From NCBI GenBank assembly GCA_973895155.1, contig OZ316891.1, forward strand, positions 18,560,948 to 18,624,947: DNA of 64,000 nt, given 5' to 3'. The translations under genes were made by a program, and so were the position numbers. Each line of letters begins with the position of its first letter. Position 1 is the first letter of the stretch. The stretch is from Marsupella aquatica. Taxonomy: Eukaryota; Plantae; Marchantiophyta. Below, piece after piece: positions 1-64,000 of this stretch. The notes under the pieces were generated by a model, which was given only the letters and a program-made list of their open reading frames with translations, ran no database searches and was not told the origin of the DNA.

Positions 1-489
1 TATATCCGTAATCTGAAGTACTAAGTCCTGCCTACTCTTTACTCCTGTGTTTATTCTACAGAATTTTGACGTTTGTCTGTGAACTTCGCTGACTACTTCC
101 TAAAATTTGTGGCGAATAGCCCACGCAGCTCCTAGGCCTTTTGCACATTGATTAGTTTCATGCTCAGTGAAGTCTTCCTTACAAGACATCTATGTGCCAA
201 GGAGTAAGTTCTGAAGTTGTCAGTTGGAGAACATCATATTTGCGCACTGGCAACCACGCAAAAAGCGAATTAGATTCCCCAAACCCCTGCAGTTGAGTGT
301 ATATCTGTTGATAATGTTTCCGATCTTCAGCTAAATTCAGACTGGACCATTTTGGAGTGTTTCGCCACAAATACACATGCACATCTCTTGCCAAGGCCAA
401 CTCCTGCAACACTGGTTGCAGTTTGTTGCTTATAAACATATCTGCAAGGAAACCACTATTATTGCCGTTGAAGCAATCACAAAACAACG

Positions 490-1036
490 TCGAGTATTCG
501 GGGTTAAAGAAACTTCTATGAGGTAAATCATCAAGAAGGATGGTGTTGCTGTCATTATAAGGTGCGCTTGTCCGATCTCAATTTAAAACGAGGTCATCCC
601 AAATATTTTTCAGTAATTTCACAAAGCAATTTTTCCCTTTGTTTCTTCTAGCCCCATAAAATATCCCAGTTGACAAGGCTTCTGCTTCAGTTCTCACAAA
701 GACAAATTGATGCTTCTCGTTGGGAAACACTTTCTCCAAAATCTCATGCACATTATGATATACGGCACAGACCCATATCCCCACATCAAATGTCTAAAGA
801 CACCATTCAACGAAGCGCCGCATTCCCGGTCTTACATAGATGATTCTATTCTTTAGAAACAATGTCTCCCCATTTTCAGTATTTATATCCCTAAGAGACT
901 TTGCTTGCACTCCCGATATTTGCACAATATGTAAGAGAACATTCATGTCAAGTACGACTAGTTTACGAGGAACGGTGTTTTGTATAATAGTTGCCATATC
1001 GTATGTTACAATATCTGCAGAGTGACAATTTAACAA
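490..1036 (-). pseudogene. FCP1/NIF-like HAD-family phosphatase domain, disrupted by stops
   Basis: KLVVLDMNVLL, IYVRPGMRRFVEWCL, GIWVCA, KLLKNIWD and downstream NTILLDD..RSFFNPE match the NIF/FCP1 motif order. Split across ORFs 794-1036 and 578-784. Confidence 0.7.
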
Positions 1037-1143
1037 TAAATATCAATATTGTAAAGTCCATGCAAGAGCGTAACATCAATTACAACGCATTGCAGCGTAT
1101 GGAAATCTAACAATAACCTATTCCACACGAGAATCACGTAGAT

Positions 1144-2649
1144 CTAACTCAAATGGTGATGATAAAGGCTTAGAACAATATTCCTCCTTTCAGCATCCAT
1201 GTCCTCGGCTTTGAAATCAATAGGCTTCTCCCTACTCTGGTAATTGGCAAATTTCATGACAAATACTCTGCAGTTGTAGTCATCGGTTTGAAGAGGGATG
1301 TCTTTACAACAGTTTCTCGGCCATGACAAAGCATTCAGTTCCTTATGAGTTCTGAACATGGCTTCATCATCTAGATATCTTGCTAGGTTCTCAAGAACTT
1401 CAGGGTTATCTTCGTGCAAAGAATCCAAATAGTCCAGTTTCCTAAGACCCATGTCGATGACGACCAGTGCCCAATGGTTATGTCCCTCATGAATAGGGAC
1501 CATGACCATCTCTACATCAGTTAAAAAGTACTCCAACTTCGAGGTCCAAGTTTGAACATCGTCATACTTATATCCACCTCGCGCAAGTTCCGAATAGAAC
1601 CAAGTATCAAAAATATGAACCTGCGGGAGGTCGGTACCAGCGGATTCTACTCTCGAAGCAATCAGACCAAAATAAGCATTCAGAATTTCAGAAGTTATCC
1701 ATCGCTCGGGACCTAGACATGCCATCTCGTGACGAGTTATGATGCATCCACTGATTGTCGACAAAACTAAATCCTGATCCATGTCAGGGTTGAGGCAAAA
1801 GTCTATCGCCACATCATCGTTCAAGTTGAGAGAAGTGGGAAAGAGTGAATTGGCACCTGCCTCATTCGCAGGCTCCACTGCAAGTTCCACAACAACATTA
1901 TCGACATGTCCAATGACGGGCTCGACCTCGCATGGACCCCGATTTTCTGCCCAAGTGTGGGGAGGGGATGGATTGATGATGTTAACGGCCTCTTGAATTC
2001 CAGTGACAACCCGAAGGTACTCGGAAGGATCCTCAGACACAACCAGTGCAATATCATTTACAATTGAGTCCACCTCGCCAAACGACCCCACACGAGGCTC
2101 GCGTAGAGATAGAGGTATCCCACCGTCATTGTGTTCTTCCTCCACAAGAGGTCCTTTGGAACTCCCTAAGTGGTGGATCGGTCTTTGCGCCTCACCAAAT
2201 TCCCATGGACGGCGAATCTGTTCCCCAACATTAATCATTCCAACACAAGGATCAGAAAATCTGTTATCGTCTTGATGGGAGACTGTTCCAGTGACATGAT
2301 AGTGCCTCTCTTCCTTTGCGCCACTTGCATTTGAGTTTTGCGTTGAGCTGCCCTCCCCTCCTGGAAGTTTCCATAAGGATTTTGCGAATTGTGTGACACC
2401 CTCCAACAACTTGAGATTCTCCGCATAAGCCGTGAGGTCCATCACATCCCCCCTTTCCGAACAAAAAGAGAAACATTCCCTTTCTAGAAGAAGGGCATTC
2501 TTTAAAACTTGCCCACCAATAAAGAAGTCCAACACAATTTCCTCCTTCTCGGAAATTCGAAGAATGATTGCCTTGATAATTCTGCTGGGCTTAATGTTTG
2601 ATGTAAATGTTTTGCCACCGGGGGTCCGGAAAGGAATGAGTCTATACAA
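1144..2649 (-). CDS. Ubiquitin-like domain + Ulp1/C48 SUMO-type protease (TE cargo)
   Basis: C-terminal WITSEILNAY, IFDTWFY, VPIHEGHNHWALVVID and PLQTDDYNC provide the H-D-Q-C catalytic residues. N-terminal FRTPGGKTFTSNIKPSRIIKAIILRISEKEEI resembles ubiquitin. Confidence 0.85.
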   Translation of the reverse strand: MYRLIPFRTPGGKTFTSNIKPSRIIKAIILRISEKEEIVLDFFIGGQVLKNALLLERECFSFCSERGDVMDLTAYAENLKLLEGVTQFAKSLWKLPGGEGSSTQNSNASGAKEERHYHVTGTVSHQDDNRFSDPCVGMINVGEQIRRPWEFGEAQRPIHHLGSSKGPLVEEEHNDGGIPLSLREPRVGSFGEVDSIVNDIALVVSEDPSEYLRVVTGIQEAVNIINPSPPHTWAENRGPCEVEPVIGHVDNVVVELAVEPANEAGANSLFPTSLNLNDDVAIDFCLNPDMDQDLVLSTISGCIITRHEMACLGPERWITSEILNAYFGLIASRVESAGTDLPQVHIFDTWFYSELARGGYKYDDVQTWTSKLEYFLTDVEMVMVPIHEGHNHWALVVIDMGLRKLDYLDSLHEDNPEVLENLARYLDDEAMFRTHKELNALSWPRNCCKDIPLQTDDYNCRVFVMKFANYQSREKPIDFKAEDMDAERRNIVLSLYHHHLS

Positions 2650-2793
2650 GCGATCTCCAAGAGCGGATTTTTGCTTTGCTGCAACCTCTTCCTAGGAAAG
2701 GCCAGCATAATCTTCTTTGGCTGGTCTTGCCAGTTCAAGCTAATCCATGGATTCCGCCAAGAAATGACCTTGAAACCCTCTGAAATGTTTTTC

Positions 2794-4288
2794 CTAATCC
2801 GGTTCTTGTTCCTGGGAGACTCCAAGGAAAACAAGGGACTCAATAATATCCGACATGAAATGCGATGAGCGGACTTCTTTCGCACTCTTCCAATAGCTTC
2901 CATACTCCAGATGAGCATTATAATTGGAAGGTAGATCAGTGACAGCTTCAATAATTCTAGCCAGCAAGAGACCTGAGTGCACAAAAAACACGACAGTCAC
3001 CAAGTCGTTGGCGGGGACATTCACGACAGTCTTCAAGAAATTCAGCAGCTCTAATTGTGTCCAAGTATTTTGAATTGAGTGTGTCATATCGACAATAGCA
3101 AGGGATGCATTAATCCTCTCCCTACAACTCATCGAATCAAAAGGAGGCTCCGCGGAAGCAAGAAGATTCCTAGAGTAAAATATTTGATATGGATCCATTC
3201 TCTCGCGGACAGTTCCCCCAAATTTCTTTTGGTAAATATTCCGTAACCTATTCTTCAAAGGTTCCAGCATATTGGATTTTGCAGAGACCTTGACTAATTA
3301 AACTCTTGAAATAAGCATTGTCAACCATTGAGCAACATCGATCCAATTCTTCATTCGTGAAATTAAACTCGCGGACCACGTCCGACCAAACGGCCCCAAC
3401 ATTGAAAAAACTTTCATAGGTCTCGCGGTAGAACCGCAAGATTGCACCTTTCAACTTTTCAGTATACTTGGCTTTCATGGCAAGATGGGACATTGAAGGT
3501 ATATCTGTCCTTGCATGTCTTCTCTTCATCAAGAGAACCTCTCCCGATTAAACTTTATTCAAGATAGAGGTAATGTCAGATTCTTGCGCCCCCTCAAATA
3601 CCCTGAATGTCATCCTAGTAAGCTACTTTGCTTCCCTCTTCTTCCCAGTCATATCTCCATTGTTGTCAAGTAAACTACCGGACAACCAACTATTGCAGAT
3701 TGACATCCACAACTTATAGAGGCTCTCCGATGCAAAAAGGATCCAGTTGTATTTGCTGATGCTACTCACTTTCAGTGTGACTTTGGCCACCCTTCGTAAT
3801 CTTGAAACCCAACAACAAATGGTAAGAACAACACAGTAAACCAAACCTTTGGAGAAGGTATCTTAGAGCCAAGCCTCGGATTCTACACGAGGCTCGTGTA
3901 GACCACAAAAGAAATTATAGTGTCAACAAGAACGGACCTGGAATTCCTGGGATTTTTGCCCTGACGGCACTGGCCGCACTGGTCGATTCATTTCTGAATA
4001 TTGCATTCTCACATGCCTGACCTGGTCGATGAATGGTGATGAGAAACAATGTGCTTCAGCTTGCAAGTTTTTTGCATGTGAAATTGACCCCTTGAGAATT
4101 CTTGCACGACGGAATTTGAGAAGGTTGGCCGTTTCAACCAGAGATGGTTGTGTCCAAGAACTCCAAATGATTTTCCTCGCGGCCATAGTTGAGTGTTGAC
4201 CACTTATTGCAAAATATTGATACTCGGATAATTGTTTAGAATCAAAATCTCTGACGGAAAGATCGATAAGTGTCATTTGCCTATCCAA
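2794..4288 (-). pseudogene. C-terminal part of a ParB/Srx-like protein with a degenerate MTase-like segment (outer transposon cargo)
   Basis: YFAISGQHS resembles the ParB/Srx GxHR-type motif. SLAIVDMTH..TWTQLELLNF..VVFFVHS aligns by eye with TLALVDIPY..GWGTEEITKM..IIIHHS at 37.8-38.1 kb. The ORFs are fragmented. Confidence 0.55.
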
Positions 4289-5419
4289 CGATTAATACGT
4301 GCAAACCGTACTTTCTTTGCTTAAAACGTTGGTATCGTGTTACGGGGTCGTGGACGCTATTTGGAGGATTTCCACACCTAAGGATGAGTATGTTTGATTC
4401 CGCTCCCGGAAGGATATTTTTTGATCAAGTCTACTGACTGGTCTCTCCGTTTTTTATCAAGTCCAAGGGACTGGTCCTACCTTCTACAACTCATGCCCAC
4501 CGGGTGAGTGCTGTCATCACCCCCTCTCATGGGCAAGCATACAAACATTTACTATAAGATTTGAACACTAGTGACAAGGGGAAAATGTTTCCACAACGGA
4601 ACCGACCACATGCACTAGGGGAGGAAAACAAACAACACAAGCAACAATAAGTGACACAAAATATTGGAACCTCAAGCCAAATCCATATCTCTTGGTGTTT
4701 CTCGTAACACATGCAAGGGCAACCCGGCCTCCTGCCGTCTGCCCAACTCCTGCCTCCCTGGGACAAGAGCTACGTTCTCCACCTCACTACTCTGGCTTGA
4801 ACTTCTCCTAATCAGTGCGCTACTCACAAAAGCTACTCAAAGCACTACGCTGAGTTTTCCCCCCCACTACTACGGGGCTCTCCCCCTAAATACTCAAAAC
4901 AACACACCATTGAAAGCACCCCTCACGGGGTCACAAGGATGGCGGCTACCCTAGCGGCGCCGCTAAACTCTTCACTAAGGAACCCCTAAACTAAAAGCAT
5001 GCGGCACACACCTGCTTCTAAAACCCTAAACCCTAAACTAACAATGGGGCCGACGGTGCCTTCGATGGCGCCCCAACATTACTCCATGAATCGTGAAATT
5101 GCAAGGAACCCCATAATGGCCGAAACTAGGTGCCCTTCCACTTGCACCTCTGAGTTCACCCTGGAGATCCCTCCTCCTCCTGATCATGAATCACTCAACC
5201 GCTCTTGAAACGGACATCGGACGACCAAGTTATGGTTGTTTTAGTATCCCATAAACCCAACTTTGTCGGGCCCTAACTTGCTCATCCTGGCTCCGTTTGA
5301 GGAGCGCTGCCTCTTGTTGGACTCAGCTCCGCAAGCTCTTTCCAACAAGCCCGTGAGTGACCCCTCACAAAAAAAATTGGAAAGTCAAGGGGCCGTACAA
5401 CCACATCGATACGACCACT

Positions 5420-7090
5420 CTAATCCTCCTCCTCTTCACTCACGGTACCCTGGCTTGAGCCCCGTGAGTGGGCCTCCTCATCACTCTCCACTGGAGTGAG
5501 TGCCACTTCACTCCTCTTCTTCTTCATCGGGGTACTCCTTGTGCTAGTGCTCCCCTGCTTCCTCAAATTGGCCAAGGCTTGCCACGCCTTGATGTACCCC
5601 TCACCAATGGTGTCCTTCCATAAGGCCGCCTCTTCACCGGATTGCAACTCCAACAGTAAAACCTGCCCGGTGGCCATGGGAGTCCCAGGGGTGACAGATC
5701 GGGGTGGCATCCCCGGGGTCCCCATGTTGACATGAGCCTCTCGTAACGATTTACGTACCTCCCTGAGCTTCTTCTCTAAGCTCTTGCTCTTCTCTTGACT
5801 CTTCTTGGCTGCATCCAAGAGGGGTCCATACTTTCCACTGACTTCCTTCACCACCATCTCAATGGCCCTGGAGATCAAATCCGGGGAAAGTGTGGAGCTA
5901 GGTGTGCAGGGGCTCTTCCGTTTCCCCAGACTCAAGGCCTCACTCCTCTTAGCCCTTGTCTCAAAGATCACCATTTGACCCCGTAGTGCTCCCACCTGAG
6001 CTCTTAACTCCACCACTTCTCCAGAATTCTGCTTCTCTTTGGCCAATGCCTGTTTCAATACTTCAACCTCTTCCGCTTCCTTGGCCTTGGTGGACAAGGC
6101 TCCTTTCAAGTTGGAGATCTCTACGTGAGCTGCTTGGAGAAGCTTAACCTTCTCATGCATGGCCTCCTCCTTGGCCTTGATCACCTCCTTCATAGACAGG
6201 GCATTCTGCTCCAGAGTCTCTACTCTAGCGGTGGCCTGCTTGAGAGAATCTCTCAATGCGTGGACTAGCTTGAGTCCCTCATGGACTCCCTCCCGGAAAT
6301 CCCGTAATTCCGCCAGGTAGACATCAGGAATGTCGTAGACCAGGGGCTCCTTCAGATCTCCCACAAGTGATTCAAGCCACTCCAATGTGGAGTCCTCATC
6401 CTGGTTTTCTTCCTCTCTATTATCATCCCCAACCGCCGACGATGATCCCTCCGTTAGTTTCCTCAAGATGGTAGTGGCAATACTCCTGATTTCCGTGGTA
6501 AGGGATGATCTTGAGTCTTCGTTTCCCGGGGGAACACTCCACCCTTCTGCTCTGGCCAGCAAAAATGACCCCATCAAATGTACAACCCCACCTGGTTTCA
6601 TACTCCCGGAATCGGCATCCAATAGCTTCTTCAACCCGTAGTACCACCATCCGTACACATGGGTTGGATAGTTCTTGATGTCCATAGCTACCATGAAATG
6701 CTTTCCATTCACCACCCCGGATTGCACGTTACCAAGGACCCGTTGATGAACCTTGGCCAGAAATCCCTTGTGCTCAGCATCCTTGACGGCGGAAAGAGGA
6801 ATGGAAGTAGTGGAGGTGGGATTAATCACCCAACCGGCCACCATTGTCAACGTGAGCTCTCCCCTTATGTTCTGAGGCATGAATGAGAATTGCTGGTTCT
6901 CCAGAAATAGAAGCTTAGCTAACTCCATATGGGGCACTACCCATTGGAGACATTCAAAGTAGATTCCTTCCGTACGTAACTCCATCCCGGCCTCAATGTT
7001 CCAACTCTTCCCCGAAGGGATTGTAATCTCCACCTTCATGAACTCCGTGAGCCCGGTGGCTTGAAAAATATTCCTACAATCCTCCATCAC
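5420..7090 (-). CDS. LTR-encoded 556-aa protein, PMD/Athila-ORF1-like N-terminus plus long coiled coil
   Basis: Uninterrupted ORF inside the LTR with a heptad-rich, K/E-rich C-terminal half. FQATGLTEFMKV resembles FMAGSGLETFVRL in the solo-LTR ORF at 26.8-27.8 kb. Domain identity is tentative. Confidence 0.6.
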   Translation of the reverse strand: MMEDCRNIFQATGLTEFMKVEITIPSGKSWNIEAGMELRTEGIYFECLQWVVPHMELAKLLFLENQQFSFMPQNIRGELTLTMVAGWVINPTSTTSIPLSAVKDAEHKGFLAKVHQRVLGNVQSGVVNGKHFMVAMDIKNYPTHVYGWWYYGLKKLLDADSGSMKPGGVVHLMGSFLLARAEGWSVPPGNEDSRSSLTTEIRSIATTILRKLTEGSSSAVGDDNREEENQDEDSTLEWLESLVGDLKEPLVYDIPDVYLAELRDFREGVHEGLKLVHALRDSLKQATARVETLEQNALSMKEVIKAKEEAMHEKVKLLQAAHVEISNLKGALSTKAKEAEEVEVLKQALAKEKQNSGEVVELRAQVGALRGQMVIFETRAKRSEALSLGKRKSPCTPSSTLSPDLISRAIEMVVKEVSGKYGPLLDAAKKSQEKSKSLEKKLREVRKSLREAHVNMGTPGMPPRSVTPGTPMATGQVLLLELQSGEEAALWKDTIGEGYIKAWQALANLRKQGSTSTRSTPMKKKRSEVALTPVESDEEAHSRGSSQGTVSEEEED

Positions 7091-8079
7091 CTTGGCGGAG
7101 GTTTTGGGATAAATTTGACGGAAACATTCCTACTCACCGGTGCGGAACTTGCCGCCAGTCCAGTACTCATCACAACTTCTCTCTCTTCTCTCTCTCTTGC
7201 AATCAATGTCTCAACGTAGTCACGGTAAGCAGCCTTGTATCTTCGAATGCGTGCCGCACTAAACTCCGGTTGATTCCGCATCCATGCATCCAGAAATCAA
7301 ATCTTCAATCACCAAATCCCATCACCCGTAGCAATGTCAATTCCCTGGCCCGAAATGGCCCCCGTATCCCGATCAATCAATTACCCTCAATTCCCTCAGA
7401 AGCCACTCAATGCCGTCGCCTCTAATGCCCAAAAAGAATGTGAGCCCCCAAGCTCTCCCAATCCACCATGAGAGAGCTTGCAAGAGAGAGAGCTTTCGGA
7501 AATGGGAGCAAAGTGCTTTCGGCAAAGGGCGGAGTCGCGTAGAAAGTAGGGAAGGAGAAAAGAAAGGAAAATGGCTAATACAAGGGAAAGGGAAGGGAAC
7601 CCCTCCCGTGTATTTTTTTCCTCCTGGCTCCTTGGCTTTCGCCATGCGCCCCGGCTCGCAGCCCTATGAAGGGCTCACGCATGCCGACACGCGGCCCTCC
7701 TCACCTCCAACTCACGGGCCCCAAATGCATGCGGCCCTATGCAGGGTGCGCCCGGTCCTGCTTCCTCCTCACAAGAGGGTTTAATACCCCCCCACCCTCT
7801 CACCCCTCCTTTGGGCCCGGCTCGCGAGAGCTTTCCCCCCTTCCCATGACCTTTTCCTCCTGGCACCGGCTGCGGTGCATCCCGGCTTGCCTCTCGCCCT
7901 GGTAGCACCACCTGGGCTCGCCCACTCGCGCTCCTGTTGGGGGGTTTAACCCCTCCCCCTTTTTTTCTTCTCCCTTTACTCCTTCCCCTACCTGCTGCCG
8001 TGTGCCTCCAGCGCCCATCCCTGCATCCTCCCCGGCTCCCATCGTACGCCCAGCTCTTGGTATGCTCCTATCTTCTGGC

Positions 8080-8565
8080 CATGGTACCCTCCTGTCTTCT
8101 GGCCACGGTACCCTCCTTGGTACCCCCGGCTCCTGCTGCCCGCGGTACCCTCCTCGGTCACGGTACCCTCCTGCCCTCCAGCTTCCCTCTTGCCTCGGTA
8201 CCCCCGGGCCATGGTACCCTTGGTACCCCCGGTACGCCTCCGGCCATGGTACCCTCCACTCACGGTACCCCCTGGCTCCTGGCCACGGTACCCCCGGTAC
8301 CCCTGCCTCCTCAATGGAGGTCAAGGTACCCCCCGGCTTGGTACCCTTGGCACCCTCGGCTCCTGCTGCCCGCGGTACCCTCGCGGTACCCCCGGCTCCT
8401 CCCTGCTCATGGTACCCTCCTGCTCGTGGTACCCCCTGTTCGCCCTGCCTTGGCTCGCGGTACCCCCGGTACCCTCTTGTCTTCTGGCTCGCGGTACCCC
8501 TGCCTTGGCTCGTGGTACCCCAAGTACCCTCCTGTCTTCTGGCTCGCGGTACCCCCGGTACCCCT
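8080..8565. repeat. GGTACC-core GC-rich minisatellite in the LTR U3 region
   Basis: More than 20 GGTACC cores in variable units such as CTGGCTCGCGGTACCCCC. A second array lies at 13400-13660. Confidence 0.9.
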
Positions 8566-8773
8566 GCCTTGTTCTCCCACAAGACCCAAGAGAGCAAAGG
8601 GTGAATTAAAAAATTAGTTCCTCCCGGGTTCAAATAGCTCCGGCCCCTCCAAAGCCACATGAACACCCACCGGGCTGAGTAACTTTTAAGAAAATAAAGA
8701 ATTTAAAAAAAAAACTTGTATATCTTGGCTTATTTATTTACATGCATCATGCCAATAACACCTAACGGTGACT

Positions 8774-11700
8774 TTATGTGATGGGGACCCCGTCACATAG
8801 CTCCTCTCTTAATTGCGAAGCGCCCCCGCGAGCACCATACTCCTCCTTAGCATAATACTTCTTTAGGCGTTCTTGATTAATCCGTGTGTTGAGTAGTTGC
8901 CCTTCCAGCGTTTTGAGCTGAACCAATCCGTTGGAGTAGACCACATCCACAAGGTAGGGCCCCATCCAACGTGTATGTAGCTTCCCCGGGAAATGCATGA
9001 AACGACTGTCGTAGAGGAGCACCAAATCTCCCTCCTCAATGGACACACGGCGTCGGGAATCGTAATGCAACTTCCGTTTGCCTTGTTGTTGCTCCGTGTG
9101 CGCCAGAGCCTCCTCTCGTACTTCCGTAAGTTGCTCTAATTGTTGGAGTCGTGCAGCGACACTATTTTCTTGCCCTTCCCTTTCCTGTGTCAGGATTCGA
9201 ATGGTGGGCACCTCAAATTCCACCGGCACCAAAGAATGTTGACCAAACACAAGGGAATAGGGGCTGTGGCCAGTGGTGGTCTTGTGAGCCAGGTTGTAGG
9301 CGTAAGTGGCAGCTAGCAACTTCAAATCCCAATCTGTTTTGTGAGCTGACACCGTCTTGTTGAGAATCTTGCCCATGATCCCGTTTGCTCTCTCAGTAAG
9401 CCCGTTGGCTCGTGGATGGTAACGGGTTGTCTTCCTATGGGAGACCAAGTAGTTCTCCATTAGACGCTCAATTGTATGATTGAGAAAATTAGTACCCCTA
9501 TCACTTACCAGCTCCAAGGGCCCTGGGCCCCCACTCTTAGGTAAAATGGGTCGGACGTGAGAATGATTCAAGGGTCGATTTAATTCATGTTGAAGTAATT
9601 TTTAGAATTGGCTTGTAACTAAGCAACCCACTCTTTTATACAAATGTCACTTTCCAAATAAGGAAGAGCACTTGATATTCCGCTCCCATTTGTTTTTGGG
9701 AAGGGGGTATATAATCATCTCCGCCACACGGCATCATCTTAGTGGTACACGTGGCATCATCTATAGGTACACATGTCTATGCCTTTTGGTATGCCGTTGT
9801 AAGTTGTGGCGGGGTTGTGGGGTTTAGGGTGGGTGTTTTGAACTACCCTGTGAGGAAACACATGGGGCAAATCCCTGCCCATTGGATCCGAGGGAGGGAA
9901 GATCTTTGAACAAAGAAAATGTAACTAATGAAGCCTATATAAAAATCCTCAAATCTGGATTTTATAATTATCTCAAGGATATTAAGTATTGTCAAAATAT
10001 ATTTTTGTCTAAATAACAAGGCAAATTTTTATTGTTTAAAAAATAATAACAAGGGGTACTAGAGGGGGGTCTGTTCACAGGGGGGTAGAGATTTCTTAGT
10101 GGGAGTGGGGGCCCAGGGTCCAAGGGTGGGCCGAACCGTGTAAAAATCTGCTCATACAAAAACCGTGCTGTTGTGTTGGCATCATCTTTTGCAGTTGCTC
10201 GGGCCTCCACCCACTTGGTAGCATAGTCCGTAGCTAGGATGATATACCTCTTCCTTCCCCTCTGTGTGATGGGAGTGAACGGACCAATGAAGTCCACTCC
10301 CCACTTCTCAAATGGGGCAAGAGGGAGGATTGGCACCAATGGATGTCGTGAGGAGGGGCCAGGTTTCCCTTGGCGTTGGCAGGGGTCACATCTCTGGATG
10401 TACCGGTGCCGGGACCGGTGCACATCCCGAAAAAGAGTTGGCCACCAATATCCCGCATCCAGTATCTTTCTAGCAGTTGTCTCCCGAGCAAAGTGACCTC
10501 CTGCTTCCTCCTCATGTAGTGCTACCATGATGGTACGTATCTCAGCTTCCTCCAAACAACGACGAAATCGGCCATCCATGCCGTACTTGTGTAGTACTCC
10601 TTTCACAAGCAAGTAGGGACCCGTCTTACATAAAAATACTGCTGCACGTTCCGGATCTAACCGTAATGGAACCTTAGCTATACGGAGAAATTCAAAAATT
10701 TCTTCATACCAAGTAATGGCCTCCGTAGTCACCCTGAAGACTTCTTCATCGGGAAAACGATCATCAATCTCTTGAGAGTCAGATGCTCCCTCAATACATG
10801 AGAAGAAGTTAGCATTGCTGTGACTCTTCCCGGATCTCACCCTCACCTCATAGTTGAACTCCTGCAATAATAGGACCCAACGTGCAATTCTCCCCGACAA
10901 GTCTGGCTTGTTGACCATGTACTTCAAACTATTGTGATCCGTGTGGAACACAACCTTGTAACCCAACAAATAATGATGATACTTCTTACAAGCATAAATG
11001 ATACCAAGAGCCTCCCTATCGGTGGGTGAGTAGTTTTTCTCTGCCGGGGCCAACTACCTACTGGCAAAGTAGATGGGATGATCCCTCCCATCATCATCCA
11101 ACTGACTCAAGACGGTACCGATGCAAAACCCTGATACGTCCACGTAAACATGGAACTCCTTATTCCAATTAGGCGTAATGAGTACGGGAGCCTCTAGCAA
11201 ACGTTTCTTCAATTCATCAAAAGTAGCTTGTCGGGAAGGAGTAGGTTCAAATTCACTTCCCTTCTTCAACATGGATGTGAGTGACATGGCTACCTTGGCA
11301 AAGTCATGAGTCGTTGAATCATGCCAGGGGCATTGCACAACCCAAAAGGCATTCGACGGAATGCAAAAATCCCCCACTCCGTGGTGAAAGCCGTCTTGAG
11401 TTGATCCTCCTCTCGTATCCAGATTTGATTGTATCCAGAGTAGCCATCTAGGAAGCTGTAAATCTCCCAACCAGCCACCATATCCAACACAATATCAGTA
11501 AACGGCAACGGGTAGTGATCCTTCTTGGTGGCCTCATTCAACTTCCAAAAATCTTGACACACCCGTATTTTCACCTTCCCGTCCGGCCCCTTCTTCTTGG
11601 GCACTATCACGATGGGTGATACCCACTCACTATGCACAACCGGATAAATGAATCCTGCATCTAACAGACGGTCAATCTCCTCCTTCACCATGAGTGAGTA

Positions 11701-13400
11701 CTTGGAATTGAGACGGTATTGGCGTTGCCTCACTGGCCGTGCTACAGACATCAAGTCAATGCTATGCTCACCAAACTCAGGTGGCACTCCCTTCAAATCT
11801 TGGTGGCTCCATGCAAATACGTCTTGATACTCCTTTAACAACTCTTGAATAGTGCTTTGCTCCGTAGCATCCAGCTTGCTACCAATGTTGAGTGTCTTGC
11901 CTTCACCCACCTCCACCTTGGTGTACTGCTCCGGCCTGATCACGTCCAGCTTGTTACGTGTCTCCTCATCAAAAGTCTCCTCCAACCGTGCTAGTCGCAT
12001 TCCTCCGTACACTGGTGCATCACTATCCTGTTGGTCTGGCTGAGTTGGGGGTGGGTCTTTTGTCACATGGGCCATCATTTTTTCCACGTCAGATTCTTTG
12101 TAATGTGACAGTAGCTCCTCTCTTAATTCTTCATCCAAGAGGTCATTCAGCCACTCCTCCCTTCGTTCATCGTCAAACAGAATGGCTTGAGCTTCCTGCC
12201 CCTCCTCCTCCGTTTGTTCCTCCTCCATTTGTTCCTCCTCTTGAGTATCAACAAGTTGGGCCAGGGGTGGTGTAGGTGGCTCTTCCCTGGTTTTCCTCTA
12301 CACAACATAACTTTGGTCAAGTGGTACTTCCGTAATTTCCTCCTCAATGGTAGCAGCTTGTGGGCCAAAGACATCTTCCTCCGTCAGATGAGAAATCAAC
12401 TTCACCATGTATACTTCATCCTCGTCTTCATCCGAGGTGACCTCGGGATCATATTGCTCTTCCATAGAGGTAGTCTCCCCCTGAGGTGACTCCGCTGACC
12501 AGGGAATGATAATAGTGGGGGTACCAAACCGAAACTGCCGTTTGCCCCAATCGCTGGTTACTTTAGCCACATACAACCAAGGACGACCAATTAGTATGGG
12601 AAAACCGTATGGCCTGACTGGCCGCATTACCAAGTAATTGAGGGGAAAGGATCTCCCTCCAATCATTGTTGGAATCTTGGTGAGACAACCCAACGGGACC
12701 ACTCGTGCCCCATCTGCCAGCCTCATGGCACGTGCTGGTGGCTCCAACTCCGTATATCCCAACCGATTGGCTGTCTCCTCGGTCATGATGTTGACTCCTG
12801 AGCCGCCATCCACCGGTACAAACCGTATTGCACATCCGTTGATGTCCATCGTGACCTCTGGGGCACCCAAATCCTCCGTGACCCAATTGACTTGTATGGG
12901 GTCAGCCCCGACTCTTGGCAACCTTCTTCTACGCCGCCTCCCCATGAGCATCTCCTTGACTTGACGGCGGTAGAGGGAACTATCATGTAAGAGTTGACCA
13001 ATGGTAGCAGTGACCGGGCAATGTAGAATGTCTTGGCCAATATTGTACGCTGTTGCAGGAGGTATGGGTGGGATGACGTCCTCTCTTGGTTTCCACCGAA
13101 CAACCTTCTCCTCCGCTTTCTTTCTAGCCTTTGCCTCCTCCAGGTCTTTGTCAATGGCCGCTTGCATTTCTTGTGCTTCTAGCTCCTCTAGCTGCTTACG
13201 TACTTCCTCCCCCACCTTGGGGTAAAACAACTTGGGGTTATCCCGGTCAAAGTCGCTATCTTCCATGGGTGGCACCTCCGGTTTGTGTGAGGTGCCCGAT
13301 GTGGAAGCTTGATGCACCTCCTTGTACTTCTGCTTGAGTTCAGACTTATCCTTCTTTTTCCTAGACCGAGTGGAGACCCAGTAACAAGAGTAGTGTCTCC
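8774..13400 (-). pseudogene. gypsy pol: protease, RT (YxDD core deleted), RNase H, integrase
   Basis: VDGGSGVNIM (PR); WVSPIVIVPKK, LDGYSGYNQI and MPFGLCNAP (RT) joined directly to DFAKVA; VYVDVSG and YSPTDREAL (RH); H..GGH..C..C, WGVDFIGP, SDRGTNF, NGLTERAN and WMGPY (INT). Contains stops, frameshifts and a MITE. Confidence 0.93.
9521..10118. mobile_element. MITE, CCCTGGGCCC-terminus family, 598 bp
   Basis: TIR CCCTGGGCCCCCACTC / GAGTGGGGGCCCAGGG and 8-bp TSD TCCAAGGG. It splits the integrase FGPPL|ELVSD. Confidence 0.92.
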
Positions 13401-13872
13401 CCCGGTACCCCTGCCTCCTCAATAGAGGTCAAGGTACCCCCCGGCTTGGTACCCTTGGCACCCTCAGCTCCTGCTGCCCGATGTACCCCCAGCTCCTCCC
13501 TGCTCGTGGTACCCTCCTACTCGTGGTACCCTGCTGCTCGTGGTACCCCCTATTTGCCCTGCCTTGGCTCGCGGTACCCCCGGTACCCTCCTGTCTTCTG
13601 GCTCGCGGTACCCCCAGTACCCTCCTATCTTCTGGCTCGCGGTACCCCCGGTACCCCTGCCTTGTTCTCCCACAAGACCCAAGAGAGCAAAGGGTGAATT
13701 AAAAAATTAGTTCCTCCCGGGTTCAAATAGCTCCGGCCCCTCCAAAGCCACATGAACACCCACCGGGCTGAGTAACTTTTAAGAAAATAAAGAATTTAAA
13801 AAAAAAACTTGTATATCTTGGCTTATTTATTTACATGCATCATGCCAATAACACCAAACGGTGACTTTATGT
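13399..13872 (-). repeat. Remnant of the 5' LTR (U3 start)
   Basis: Near-identical to ~8290-8782 apart from minisatellite unit number. It lacks the terminal ~15 bp. Confidence 0.8.
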
Positions 13873-15555
13873 GATAAGACTGTAAACACCATTAATCATC
13901 TTGTAAGGCACCAGATCTGCAGGCAAAGGTTCCTGACCGGCATTTGAAATCATCAATTGAACAAGATGGTTGACATGGTCTTTGTTGAGTAACCGCTCAT
14001 TCATTTTTGCCGGCGGAGGATAGATATTCATCAAAGGAACGAGGAAAAATTTTGACAGCCCAAAAGAATACCAGCATTGGTTTTGCTGCAAAGTCTTTTC
14101 TGCCCTCTCAAGTCTGGCTCGATCAACGATTACTTTAGAACTCGAGTCAGCATTTATCTCTCCCATGTCATCGACGACATCCATCTCAATCATCTCCACT
14201 TTCTTACGTTGTTTCTTCGGGATTGGGACACCGGTTTCCGGTGCCTCTTCTGTTCCCTCAGTCTCTCTTTTGCAGCCCCTTCCACGCTTGGACTTCTTCG
14301 ATCTTGTCACCCCATGGTATGTGGATACGTCTTGCACTTGAGTATTGACCTTTTGAGATTTTGAAGGCACCTTCTGTTTCACGACAGCGGAAGGTGTTGC
14401 AGTGGAAGCCTTACGAGACAAATCCTTCTTAACGACACCTTTTGATACGGGTTTTGCTATCTCTTCCACAACTGCCTGCTTCTTTTGAGCCTTCTTCCTG
14501 ATAGCCTTCTTTTGTTCTGGCATTTCGGCCGCTTTATACTTCTTCTGTGGTTGTTTGGACTTTGTGATCTGTGGCCCTTTCACCTCAGTAGAGCTAGTGC
14601 GGATTTTTGCCTGAGGGACATTAGCTTTCCCAACCTTCTCTGGAAGAGCAATCTTTGAAGACAATCTCTTCTTCTTGGAAGGAGGAGCGTCTTCTTCCAT
14701 TCGCTTTCTTTTCTTTTTCTTTTGCACCTCCATCTCAGTCTCAGAGTCCTTTTCCTCTTCAGCGTCTGAGCCTCCCACTTTCGCAAGTTCTTCATCCACG
14801 GCTTGGATCTCATCTTCAAAGATCTCCTCTGTTCCAACCAATTCAGGACTCAAAGAGTCACTGGGAACAATGCTCGGTTCATCTGATGTACCCTGTGAAC
14901 TTGATGATCCTGAATCTAAACTCGACGATGATCCAGGTTCCTGTACAACTTTGCTTGCTTTGAGATTTGGGCCACCACCATGACGTCCATGCCTTTTCTG
15001 ATTCAAATTGAAGGCCTTCACTACAGGATGGATCGCAACCCAACGTTTAATCCTTTCCTCGTCAACTGGATCTGGGAAAGCAATTTCTGGAATGATCTCA
15101 ATCTCCTGCCGGAGTTCATCTTCCGGTAAAGATAGAGACATAACGTAAACAACATGCCTGGTTGTAGAAAGGTGAGATTGATAATCTTTGAAGAACAAAA
15201 AACTAACCCTTCCTAGCCCTGAAACAATATCCTCAACAGTGAGAACATTATCTGGATCCATGAAACGATGAGAGGATGGATGAAAAAATCCTAAGGACGT
15301 TATGTTGATTGTCGCATCATTTGGCTCAAGACAATGTGTGCAACAATATTGTTCAACGGGAAGATAGAACTCTCTATATCCATAATTAATGCGGTCCTCC
15401 ACCGTCACTGTCAGAAAGACCTTCCCCTTCTGGTGCTCTGGTGCTTTTGAAATCCTACAATCGGCAAGCACACCCAAGTACTTCCAAAACCTCTTGGGCT
15501 TGGCAATAACGATCCCCTGCAACCAACACCTCCAAGCGTCACCCTCCATACGCAT
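13867..15555 (-). pseudogene. N-terminal part of the outer-element ParB-like cargo protein, truncated by the gypsy insertion
   Basis: 562-aa ORF with an acidic/K-rich linker. It ends NERLLNKDHVNHLVQLM..PADLVP, a ParB-like N-terminal strand/helix comparable to QVRHIQPYFLTQLTLRM at 39.2 kb. The stop is created by the LTR junction. Confidence 0.55.
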
Positions 15556-17319
15556 TTCAAAAGACCATGAATTGACGATTGGATTTTGGTGGCTAACAAT
15601 GCTTTGACTTAGCGACTGCGGTAGGCACGGGTGGCTGAAACAAACATACGGGAATCCTAGGAAAGAACCAATACGGAAGATTTAGAACAGAGTCGAAGAT
15701 GTCAAAACAAATGTTGAGATTTTATTATTCACAAAAATGGACAATCCGTCCAGAAAACAACTCATTCAACCAAAATGGACTTTGCCCGCTCGACTACCAT
15801 CTTCTAAAGTTGGGGCACATATTCATTTGGGTGCCTCGATATCCAACTAAACAACTCGTCTAGTACTAAGTCTTGACAGATGAGTTCTAGGGAAATGTCT
15901 CCTAGGCTGCTTCCTTCTTCAGCCTCTTGATAGTCTAGAGGTGGCCTTCCTCCTGGGCCGTCATGATAATCAGCTTCTTTGTGAGCGTTTGTATCTGACT
16001 CTCACAAAGCTCATCAAGCTTGGCGGCCTCCTTCATCACTAGGCACAACTCCTGACATGTCTGAAGATGGTTCCGCTGAGCTCAAAAATATCTTCCAACA
16101 TAATCCTTTCTAATCAAACTAATCTCTTCATCTTTCTCCTTCACAGTTTCTTGCAGGGTCTCAAGTTCCTCGAGGACATCCTCAGTCATTTGGGACTCCT
16201 TCTCATGTTTATCTTTGATCAATTTCAAATGTTTCAAGGCATTGTCGATTTGGCCTTCAAGGTAACAAATGAGCCTCAGGTGAGTAACATGCTCTACACG
16301 AGAGTTGCGTGAAAGCAAATGGAAATGATATTTACTCCAACGCATTTTCATACGGAAGCATTGATGGGATGAGGATCGTCCAGGATCTACACGAGAGTCG
16401 CGTGAAGATAGAGATAAAAAACATCTAAAACTGATTCGGAGAAAAAGACTGAGGGTTACCTTCAAGCATGATCTGTGCATTCACGGCATAGTACTGGAGC
16501 TCATCTACACGAGTCTCGTGTAGAAAACTTAGTAATTACTAGGTATCGCATACAACAAATAAATCTAATAGGATAATGTCTACACGAGACTCGTGTGGAA
16601 GGAACCGCTGAAATTTGAAATAAAAACAAACAACAAAAAGAAAAACTAAAGATCTACACGAGTGTCATGTGGAAATACCTTCAACTCTGGTGAAAGCTGC
16701 GACCGACATCTCCCGGACCTCTGATTCGGATAGATTTGCCATGAGACCTCTTTGCACGTGTGAAAAAATTCACAAAATATGGATGGAATTGAGCAGAACT
16801 CAGAGGGAGAGACGAATGAGCAAAAGGGCGGAGAATGAGCGAGAGGGCAAAGATGAAGGAATGAGTGAATGAGCAAATCTCCTTAAAATATATACCTAAC
16901 ACGAGGAATGGGCGAGCGTGAAAATGGGCCGGCGTGAAGCGTGAAGACATCATTAAGAGCGCCGCCAAAAATATCGACGAATCTTACTAGACGACAATCG
17001 TGCAGAGCTATCAGCCTGTCACATTCAAGCAGATGTGCTTACTCTTTTGTCATTATCTGTTGTCATTATCTGACATGATTAATTGCGCCGCCAAAATATT
17101 GGAAAATCAGACCACACGACAATCTAGCAGAGCGGCCACCCTATCATTCTTTACCATTATATTCGGGATTTCTATCTGGGAATGGTATTTATCGATTAGT
17201 CGTCCTGATTCTCTAGTCATTCTCTCGCCAGACGTGAATGGTTCCGAGGACAGGTTTTGGCACGGGTTTGAGTCCAAGGACTGCTTCTGGGCACCCAATC
17301 GGTACGTCCCTTCTGGGAT

Positions 17320-17395
17320 TTCATTCCTGTGACTGTCTCATTCCTGTGATTGTCTCATTCCTGTGACTGTCTGCCCGGTCAGTGTCTCATTCCTA
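17320..17395. repeat. Short tandem repeat TCATTCCTGTGACTGTC, about 3-4 units
   Basis: Directly visible 17-bp units. Confidence 0.8.
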
Positions 17396-20300
17396 TCACT
17401 CTTGGAGAATGTTTTTTAGGACAATTATTTGTACCTCATTTCTTTCAAAAGTTCTACTAAATAGGGGTACTGTAATAGGATATTTAGGATTTCAAAGAGG
17501 AATTAGACCTCATTTCTTCCATAACTGCCCTAATTTTAGAATTAGACTTCATTTTTTCTTAATTGAAGACGATTGAGGGTCCTGACATGGGTTATGTCTT
17601 GGTCTTGAGGAATTGGACTTCAATTGTAACACAATTTATCAGTTGGGTGGTTCCTTAATGTGATATTACATGGATTGGGGATTTGTACCCTATTGGAATT
17701 TGTACCCTAATGGAATTTGTACACTAGTGGACCTTTTACCCTGTTGGAATTTGTACCTTGTTGGACTTTTCTTCTCTCTTAGAGTGAAGCATCGAATAAT
17801 AGTGGGTCCTTTCCTTCTTCTTGTGGGACTTTTTGTCATAAATGCATATGATTGTGATAATTCCGTTATGTTTGGGAGATGTTTAGACGTAAGCTGATGC
17901 TCTACACGAGGCTCGCATAGCCATCGAACCTCCTTGTGTTTCCTTCCACTACCTGTATGCGTTAATAATTCTACACGAGCCTCGTGTTGAGGGATACTAC
18001 CGTGCATGTTTTATTCTGGTTAACCAGGTCTTTTCCTGCCGGTGAATAATTCCCATCACAACTACATTTTCACATTTCGGGACCAGGTGTAACCTAACCC
18101 AAGAAGACTTTCGTTCCATTAAAGTCGGACTATATGTCGTTAATCTCCGGACTGTTGTCGGATGTCGTCCGGAGATTCGACGGGATCAGATAACGTCGAT
18201 TGTCATGACGTTAAGTTTACGTCCTTTAAGACACGGTAAGTTACCTCGTATCATACGTTGTACCTCTCATTACGTCTTCCTAGACGAGGTAACTTACCTG
18301 TTTCCTAAAGACGTAAATTAGAACGATGTATAGGACAACGTCCATAATTTTAGGCATTTGGAATGACGTATCTGCAGATACGTCGTCATAGAATACCATA
18401 CGTACATTGGGGAAAACGGCGTTAATTCCACATATCAGCGTTGGACAAACTCAACTATAGGTGAGAGGCTCATTATAGCCAGCATTCCCGAGTGAAGACA
18501 TCAAAGTGTAGAGAAGTTGAACCGTGGGAGGCAAAGTGTTCAGCTATGGTGCGGAAGTTCTTTGCAAATGTGCATTGTTGTTTCCTCCCACTTGGTGAGG
18601 AGGAGAAGATGGTTTGAGGGTTCTTTTGCCGTGGAGGGCTTGTTGACAAGCTATGTACCTCACAGGCTTGTTGACAAGCTATGTACCTCACAGACCGATT
18701 TCTTGATTGCAAATACGTGGAAATAGGTTGTGGAGCACTTCAGTGACTATGCTGGCTTGATCGAGCATTTCGCTGAAACCTTGCATTTCATCTCTACTCG
18801 GTGGGTAGAGTGCTCCATTCTTGTCAACAAGCAGCTGGACCCAGGAGAGTTCTTGTTGCATCCAAGCAGTGATCGTGGTTTGGAAGATTCGCCCGAGGAT
18901 GATGATGGTGAGGCCTACCCTCCCACCTTGTCTAAATGTGAGCTGTCACCCATTGAACTTCAGATTGCTATGTTTGATTACAAGGAAAGTTGTGCAGCCA
19001 AGGTGGAGGCTTAGAGGCTACAGGCCAGTGAAGCTGTTGTCCGGAAGAATTGGAATGCCAGCCAAAGGCGTGCTTCATACAACAAGAGGATTGAAAGTGG
19101 ATGAGGAGTACTACTGGTCTGGAGAAGGGACTCCTTAATCAACATCAGTTTGGAGGGAGGTTGTAGAGGGATGACCATGACTCATGTAAGCTACATTTGC
19201 AGTAGAAAGGATGGTAGAGCTATAGTGTATCTCTATTTGGTCTATGTGCAACAATAAACACATCCATGAATGTTATTTGTTGCAAAAATTGTGTGGTTTG
19301 AATGTTGTATCTTTTTCCTATGATTAACGTCAAAAATCATTTGTTACGTTGAATGAAACATCGTATGTAAATTGCTAACGTCGTTATACTCGTGGTAATA
19401 TAATTTTGTCTCTACATACATCGTTAAGTACGTCATTTTTACCTTGTTACAAAGTTTAGGGCGACGTTAAAGAGAGTTATAACGTTGGATAATGGTTCGG
19501 TACACGACGTTGAATCGTGTTACGTCAAGGAGGCATAGCTATAAACGACGTAAAAAATTGTGCATCGACGTAAAATTCCAAGGATGACATTAATGACAAG
19601 TATCCCTTGTAGCAGAAGGCCGAGGGATCATGTGCATAAATGTATGGTTGTTACTTGTTTCTTTACCAAGTTATTAACACAAGCCCATCCCACTCTCCAA
19701 ATACATAGATGCCTAGGCCATGAAATATGTGTGTTTATATGCGAGGAGTGACAATAGTCAATACAAATGGCGATAGTGAGTCTATCATGTCAATCCTCAT
19801 CGTCTGCAAGAGCTGATGGCATGAAGCCCTTCCTACGGCGTGGAAAGATGGGAATCACAATGGACCATCCTCCCATGGTCTGCATCGGAACCATAATGCA
19901 TTGATCCACTTGGCTAGGAAAAACTATAGTGTCACTACACTCAGTCCCGCTTGGTGCAACACGGGTCGTGTCCACACGATAAAATCCACACTCATCCTTC
20001 ACCATGGTAGCTCTTGCTGGAGGTGACATGATGGACTTGTGCCACCTCACCTCTAACACTGTGGTGGTAAACGAGCCAAAATTAACATCCAAAATATCCA
20101 AGACTATGCCACAATAAGGAACCTCAACATCACCTACATCGGTCACCATTTATACTCCAGAGTTACAAGTACTCTTCTTCATATGGTCCGTCCTCCAAGT
20201 CCGAAAGTGGTGCCCTGACTCATACATGTGAGTATGAGTCATAGCCCACATCGAAGGCCCCCTAATGATGTTTTGTACATCAATGGGAATGAATGTAGGG

Positions 20301-21462
20301 CCATGCACTGCCAGGAGCCCCTCCATGCACTCCAAGGCCCATATGCGAAATGATGCATGAACACGCTCTCGTGCTGCCCCTATCCGCTACTGCTCCACCC
20401 ATGCCCTGCAAGTACTGGGTCACATATACATTAGTGACCACCCTAAACCCTAAACCTTGAATGTACATTTCAAATCTAAGTAGGACTCAACATGAAGGAT
20501 TACGTCCCTACCTATACAACTCTCTCCAATCTGACATCTCCGTGCGGTTCTCCAACACATAATTGTGGATCTGTCGGCAAAAAATGTCATCATGTAATGA
20601 TCTCTTCTTTGACGCGCCCATCACTCGCAACCCACCGTTGTCATCATCTTGTGCCTCTTCCCAAGCTGTGGGAGCCTATGTGTCCAAACTTCTTATCACC
20701 CCGCTTGAGTAGAACAGGCACTCCGACATGATATACCCTGTTGCCATACTTCCCTCTGGTCGAGCGGGTTGGTTCACCCAAGACTTTAGCACTTTCATGA
20801 ACCGCTCTACCCAATACATCCACCGCGCATGCACTGGACCAGCAATGGCTACCTCGTCCACCAAATGACATAGCAAATGCAACTGCACGTCAAAAATACA
20901 TGGGGGAAACACCTTCTCCATATTGCACATAACACGGGCAGACCGTTCCCTCATCTCGGGAATCTCACTCTCCTTTATTTCCTTTGCGCATACCCACCTG
21001 TATGGGGTACTCAAAATTTTGTCAAATTATTAGTATGATAAACATATGCAATGATCATAGCATAAATATATGCCAACAAGACTATGCTCACCTGAAAATG
21101 GAGCACAACTCATACACTGTATGTCAGAGTAGGCGTCGCTCTCTAGAATCATCGCAACAACGCAAGACAACAGGTAACACATGCTGAATCAACTTGTGAT
21201 AATCATGAGACTTCAAGCCTATTGGGGGTATGTGGTCATCCCTTGTAGTGCACCCACGGAAGCCGGCTCCGTAATGGCTAGGGAACTTCATTTCACATAT
21301 CATCCCATTCATCTCCTTCAATATCTGTCTTGGCAAAACCCAAGGAGCATGTGGCTTCTCCCCATCTCGAGTTATCCAACAACTCTTCACCACTCCAACC
21401 TGCTTTGCATCCTCTCGGACCCCACGAGTATCATTCATGCCATAAATGTGCTTCACCAGGTT

Positions 21463-22500
21463 CCCTGGGCCCTCACTCTTACTATATCAAGTGAACCCCC
21501 CTGAGAACAGATACCCCCCGTGTACCCCTTCTTAATATTTTTGTTCACAAAAAAAATCCCTTGTTAATTTAAAAATATTAACTTTTCCTATTAAATTTTA
21601 TCCTTTTGTAAATTATAATAGAGTTTTTCAAGGAATTGAAAACACCCTTGAATTTTTAGAATTACAAATATCATACTGAAATAGTTAAAACTTTATCTTT
21701 TCATAGGGGACTTGTATGTTATGCTCGATGTTCAAGGTACATATTATATATAGATAAACAAAATTAGGACGAGAGAAAATTATAGTTCTTCCTATAGTTT
21801 ACACATAGACCTGCAATTTTGTCTTAGTGTTCGCAAAAGTGCCTCTGAACTTCTAGTTTCATTAGTACTATATATATATGTATAATCCAAGAATAATACT
21901 TCAAAGTCTGAACCAACTATAACAAACATTGTTTGAGCGCTCGAGACCCCTCCCTCAATACACAAACACATCTGGCCTCATACATGGCTGTTTGATTCAA
22001 GGGAATTCAAAAGTAATCTTGTCCATCCATGTGGGATTGATCCATGGATCCCCATCAATCCCAGTTTCCCAACCAAGTTGGGTCCAAAGATCCTGGCCCA
22101 AAATTTACTCAACTCCCCACTTAACTTCTAAACGTGCAGGTAAACATGTCTACCTTAGTTAGCCCATTTGTTCCACTATAAGGGGACCAACGAAACCAAA
22201 CCTGCCTTAAGACGATAATAATTAAATATATGATTTACTATATGGACACGTGTGCAAATGAAGTGATGACATGTGTGTCAACCATATAGTGACGCGTGTA
22301 CTTGGCATTTTGGGTACCCTTGCATAAGATTTATGTGACATGTATTTGATTCTTGCCTTATTACTAGTATTGTGGTGAATGTATATAGAGGGATGTTGCC
22401 TACTTTAAAAACTGTTATAAAAATTAGTTTGCATTACATTAAAAATACCCTTGCGTTGTTCGCACGTCCTCCTTGTATTAGTAACACTAAGGGCCCAGGG
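21463..22500. mobile_element. Non-autonomous TIR element, CCCTGGGCCC family, 1038 bp
   Basis: TIR CCCTGGGCCCT / AGGGCCCAGGG and 8-bp TSD ACCAGGTT. An inverted homolog lies at 62367-63416. Confidence 0.92.
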
Positions 22501-23441
22501 ACCAGGTTCTTGGCAACATTTACTTCAATATGCATGGGGTCCAACAACCATCGTATCTGGAGGATCTGCAAAATGAGTGGAGAATCAGGTTTTGTTAGTA
22601 AGAAATTCATAAAGAGAATAAGTCTACAAGTCACTAACTTAAAAGAAGGTAAATTTATTTTACTTACCCTCCAATATGGCAAGTCCCACAAAGCTAAGCG
22701 CCTATTGACACCACAGTGCTTGGGTTGAAGTAACTTTGCCTCCACTTTCTCTGCCATCTGAATTTGGGCCTCAGCTGAGGGCCCATTGGGACATGGCCTA
22801 AACTCAGTCTCAGCCCAATGTGTGGTATTATGTTGCAAGATATCATCCATATATTGGTAATCGAACCCTACTGCCCTCATATGTGGTTTGGTGCAAGTGG
22901 TTAGAATATCTCCCATGCAACTCGGGACCACATGAAGAGCAAGCAGAATAACCAGCCACCTTCAACCCGGATATTGTGGCCATACCTGTGAATGAATGGA
23001 AAAAAATTGTCAGGCCATAAACATTGGCCCATGCAATAGGACCCTGCACAATGCATGTCAAAAATTTTCAGTGACTGAGCATTACCTGGACCATCAGTGG
23101 TGCAGTGGGTGATCATCGCCCTCATCTGAAATGTCCTCCCATTATCCGGTGCACGAGTGACATCTATGGTCACTGCCCCAAACTCCCATAGCTTTTGCAA
23201 TTCTTCATAAGCTGGAGCCAAACAAATATCCGGATTCTTACAGGCTTGAGGACCAGGAATGATAGCGAGGAGAAGAACATGACCTTTCTTCATCGCCAAC
23301 CATGGAGGGATATTCTGATTTATCAAGAGAACTGGTCATATGGACTTAGGCTTGCGTCGTTGCTTGTATGGGTTTACCCCATCTATTGCCAACCCCAATC
23401 GAACATTCCGCGGCTCTAGAGAAAAATCAGGCCAAGTGGTG

Positions 23442-26400
23442 TGTGGTGCTTCCCATAGCTCCCCAAACCCAAGAAACCCCCCCGCACAAGCCGATTCCCG
23501 CAGGTTTCGTCCTCGGCGAGGCCGTTTCCGTGGCTTAGCGGCATGGGACGCTGCTAATCTTCTCTACTACTATTAACATTTTACACACATATACTGGACA
23601 GATCCTTCATCGGGTCATGAGATACGTAGCCGGCCTATTCTAGGCCTTCCCTTGTATTCCTCTCCTGGTCTTCCATTAGGTATGTTTGGATTCCGCCGCT
23701 GGAATATATGATCCCCAATTGGCTTGGTTAAGTCGCTAAGACCTCTCTCAGCTCGACACATCCAACTCTCACTCCCTTGCTACTTCCCTTCATTGATGTG
23801 GGCACTCTTCACACAAGTTAATGCGACACACAAATAGCAAAATAACTCCTGACTGAGTTATACCATGCACTTGCCATACAAACAGTATATCTCATACACA
23901 AGCTCTGCGAACTAAACCGTGAGGCCAACTCTATTCAGTTCTTAGGCATGAGGAAACATGAATATACACAAGGGTCATTGTATAACTAACCGAGAGCTTC
24001 TCTTACTACTTGATCCTAGCCCTGCTGGTGCAACTAAAAACTTGCTAAAGAAGAGGCCCTGAACTCCCCACAGCCCAGGTACTTATCCTGGTTGTGGATC
24101 CGCCTGATTCCTTGCAGCGTAAGCCTAATCTACTTATCTGTAATCTACCTAACTGTAATCTACCTATGTACAGCGAGGCAGGAGCACAAGTGTTGCCCTT
24201 ACTTGTGGATCCGCAATCCCACTAATCTAAGTGTCAGGGCCGTCGCCTGGTCCTGATCCTTAGTCTAAACTTGGAGATCAGTGCCCGCCCTGCCCACTCA
24301 CGCCTCCTACCTCCACGTCCGCCCTCCCTAAAAGGGACGGGCGCCCTTGCACCGTCACGACACCGGTGGCGGATCCTCAATGGACGCCCCCAACGCTTCC
24401 CCTGTAGCCACTACCGTCGGTCCGTCCTCTAACAGATTACCTGCCCCGGACCAAGTCAACTCTTCATCGGCTTGACTGGGTCCACCCTCGGCTTCGGCCT
24501 CAGCATCGGCCACAACCTCCCTGGCATGTTCTAGTGGAGGATCTGGTACCTCGGCTTCACTACTGGTTGTCCCGGCCTCGGCCTTGCCATCCCCACTTCC
24601 TAGGACTGGTGGATCCACCGCCGTGTCGATGCTGGAGGTTGGTGCCGGGTTTATCTTCTTGGTCAAATGGCTGGAGAAGCCGTATAACTCCCAGACCCAG
24701 AAGGTTTCTGCTTCTTCTTCTTCCCTATTTCGACAGCTGGTCCCTTCCCCTTGCTACCTACCTCCGGCACCGGGGCGTGTGTCTCTGCTTGTCTTTCGGC
24801 CAGTACCCCTCCTGGTAACGGAGTTCCCACAATTGGAGTTGGACCAGATGAAGCTAAGCACTTAAATACTGTGGCCTGTTTCTTCAGCCGCTCCGTTTGG
24901 TTGTCGGCCCGCCGCTGTAAGTTCTCCATCTTCCTGGTGGTTTCCTCCAACTCCTCTTGGGCTTCCTCCAGGTCCTTCCGTCCCTCCTACAGCTCCTTTC
25001 TGGCTTCTTCCAATTCCAATTTTAAGGTAGCCCTCTCCTCCAGGGTTGCTCTTAGCTCCTTGTCGAACTCTGCTACGACCTCAGACTCCATCTTATTCAT
25101 CTTGGCATAAGTCTGGTCGAGCTGGTCGTCCTTTTCACGCAGGTCGGCCTTGAAGTTGGCCGTCAGGGACGCAAGCTCCTACTACAATGCAATAATCCCT
25201 TGATAGGATTTCCCTAACTCGGCTTCCTTCTGCTCAAGGGCTCCGCGGATATCTTCGAGCTCTCCTTTCAATGCCCTCTCCCTTCTCTGAGTCTCCGCCA
25301 TGGCCCGGTTGTTGGCGGTTAAGTGGGCCTCCTCTGCGTCCCTCAACTCCTGCTTCCACTTTTCCCTATCCTTGACCGCGCTGGCCAACTCTCCTTGGGT
25401 CCGAGTCAGTTTATCCTCGATAATTTGATTGCCAGACTGAGCGGCATCCAATTGTCCTTGCATGATGTTTAGCTCATGCCGCTTAATCCGCAGCTCATCT
25501 TGGGCTTTCTTGGCCGCCTACAGGACTTCCACCTCACCTTCCTTCTCCCTAAGCCACCGGATGACCTCATCCTTTTTGCTTGTCTCCAAAGCCACCGCCT
25601 CTTCTAATCGGTGCTTCTCCAACCTCTCCCTCTAGAAGAAAGGTCCCTGCTCCAACTCCTCCCCAAAGATGCTAAGCGCCAGGTCCCCACACATCTCCCC
25701 GTACTCCATGGCTCTATCTTTAGCATAGGTGGAGTAAGTAGAAGTCATCGGCAACAATCACCTCGGCCTCTGTTCCCAATCCACCTTGCGGATTTCTTCT
25801 ACGGTGGCAAGAGGGTTGCTTCTTTTTTCGGCAAGCCGCCTGATGTCCTCCGGCCAATCTCCTCCTGGTAAATCTTTCTCCCTAGCCAGGGCTGCTTTCT
25901 CTTCCTCCCTAAGTCGCTCCTGAAACTCTTGTGCCGTCTGCTTTATGCCGTCAAAGCTCGGGGGAGCAACCTCTGGTGGGGGAGACTCGGGGCTACTCTG
26001 CTGGGTGGGGTCCCCTCAAACTACTCTTGGAAGTGTGGGGATAAATTGGCCACAGGTCCTTACTCCTGGAACATGATGATCCGACCCATAGCCGAAGTTA
26101 TCATTGCTGTAGTCCTCCACCGCCTCCTCCATTGCTTGGACTCCCGGCTTCCCCCTCTGTTCCCCTGGTCCTGCCGTGAAAACGGCCTCACAGACCACGG
26201 GCTCTTGTTCCTCCTCTAGGCACCAGGCTATCCTTTCCCTCTGCTCTCCGTGGGAAGGAGCCTTAGGCTGCTCTGCCTCCGATTTGGGGCTTGAGGCTCT
26301 CACATACATTCGCACTCCCGGCTTGTGTTCCGGCCTCCTTCTCTCCTTGGCTCCGGTAAAGGGGTTTTCCCTCCTGAGTCGGCTTAGGCCAACCTCTGGG

Positions 26401-28152
26401 GCAGTGTCCTATACCGGTGCCGTTGCCGTTGCTGGTGCCGTTCTCTCCTTCTCCAGCATTTTCAGCAGATTCTGCATGCCTGATTGCTGCATCGGCAAGT
26501 CTTCTTTCCTTGGCCGAAACACCTACTCGATCGTAGGGCTGGCAGGCTGGTTGGGCTCTTCTGTTGCCGGCCTCTGCTCTGGAACCTCCTCCAGTGCCCT
26601 TGCCGATAGGGGAAGTATTGGGGCAAAGATTTGACTTCTGGCATACCGGCACAACAGCGGCATGTGATAGCCAAGCCGGGACACGCTTCCCATGCCGATC
26701 GCCTACTGTTCCTCCTTCAAGATCTTCTTCAGTTGGTTGAGGAGGTACCCATTGTAATCCCGGCTTGGATCTGGCCTTTCTGCCAGGTAGACCTGAGCCT
26801 TGCCGATCTCTGCCCTCGGCAAGTTACAATGCATGGTCACCCGCAAGAAATCGAACATCTCTCGATGTGCGGGTTGGTGCAGGTGTTCCGGAAGAAGCCA
26901 TTCTTTGTTGATGGTCCTGGGAACGACCGAAACTCCTTGTCAAGTAAGGTCTTCCTGGTATCAACCTTGGTCTTATTACCCATCGGTAGGCCAAACACCT
27001 CGGCAATCACCCGGGGAGTGAGATAGAAATCCTTTCCATACACCCTCGTGGAGTTGGTCTCGGGTTCCCATGATCCCACGAATTCTAATAAGTCTGAGTC
27101 CGGCACCTCCGGCTTCAGCCATGGTAATCTTACAAAGGTTTCCAAGCCGGATCCGGCCATGAAGCCCTGGTACTTCTTGGTCTGCATGGCCGTAAAGCAT
27201 GCATCCTCCTCCCGTGCAAAATGTAATTGCACTTCCTCTGGTAGGGTCTCCGCCCAGCCTTTCCAAGTGTCATCCTTTGTTGGAATGGCATTGATGGGAT
27301 CATCCTCCTCTTTGGCTTCTCCCTGCCTCCTGTTCTGCTGCTCTGATGGCTTCCTTGGTGCTGCCGACCTTGTTCGTTTTTTTGGGGTGGCCTCTTCGTT
27401 GTTGTTTCCTTTCCTCTTCATCTCGGCTGCCGTGGATGTTTCTCCTAGCACAGTTGCCTTTGTCCACCCCTCCGTGCTACCCTTCAACTCCCAGTGCGCA
27501 TCGTTGCAGTGGTTGATGGCTTCCCGAATGCCAACGATTTTGTCTTCGCAAAACAGAAGGTCATCGAGCTGATTGGCAGTAGGAGTCCACAAGAACTCAG
27601 CCTTGATGAGTTCTCCTCCTAAGAAGACAGACTTCTGCAGCTCCCACAGTCGAGCGAGCTCCTGCCGTTCGCGAGCTGCTCTCTCTGAGTCTTCATCCTC
27701 GTAAGTCCTAATGTACTCAGTTGCCCGTTCGAACAGGCATCCCCAAAAATGTGCCGCTTGATTGACGTTGCTCATACCCTCCTTGACTCAATCGTTGGTA
27801 TCTGTTCCCACCTAGAGTGCTTGCCTAAGTAGTTGACAGTATTTGGCCTCCCGTAGTCGTCTGCCCAGTTTGTGCTTGCAAATGAGCCACCATTCCTTGC
27901 GAGCGGTCCTTACCCCTCTCCTCCTCCGGTCTTCCCTCCCGTTGGTCACCCCTAGCCGCCGATGCTTAGCGCGCCCTAACCCTAATCGTGTTCTCTCCCC
28001 CGGCGTCCTTACTTCTGGCCTCGGCCCGGGTTCCATAGTCACCCTTAATTGTTTATATTTTCCTTGTCTTGTTACTATACTAAGGTGTTTCCAGGGTACA
28101 CTCCTGCTTTTACCATGTAAACCGGCCTAGTGATTCCTGGCTAGGCATCACA
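23442..28152 (-). mobile_element. Probable giant solo LTR (4711 bp) containing decayed ORFs
   Basis: Ends TGTGGTGC...GCATCACA and 5-bp TSD TGGTG. Removal restores TnpD WKHIDTTWPDF. No pol and no second LTR were seen. Confidence 0.8.
24355..27775 (-). pseudogene. Solo-LTR-encoded PMD-like + coiled-coil protein, frameshifted
   Basis: SGLETFVRLPW..LEFVGSW..FYLTPRVIAEVFGLP followed by coiled-coil fragments (25182-25463, 24663-24950). Confidence 0.6.
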
Positions 28153-29385
28153 TGGTGTCAATATGCTTCCACGCTGGGCTGTCGTGGTGATACCGCATAA
28201 TCCCTGGTGGGGACTTGTTCTCAACATGCCAAGTTTGGAGTGTCGATAGATATTTTCGTCGATACAGATGTTGTAGTCGGGGTGTGATCAGGAAATACCT
28301 GAAGACCTGCAAAAACCACAGTCACAATGAACCCTCCGATGTTAATTGAGATTAAATGTTGAACAAATCATCGTGTTACCTTAAATACCTTGTGATACAC
28401 GAGGTAAATTGAGACGACGTTCATAACATCGGTAAGTGTAAAGTAACCTCGTCAATAATGACGTTAATAATTTTATGTCGTTGAGTAAGACGTAAGTACG
28501 TCGTATATACTATGATACGTAAGATACCTCCTGATATACGTTGTAAAAGTTTGTTACGTTAACCTAGACGACGTTAAATGGGAAAAAGCCGCACTAGACA
28601 ATTTAAACAACGTTTTTTGAAACGTAACTCTATGGACTCCTACGTTAATTTTGTAACAAATATCTTTCGATCATAGCAGGAGATCTTATCTCACCTTCTA
28701 TGGAATTTTTTTGCCAATGGTGTCGGGCCGGTATCGTGGAAGCTTACATTGTGCCTCTGGGCACTCTGTGTGGTCCAAGTATGTCCCTCTGTACAGGATG
28801 CATCCACTTGGACACATATGGATAGTCTCTAAAGCCAATCCAATTGAGGTTAACAACTTCTTAGCTTCCCTCACACAACCAGGAAGAGTGTTTGGTTGGG
28901 GCAAGAGTTTTTGGTGGAATAGCTGGAAGAGTGCATCTGTATGGACGTCTGAAGTGTTGAAAACTCCCTGCAAATTCAACATCAGCAAAGTGGCACCCAA
29001 CCTGCATTCGTGAAACCAGGGGATAATTAGTTTGAGGTATGACATTGGGTGTGGCCTGTACAAGTTCATAAGTAGAGTCTTGGGCTGGATCAAACCCTAA
29101 ATTCATTAAATATTGTGAAAAAAAGAAGCTTACCGTGATGATGGAGAATCCAAGAAGAGTGGAGTTTTGGCTTCCATTTCCAAGTGGTCCCAATCATCCT
29201 GGTCTACTTCCATGGTAGGCCTCATGTCCTCAGGTGCATGTGGTCCAAAGTGAACGTCCACAAGGTGGGCAAAAGCATCCTCTTCAAGAATGGGTGCATC
29301 CCCCTCATCTCCATCATCCTCATCAAACTCTCCATCATATGCATCATGGTACTCCTCATGGTCACTATCCAAATCATCAGGCTCC

Positions 29386-30022
29386 GGCCTCATTCACAAT
29401 TGGTGTACCTCGCAGGAACCACTTTCAGGACTCAAAAACATGCTTTTTTAGTGAAAAATGACTTTCGTAACATGAAAAAAGGTTCATCATGATTTTATCT
29501 CAAGACATTCAAGTCTAATTTTTTCACAAGACTATTTTACATGGTGTAACCTACCTCACCATGTAGATACATCAAGTTTTCAACTGTTTTAAGGGATCCT
29601 GTTATTGATGGCCCTAAATAGGCCAAAATTATTGATTATTTTTGTCCTGTACATAAAGGTTTAGTGTGTGTCACTATTTAAGTTTTGAAATATAAGATTA
29701 TGCTATTAGTATGCATGCTTTGGTAAAAATTTATTGTCTAAAATGCATTTTTTAGAGTCCTTTGGAGTCTTGAAATGATGTGACCCGTTGCGTGACAAGT
29801 CCTTTTATCAATCTTTGAAGGACATATAAGGAAAGCTTCAAAGTCTCAAATGCTAGATAGTTTAATGAATGTTACCAACCTATAGGATGTTTGTTAAGTA
29901 TAGTACATCAAATTTTCTATATCATCTCATTACACCCTAAAAATGATATCCTAAAGCATAATAAACTATGGTCACTTTTGAGTGTGACGTTCCTTTTGGG
30001 TCCTCCAATTGTGAATGAGGCC
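29386..30022. mobile_element. MITE, 637 bp
   Basis: Perfect 18-bp TIR GGCCTCATTCACAATTGG and 4-bp TSD CTCC. Removal restores DDDLEPDDLD. Confidence 0.9.
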
Positions 30023-30250
30023 CTCCAAGTCATCATCTTCATCATCATCAAAATTTAGAGTGGCACGTAGGTGAAAGGCACGCGCTGACATTGTCATCAT
30101 GGATGGGTGAGGTGTAGGAGTAACATATGCACCATCCTACAATTGTGAAATCCAATATTTGATACAAAGTCATATATAATCAAACGCAATAAACGATGCA
30201 ACAATGTATTATGCAACAATGGGTCCATAAATTACGAATATGTCATATTG

Positions 30251-30920
30251 TCAATGCCAATCATAATCTACAAGAATCTCTTCCCCTGCTCTAATGGTGC
30301 GAGTAGCATGGGTCAAGATCTAATGCGTACAAGCCATGGGCAAACGAGGGTGAGTCTGGTCATGGTACTCATGCCACTCAGCGTTTGGCCTAAAACCTGA
30401 ACGTCGAGAACCCAATGTGCTATTGATGTAACCCGCCAGGTTTCCAGTGCGCGGCGGGTAACCATCCATCTGAGCATACCTAGGGTCAAGCTTGACCGAC
30501 ATGCCATATCGACCAAAGGTCGGACATTGTTGAGACAAGATGCGCCATCGTTGAGCAGAATACTTAGGCCCATAGAATGGAAAGACCTGAGGCAAGTCCT
30601 CGGGCGCACAACCATTAGGGACCACAATATCTACAAGCGCAAATAATCCAAGCCCTACACCAGGGCCCAATGTGGAGGGGAGGAGGACCCATGGGCGATC
30701 CCAAACTATGATAGGCTCCCTAATTGGAAGGTCCACAGGGAGCCCAAATTGGGTGGAAGGAGTCCTTTACAATGTCCAAGGCTCTCCCATGCAACTCTCT
30801 CGGTGCCCGAGCAATAGATGCATCAAGAAAAGGACAATGTGGTGGCCTCACCCTAGGCAGACGAGACTCCAAAGACTGTGGTCTAGTATTGACCATGACT
30901 CCCCTCGCAATAGGGTGCAC
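30251..30920 (-). pseudogene. SET-domain (lysine methyltransferase-like) coding region inside the CACTA element
   Basis: STLGPGVGLGLFA, FYG, DGYPPRTGNLAGYINS, PNAEW and, after a frameshift, HATRTIRAGEEILVDYDW. Confidence 0.8.
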
Positions 30921-31087
30921 CTATGAAACCCTCCTCCTATCAAAAACACGGTCTATTGCCCTCAAAGTGGCATCTAGAGCTGATGGGGGCACCAGTGCAG
31001 TCAGAGCTCGACGTGCAACCTCTCTCATGCTGTCCTTAGGAGGTGACGGCACAACCAGAATCTGTTCCACATGTAAGCAAGAAAATC

Positions 31088-31717
31088 TCAGCATGCCAGC
31101 AAACTTGAGCATTCATGATTGAAGGCAAAGTACTCCAACCTTGTGATAGTTAAAGTTAAGCAAAATGGTTTTGCAATAAGAAGGAAACTCACCTCGGGTA
31201 TTGGTGGTACATGACGACCATGCATCCCTAAATGGCTAACGACAGTAGTCCTCTCGTGAGATACAACACCCTTGCATCGTCTACAAGGGCAAGGCATCTT
31301 CCGGACTGGTCCAATCCCATGAAGAGTAGCCATGGCCTCTCCAAACCCCTCGTCCAAAGAGGAAGGTGAGTTGTGACCATGGGGCTCTGGATGACGATGA
31401 ACGTCATATGGCCGATGGGGGCTCCTATCTCTCCTATCCTCCTACCTCTGTCGATGGCGATGACGTCGGGATCTATGACGTCTCAACCTCCTCCGCTCTG
31501 GCGAGTAGTCCCTCCTCCTCTCTGAAGAGTAGTCCCTCCTCCTCTCCTGAGAGTAGTCCCTCCTCCTTCTCGGCAAGTCGTCCCTCCTTCGCTCTGGCGA
31601 GTAGTCCCTCCTCCTATCAGGAGAATAATCCCTATCCCTATCATGATGCCGGTATCTGTGACCAACAATCGTATCCCCATCATCTGTGTCATCGGACAGA
31701 GAGTCATAGATCACCAT
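31088..31717 (-). pseudogene. 5' exon of the CACTA transcript: RRRDYSxE repeats + transposase-associated Zn domain
   Basis: KMPCPCRRCKGVVSHERTTVVSHLGMHG has the CPCxxC..HL..G pattern. 24-bp tandem repeats at 31490-31635. Confidence 0.7.
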
Positions 31718-32079
31718 GTCCTACAACCAATAAAACCATCTCTCATTTGAGAAAAACCTATACAAAACCCCTCACAAAAACCCATCCTTAAAACCCTACA
31801 ATTACAACCTAATATTAGTTTTAACGTCGTTTTAAAAAAAAAGCCTAACATTTAACGTCCCGCTTAAACCCCGTTCGATGTCGGTTACATCTTACAAAAC
31901 GACGTTCCTAAACTTAACGTCATTTAGGACAAGGTGCTCACAGGAAACATCATTTGGAAGAGACGTAAACGGGACGTTAAAGAGACGTTAAAATGACGTG
32001 AATTGCAAGAAACGGCGAGCCCGCGAGGTTAAGCGTTTCCCCGGTCATTTCCTTCAGAAAACATCAGGATCGTGTTCGA

Positions 32080-34235
32080 ATGCGAGTCACATTTGACATT
32101 CCCCAATGCACCTCTAATCCTCACCTCTCTTGGTCTCCTCTACCTCATAGAATCGCCCGCATGTCTCATCCAGGCTACCTTCCATGCAGTGTGAACTTTG
32201 ATGCAGTGAAGGTGGCCATGGAGGATCCAGAGGAGATGGAGAAGGTGCATAGAGCACTATGTTCGACACATTCACTAGTTCAGGCCTTCAACCATAGCTG
32301 GCAATTCATGGGAGGACAGGGAACGAAGGAGTCCAGGTTTATAGAGTACCTGGAGAGTATTGAGGCCAATGCTCCCGACCAAGAGGAGGTGGCCGAGGTT
32401 GAAGTGCCGGATGTCGTTGGAGAGCTTGATGGGGCATCGATTGATCCGCTGCCTACATTCCCAACACTAGCAGACAATGGTTGGGACGATCCAACCTTCT
32501 GTGAGATCCAGCTAGATTCTCAGGCAACTGCTTGAACCCCTATCAAGAGTCAAGTGAGGATCGCACATGAGAGATATAGGGCAGACGATGAGAGGAGGGA
32601 CCGTCGAGCACATAGGAGGAGGAGGCGATCTCGGTCTTTGTCAAATAGCAGCACTGAAAGGAGAAGGTGAAAGGGGAAAGGAACCAATGAGCACACGACA
32701 GAGACATCAAGGTCAAAGAGACGCAGGGGAGATCGACATCATGGAGCAGAGAGGAGAAACAAGCACTCACATTCAGAGCGGCGATCACATCCTCAACAAG
32801 CTCCTGCTAGCAAGGAGCACCTCCCCACCATCACCCTTGCTACTTTTGATGCAAGGCCGGACGTTCTGGATGAGAAAGCACTCACAAACAGAGTGCAGAC
32901 TTGTGTAACTAAACACTGCCCCGGTTGGACGACCTGGAAGGAGCTGGTACATAATGAAAAGAAGTTCCAGGTGCTCTTGAATGATGTGCAAGCTGGATTC
33001 AGAAATGGGCGAGAGATTGACTACCGCCTCATCAGGAAGAAGATTGTGAATCACCTCGCTGATCAACGGTTCAGGTGGAGAGCAAAGGTGCGCAAACTCA
33101 GGTGCATAAGGACGGGGGAGTATAAGAAACCTGATGGCATGAGCGAAGCTGACTTCAAATTGATTGTCAGTGAACTTGAAGCAGCCCCGGACACCCCAGT
33201 TGGAAAGCGAGTGCGTATGGGAGACAAGGCCACTGCTGTTCGAAAAGCGAGTGGCAAGAAGGTGACAAATTTCTGGGGGCAGGGAGGATGGGGAGGATTT
33301 CTTGCAACCTATGTAAGTTCTCTTCCATTTCACATTGCGCAATCATTCAAATCAATGCCTTGTGGTGCTGCTTCAGTGTGAAATAGTAATTAACGTCGTT
33401 CTTTTAGATTAATGTCTCCATTGCCGAATTGAATGTCGCTCAAATCATCGTATTTCACTCTTTACGTCTCACGAGACGACGTTACACTACCCCTAACGTC
33501 GTCGTTGTGATGTCAATGCCATTGAGTAATATGTAACATTGTTTGGGACGACGCAATTGGTTTAACGTAGTAGTGAGGTGTGTAAAGTACCTCCTCTTGA
33601 ACGACGTAATGTGACTTTTGCTGCAGAAGCGAAAGTATGGCCGTGATGCCGACCCAAGTGAGCAAGAGCGCTTGTACTCCAAGCGATATGGCCCGGCAGC
33701 CCTATGGGCAAAGCTTGATTCAACTCCGGAAGACTTCCTAGTAAGTAGTGATGTCTTGGCTACATTGTATTAACACCATTCCATAGACGTAGAGTGAAAG
33801 CGTATCTTGTGCCAACCTAGATTGAAACCGTTCTTGTATACAGGTGGATTGGACTGCACCGGAGGGTTTAGTAGCACGACCCATTGCAGAGGATGAGGAT
33901 GCTGACACTGTCCCGCTTGAGGAGGGTACCCAGGAGGAGGCCCCGGTACCATGCGGACAGCATGGTGGGACTTCTTGTGATCTTTTCCCTGAAGGAGGAT
34001 GAGGGAGGGAGAGATGCAAGGAGGGAGATAGAGAAAGACGGAGAGATAGAGAGATAGAGAGAGGAGGAGTAGTGGTGAGAGGCATTCCACTAGGGTACCT
34101 CGTAGCACTAGAACAACAAGAAGCAAGGTTGCGCCAGAGCCAGATAGTAGTACCTCAGAGCAGGATGACCAGAGGTACAAGTTGCGCCGGCGAGGCGGAC
34201 AGTCAGGACGTGATAGGCAATCTCAACGACATTAG
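32080..34235 (+). pseudogene. TnpA/Ptta-like (Transposase_24) second gene of the CACTA element
   Basis: TTWKEL..HLADQRFRWRAKVRK..KPDGMSEADFKLIV..FWGQGGWGG. Spliced, with ACGT-rich introns. Boundaries are approximate. Confidence 0.6.
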
Positions 34236-34990
34236 CTAGGAGGCCTAATTTTGTATGTTATATCTTGGATTTGTATTCAAAACACCCATTTGTGGTGGCA
34301 TATCATTCCAGGTTACAATGTGTATAATGAATGCATGTATTCTATATTGAACCAGAACAACAACCCGAACCAGTCACGTACTACCGTGCCTAATCACGTA
34401 TACTATCGTGCCTAATCGTGTATACGTCCTGTTGTGTTACACTCTTAACTGTTCCGATCATCGTGATGGACTACGTTCCCCAATGTACGTCCGCATACAG
34501 AAGCAGATAACCATGTTATTTACTGTGTACGTAGACCGTACCAAACATCGTAAGAAACGTCACACTTAACCAACTAAACTATGTTGTACCCGTTAAACGT
34601 GGTGTCTTACATGGCAATGTACAACGTATCAAACTTGGTTAAACAATGTCTAACGTCATTTCTAGCCACGTCAATAGGCCATGTTATCAACAATGGCACG
34701 TTGATGTTAACGTCGTCTAATACAACGTTAAGTAGAGAACGTCTCAGTCGGCGATGTTTAAGTACATCATGTAATGCTACGTTAAGAACGTCCGAGTGTA
34801 CATCCTCGTGTACATCATTAGTAACGTCGCTACTTAAACGTCGTTGGGTGGGACTTTTCCACACGTCGGCTGAACGTTGCAATTAACGTCTGCTTAAATT
34901 ACGTTAATCAGGCAGATAATGTAGTTGTGCATCTTGTGTCCACACGAGAGTCGTGTCAAAGTTACTGTTAACCTCGAATCAGTCAAGAAT

Positions 34991-36695
34991 ATGTTTTCCC
35001 CTGGGGATCGAGTTAATCTCTTATTGAATGATGAACCGGTTGCGGGTGGGACGGTTTTCAGCATTACTCCCTCGGACTCTTGTCACAACATTCTGATTGG
35101 CGAGCATAGAATCAGTGTTTTTGTTGAGGATGCATTCTTCCACCTTGCTGAGTTACCTTATCCAAACGCAGGGGCGGACCTGGTCGGTGAAAGCTTAAAT
35201 TCAGTAATTTTGTGGGATTGGTCTAGCGTCAGGTTTGCGGAAAGCCAGCGCCCGGTTGATCCAGGTGACAACCAAGAGGAGATTCCTCTAGAACGGGAAG
35301 CAGGTTTTGGGGAGCAAGATGCCATGGGAGACACTGTCCATAGTCAGGACAATGTTCTCTTGAGAGAGGACCTGAGCAATCAAAGCAGGTGGTAGTTTGC
35401 TTTGCTTTACAAAGACGATGATGAGATACTACTGGCTTGAGGGTGTATCACGAATTCACACCCTCAAGCATTGATTAACAATGAGAGAGTTGGAGATGAT
35501 CATGTCGGGATCAATATTCTCACACTGGCCGCCGACAAAAACATCTCAAAGATGACGTTCCCTTATTTTGTTGAGGGAATGCCTTGCACAATCAAATGGC
35601 CTTTGCGGAGAACTCGGATCGAGCTTGGAATGCAATTGTTAAGCGATCTATTGGATCAAAATGAATTCCTGAATCCTGAGCGAGCAATTGTATCATATGT
35701 TAAACCAAAGCGAGCTAGAATAATCAACATTGCAACCCGCAGGCTCCTGAGGAGAAGGAAAGGAAGAAGATTCATAGAAGGCGTAACAGAAAGAAGACTC
35801 AAGAATCTATTGATGCTATTTTCCAGGTTGAGTGCTGCACAAAGAATTGTTGTAGGAGACAACAGTGGGAAGTGGTCAATCAGATTAGAGATGAATTTTA
35901 TGGTCTCTCTCACGCCGATCAACAGATGTACGTTTTCAACCATCTACACGGGAGGGATACGGAAACTATAGAGGCCGGGATGATTATTTTTTGTGGGACA
36001 CATGTCTGTAAAGAAGGGTTTTGGACCATCCATGGTTTCTCCAGAGGAACCTTCTATTCAATCTATAGTCACTATTGGAATGGGGCAAAACTTGGCGTTC
36101 ATGGCAACCAAGGATCAATGAAAACCAAAGACTACGTCACGCTGTTTGTGGAGTCTATACAAAGTGTATTCCAGAAATGTGCAGAGCCCATGCCTCATCT
36201 CCATAAAATTGGAGAGTCTGGAAAGCAGGAGGTCGTGTATAGGGTTCCTATAAGCTACGAGAGGAAAGATGTTTATGAAGAGGCTTGCAAGCTTAACAAG
36301 AATCTTGGAGCTTTTTCTCTTGTCATCGCTACTTTCTACAAGATATTGGAGAAAAAGTTTCCCAATTTTCAGCTTCTTGATCGAAGCAATTTTGCAAAAT
36401 GCGATCTCTGTACTACAATCAAAGAGACTCTTTGAGGCGAGAAGAGACAAGATGTTGTTCTTGAAATCAAGGCCAAAAGAGAACGTCACATGTTGAAACA
36501 ATAGTCTCAGAGAAGCATGTATTATGCAGCCAAACTGGCAGCAATCAAGAGCCAGAGAAGTATCTCTCGGTGATTCATGACAAAATGGATCAAGCCAAAA
36601 CAAGGATACCAAAAATGACTTCAACTCTTAAAAGTCAAGCGGGTAAATCAATTTCGTTACCGATGACGTTGACTAGAATGCTCACGCATGGACGG
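34991..36695 (+). pseudogene. 5' half of the outer-element DUF7869 transposase
   Basis: VAGGTV..HNILI..LPYP..VILW (Tnp1/DUF8039-like), VCKEGFWTIHG, FAKCDLC, IHDKMDQAKTRIP, LTHGR. Confidence 0.75.
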
Positions 36696-37089
36696 TGTCT
36701 GGGGGGAAAATGTGGTTCTTGAGGAAGCACTGGGCCTATGGCTGCTAGTGTCAAGAGAGAACTTAAGTTAAGAAACAAGAAGCCTTAAGGGATGAGTCCA
36801 AAGCCTTATTTCTCTTTTCAAAATCTTCATGATATTAAAAAGTGTATACCAAAAAACCACCAAAAAATGGTATGTATTTTCCAAACTAGACTCAAGAGAA
36901 TTTTACCACCAAAATCTAAGCATATCTTATATGATATTCTCACAATTGTATAAACCTTGAAATGTGCACTTTATAAAAGTAATCAAAATCAAACTCATCG
37001 ATCAGAGTTTAAGTCAAACTCAAAGTTTTACAAAATATAACCCAACTTAAGCCCAAGTGGTTTCAAATGCTACGAGTCCCTCTATTTAT

Positions 37090-40000
37090 CTAGTCTAATC
37101 CAAAGGGGACCGCTTCCCCTTCCTCGGTTCCGGAAGTCCCTGTCGTCAATTCTGGAACAATTGTGGCATCGTCAACCACGCTATCCTCTCCGGCCTGAGG
37201 AATGTCTTCCTCACTCTCCTCATCCATCTCCCCCTGTCCGTCTTCCTCTTCAATGTTATTTGCAAGGTTGAGAATCCTCCCTTTCAACACACTGCTCTGT
37301 CGCTCGTCAATCTCAATGGCAACGCAATGTCTCCCCATGGCCAAGGAGGAGGTTGTCCCAGTCCCTGATCCTGAACAAATATCCAAAACCCAGTCTCCAA
37401 CCTGACTAAAATGACTCACTTCCCAATCTAACAATGCACGTGGTTTCTGATAAACATTCACTGCCTTGTTATCCCCGTTGTGTTTCAGCTTCTTAGTCAC
37501 AGCTGCGCATACAACCACATTGTTCCTTGATTCATTTGTGTCAAAATTGAAGTGCTCCAATGACCGTTTACCATCCTGGCTGTGAAAGCCAATTGTAAAG
37601 CACTCAAAGTTGCTGTTCAATCTTGGTCCACCAGCATTCTTCACATTATCCTTAACCCTGAAAAGTCACAAAAAGTCAAGGAGTTATTTAAACTGAGAAA
37701 CATGGTTCATGAAATCATGAATAACTAATAGTTGTTTTTTTCAAAAAAAATAAAATTCTTACCACACACAATTCTGGAACCCTCCATTACACTCCGCTTT
37801 CAAAATGGTCTTGATGGCCTCATATTGGTCAAGGCTGTGGTGAATGATAATACGCCACAACTTTGCAGTAGTAGCCACCTTGAACGATTGGACCATTTTT
37901 GTGATCTCCTCAGTTCCCCATCCAATAGTGTCTTCATGAAGACATCCAGGCAATGCAAACCCGTAGGGAATATCCACTAAAGCTAATGTGTAAGCCCGAC
38001 CCGGAACCACCTCATGTAATCGCTGAGCATCATGAGTAAAAATATCATAGTGCACATCACCAAACTCTGGATGCTCAAACGAATTTGGATGAAGTTCCCC
38101 CTCTTGGGTTTGCCGACTAGAAGTCTTCATGGATAGCCAATTTTGGGCTTGCACAATATGCGCATTGAATTTGTCCGGGAATGACTTGAGATCTTTGCCT
38201 TCCTCATCTCCCTTCTTTTTCCGGGAGGTGGTATCTTTCTACAAAAAGGAACTGTAGAATTAGAAACAAGGATTCCAAATATTAAATGAATTCAAACAAT
38301 CATTTGAAGAAAGGTGACAGAATCTTACCCATGTCTGGAAAACAGGTACGAAATTCTTAAGCACATTGTCTGTGCAATGCTTAGGGTACTTGGTTTTACA
38401 ACCTGACCAACTCTCCTCGTGTAGACACGTGAGGAAGGCCTTCTGCACCTGCATCTGAAATTTGTGTCGAGTAAATTCGTGACCCATTTCCTGTAAAGAG
38501 AGTTCTTTAGTAAGAACTCTCTGTAACACTGGGCAAATCATATCAGGATCTTTCAAGGCCTGCATGTGTCTCCACTCTGTTAATTTCATGTCCTCATAAG
38601 GCAATTTGGCATCTCCAGACTTAGAGACTTTCTTCTTGCCTTTGTCTCCTTTTTGACCTTTGATCTCACACATCTCCCACTTGTCACAAATCTGTCTCAC
38701 AAATGACCACACAGGATCTTGTCGGAATGCCAACTGAAATAGGTTATCATTGGCATTAAGAACCTCAGCATCCTTTCGTACACCCCAATCCTTGAGATTG
38801 ATTTCAGTAGCACACTCTTTCTTGAAATCCTGGTTGGACGACAATCCATTCTCAACAAATCTCATGTGAATATAATTTACTCTCTGGATTGTCGTCATCT
38901 GTTGTCAAAATTCAGAATCAATATTGTGACTCCACGCAAGGTTTCTTGCCTCTTGCACACTCAATCCCGCAAATATCCAAGATTGCACTCTCCAAAATGC
39001 CTTGTTGTTAGGGAACTGAAGAGCAAGGTCTGCTTTGGCACAGGCTGAATGGTTGCCCCCAATCACATAATAATGGTAATCAGCTTTCCTTGAAAAATCA
39101 AAGTCTTGCCTAGTAGCACACTCCTTCGGATCCACCAAGAGGACAAACGGAGCTGCAAGTGGACTGGCACCTACAGTCTTCATCCGCAAGGTCAATTGGG
39201 TCAAGAAATATGGTTGGATGTGTCGGACCTGGTAAATGGGCAAGCCCACAGCCTTCTCTCTCACTAGAGGGTAAAGTTGACCAATGTCAACGGTCACGGT
39301 CTCCTCTTGAACACCACATCTTCCCAGAATCTCCTCCTGGTACAATACCCGTGCATCCATTGACATTGATTGAGCCTTTTGCTCCAAATGCGTTGGAATT
39401 TTCTCCAAAGTCTTCTTTTTTGACTTTGTAGCACTGGGCTCGGTAGGCTCAGGAGTCATAGCAGGTCGCTTCTTTGAAGAAATGCGAGTTCCAGTCGTAC
39501 CTTGTGCCGACCCACCAGTCAAAGCCGTTCCCTGGGATGATCTGCCAACTTGAGATCCCCCTCCAGATGCTGCTGCTTCCTGGGAGGTTGTAGGCGCTAC
39601 CACGGTCAAAATATCATTGGGTAAAATGCTAGGCCTCGATCCAGAAGGAACACCGGAAGCCCCAGATTTGGGTGGACGACTTACTCCCTTCTCTGCCGAC
39701 CTTTTCCGGAGAATCTCTCTTGATTTTCGGATTGCACTCTTTAAAGTGCTAGCGTGAAATTCAAACACAAAACCGGAAATCTTTCCCGCGACGTCGTGGT
39801 AACATTCCTCACTCGAAAGAGACTTGACAGTCTCAATGATGCTATCGATGTCCTCATCGAGATAGCAGGTGGCAGCCGTTCCAGAAAACCTCTCCACATC
39901 CACGACAATCAAAGTTGATGTTTCTTTCGTTGTGATCAACATGTTCACAACTTCGTCGCCCCGTCGAAATACATCGATGCGGCCGTAATTTACCCACCCT

Positions 40001-40158
40001 AATGCCCCCGATGGAAGCCCCTCAAATACACACAGCATTAGGAAGGGCTTCTTCCATGTTTCCGTCCCTAAGGAAATCGTCCAGGATGAGTTGTGGAAGT
40101 CCGTCAAAGGATGGCGCGAAAAGATGTCATCCACCAGCTCTTCCTGCGACATTGTCAT
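37090..40158 (-). CDS. ParB/Srx-like domain fused to a beta-class N4C/N6A DNA methyltransferase; 3 exons (40158-38329, 38238-37763, 37657-37090), one in-frame TGA at 38905-38907
   Basis: YYVIGGNHS; motif IV LALVDIPYG; CVWVKDN..FE; YQKPRALL..SQVGDWVLDICSGSGTG..MGRHCVAIEID (motifs X-I-II). Both GT-AG introns splice in frame. Confidence 0.85.
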
Positions 40159-40317
40159 GTTTTTGCCTGATCTTCAAACCTGAGAACATACCACAAAATC
40201 AGTCCACTTCAACCCCAACCTGCGAGACAAAGTGCCACAGAACCAAGGAATGTGCCAACAAATGGCTACCGTGTCCTTACGGATCTAACAACGCTCTTGG
40301 CCACCCCAGGACTCCTA

Positions 40318-40425
40318 TCATGAATTCATGAAGGGAGTCTCCCTCTCGCTCCGACCTTCATGAATTCATGAAGGGAGTCTCCCTCTCGCTCCGACCTTCA
40401 TGAATTCATGAAGGGAGTCTCCTCT
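40318..40425. repeat. 40-bp tandem repeat with palindrome TCATGAATTCATGA in the divergent intergenic region
   Basis: Three palindrome copies at ~40318, 40358 and 40398. Similar sites occur at ~41307 and ~44438. Confidence 0.85.
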
Positions 40426-40955
40426 CTCTTTGCTTGTACACCTCGGTGATGCAGAAGGGTATTTAAAATAGGGTTCGGAGGGGGGTGACGTGAAGAAATT
40501 ACTACCTAAAACAGGGTCGAAATGAAGTGCGACCGCGACAACTCGCGACACGTCACCGATGAGTGCTGAAAATGGCACGAAATTGGACAGCGAGATTGTT
40601 TTTCACTCTTTTACAAAGGAAATCCAAATGACATTGAGTGAAAATGAATGGGCTGCCCCGTGTTCCTTGGTTATACATACTAATCACGGATCAGGCGCGA
40701 CTTAGTAAAATTAACCCAGAATCATGATAAATCAATGTTTTTGGGCCAATTATTCATGAATATTTTGGGGTATTAACGGGAAAAAGCTTGCAAATTTCAT
40801 GAATATTTGATATTTTTGAAGTTAAAAAGTCCCAACAATCCGTGAAAAACTATAAATAGGCTCGTTTATTCATGACTCTTGGTCATTATTTTGAGAAGAT
40901 TTGTTAGATTTTACTGATTTTCTGAGTTTCTTGTCAATTTGCACTAGTTTTTCCA

Positions 40956-43900
40956 ATGGCGGCGTGTTACGAATCAGATGATTATTCAGATGGAGTTTCT
41001 GATGATGTTTCATTGCCGGATGGCCCCTGCACAGTGGTTGGCCCAGATATCCCTGGAATAACTACTGTTTTAGATATGCCACCCCCCACCCCTATGAGCA
41101 AGTTAAAACGTAGTCCTTTACGACTTGCAATTAGTGGGAAGAAATCATTGGTCGGTGGTAAAGAGAGGTCAGGGAGCTCCTCTGACTCCTTGGAGAGTAT
41201 TGGTCCCCCTGGACGTCAAGTTGTATCTCCTTTGTCACCAACAAAGGACAAATTGGGGAGTAATCTGGAAGGTTCAATGCCTATTTGGATGTCTGGGAAA
41301 CGGTCTCATGAATTCATGAAGACTGGATTTGGAAAGACGAAGAAGGCACTAAGTGGGGAAAATGACAGAGATTTTTGCAGTCTCCAAAGTGTTCAGCGGC
41401 TGAAGCAAATGCCAAAAAGTAAAACCTTTGGTAAGCCAACGTCGGAAACATTTCACAGGGGGATGAGGGAAGAAACTAGACGACCAGTGTTATTGAAAAG
41501 TATTCCAGAAAAGAATTCTAATGTGCGTTCCTCAGTTTTACCTAGGAGTCATGGTGTTGGGGCAGGGAGCGGATCAAGTCACGGAAACTCAAACAGGGAA
41601 ACGAACCTGGTGGAGAGGGACCCTAGGAAAATATTGAAAGGGTCCCTACACGGTAATGGAGGGATTTCTGAAATACGCCCAGGTATTCCAAGGCTGCATA
41701 GAGTGAAGGAAGAGCCTCCATCTCCGGAGGCTGCAGGTCTGGAATCTAGGCATGTTCAGAAGCAAATGTTGGTGACCATTTCATCATGAAAGCGAGTCTT
41801 CGGAGAGTGGGGAGGATGATGATGTTCCGGTGGCATCTAGTCGTTACAAACGTACGAGCAACGCCACTTTGTGTGAAACAAAGTTGAAAGAGGAGGATAT
41901 CAAGAAAACAAATAGTAAGTACTGTTGTCAGAGTCATTGTCTCCTAAGTCTATCTCCAAAAGAAATTCGTGAGGCGCGTTCTAAATTTTTGAGGCAGAAA
42001 TCTCAGGATCGATCTTTATCTTTGCAGTGGCTTATAAAGCGAGACGGAAATGAAGGAGGGAGGCAGACTATATCTTACACGTTTGGTCAAAAGAGTATTT
42101 GTCGGAAAGCTTTCAAGCTTATATTTTGCGTTGGCAATCATAGATTAAATAGAATTTTGAAATTAGACAACCAAGACTTAGGATATTCTAAACCAGTTGG
42201 ACGCCCTCCATCTGTTAAAAGATTAGTCTTGGTCAGTTGGCTTAGGTCGTTTTTTGAGACACGCGTGGAAACATTGCCAAATAAAGAAGTTTCACATTTA
42301 CCGGATAATTATTCAAAGCTGGAGGTATGGAAGATCTACGACTCCAACTATGCCAAGATTGATGAATCTTCAAAAATATCCTATCGACAATTCTTGAAAG
42401 TTTGGGTTCAAGAATTTGGTCATGTGAAGATTCCTCCAGTCAATCGATTCAGTGCTTGCGCGGATTGCGAGGAGTTCAAATCAATTCGGGACAAAGCTGT
42501 CTCGGAGACCGAAAAGAGTAAGTTACTTACAAGTTTGACAAGTTTTTGTTTCAAGAATATGGCTTAACACATGATTTCTAATTTTTTTTTAAGAAACTAA
42601 CAAGTTGTTTTTCCAGGGCGAGGGGAAATTATGTTACAAAAACATAGAGACCAACAATCCAAAGAACGTGAGAAACTCGCGAAGCATCGTAAGAAATGTT
42701 TTTCAAATTCTGATAAATATTTGGGAGTTGTCATTGATGGGATGGATCAGAAGAAGACAAGGTTGCCTCATTGGCCGCGGCCCCCAAAATCGGTGGACGA
42801 AACATGTTTGATCCAAATGCACGTTGTCGGCTGCCTGGTTTTCAATGGTGCATTATTTTCAAGAGTGTTTCTTAATTATCCTGTATTGCATAATGATGGA
42901 AACTTGACAGTCACAATCCTGCAAAGGGTGTTTCACGAATGGGAAGAAAAGCCTGGTGGCTTGCCGCCTGTTCTCTATCTTCAACTTGATAATACCAGTA
43001 GAGAAAATAAAAATAATTTACTCTTTGCCTATCTTCATATGTTGATTCGAAGAAAGGTTTTTCGGAAAATCAAACTAGGATTCTTGTTGGTTGGACACAC
43101 ACACGACCAAATAGATCAAATGTTCAGTCGATTTTCTAAACGACTAGCAAGGTTTAAGGCATTCACATACGAAAGCCTATGTGATATTATTTGTGAATCA
43201 TATCAACCCCAACCAAATATCACTCTTTTAAAGGAAACATATGATTTCCGTCAATATGCCTTCTCAGATCCACCTTTAGTCATTGAAAGGATTCGAAATG
43301 TTACCTTCCACCACCAGTACAAATTTGCATTTGACAAGTTGGAAAATCAAGTTCCAACCCAATGGGGGAAGAAGTTTTCCACGGACTCAACTTGGAAACC
43401 TGACGGAGGCGTGAAATTTTTGAGGGAAGAGGAGCCAGAAAAGGTGATGGGTTGTGCTCCCGGATTACCCCTTTTCAAAAAGGGGGATAAGAACGTTACA
43501 AGGACTCAACCAAATATGTCTAGTTCTTCAAGAATGACTTTGAAGGAGATGGATGATTCGTTAAATGAGATTCAAAAGGGAATACTTGCAGTTGAAACTT
43601 TATTCTCAGAAGAGGAAGTGAACTGGTGGAGAATGTTTTTTGAAGAGCAACGGGAATTGAATAAATCTTTGCTCCTTGATCAAAGACCATTGATTTTCCC
43701 TTTTCAATGGCCACGCTCCCAAAGGGAGATTGCTGTTGCTGCTGAAGTTCCCAGAGTCCTTGTCAATGAAGAGGAAATTGAAGAGAGAGTATACGGACCT
43801 ACCAGAGATATATACGTGGGTCCTTATCGGAATCAAGGAAAGATAGATGCAGAGAAGGAGAATATGGAAGGAGACTTTTTGGATCTTGAAGTCAACACTT

Positions 43901-44349
43901 ATATTTCTGTTGCTGGAGAAGAATCGGAAACATTTTGGGTGGCCAAGGTGGAAAGAATTGACCAGCGCGACGAGTTCAACATTCCAAAAATGATTTATGT
44001 TTTATGGCATGCTACAAAAACCGGGTCAGATCCTTGGAAAGCCAAGTACTTACCAGAAGTCTTAAACTACGAAAAGAAGAAAAGTGGTCGTGGGAAAGGA
44101 ACTTTGAAACCAATATGGTTTCACCAAGAGCTTGATTTATCTTCAACGACTGTTTTTGCTTACAACTTCATGTTGACAAAATCTGATACATTGTACAAAA
44201 AGACAATAGATCGAATCAAAATCCGATTGACTGAATTTTTGGCAGAAGAGAAAGAGCAAGAACAAGAGAATGGATCAACTAGAACCCCGCTAGGAGATAA
44301 ATCTAGGGATATTTCGTTTCAAGAATTGAGGACTTCTGGATCTGAGTAA
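40956..44349 (+). CDS. DUF7869-family D-D-D transposase; intron 42518-42616, probable 1-nt frameshift near 41787
   Basis: ICRKAF, FSACADC, VIDGMDQKK, LYLQLDNTSRENKN, FLLVGHTHDQIDQMFS. The long ORFs are otherwise intact and lie between the TIRs. Confidence 0.85.
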
Positions 44350-45979
44350 TGAAAAGTAGTTATTGTTTGTGACATTACCATTGAAAAACATGGATAACTT
44401 GAAAATTTACAAATTTTCAAAATGCCTTTACCACTTATTCATGAATTCATGGTTAAAGTTTCTTGAGAAATTTGTAGTTTAATATTATCTTAGTGGGTTG
44501 TGTTTCAATTCAATTAGATGGTGTCATTTCTATTCTCCTTGTCTTCTTTTCACAATAATGTGTATCAGGTTAAGTTGTAGTAATTTATTTTCTGGTTTTA
44601 AATGACAATGGCTTTTGGAGGTGATTTAGTTGTTGTTTCAAAAGACACCTCGTGTAATTGTGAGACCATTGTAGATAATAGTGTTGTATTTGAGATCATT
44701 TATTGGTGGAATATAACTTCAGATGAATTTGGTCATTTTAGGTGTCAAAACATAGCTAGTTTATGTCATATTTTGTTCGCTCCATATTTTTGCTCTAAAA
44801 TAGGTGCTAATTTTTGCACTTTTTTTGACTTTTTCGTTGTTTTTCTGATTTTTTGGCTAGAGTTCCTAAAGTATGGGCTTGTTACTCATCATTTAAGGCT
44901 TCTTGTTAAGATCATGACTACTATTCTAGACTGGGTAGCAGACACCACAATGAATGGTTTCGTGGATGAAAGCACAACATCATAACCCCTTTCTCCATAC
45001 CTACGGACTATTGCCTCCTTGGCGGCTACCTTGGGTCGAGTTACAAAACGAATATCTCCCAACGAGAAAAAAACGGGAGGTTCATCGGAGGGAGGTTTGT
45101 TGAGATCCATCTCAATATAAGATAAAAATTGTGCAAGCCCAATCTTGCCCATAAACTACATAAGGGTATACAATCGGCTCTATTGAATTTAAGATCGCAA
45201 TTGCAAATGCTTCTCCAAAGTGAAAAGTCATATGCTGACGCATGATCTCTTTTTGGAGTACATGAATTCTAATAAGGAAAGGATTAGGGAGAGGAAGAAC
45301 AGGTACTGGTCTGGGCATTATTATACTATCAAATATTCCATCCAACTAATATTCATTCTAATGACAAGATATAGAATCATTCAACGAAAAGATCATTCAT
45401 TTCAAACAAATACTGTGCATTGAGTTAACTCTAAGTATATACATACAGATATTCATCTTAATAAGTTTATCTTCTTTTGAATAAAAACGCTATCTGAAGG
45501 TCCAACGCGCACAAATTACCACCGACTGAGCTAAGCTCCAAGCCAGCGTGCATGCGTGGGTCTACTTCATAAGGGTTTCATCCAAAAGGAGCATATGATG
45601 TTAAGGTATTGTTGAGCACTTTGTATCTCTTTAGGACTTAATAACTATCTCCTATCAAATGATAATATTTGAAGGTCCAACTCATACAAAATATCTCTGG
45701 CCAAGCCGAAGCTCTAAGCAAGCGTGTATGAGTGGGTCTACTTCATAAGGGTTATATTCATAGAGGAGGTCATCAAGTCCAATGGATTCTTAAGGCTTCA
45801 CAACTCGGTTGATGAAAAATGGGGAGTGAGTGGAGAGAGCCCCTCTCCTCTTTATTTATAGTGCTAACATCTCAAGCACACGGATCAAGCATGGCACACA
45901 GATGGAAGCCATGTGTCATATATCCAAGGCAAGTAAGTGTGCTAGTACTGTAGTTACGTGAGTGGAGCAACTGTAGGCA

Positions 45980-46355
45980 GTACACTGTAGCATGCACACT
46001 GTAGATCGTACATTGTAGCATGCACACTATAAATCGTACACTGTAGCATGCACACTGTAGATCGTACACTATAGCATGCACACTGTAGATCGTACACTGT
46101 AGCATGCACACTGTAGGTCTTGTACTAAAGCATGCACACTGTAGATCGTACACTGTAGCATGCACACTGTAGATCGTACACTGTAGCATGCATACTGTAG
46201 ATTGTACACTATAGCATGCACACTATAGATTGTACAATGTAGCATGCACACTATAGGTCTTGCACTGTAGCATGCACACTGTAGATCGTACACTATAGCA
46301 TGCACACTGTAGGTCTTGCACTGTAGCATGCACACTGTAGATCGTACACTATAGA
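45980..46355. repeat. 28-bp minisatellite CACTGTAGCATGCACACTGTAGATCGTA, about 13 units
   Basis: Directly visible; each unit is two 14-bp subunits. Confidence 0.95.
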
Positions 46356-46447
46356 CTGTATATAATACGAGAATTCAAACTACTATCCTATACTACTAAG
46401 CTATACTTAGAAGGAACTTACTAAACAAAGAATCCCCATGACAATGG

Positions 46448-48228
46448 GATCCCAGAATCTATGCCCATTTTGCACTTGGTGGATTGTGGGCGAGTGATCC
46501 TGGTTTCACAGTCTTGTCTCTTTTGAAGTTGTTCAGGGATCTTGAGTCATTCTCTGGGGATAAGACTGGAGACTTATCGCTGAGGAGCACAGACGTGTCT
46601 GATCCTATTTTTGTTGCACTTTTAGATCGGCGGGCTTTTGAGATTGGCTATCTAGAAAGGAAGAATATGGATTTTGACCATTTTAAAGGACTTGAAAACG
46701 AGGCTCCGCGCAAGCCTTGCATGGAACCCTCGTCCTCTGATTCTTTTCGACCACTTCCACGCCATTTGCACCTCCAACTTGACAATTCAGGGAAGGACAA
46801 TAAGAATCAGACCATGATCGCATATTGTAGTGAGCTTGTTCTTCGAGGAGTGTTTGAGTCCGTTACACTCTCCTTCCTGATGGTTGGTCATACTCATGAG
46901 GATGTTGACGCATTCTTTTCACGAGTAGGAATTCGGATTTATAATCGTGAGTTACCTTCTTTAGTTTGATGGCTGAAGTTTGGGAGTGTGAGAAGAAGCA
47001 TCCAGTCCCAAGATTCATTCGAGAGGTTGTCGGATACAAAGCTTATGTTTCTTCTTATGTGAAGAAGATCCAAGGTCAGTTGGCCCCTGTGCAGTTCTTG
47101 TTTTCAATGAAAGAAAATACACCTATTTATCAATATCGGGAGAAAATTGATTCGCTGTGGCTACCTACAAAAGGTCACTCCATTTGGAAAACTACTGGAA
47201 AGGACTCTGTGTTTCCCTCCGGAAATCCTCTTTCAAAACAAATGGAGTCAACTCATAAGCGAGCGAGTGACATTCTTGAATACCTCGTTCATTACGTTTC
47301 ATGGCTAAAAGCCGCTTAGAAAGATGTCACATCAGAGGGATATCATTTCCAATCCCCAAAAATTGAGTATTGGGAAAATGTCATCAGGGTCTTCGAAGGT
47401 TTCCTATGCTCTGTGCCTAATCTGGAGAGGGACTATCTGCTACTCGATGGGTTTTGGCCAAGAACTAACCATGGAACCGGATATCAAGCTGAGGTTGGGA
47501 TTTCTGAGAATAACATTGGCTCAGTCAACGATGTCATGTGCCTTGAGCGTGAACTTCAGGAAGATCAATATGAGAGACAGATTTGTTGACCACCGCTCGG
47601 AGCGAGAAAGGTCAAGATTCTCCCCACTTGAGGATATTAAAAAGGATACGTTTGTTATTCTTCATCCAACAGATGAATTCAAACAAACAGTTCCCCTTTG
47701 ATTCTGGCTAGGAAGAGCCATGGATCGCGTTATGCGGGTTCCGGATGATGCTCATGCTGGGGAGTTTGAGGTGGAATGGTGGAGACCTGTCCATCAAAAA
47801 TTGTCTGTCCCAGACTCTGAACGATATCGGGTTTGTTTCAATTCTAAACAGTCATGGGAAGTTGATCCAAATTACCAAAGTCCTACAATCCGACACGACT
47901 GCTCGGGGGTCTCACTCCGCGAAAATCTCATATCACGTGCGACGAAGTATAGGGTCCGTTAATTGGGTTTCTCGGAAGACTTAAGAAGATTTGTGTAAGA
48001 ACAATAGGGCCAACTTTATATGTTGGACAACTTGTAAGAATAATAGGGATATTAATATTTTTGACTTTGTAGATGGAAGGCATACAAAGAAGTTAGTGAG
48101 ACCCCCGAGCACGACTGGCTCCTTGCAATGTCTATAATCAATGGTTGGAATTCAAAGGCAAAGGGTAAAGTGAAAGTTCCAGTTCATGTTCTTGAAAGCA
48201 TGAATGCATACATTTCCGAGAACTTCTG
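46448..48228 (+). pseudogene. 3' half of the outer-element DUF7869 transposase
   Basis: LHLQLDNSGKDNKNQ, SFLMVGHTHEDVDAFFS, FWPRTNHG, FEVEWWRP..WEVDP. Contains frameshifts. Confidence 0.85.
47902..48109. mobile_element. MITE, CTCGGGGG family, 208 bp
   Basis: TIR CTCGGGGGTCTCAC and 8-bp TSD CACGACTG. Confidence 0.92.
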
Positions 48229-50898
48229 AACGGAGTGTTTGTTTCTGCACGAGGCTCGTGTAGGGCCTCCTCATTTTGCCTTACCAAGGAAGGTTTAGGT
48301 AGACCATTTGGATCTGCACGAGGGTCGCATGGAGCGGCCTCGCTCTGGTCTCTAGGCTAGGGTCTACTAAAAGCAACATGGCTGTAGACCCGAGATTTGC
48401 ACGCTTTGGCCGTTTCTTGGTCTTGTCCAAATACGGAACTCCTCACTCTCTTTTCCCATTCTGCGGTTTCTAATTCACTTTCAATCTGCTGTTAATGTTA
48501 GTTTCTGTCGTCATTTGATTTGTGTTAGTTATCATATTTCTTAATCTGATTTTGAGAGGATCTCTTGAGTTCTCTCGATGAATCCACCAGTGACATCCAA
48601 GGACCTCGCCGTGACCAACAACTCAATAGAGGTTTCCCTGCCTCATAGCTCAAAGGAGGGGAACACCCCAAGGAGGTCATCCAAGATTTACACGCCTGCG
48701 GATGGGTTTGACCGTAATTGCAATTCTGACAAAGAAGGATCTTTTTTAAGAGAGTGTACTCGATGTAAAAGGTTTTTCTTGTCAGAACTCGATGGAGATA
48801 CTGTGGCTTTCCCGATTGTAAGACACCAAGAGAATAAAAAATGGATGATTCAAAGATAAGCCTTGGAGGAAATTCCGTGCCACCTATGGAGGGGCAGGAG
48901 GCATCGGGTGCAAGGAAAGCCAGAAAGATGCCCAGGGAGACTCTGAACAAAAGACGCCCCGAAAGACGCATGAAGGAAAACGTTAATGTCTACTATGGGA
49001 AGGGAAAGAAGCAATGGCGGGCTCCGATGGACCATCGAGCTTGGGCAAAGGAAGCATTCCTTGACTGTCGCAAATCCACTCCGGACTTGGATGAGTGGAT
49101 GCCATCTTCGTGGAACGATTAAGATTTGAAGCCATTTGGGAGAGTCTTAAGTGTTTGAAGCATTTTGAGGATAACGCGAGTCTTGCGTAGATATTCGACG
49201 CCGGAAAATTTAGATTGTGTTTGCTCACTTTTGTTTATGCTTTAAGCTGGTAAAGGAGATTTCCTTATCTGAAAGGTGTTTAGGAACCTGGACGTTGGTT
49301 GGAGGAATGCCTCTTGCAACTGTGAGATTGTAGATCAACCCTAAACCCAAATCTCTTTCTGCGCTAGTCTCGCGTAGAGCGTTGAGGTCCTTTTGTTCCT
49401 CCGCGATTGTCTTACCCACATCTCGGTGCCAGCTTCCTTGGGTAGTTTGGTTGGAGTCATCTTCCCAACAGATTTTGAATTCAGTTTTGGCATCAATGGC
49501 ATTGGTTTGAGGGATGCCTCTTCCAACATCAACTATTTTTGTGAATAATGAAAAGTTTTCATTTTCAAAATCATGTGCACGTTGTCAATCACTTGCATGA
49601 TATCTTCAACTCTGATGTATCTCGTTTTTTTGTGTCACCTCTTTCCTAAAACTTTGGAGGACACGATTATCGCGTAGAGTACACCGAGCAAGTAGACTTG
49701 ATTTCAAGTTACCCAATAGAGCTCAGCTTAGCGCAGATTCCTTGTCCGACGGCTGTCTAATCCTTGGGCTCTAGAAATCCCCCCCTTTGGGCCAAGCTTC
49801 TGACCCGGAGGCCTTCCTCTTGAGATTTTGTTAACATTGTGAATCATCTATGGGGTGATTAGAGAGGTCGAGTGATTCACAGAATTGGTCTCTGTCGCTC
49901 CTCACTCAGAGAGTTGACACTCTCGAGCGTAGAATATCAGAATTGGAAAGACGTAGCCCATCCCAGGTCGTGAAAATTAAAATGGGTGAAGGTGAAAGGT
50001 CAAAAGTGTTTGGCAAAAAAACATCTGACAGCGAACCTGCCCCCCGGTTGGTATCCCAGGCCTTGGAGTTTCAGGCTTCGGGGGGAAGATATCCGGAATT
50101 TTACTAACAGAAAGAAAGGGCTCTATAGAAAGTCCCTTGTCATACGCGGAAAGATCCGCGATATCTTCGATAGTTAGACCGTTGACCCATCAATCAAGGA
50201 ATTTATATTATGGAAGAAAAGTTCAATATAAAAAGGGCTCTAGCACATTTGATCTTAAATTCCTTCATCTTTGCATCTGTCGATAATAAGGGCAAGCTCC
50301 ACAAAGATTTGCACTATATAAAATGAGCACTCGATAGGATGAAAGAGAAAATCGACAGTTTCAATGGACAAGGTGCCCTTTGTGTTCATTCCAAAACTCC
50401 AATCTGAAAATTCCAAAACTCTAAACTAAATATTCCAAAACCTCATTTTAGAAATTCCAAAACCCCTTCTCTAAATTTCCAAAAAGCACTTTTCAATATT
50501 CCATTCTTGGGAAAATTTTCCAGAATTAGTGAAATGTCTGATAGAAGGAACATACGTTATTTCTTGTTCATCTGTGCCTCATTCCTTGGTTTTTATTTAC
50601 ACCCTCACTTTGAGTTCTGCTCTCTCTCTGTTAGAGGCTTCAACCTAGAAGGTAGCTCACTTTCTAGATTGAAGCCAAGAAAGTGTTGAGGCTTCAATAT
50701 GCGCTCTCTAATTATTTTGTTTTTTTGGTATTGTTACAACTACCACAAGTAAGTGTGACACAATACCCACTACTTTGAATGCCCATTCAAGCTTTACTCT
50801 TAAATTGATGGTGAGTACCAATTGTGCCCCAGTCCAATTTTACCCCATCCATACCAGTGTCCTCAAGTCATGTGAGTCTGAAGATTTCACTCTATCAT

Positions 50899-51208
50899 CT
50901 TGGGGGTCTCACTCCAAGGGGGTCCCATATTATGCTAGAAGTTTTGGGGGCATGCACACCCTAAAACACAAGTAAATAAAACTTTGTAAAGAAAAGTTTT
51001 TACCCTAAATTTTGTGAATATTTTTGGAATATTTTCATATATATTTGGTTTCAAAAACCATATGATTATTAGATTCTCAATATTGGATTAAAAAATTATT
51101 ATGTTTTTCCACAAAAATGTATAAGTCGTTTAATTACTAAACCCAATAAAAAAACCTTCTACTTATTTGCACATGATGGGCCGGAAGAAAAGAAATGAGT
51201 ACCCCGGG
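50899..51208. mobile_element. MITE, degenerate CTCGGGGG family, 310 bp
   Basis: Ends CTTGGGGGTCTCA / TGAGTACCCCGGG and 8-bp TSD TCTATCAT. Confidence 0.8.
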
Positions 51209-54200
51209 TCTATCATTCAGGCTTTAGGCTCTTATCTTAGATTTAGATTGTGCTTTTATTAGATAGATTGCACAACTGACTTGTAGGTACTAAAGAAAAT
51301 AGCTACTTTACTTCATTTTTCCAATATATAATTAATTTCTACAACTGCCACAACTGCTTGAATGTGGTGATACACACACTAGTGGGACTCAAGCTCGATT
51401 GGCCAACAGTCTCTTCCCTTCCCCACATGTTGCCTCACACCAATACTTGCCACCAAAGTCAAGGTCTCAAGGCTTCACTCTAGACAATAGGCTCTAGACT
51501 GTACCTTCAAGAATGTGTATTGGAAGCAACTTGATGTAAACACTGATTTATTGATGATGAAAACCTTGTTTTTCTTGTTAGGACCTGGAAAATTTTGTTG
51601 GACTTGTGCTGAAATCCACAACACAATCATGTTTCACATCATTTCAAATTATGCTATCCTGGTCGTCCCTTTGTAGTTGGTACTAACTGCAACCCTGCCA
51701 ACTGCTTCCAGGAGGCACCAGTAGTTTAGGGTTACTGTTTGAAAATTTAAAAGACTCATTACTTGTTATCGTGCAAACTTTGAATGGATAGCATTTTCTT
51801 ATTGCAATGCATTTATTCAAACTTGAACATGTCGGAGGTCCTGAAGCCAATCATTTGGGTAGAGACCCAACTTGCTGTGCAGGTTGGTGTCGTTGAACAT
51901 AATCATAGTTTTCAAGGTCTTTGTAATGCAACCAGTTTGTAGAGTGTCTCCACACTATTTTATTGGCACCTTGACCCTCATTTCATGTATGGGGTTAACT
52001 CAACTGCCTAAGATACTTGGAGTTTCCAGGTAATTGGTCTGGCACCTTGTGGCAAGGTGCTATACACCCAACCTTAACCTATTTAAAATTGTTGCCCCTC
52101 ACCCGGCGTGAACATTGGTGGCCCTCTTGCACTCACAGAACTTGAACTTGCCTAGTGCAGTTGCTGCACCTGTGCTTACATGAACCTCTGCTGTATTCAT
52201 AATGGGGGAATTGGCCAACCTGGTGTGGGGTTAGTTTAGTAAGGATTTTGATCACAACAGACAGTGCCCGTGACAAAAGTCCCTATATATGTAAAGCAGG
52301 CCACAGACTTTTCAAGGGTCCTCTTTCTAGGTGTATGCAAATCTGCCCAACCTGGCACTCCCAACCCTCCCCATATATCCCCGACTCCCTGACTAGACCG
52401 TGAAACAGATTTTGTGACCTCACTATTGTCTCTGTGGACAACATTGCTGAGTGAAATGTTTCAAGGCACAATAAAAATGAGGCATAGACATGTGCTCGAC
52501 ATGTGTTTTGACATGTGACCATACAGGAAAAAAAAGGTCAGTCAGGTACATATTTGCTGTTTAGTGAGGGTCAAGATGCACTTATGCAAACTGCCATTTT
52601 GGATGCATTTACAAATTAAGAAAATGCCTGTAGTGTTAGGGAACTCCATGCCCGGCCTATTAGGGAAGCACTAAATGCAATTATTGATGGTAAGCTTAGG
52701 CAATTTGGATAACTCAGGGACAACATAGTTTAGATTTCCCCATCATAGTCTTTTACCTTCCTGTCCCCCTTCCTGTCCCTAAAACTGAAATTGAAGCTTG
52801 GATGTACCTCCATGTCTGCCAAAAGGCTCGGATATTTTTACGACCTAAATGGACTCCGACAAAACCCTCTCTGCTCATGTCAGTAGTACAAACTTTGCAG
52901 ATGTCTGAGTGAAATGTGGCAAGAAAATGAGACAATTGCCCCTGAAAATTTGTAGGTCTCTCAATTCTCACCTACATTTGAGGATATTAATTATAAGCTC
53001 ATTGGAAAACATTTCCAAGTAGTTTGTGATGAACACAGGAAAATAAGATGCCATTGGATATTGAAGGAGATATTGGACCTCAAAGGTACTAGGTGCTAAA
53101 ATGCTTCTGGAAGCCAAAAGTGAGTGATGGGTGATCTTTAAGAATTAATAACCCGCTCCCAATTCATCTTAAGAAAAGTTAGATATATTTGAGGATATAT
53201 TAGAATTGTTGGAAAGATCTCTCCAAGTGACTTCCAACAAGCTCAGAGCCAATTTAGCTGAACTGTCCATGGTGTTTGCACGGGGGTTTGCATGGTTCAT
53301 GAGCTAGGTCCATGGGAGCATCACTGTCCCCACAACTAGTCAGTATTACTAACCTCAAATAAATTTAATTACCAAATTGCTCCCCATTTTTTGTAGGTGT
53401 GTTGACTTAACAAGACTAGACTAACCTGCGAGACATGTAATTGGTGTGGACCAGGCAAGCGTGGTAGCCCATAATTTGTCCAAGCTAATCAATACCAAGT
53501 GTAATTGTCAGGGATATGAGAGTGACCAAAATTGGGTTGTTTTTGCTTGTACATAGACAATAGCCTGGACAACAGTCTACATCCGCATTCTAGTGAGTTT
53601 TGGAGATAAATTGTACAACACAAAGTAGCAGAGAACCAATCCACAACAATTCCAAATAAACAACATTTTGAGGTCTCACTTTCTGCAAAAAAACACATCA
53701 TGTGTGATGAAGATTACTTTACTGGTCCTTAGAGAAGACTTTATAAAACCTTTGTGAAAGAAGTTTAGATTCTTTTAAATTCAATTCTGAGGCTTATAAG
53801 AAAGATAGAGCTTTTTAAACCAGGTTTTGGAATATTCAAATTAATAGGGATAAACACAATTTAGGGTGTGAAAGGACTCAGAACCTTCCAGGGTGATGAA
53901 GGCTCCATATAGTGAAATCCCAAGCATTCACACCAACATAGAGATATGTGGGTCACCCTGTCAGTGCGGTTACATCGACAGCTGTGATAAGAAGTCCACA
54001 GTGCATAATCCTATGCATTAGCCATAGCCTTGCACACCCCTACATACTCTTACTTCCTCTCCTCTCTCGTACTAGTAAAGACTGATCTCCGAGTGTTTGC
54101 ACAATGATTTGCTATTCAAGGACATAAGCCCTCTCCAATAGTCAAAGCTCAACTGCCCTTAACTGTGGTTAACCAACACTCCAGTTAACCCATCCAGACA

Positions 54201-56079
54201 CTAAGGTTAAGTACCAACAAGTGTTTGATGAAAGAACCTGGTCCAGGGTGAAGGTACAGTAGGAGAGGGTTAGCACAGGCAAATTGCAAGCCTAGATGGG
54301 GGCAGCCGATAAATGAAATTAGTTTTGACTGCACGCTTGGAGTATCCTAGTCCAAACACACCTGCTTGAAGTATCCCCAGTCCAAACACACGTGAGGGGA
54401 GACCAAAATTAGTAATTTCTAGTAATTTTCAGGCCAAGTTTTTCCGCAAACTTTAAGAATAGGATAATTTCCTGGTTCTTATAATGCCCTGAAAAACACG
54501 GGCGACAACCCAAGTTTTGAGGGCATTATTCTCATAATGCCAGTAACTAGGACATTAATGTACGTAAAACTTGAGTGATTTTTTGGTAACAAACAAGAAA
54601 AGTGAATGTCCGAATAGAAAATCCAAGCAAAAGTGCCTGCAATTGGCCAAAGGCATGAAAGAAGTTCAAAACAAATCTTGTGATTTTGATACAAGGTTAT
54701 TATGTAATTTTATTTGGTAACACTATTTTTGGGTTTTACCTTTCCTATTTTTGTGATACTTCACACAATGCCCTCCTCAAAAGAAAGGAAGCTGTATGGA
54801 AAATTAATGCACTCAAAAATACAAAGAGAAAAATCATTAAAAAAATTATAGTTTGCCCAAAGAGGCATGACTTTGTGGTAGCTCACTTGAATGAGTAGAG
54901 ACTAATAGGTATTGGGTTCCGCTATTGTGGGCTGACTCTTCCCAACTATTGTGGCCGACTCTTCCCTTTCTATGAGGTTTCACAGATTTCCCTTAAAAAT
55001 TATTATAAAAATAAATAAAAATCTTTATGCTTTGAGACACTCGTGAGAGGAAACCAAAACTAGTAATTTTTGGACCAAGTTTTCCACAAACTTTAAGGTT
55101 TGAGACGCTATAGTACCTCCTTGTATCGTTGTACCTGTTGCTCCGGTACTTCAGTGATCGGTCACCGGTGATGGCCAGTTGCTTTCGAATTGTGTGGGCC
55201 GTCAAACAAACTCAAATTGAATAATAATAGATAATGCGATTGATGAGCAGTGTAAATGAATGGCTCTCTCGCTTGCAGCAATGCATCCTGTGGCAAAGCC
55301 GGCTCTGGGGCCGTAACAGCCGCCGAAAGCACCCGGCTACCCGATTGCATCGATAAGATTGATGCTGTGGAGTGAGGGACAAAACAATTACACTACAATC
55401 CCGGATTTCAGTGGATAGCTTTCTTGGAACGACCGCCTACGTGCAATCGCACTCTTCTCACTCTCACGGATTGTGTTGATCAGAAAGATATTGGGTTGAG
55501 ACAACAATTCCACCACAATCCTTTACTTTATTCCAAGCTTTTCTAGGAAAGGCCCTCAACACTGACGTCTCGGCTCATGGACTGTATTGACGAGAATGGT
55601 GATGGGATGAAGGTGTGGAAATCCCACCATAATCCCAAGTTTGTATAGTACAGCTTTTCTTGAATCCCACCATAATCCGACGTGCAATTCCACTCGGCTC
55701 ACAGATTGTATGATGAGAATGATGTTGGAATGAGGGAGAGGACACTTATAACGCAATCTCGGGTTTTACTGTATAGCCTTTCTTGGACACGACCGATCAC
55801 CGACGTGCAATTCCACTCGGCTTATGGATTGTCCTGATGAGAGCTTACTCCTTGTTTAGAATGGTCGTGATTTTGCAAAACTTGGAGACTTTCTCTTCTC
55901 ACAAGTTTCTTAGAAACTCATGTCACCTGACAAGTGATAACTTCACGTTGTAATAACCACCTCTGAAACTGTTACCATGCAGCGACAATCCCCGCTCAAA
56001 GTGTGTTGCAATGCAATACATATCATAAGAAGGGGTCTTCGACAGCAATGTCCATCATTTACCCGCAGAAAGATTTACA

Positions 56080-58010
56080 CTACTTAGAGATCAAGCTCAC
56101 AATCCACACTGAAGAGTCTAACCGGAGATATTGAGGGTTCCTCGTCACCTTCTTCTTGATAAGTTCCTCATACCGTTCCCACATCACCTCCACAAGCTCA
56201 TTGCCAAAATAAGCTTGGAAAACATTATCCGTCACAGATTTGAAAATGCCCATCACCCTTTTAGATATTTCACTAGCATTTGAGGTTGCAAAGAATTCAG
56301 CGGCACTGATTTCATATCTGTGCAATTTAGCTGTCAACACAGTAAACAAAGAAGCACAAGATGCTAGTGCTTCGTCTACATCTTCAATTGTACGGGAATA
56401 GATTGGAATGCTGAATGCATCACGCTTTTGCTCAGATAGGAGGCCCTGTAAAGAGGTATGTGATTGATTTAGCGGCCAAGGTAGCCTCAGAGTATCACTA
56501 TTGAAAACGAAAGGAAGAAAACAATTTAAAAGATTAGCAATGAAATCCCACGAACTTGAATCTAAAGTGCAAAGTACGAGTGACCCCCGAATAACCTTGA
56601 TCGCATGCATGAATTCCGAAAGATCTGGGTCATACTTATTATGAAGGACCTTGGCTGGTACTGTGAGGTCCCCATGAACGAGTGAGAAGACTAAGCGGTA
56701 GAAAATCATTGCTCTATCATGACGTGCAAGCTCAACTACCGAAGACTTTTCAAGTTCATAAGAATCCTTACGAGAATCACAGACTTAGAGAAAATGCATG
56801 AGTGGGTCCTTGCAACTGCGTACCTCCGCGCTTAGCTCACTCCAGACTTCATCGAGATCCGCCGAAAATGCATCCACAAGATCATCCATGGTAGAATTTG
56901 GCTCCGGGGCTGATTTCCCCATAAACACCATAAACAACAATCCTCCTGAAACCAGCTCTGTTGATCTAACTAGGAGAAAGTTCCTCAGGTCCAAGGAGGC
57001 TTGTGGTTTAAAAGTTTCTGGTATAGAGCGCGATGTAGGAAACTGCCTTATCCGTCTGCTTCCTCGTCCATCTGCAGAGTTCTGCAAATCATAATTCCAT
57101 TAAGCTTTATAGTCAAACTTCCAATCAGGATAAGCAATCGACATCGTTTTGAGTGGTTGCAGAGCTGCCTTACGATCCATGAGTATGTCTAATGCTTTCA
57201 AGGACAAGCTTGACGGGAGTAATCACTATCGCTGCTGTTTGTCGTTTCACCTAGAGCAAGAGATTCACTCTGTCTCTGTTTTCCTAAACCAATTTCATCA
57301 CTAACGATGAAGAGTGTATCGGCATCTACATCAGTCCAAAGCGGAGTCCATTCAACAGTGTGCATAAACAGTCAACCAGAAAATCCTTTGCTCAATAGGG
57401 ATTCGGATGTAAACGAACACAAGCGAATAGCCTGATGAGGATGACAAACCTCAGAGAGCCAATGAAGACCGCTGGACGAATGGAAGACATGGACAGATGA
57501 CCGAGGAAAAAGACGGCCAAAATAGGAACCTGGCACTCCAGATGCGAAGAAATTCTGCGCTCTAGGATCATTGCCTAAGTGCTGGAACAGAGTATTGAAG
57601 TCATTACTGGTCAGATCATTAAAATATGCTTGGAATTCAGTATCTTGGGGCAACCTGTGTCTCAGTTTCTCAACCATGAAAGATACAATGTTGACGGCGT
57701 TAGGACCCGAAGAGCTGCCGAGATCTGCCAAGATCATTGGGCTTTCCTTAGAGGGAAGAGTCACTCGTTCGAGCGCTTCACCGAGAACTAACTGCGACAC
57801 TTGCTCGACGAATGAGCCTTGCAATTTCGAATTCCGACTGTAGCTCTCTTTCCCATCTCCGCTAACCATGGCGAAAACGTTCTGACGAGGTTCTCCTGTC
57901 TGGTCCACCAAGTACAAGCCATCACCAGGACCACCAGTCCTACCCTGATGACTTGCCTCCGTAATCACTCCATCCTGAGTTCTTTCCGCAGCCATCGTCG
58001 TGATATTCAT
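56080..58010 (-). CDS. SABATH-family SAM-dependent carboxyl methyltransferase (Methyltransf_7); exons ~58010-57450, ~57081-56824, 56445-56080
   Basis: SYSRNSKLQ, ADLGSSSGPNA, YFNDLTSNDFNTLF, GVPGSYFGRLFP, GLHWLS, DLRNFL..RSTELVSGG, KRDAFSIPIY. Donor sites are clear; the exon 2 acceptor is uncertain. Confidence 0.88.
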
Positions 58011-59596
58011 GCACGCCCTGTGTTTGTTCTATTTGACGAGACTCTTTGGTGCACACAAATGTGCAAACCAAGAGAGCAGAACTCACGTGTAAGGTTGAAA
58101 AAAGCGATGGTTTCATAATCAACTTTCGAGACTTCCAACTTACCGGTGCAACATAATCAGTACTCAAGCAGCATAAGAGAATTGCATCTGGATTCCCCTT
58201 TCGCTTTATACCGATTACACATACTTGCATAACCAACCTTTCCCGAAGAAAGATTCCCATAGGGATGATCGAACAAGGCAACTGAAGACCGACTGGTCAA
58301 TGAGTACGCTCGGCTACGCTGCAGTGAAACAAGCTCTTCATCAAACAATAATTCTGCACATCAATTGTTGACTCACATCCGCACGGAGGTATTCTATGTT
58401 GCGTCCGCACGGAGGTATTCTCATCCGCACGGAGGTATTCTATGTTGCGAGCAAACAGTAGATTTTGATAGCTAGACAATAATGGTTCCAATTTTTTGCT
58501 TTTTGGTGACTTTTACATTTTTTGTGTTTTTTTAAAGGCTGCAAATGGCTAGCTCGCTAGCAAAAAGGGAGTCCCCAAAAGAGATGTTACCAGCCAGGTA
58601 GTTGATAACAGCAAGGTAGTTGATAGGGAGGTAATTGCATGTAGAAAAATAGGGGTCATGCAAGAATTTTTTCTGCTGGTGCGAGGAAAAATTTTACTGT
58701 TTGCTCACACGTTACAATTACCCATCCGCACGACAGATTTTCGTTTCACGTCAGCTAATTTCGTTCCAATCTAGTTGCAAGGTTTCAGGATATTACTCTC
58801 CCTGAATCTGTTATGCAATGGAGTCTTTCATATGCAAGGGCTCGTACTCTAATCGAACCTGAGTGCTGTAGCAATAGTATCTGATGGTATCTGGCAGTGC
58901 TGCATATGAGAGTCTCCAACTGTGTACGCTTACTGTATACATTACCCTGGACCCAAACCCAAACCGGGGGACCGGCTTTCTAAACCGGAGAGTCCGGGGG
59001 AGCGCAAGACCAGGCCGGGAAGGGGTCCGGGAGAAGTCAGGACCAGTTGGGGAATAAAGAGGAATATGCATCATTTGACCCCTTTCTGAGCTGTAATGTG
59101 ATGAGTTTCAGTGTCAGGCAACACATAAACTTGCCAGTAAGCTCAACCCGGGCTTACTGGGTTTGGTCAACATAGCATTATAGTAGACCCCAATAACCAG
59201 TGGAGATACTCCATTGCGACTAGTACTTTGCAAAGCTACACCTTTATTGTCAGTGTGAGATATGAAAGGAGCAAAAAGGAGGAACTTCATTAACCACGGC
59301 TTACAGGTGCTGTCCATTTTTTTCAGGGCATTGCAAAATGAACTTCCTTGGTTTTCTCTTAGCAAATTTCAGGTATTAATGGAGAAAAATGATTCAGAGA
59401 GAGAAATCCCTGTAATGTCATTAAATGTGCCTTGGTTCTCTCCCACTACCTACCAGAAACCCACCCCGCGTTTTAACGTTTTGGCTAAGGTCCCTGACAC
59501 TTTTTCAGGCCAGACTCTTTCTCTAAATGCTGTCGCTGCCCCTGCCCGCCTTTCAATTACTTGGATCACGAGGAAGCTAGCAGAGTCAACAGAAAA

Positions 59597-60246
59597 GTCA
59601 ACCATTCTTAGTTTTGTAACTTTCTATAATGATAAAACAATATCAATCTTTGGAATACAAACAACAATAAATTTATCGCAACTTTCATTCCTCCTTATAT
59701 TTTGGGTACTCCTGGTTGGTCTCTCGAGGTTAGATCCATTAGCACGAGGTTTTGAGTAAAAACTATTATCCCTATTATTATCTTGTATTGAAAGATAATA
59801 TAGACAACATAACACCGCTGTTAGATTGGGCTCATTGAGGGCTTCAAAATGAGTCCAAACATGACTATCTATGTAAATCCACAAATAACATGTCAACCAT
59901 TTTTAGTTTTGTAATTTTCTATAATGATAAAACAATATCAATCTTTGGAATACAAACAACGATAAATTTATCGTAACTTTCATTCTTCCTTATATTTTGG
60001 GTACTCCTGGTTGGTCGCTCGAGGTTAGATCCATTAGCATGAGGTTTTGAGTAAAAAATATTGTCCCTATTATTATCTTGTATTGAAAGATAATATGGAC
60101 AACATAACATCGCTATTAGACTGGGCTCATTGAGGGCTTCAAAATGAGTTCAAACATGACTATCTATGTACACCCACAAACAACATACCAACAATTCTTA
60201 GTTTTGTAACTTTCTATAATGATAAAACAATATCAATCTTTGGAAT
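59597..60246. repeat. ~295-bp tandem duplication (2.2 units)
   Basis: TTAGTTTTGTAA..ATAATGATAAAACAATATCAATCTTTGGAAT recurs at ~59607, ~59902 and ~60197. Confidence 0.9.
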
Positions 60247-60314
60247 CTATCGGAGACACACTTCTAGTTTAGCCTGACTCATGTAGAAGTCATGTCTTCT
60301 AGGTCAATCTTTGC

Positions 60315-60610
60315 AATTTATCGGAGTCTCAAATAATCCTTAATCCATTAGATGAATGGAGACTCTGATAAATTTATCGGAGTCTCAAATAATCCTTAAT
60401 CCGTCAAAGGAATGAAGACTCTGATAAATTTATCGGAGTCTCAACTAATCCTCAATCCGTCAAAGGAATGTCAACTCCGATAAATTTATTGAAGTCTCAA
60501 ATAATCCTTAATCCGTCAAAGGAATGAAGACTCCGATAAATTTATCGGAGTCGACTCAAATAATCCTTAATCCGTCAAAGGAATGAAGACTCTGATAAAT
60601 TTATCGGACC
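60315..60610. repeat. ~56-bp tandem repeats built on the palindrome GACTCCGATAAATTTATCGGAGTC
   Basis: About five units. The mirror copy starts at ~63920 and runs off the window. Confidence 0.9.
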
Positions 60611-61376
60611 TTGAATATAGTATATGGAATGATTGCTCACTCCTATAATTCTATTTGATGTTCTTCAAACATATTCAATTCTTCAAAGGAATGCAACTGA
60701 GGAATGCAAAATGCGATAAATTTATCGCAATCCGCTCGGGTCAGGACATTGCCACCAAATGACAAGTCAACCTTACATAGATGTTACTCGAACTGGAATT
60801 GTAGTTCCGATAAATTTATCGGGTTCTCTAGAGAAAGAGTCAAGTCTCTTGTGAGGAATGTAAGACTTGATAGGAGTCCAGTATTCGCTCTGAGTGAGGT
60901 GTTGTTTGCTCCGGAAAAAATAAACCTTTTATGGGCAGCCACTCCTCTTTATATAGGGGATGCTCTAACCATGGTTACTTTTCCCCGTTAACCATGGTTA
61001 CATTTGCACTAACCCGGGTTAGTACGTGGTCGACCCTCGATTACGTGGTTCGGACCAATTTACTCACAATTCGGACTTTTTCACAGACCGAATGTAAAAC
61101 CCGATGCACGTATCGCTCCTTGCATTCCTGCGGCGATGCAATGTAGGCAACTCGTGTTTTTTCAATTTTTTCGGCAGTTTTATCGGAGATTGCAATGTTG
61201 CTGTAGAAAAAAATGGAATCGAGCTAAACGAGAAGTGTGTCACACTTCTTGGTCGGTCCGAAATCGTGTTTACATTGAGTTTTTGAAGAAGAGTTGTAAG
61301 GATGAGACCTCTGCATATTGTGAGAGGTTTCTTTTGGTGAAATATTGGGAGATGGTGGTGCAAGTATTATCTGGGG

Positions 61377-61671
61377 CTCGGGGGTCTCACTATATGGATG
61401 TCACCCCATCCCCTATGACTTTTTTAGGCCTCGGACCCCCTAAAATGTAAGAAAAAAATTATTTTTCAACCCCTATAAATTTGGAATATTCTTGGAATAT
61501 TCTAAAAATTTGGTTAGAAAGACCCTAATGTTCTTATAAGTCCCAAAATTGAATTTAAAAGACCCTATTGTTTCTCTACAAAAATTCTTAAGTCTTCCCT
61601 TCAAACCAATAAAATGACCATATCCTTCGTCGCACTTGATGTGCCATTTTTGTGGAAATGAAACCCCCGAG
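61377..61671. mobile_element. MITE, CTCGGGGG family, 295 bp
   Basis: TIR CTCGGGGGT.TCA and 8-bp TSD ATCTGGGG. Confidence 0.9.
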
Positions 61672-61803
61672 ATCTGGGGAGCTTACAATTGAAGGGGAGG
61701 CAGAACATTTAATATAGTTGGCATTATTTGACATATGAGTTCTGGCCAAAAACCAACCACGAAACTGGTTACAAGGTGAATAGTACAGGAGCCTAGTAGT
61801 AGT

Positions 61804-62090
61804 CTCGGGGGGTTAACTATCAAAACTCTTAGGAACCACGTGCGATCCAAAATAGGTATTTTTGACAGATTTTAACTAAATTTTTAAAAAGCGTAGGAGG
61901 CAAAAGAAGGTATTATAAACTCATGTTTATAGAATATTCTTTAATATATACCCTTTATAAAGTAAAATAGGTTAGAAATATTGAAAATAGAGAATATTCT
62001 TGGAATGTTTTCTTTATAAAATAGGTCTATTTATATTAGGCTAGGATCGCATGTAGTACCCCAAAATATACACTTAGTTAACCCCCCGAG
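61804..62090. mobile_element. MITE, CTCGGGGG family, 287 bp
   Basis: TIR CTCGGGGGGTTAACTA and 8-bp TSD GTAGTAGT. Confidence 0.9.
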
Positions 62091-62366
62091 GTAGTAGTAC
62101 ACAGAATCCAGAAATTAATGGTGGAGCTTCAGAGTGAGTATCTAGAAGAGATGGGCCAAGGATCAAGCTTGCACCATTTCTTGGCACTGGACACGAGCAA
62201 GAACTTGCACGTTAAATTGCTCTCTAGGACATTCAAGAGGGCCACTTTGTATTTCTCCATCCAGAGGATGAATGGGAAAAGAAGAATGACCAATAATATT
62301 TCTGGTTGGTGAGAGCTTTGGGTGTTGTGGACCAAAACCATGAAGTTCCTTCGGGAGATTTGCAAT

Positions 62367-63416
62367 CCTTGGGCCCTCAACCTCGCCCTCAACGTTACTA
62401 ATACATGAAGGACATGCGAACAATGCAAGGGTATTTTTAATGTAATGCAAACAAATTTTTGTAATAGTTTTTACTTAAAGTAGGCAACATCCCTGTATAT
62501 ACATTTGACACAATATTAGTAATAAGGCTCTTATCAAGCACATGTCACATTAATCTTGTGCAAGGTACCCAAAATGCCAAGTACACGCGTCACTATATGG
62601 TTGGCACCCATGTCATCACTTCATTTGCACACGTGTCCATATAGTAAATCAGACATTTACTTATTTGTTGTCTTAAGGCAGATTTGGTTTCGTGGGCCCC
62701 CTCATGGTGGGACAAATGGGTTTGGGTAGACATGTTTACCCGCTTGTTTAGGAGTTCAGTCAGGAGTTGAGTAAATTTTGGGCCAGGATCTTTGGGTCCA
62801 ACTTGGTTGGGGTTCTGGGATTGATGGGGATCCATGGATCAATCCCACATGGACAAACAAGATTATTTTTGAATTCCCTTGAATCAAACAACCAGGTATG
62901 AGGCCAGATGTGTTTGTGTGTGGGGGTGGAGGGGGGTTATTGGGTGTTCAAACAATGTTTGTTCTAGTTGGTTTAGACTTTGGAGTATTATTCCTGGATT
63001 ATACATATAGTACTAATGAAACTAGAAGTTCATAGGCACTTTTGCAAACATTGAGAGGAGAATGCATGCATCTTTGTATACTATGGGAAGAACTATAATT
63101 TTCCGGTACTAATTTTGTTCATAGATCTATATGAAATATATGTACCCTGAACATCCGGTGTAACATACAAGTCCCCTAAGCAAAATGAAGTCTTATCTAT
63201 TTACAGTATGATAGTTGTAATTTTAAAAATTAAGGGTGTTTTCAATTCCTTGAAAAACTCTATTATAATTTACAAAAGGATAAAATTTAATAGGAAAAGT
63301 TAATATTTTTATATTAACAAGGGAATTTTTTTGTGAACAAAAATAGTAAGAAGGGGTACACGGGGGTGCCTATTCTCATGGGGTTCACTTAATATAGTAA
63401 GAGTGAGGGCCTAGGG
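62367..63416. mobile_element. Non-autonomous TIR element, inverted homolog of 21463-22500
   Basis: Ends CCTTGGGCCCT / AGGGCCTAGGG and 8-bp TSD TTTGCAAT/CTTGCAAT. The internal sequence is homologous throughout. Confidence 0.9.
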
Positions 63417-64000
63417 CTTGCAATGCAATGAGAGTATTCCTACTAGTACACGGTATGCTCCTATGTTCCAAGTGCAATGGTGGAGGCCTAAACATGGTAA
63501 ACATGATGCACCGGATCATGTGCAATATTCACGTTGCTTTCAGACCACTAAGACTTGGGAGGTGGATCCTGGGTTTGACAGTGCCATTGAACGTTGGTAA
63601 TTTGCTAATTCTGCTATTAATGTATGGATTCAAGTCACGCTCTAGAGAAGAAAATGTAATTGAGTTTGGTAAAGAGAAAGAGTTGGAGACTCTTTCTCTA
63701 GAGAACCCGATAAATTTATCGGAATTACAATTCCAGTTCGAGTAACATCTATGTAAGATTGACTTGTCATTTGGTGGCAATGTCCTGACCCGAGCGGATT
63801 GCGATAAATTTATCGCATTTTGCATTCCTCAGTTGCATTCCTTTGAAGAATTGAATATGTTTGAAGAACATCAAATAGAATTATAGGAGTGAGCAATCAT
63901 TCCATATACTATATTCAAGGTCCGATAAATTTATCAGAGTCTTCATTCCTTTGACGGATTAAGGATTATTTGAGTCGACTCCGATAAATTTATCGGAGTC

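Follow-up and report, generated by a model that had tools for sequence, protein, structure and literature searches.

We have analyzed an 8,134-bp DNA transposon (36774..44907) in a 64,000-nucleotide stretch of the genome of the liverwort Marsupella aquatica, referred to here as the window. The element carries a transposase gene and, on the opposite strand, an accessory gene for a predicted ParB-like protein with a methyltransferase domain, as well as copies of a parS-like dyad, CCTTCATG-N4-CATGAAGG. Our preferred reading, to which we assign a probability of about one half, is that the accessory protein binds this dyad and methylates its own element. The gene layout and the idea of self-modification are already in print for algal elements; what is new is a land-plant member in which the catalytic motifs are kept, together with the dyad. 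The features of the element are as follows.

36770..36773, no strand: left target-site duplication, AAGA (sequence and empty site)
36774..36805, plus: left terminal inverted repeat (TIR), AAC.. terminus (inverted-repeat comparison)
37090..37657, minus: accessory exon 3, remainder of the methylase with YQKP, motif I (SAM loop) and an acidic tail (PF01555, E 1.6e-8)
37658..37762, minus: accessory intron 2, 105 nt, GT..AG, containing one dyad; same position in relatives L001-L003
37704..37723, no strand: dyad TCATG-AAAT-CATGA in intron 2
37763..38238, minus: accessory exon 2, motif IV DIPY (paired with DPPY of CcrM when aligned by family profile)
38239..38328, minus: accessory intron 1, 90 nt, GT..AG; same position in L001-L003
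38329..40158, minus: accessory exon 1, with an N-terminal domain (aa 1-165), linker, predicted ParB/Srx fold (aa about 285-417, GGNHS) and ParB-HTH-like helical region (aa about 419-610); fold taken from close relative P0160
38905..38907, minus: premature stop at accessory codon 418, confined to a minor fraction of copies
40159..40955, no strand: intergenic region of 797 bp between the two start codons, likely a two-way promoter for the head-to-head genes; three dyads in 40-bp tandem and four single TCATGA
40315..40414, no strand: the three dyads CCTTCATG-AATT-CATGAAGG, cores at 40319, 40359 and 40399, between the start codons
40956..42517, plus: transposase exon 1, low-complexity N-terminus and cysteine-rich region; one dyad at 41303-41322
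42518..42616, plus: transposase intron; acceptor 42616 preferred, 42604 and 42622 likewise in frame
42617..44349, plus: transposase exon 2, DUF7869 domain
42730-42750, 42976-42993 and 43093-43119, plus: conserved Asp motifs IDGMDQ, LQLDN and GHTHDQIDQ
44436..44455, no strand: dyad carrying a single mismatch in its flank; distance to the right end 450 bp
44876..44907, minus: right TIR, ..GTT terminus (inverted-repeat comparison)
44908..44911, no strand: right target-site duplication, AAGA (sequence and empty site)

Ends, insertion site and transposase

The TIRs are complementary at 27 of 32 positions, the initial 15 perfectly; the runner-up inverted match in the whole window reaches 22/32. Contigs from three of four runs represent an empty site, linking 36766 to 44905 and omitting 8,138 bases. 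Since this is 8,134 + 4, the duplication is 4 bp. Seven letters match both flanks of the empty site, and duplications of 6 or 7 bp (TTAAGA, GTTAAGA) were considered and rejected, because with 8,138 bases in all the termini are symmetric only if the duplication is 4 bp. Another joint, 41323-44848 in X1, with a side of 23 letters, was not trusted.

An initial annotation had described a complete element with ~32-bp TIRs, an AAGA duplication and two divergent genes, a D-D-D transposase and a gene of three exons. The ends are borne out, and the gene models and the DUF7869 match agree with the gene content. Completeness holds for the ends and fails for the genes: the methylase gene contains a stop, transposase exon 1 is frameshifted by the loss of 5 nt at 41785, and the window copy is dead. 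Short antisense ORFs were compared solely with profiles of the element's own family.

The transposase gene (40956-44349, plus strand, one intron) matches Pfam DUF7869 (E 3e-51), which is its only Pfam name, and its database matches are proteins without names. The Asp motifs are conserved among relatives (IDGMD in 103/107 and 108/110, LQLDN in 119/120, IDQ in 115/116), and we infer which three Asp compose the catalytic triad. The element is a multi-copy, Sola1-like cut-and-paste transposon, which it fits by its 4-bp duplication, DDD transposase and TIR termini; Sola transposons produce 4-bp target-site duplications (PMC10741241). Its termini, AACAA..TTGTT, have the first three bases in common with AACCG..CGGTT of Sola1-1_Ec32 from the brown alga Ectocarpus. 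The single insertion site is AAGA and not the AWWT preferred by Sola1, although it ends in A, like the target bias of Sola1-1_Ec32.

The accessory gene, its copies and its relatives

The accessory gene has 957 codons, with GGNHS at residue 367, DIPY at 699, QKP at 839 and VLDICSGSGTG at 859; exon 3 has one extra base, at 37105, relative to the family. The spliced three-exon model proposed earlier is supported by intron positions common to all three close relatives (L001-L003). At codon 418 the non-stop allele represents about 98% of the depth in X1, X2 and X4 and all of it in X5, and the residue is Arg in L002, L003 and P0160. X1 contains near-identical contigs of 0.6-1.8 kb, at depths of 484-621, distributed over both genes; the copy estimate is based on low-depth alleles in contigs. 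Both genes have been amplified together in this family.

Relatives occur in Chara, liverworts, ferns and Ginkgo. Against three of three relatives dN is 0.19-0.41 and dS ranges from 1.6 to saturated, giving dN/dS of 0.08-0.21. The accessory gene is under purifying selection; the initial annotation had held that a dN/dS near 1 across copies would count against its reading, and the values found here, measured across relatives, are well under 1. Its two other refuting conditions, lack of a fold match and family copies devoid of the methylase, were not borne out either. A divergent transposase lies upstream of the methylase gene in L003 and L021, and in Riccia sorocarpa the transposase (R1sor_010795) and methylase (R1sor_010796) have consecutive tags on contigs of equal size. 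The longest contig is 8,915 for both P0152 (methylase) and P0093 (transposase), a hint of linkage only.

A second clade, L004-L022, is nearer the Ginkgo protein. All 16 of its loci that cover motif IV read DIPH or DIPR, and dyads are not in excess there (3 in 74 kb); thus neither catalysis nor the dyad is family-wide. Weak searches found, with a single pattern, no relative among 131 stretches from one-per-species prokaryote genomes, and one among 179 from viral contigs. In a quick tree of 42 rows and 213 columns, from which four candidates lacking a C-terminal match were dropped, ten prokaryote-type rows lie across one branch from the others (SH-aLRT 92, branch unstarred). As that key branch is unstarred and the tree holds no DN4MT1 or N4CMT row, we claim no donor.

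The ParB-like region

The ParB/Srx-like domain noted earlier is visible by fold only: Pfam and PHROGs searches of exon 1, ParB_N included, found nothing. The Atlas yielded leads only, DUF3723 (31% of members) and ParB_N (11%). The model of P0160 matches ParB/Noc structures, five of them at E <= 0.001, and in VIA-align it matches PadC with Z 9.4 (rmsd 3.1, 100 aligned), pNOB8 ParB with Z 8.1 over residues 312-613 (rmsd 5.3, 213 aligned) and the KorB DNA-binding domain with Z 5.0. The match of the HTH region is weak (Z 5.0-5.3), and the N-terminal domain, with pLDDT about 40, gives no usable model.

The accessory protein is predicted to dimerise. A homodimer model of P0160 300-654 scored 0.60 against 0.01 for the best control, with runs agreeing on at least 63% of contacts and pLDDT of at least 73; the mark used is reached by 17 of 29 solved eukaryotic homodimers and by none of 30 single chains. 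Because ParB dimers are among solved structures, this pass may reflect likeness. ParB-CTPases have an arginine in the nucleotide-binding GxxR motif. The motif takes the forms GGHQR, as in phages, and AGHGR; in the window the arginine is Ser (GGNHSA), which makes a CTP clamp doubtful. The modelled region may act as a ParB-type binder at most, and we do not class it as a ParB-CTPase.

The methyltransferase domain

By profile and predicted structure, the C-terminal part has a beta-class amino-methyltransferase fold, as the initial annotation had proposed from its motif order. It matches PF01555 with 35.2 bits (cut-off 26.7), and motif IV precedes motif I. In a Foldseek search with the AlphaFold model of P0001, a relative of 63% identity (pLDDT 90), CcrM is the top match (E 8e-13), followed by M.BceJIV, MboIIA, RsrI and N4CMT (E 5e-10). 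In a search with a profile of 53 sequences, E is 7e-18 to 6e-14 for five 6mA enzymes, 1e-7 for N4CMT and 3e-6 for PvuII. Among the 66 relatives that cover motif IV, the initial D is found in 61, D-x-P-Y in 43 and SPPY in none.

The predicted methylase is probably active. It is unlikely, if not to be dismissed, that the protein is a dyad-binding regulator in which the methylase domain serves as a pseudo-enzyme or reader, binding SAM or DNA and transferring no methyl group. Pointing that way are the non-canonical motifs: DIPY fits three of four positions of the strict (D/N/S)PP(Y/F/W), with I for P at position 2 (Pro in only 3/66 relatives), and motif I frequently has Cys in place of the usual Phe. 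The DIPH/DIPR clade also retains the gene yet loses the Tyr, and the methylase domains of DIRS elements have been judged inactive (PMC4738411). However, the window and L001-L003 all retain Asp, Pro and Tyr in motif IV as well as YQKP and the GxG loop, barring one Gly-loop change in L003, at dN/dS of about 0.1-0.2. Moreover, DIPY is itself present in a putative viral methylase; DIPY and DFPY were found in one viral and one ParB-fused prokaryote-type protein.

A candidate binding site

The CATG-N4-CATG core of the dyad occurs six times in the element versus a shuffle mean of 0.18, a count reached by 0 of 1000 shuffles. Other spacings of 0-12 between CATG arms occur at most once each, and the remaining 55.9 kb of the window holds one CATG-N4-CATG. 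The arms are constant and the middle four bases variable. L002 has three dyads and L003 six (0/1000 shuffles each), while L001 has two (2/1000). A dyad lies in intron 2 in all four sequences (window, L001-L003) and upstream of the accessory gene in the three that extend so far. These counts overstate the independent evidence. Three of the six sites in the element belong to a single tandem repeat, and L001 and L003 each include one site that is a coincidence of coding sequence. The spacing test came after refinement of the motif on L002 and L003, and L001-L003 have introns similar to one another. In viral contigs the 20-bp dyad had 16 single matches, by estimate about the chance level.

From the placement and symmetry of the sites we lean towards the accessory protein as the putative reader of the dyad, ahead of the transposase or any host factor. 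Five of the six sites are internal (promoter, intron, coding) and one is subterminal, which suits a regulator better than end-binding by a transposase. The two-fold site also suits the predicted ParB-like dimer, with the caution on likeness given above. The contrary view, that a transposase or a host factor such as one acting on a heat-shock-like element reads the dyad, and that the methylase is untargeted or acts on excised ends, host DNA or RNA, appears rather improbable. It draws on the subterminal dyad, on a half-site that is also subterminal, and on the fit of TTCATGAA to the heat-shock core consensus TTCnnGAA. Against this, nn is AT in 11 of 23 TTCnnGAA sites, and the L002 form retains the CATG arms and alters the middle.

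Proposed mechanism and methylated base

In our preferred reading, a dimer of the accessory protein would bind the element's own CCTTCATG-N4-CATGAAGG palindromes, the bound methylase would put 6mA on adenines at the dyads of its own copies, and this methylation would adjust or safeguard how the two head-to-head genes are expressed. We infer self-regulation or anti-silencing as the purpose. A broader version is less likely than not: ParB/parS-style self-addressing in a land-plant transposon, in which the dimer loads at the dyad and spreads 6mA over its own copies, keeping them active, as a module that Sola1-like elements may have carried since before the split of Chara and land plants.

If the methylase is active, its base is likely adenine: in the profile search solved 6mA enzymes have E-values 7 to 10 orders of magnitude below those of the 4mC enzymes, and SPPY is absent from the 66 relatives that cover motif IV. 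The initial annotation had seen the D of motif IV as leaning to 6mA, though not decisively. An enzyme that writes N4-methylcytosine, blocking or masking 5mC on the element, is improbable. In its favour, N4CMT ranks with the best fold matches, and the N6_N4 domain is described as having switched base repeatedly (PMC8885841). Asp in motif IV is also found in a 4mC enzyme, M.BamHI. The stop in the window copy might suggest that a host or bacterial gene was captured once and travels as a functionless passenger, for which the initial annotation would have taken copies lacking the methylase as a sign, but this is very improbable given the rarity of the stop among copies, co-amplification of both genes, purifying selection and the same pairing in L003, L021, Riccia and Ectocarpus.

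Comparison with known systems

The nearest described system is Sola1-1_Ec32 (PMC12477816), which carries, antisense to its transposase, a gene that joins a ParB-like part to an N4/N6 methyltransferase; the element in the window, with a fusion gene so placed within its TIRs, has an accessory gene of this class. Both elements have AAC..GTT termini and 4-bp duplications, biased in Sola1-1_Ec32 to end in A, and the best match reported for the algal element is a Physcomitrella Sola1. As described, Sola1-1_Ec32 is 21.5 kb with 282-bp imperfect TIRs and a 1,104-aa protein, whereas the window element is 8.1 kb with 32-bp TIRs and a 957-aa protein, the proteins being compared by description only. Its authors propose that the accessory protein binds and modifies its own element, and their description names no binding site, where we offer a candidate dyad. 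Bostrychia Plavaka elements likewise carry accessory genes, PAG2 (PF01555) and PAG3 (ParB-like), and adjoining inverted-repeat arrays are proposed as PAG3 binding sites (10.1101/2025.02.11.637652). These belong to the EnSpm/Plavaka superfamily, and as described have ParB and methylase on two different proteins, whose fusion partners are an oxygenase and a SET domain.

Phage and prophage ParB_N + N6_N4_Mtase fusions, and CcrM, M.RsrI, M.MboIIA, M1.HpyAVI and M.BceJIV, have the same beta-class motif order and fold. Two of the seven weakest profile matches are such fusions, and the phage matches adjoin terminase genes. The phage and bacterial enzymes differ in identity (about 25%), mostly have DPPY and the canonical ParB arginine motif, and lack introns. 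Marchantia DN4MT1a/b and bdelloid N4CMT are also eukaryotic beta-class amino-methyltransferases of prokaryotic type; they are described as 4mC host genes with SPPY, DN4MT1 without extra domains and N4CMT with a chromodomain. The suggestion that such elements were a possible vehicle for amino-methyltransferases in land plants finds no support as regards Marchantia DN4MT1: SPPY is absent from the 66 relatives that cover motif IV, and none of the named matches is a Marchantia protein. DIRS and LTR retrotransposons that carry DAM are mobile elements with their own epigenetic enzyme, but of another methylase family; DAM-LTRs are reported absent from streptophytes and the retrotransposon enzymes inactive in E. 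coli (10.64898/2026.05.21.726589). VANC of VANDAL, a self-binding anti-silencing protein, is described as removing 5mC and is not a methylase.

Significance

In two papers on algal genomes, ParB-methylase accessory proteins are proposed to bind the transposon that carries them and to modify it, and VANDAL has been described as the sole proven case of a self-modifying transposon. The present family offers a testable system: at 8 kb the element is compact, there are near-identical copies whose reading frame is open, the catalytic residues are retained, and the candidate site is defined. 6mA has been described as lost from multicellular lineages. If active, the methylase would be a specific exception to this loss, in land plants, and a natural site-addressed methylase; if the self-addressing reading is true, the family would give plant DNA a genuine and localised source of 6mA.

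Structure and insertion site of the element

The initial annotation described terminal inverted repeats and an AAGA duplication enclosing two divergent genes. This arrangement is borne out by the repeat match, the flanking sequence and contigs carrying the empty site.

36774-44907: transposable element with 32-nt inverted repeats at both ends
35719-36773, resuming near 46442-46969 (remnant region 44912-46969), plus strand: older broken DUF7869 transposase gene, host of the insertion

The inverted repeats are complementary at 27 of 32 positions, the first 15 perfectly, while the runner-up inverted match in the window reaches 22 of 32. AAGA is present at either flank. Empty-site copies of the insertion host were found in three of four public sequencing runs (X1, X2, X4 and X5, compared over 36300-45400), in contigs that run from 36766 straight on to 44905, omitting 8,138 bases. 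This exceeds the length of the element by 4 and so defines its two ends as well as its duplication. Tandem arrays lie in the window at 45914-46438 (14/28-bp units), 31463-31654 (24-bp units) and 50388-50485 (22-bp units). Broken pol fragments of an LTR retrotransposon occupy 8774-13428 on the minus strand (protease, RT, RNase H and integrase were recognised by eye), and a host gene for a SABATH-type carboxyl methyltransferase (PF03492) lies at 56080-58028 on the same strand.

The plus-strand transposase has ~1,099 codons and matches DUF7869 with an E-value of 3e-51; its acidic residues are kept in 96-99% of the 107-120 relatives covering them, among the best 120 of 178 matches. The minus-strand accessory gene, 957 codons long, is split into three exons by two GT..AG introns (90 and 105 nt). 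Both intron positions of the spliced gene originally proposed recur in L001, L002 and L003, the three close loci among 22 related loci from metagenome contigs, which supports the splice model on comparative grounds. The protein begins with a domain that has no Pfam match and gave no confident structure model:

39664-40158, minus strand: N-terminal domain, first 165 aa, ~35% identity kept in L002 and L003

The copy in the window is dead: its accessory gene is interrupted by a stop at codon 418, and its transposase has lost 5 nt. The description of the element as complete thus holds for its ends and fails for its genes. At codon 418 a sense reading accounts for 574 of 588 depth units in X1, 1,857 of 1,885 in X2, 3,627 of 3,702 in X4 and 31 of 31 in X5. 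The five missing transposase letters are present in one or two contigs per run, at about half of the summed depth (X1, X2 and X4; X5 has no cover there).

Family and distribution

Contigs of 0.6-1.8 kb from X1, with 2-5 differences, span both genes at a depth of 484-621; such deep, near-identical contigs argue that both genes were amplified recently and as one unit. Private X1 alleles and one diverged contig have a depth of 14-22. The X1 depth ratio gives a rough family size of some 25-40 copies, where depth is not equal to copy number and is uncalibrated for single copy. Between the genes, other copies have 6 extra bases at 40267 and 16 at 40495; internal deletions of 1.2-2 kb also occur in some copies.

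When P0001, a protein relative of the accessory gene, was searched against 50%-clusters without a profile, 410 relatives were retrieved; among 30 of these, the species-named ones come from Chara braunii (5), Riccia sorocarpa (2), Ginkgo biloba (1) and Adiantum nelumboides (1). Other searches added methylase relatives in Calypogeia and Ceratopteris, the closest named one, at 63% identity over 400 aa, coming from the liverwort Calypogeia fissa, which makes a bryophyte host likely. The Chara braunii relative P0126 (CBR_g41648) is a 1,825-aa model with two tandem ParB-plus-methylase units, and may represent two copies merged in annotation. A divergent transposase start lies upstream in L003 (E-value 4e-7 to the window transposase N-terminus, same MAACYE start) and in L021 (2e-18); none was seen in the other 20 loci apart from a weak match in L022, most of these loci being short or ending first. 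In Riccia, the transposase R1sor_010795 and the methylase fusion R1sor_010796 have consecutive tags. A tree of 42 methylase domains, built by a quick method, pairs the window with Calypogeia (support 96), unites five Chara-type rows in one clade (99) and places ten prokaryote-type rows beyond a single branch (92). The two genes form a mobile unit that has been amplified as one, and the gene combining the ParB and methylase folds is conserved.

Predicted domains of the accessory protein

The ParB/Srx-like domain first proposed was seen in the fold of P0160, a relative with 43% and 65% identity to the two halves of accessory exon 1. Its model, confident from about residue 310, matches ParB and Noc. 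Fold alignments gave Z scores of 9.4 for PadC, 8.1 for pNOB8 ParB (over 312-613) and 5.0 for the KorB DNA-binding domain, values below 8 possibly reflecting a common arrangement and no more. The ParB arginine is absent (GGNHSA here, GGHQR in the phage motif). A two-copy prediction for P0160 residues 300-654 scored 0.60 against 0.01 for the best control, with contact agreement of at least 63% and pLDDT of at least 73; in eukaryotic calibration, 17 of 29 dimers and 0 of 30 monomers passed. This score may reflect likeness, because solved ParB dimers exist.

A second, distant module lies at 1144-4291 on the minus strand, with a ParB-like stretch at 3926-4291 (E-value 4e-5 to the accessory-family profile), a 21-bp palindrome at 3882-3902, and an ORF at 1144-2691 in which a degenerate N6_N4 methylase tail (PF01555, 0.001) is followed by a Ulp1/C48 protease (1e-31). 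This module may belong to a further transposon, one whose gene joins ParB, methylase and protease parts. The end of a 604-aa minus-strand ORF at 13867-15681 resembles by eye the start of a ParB-type domain; this ORF has no match in Pfam, PHROGs or the accessory-family profiles.

The beta-class amino-methyltransferase fold was recovered by both the P0001 model (pLDDT 90) and the family profile. CcrM is the best fold match, followed by M.BceJIV, MboIIA, RsrI, N4CMT, M1.HpyAVI and PvuII, and the profile aligns the DIPY of the family to the DPPY of CcrM. Among the 66 relatives covering motif IV (of 152 proteins), 61 have an initial D, 43 read D-x-P-Y and 3 read DPPY. Loci L004-L022, a lower-GC clade nearer the Ginkgo protein, keep GGNHS; motif IV is DIPH or DIPR in all 16 covered loci, and this may be a catalytically altered branch.

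A candidate binding site

The follow-up added a palindromic site absent from the initial observations. TCATGA is the top palindrome of the element (19 occurrences; mean 4.3 and maximum 12 in 1000 shuffles), and 14 of the 19 fall within its non-coding 24%. L003 has a similar excess (12 against 2.4) and L002 shows a variant. The sites in these two loci define CATG-N4-CATG, with consensus CCTTCATG-N4-CATGAAGG. This dyad occurs 6 times in the element (three of them in one 40-bp tandem), 2 in L001, 3 in L002 and 6 in L003 (one each in L001 and L003 being a coding coincidence), against shuffle means below 0.2; the count is reached by 2 of 1000 shuffles for L001 and by none for the others. Since L002 and L003 also served to refine the motif, and the introns of the related loci are mutually similar, these counts overstate the independent evidence. 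CATG pairs at other spacings from 0 to 12 occur at most once, and the remaining 55.9 kb of the window hold one dyad. An independent scan that tolerated one mismatch was less stark: the window has 10 matches against an expectation of 3.4, a number that 2 of 100 shuffles attained, and the element contains 7 of the 10 and all 5 exact ones. In L004-L022 the dyad is at background only (3 in 74 kb). The dyad lies in intron 2 of all four sequences, upstream of the accessory gene in all three that extend that far, and, for the window and L003, also within the 5' portion of the transposase coding sequence. The candidate site is two-fold symmetric, of parS-like size, and located at the element's own probable promoter and intron.

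Proposed mechanism and alternatives

We infer, with a probability of about one half, that the accessory protein binds the dyad and methylates its own element. The predicted dimer would bind the dyad and deliver the methylase in cis; the mark would most likely be 6mA, and methylation would set the activity of both genes or resist 5mC silencing. A minority reading of some weight is that the protein is an inactive binder: the first proline of motif IV is absent and motif I has a cysteine, though DIPY and DFPY are also found in one viral and one ParB-fused prokaryote-type protein. It is somewhat less probable that the dyad is read by something else. That the methylase writes 4mC appears rather improbable: five 6mA enzymes match the family profile at 7e-18 to 6e-14, N4CMT at 1e-7 and PvuII at 3e-6, and SPPY, the motif of DN4MT1/N4CMT-type 4mC enzymes, is found in none of the 66 relatives covering motif IV (152 proteins surveyed). 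Passive cargo is very improbable, with dN of 0.19-0.41 and dS of 1.6 to saturated between the window and L001-L003 across the ParB part, the helical region and the methylase, and dN/dS of 0.08-0.21 in the six comparisons with finite dS.

Self-binding and self-modification were proposed for Sola1-1_Ec32 by its authors (PMC12477816). Sola1-1_Ec32 has AAC..GTT termini and resembles the window element in a ParB-like plus N4/N6 methyltransferase gene opposite the transposase strand and in a 4-bp duplication, there with a bias towards a final A. Other work describes red-algal Plavaka elements with PF01555 and ParB-like accessory genes and adjoining inverted repeats (10.1101/2025.02.11.637652), and treats DAM on retroelements (10.64898/2026.05.21.726589). 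The literature covered, for the most part in brief form, reports no ParB-methylase gene on a land-plant transposon and names no binding site. The feature is real, and is a land-plant member of a described kind. The kind of element and the idea of self-modification were known beforehand; the land-plant member and the candidate site are added here. Together with an intact, recently amplified family, this site makes the published self-modification conjecture directly testable.
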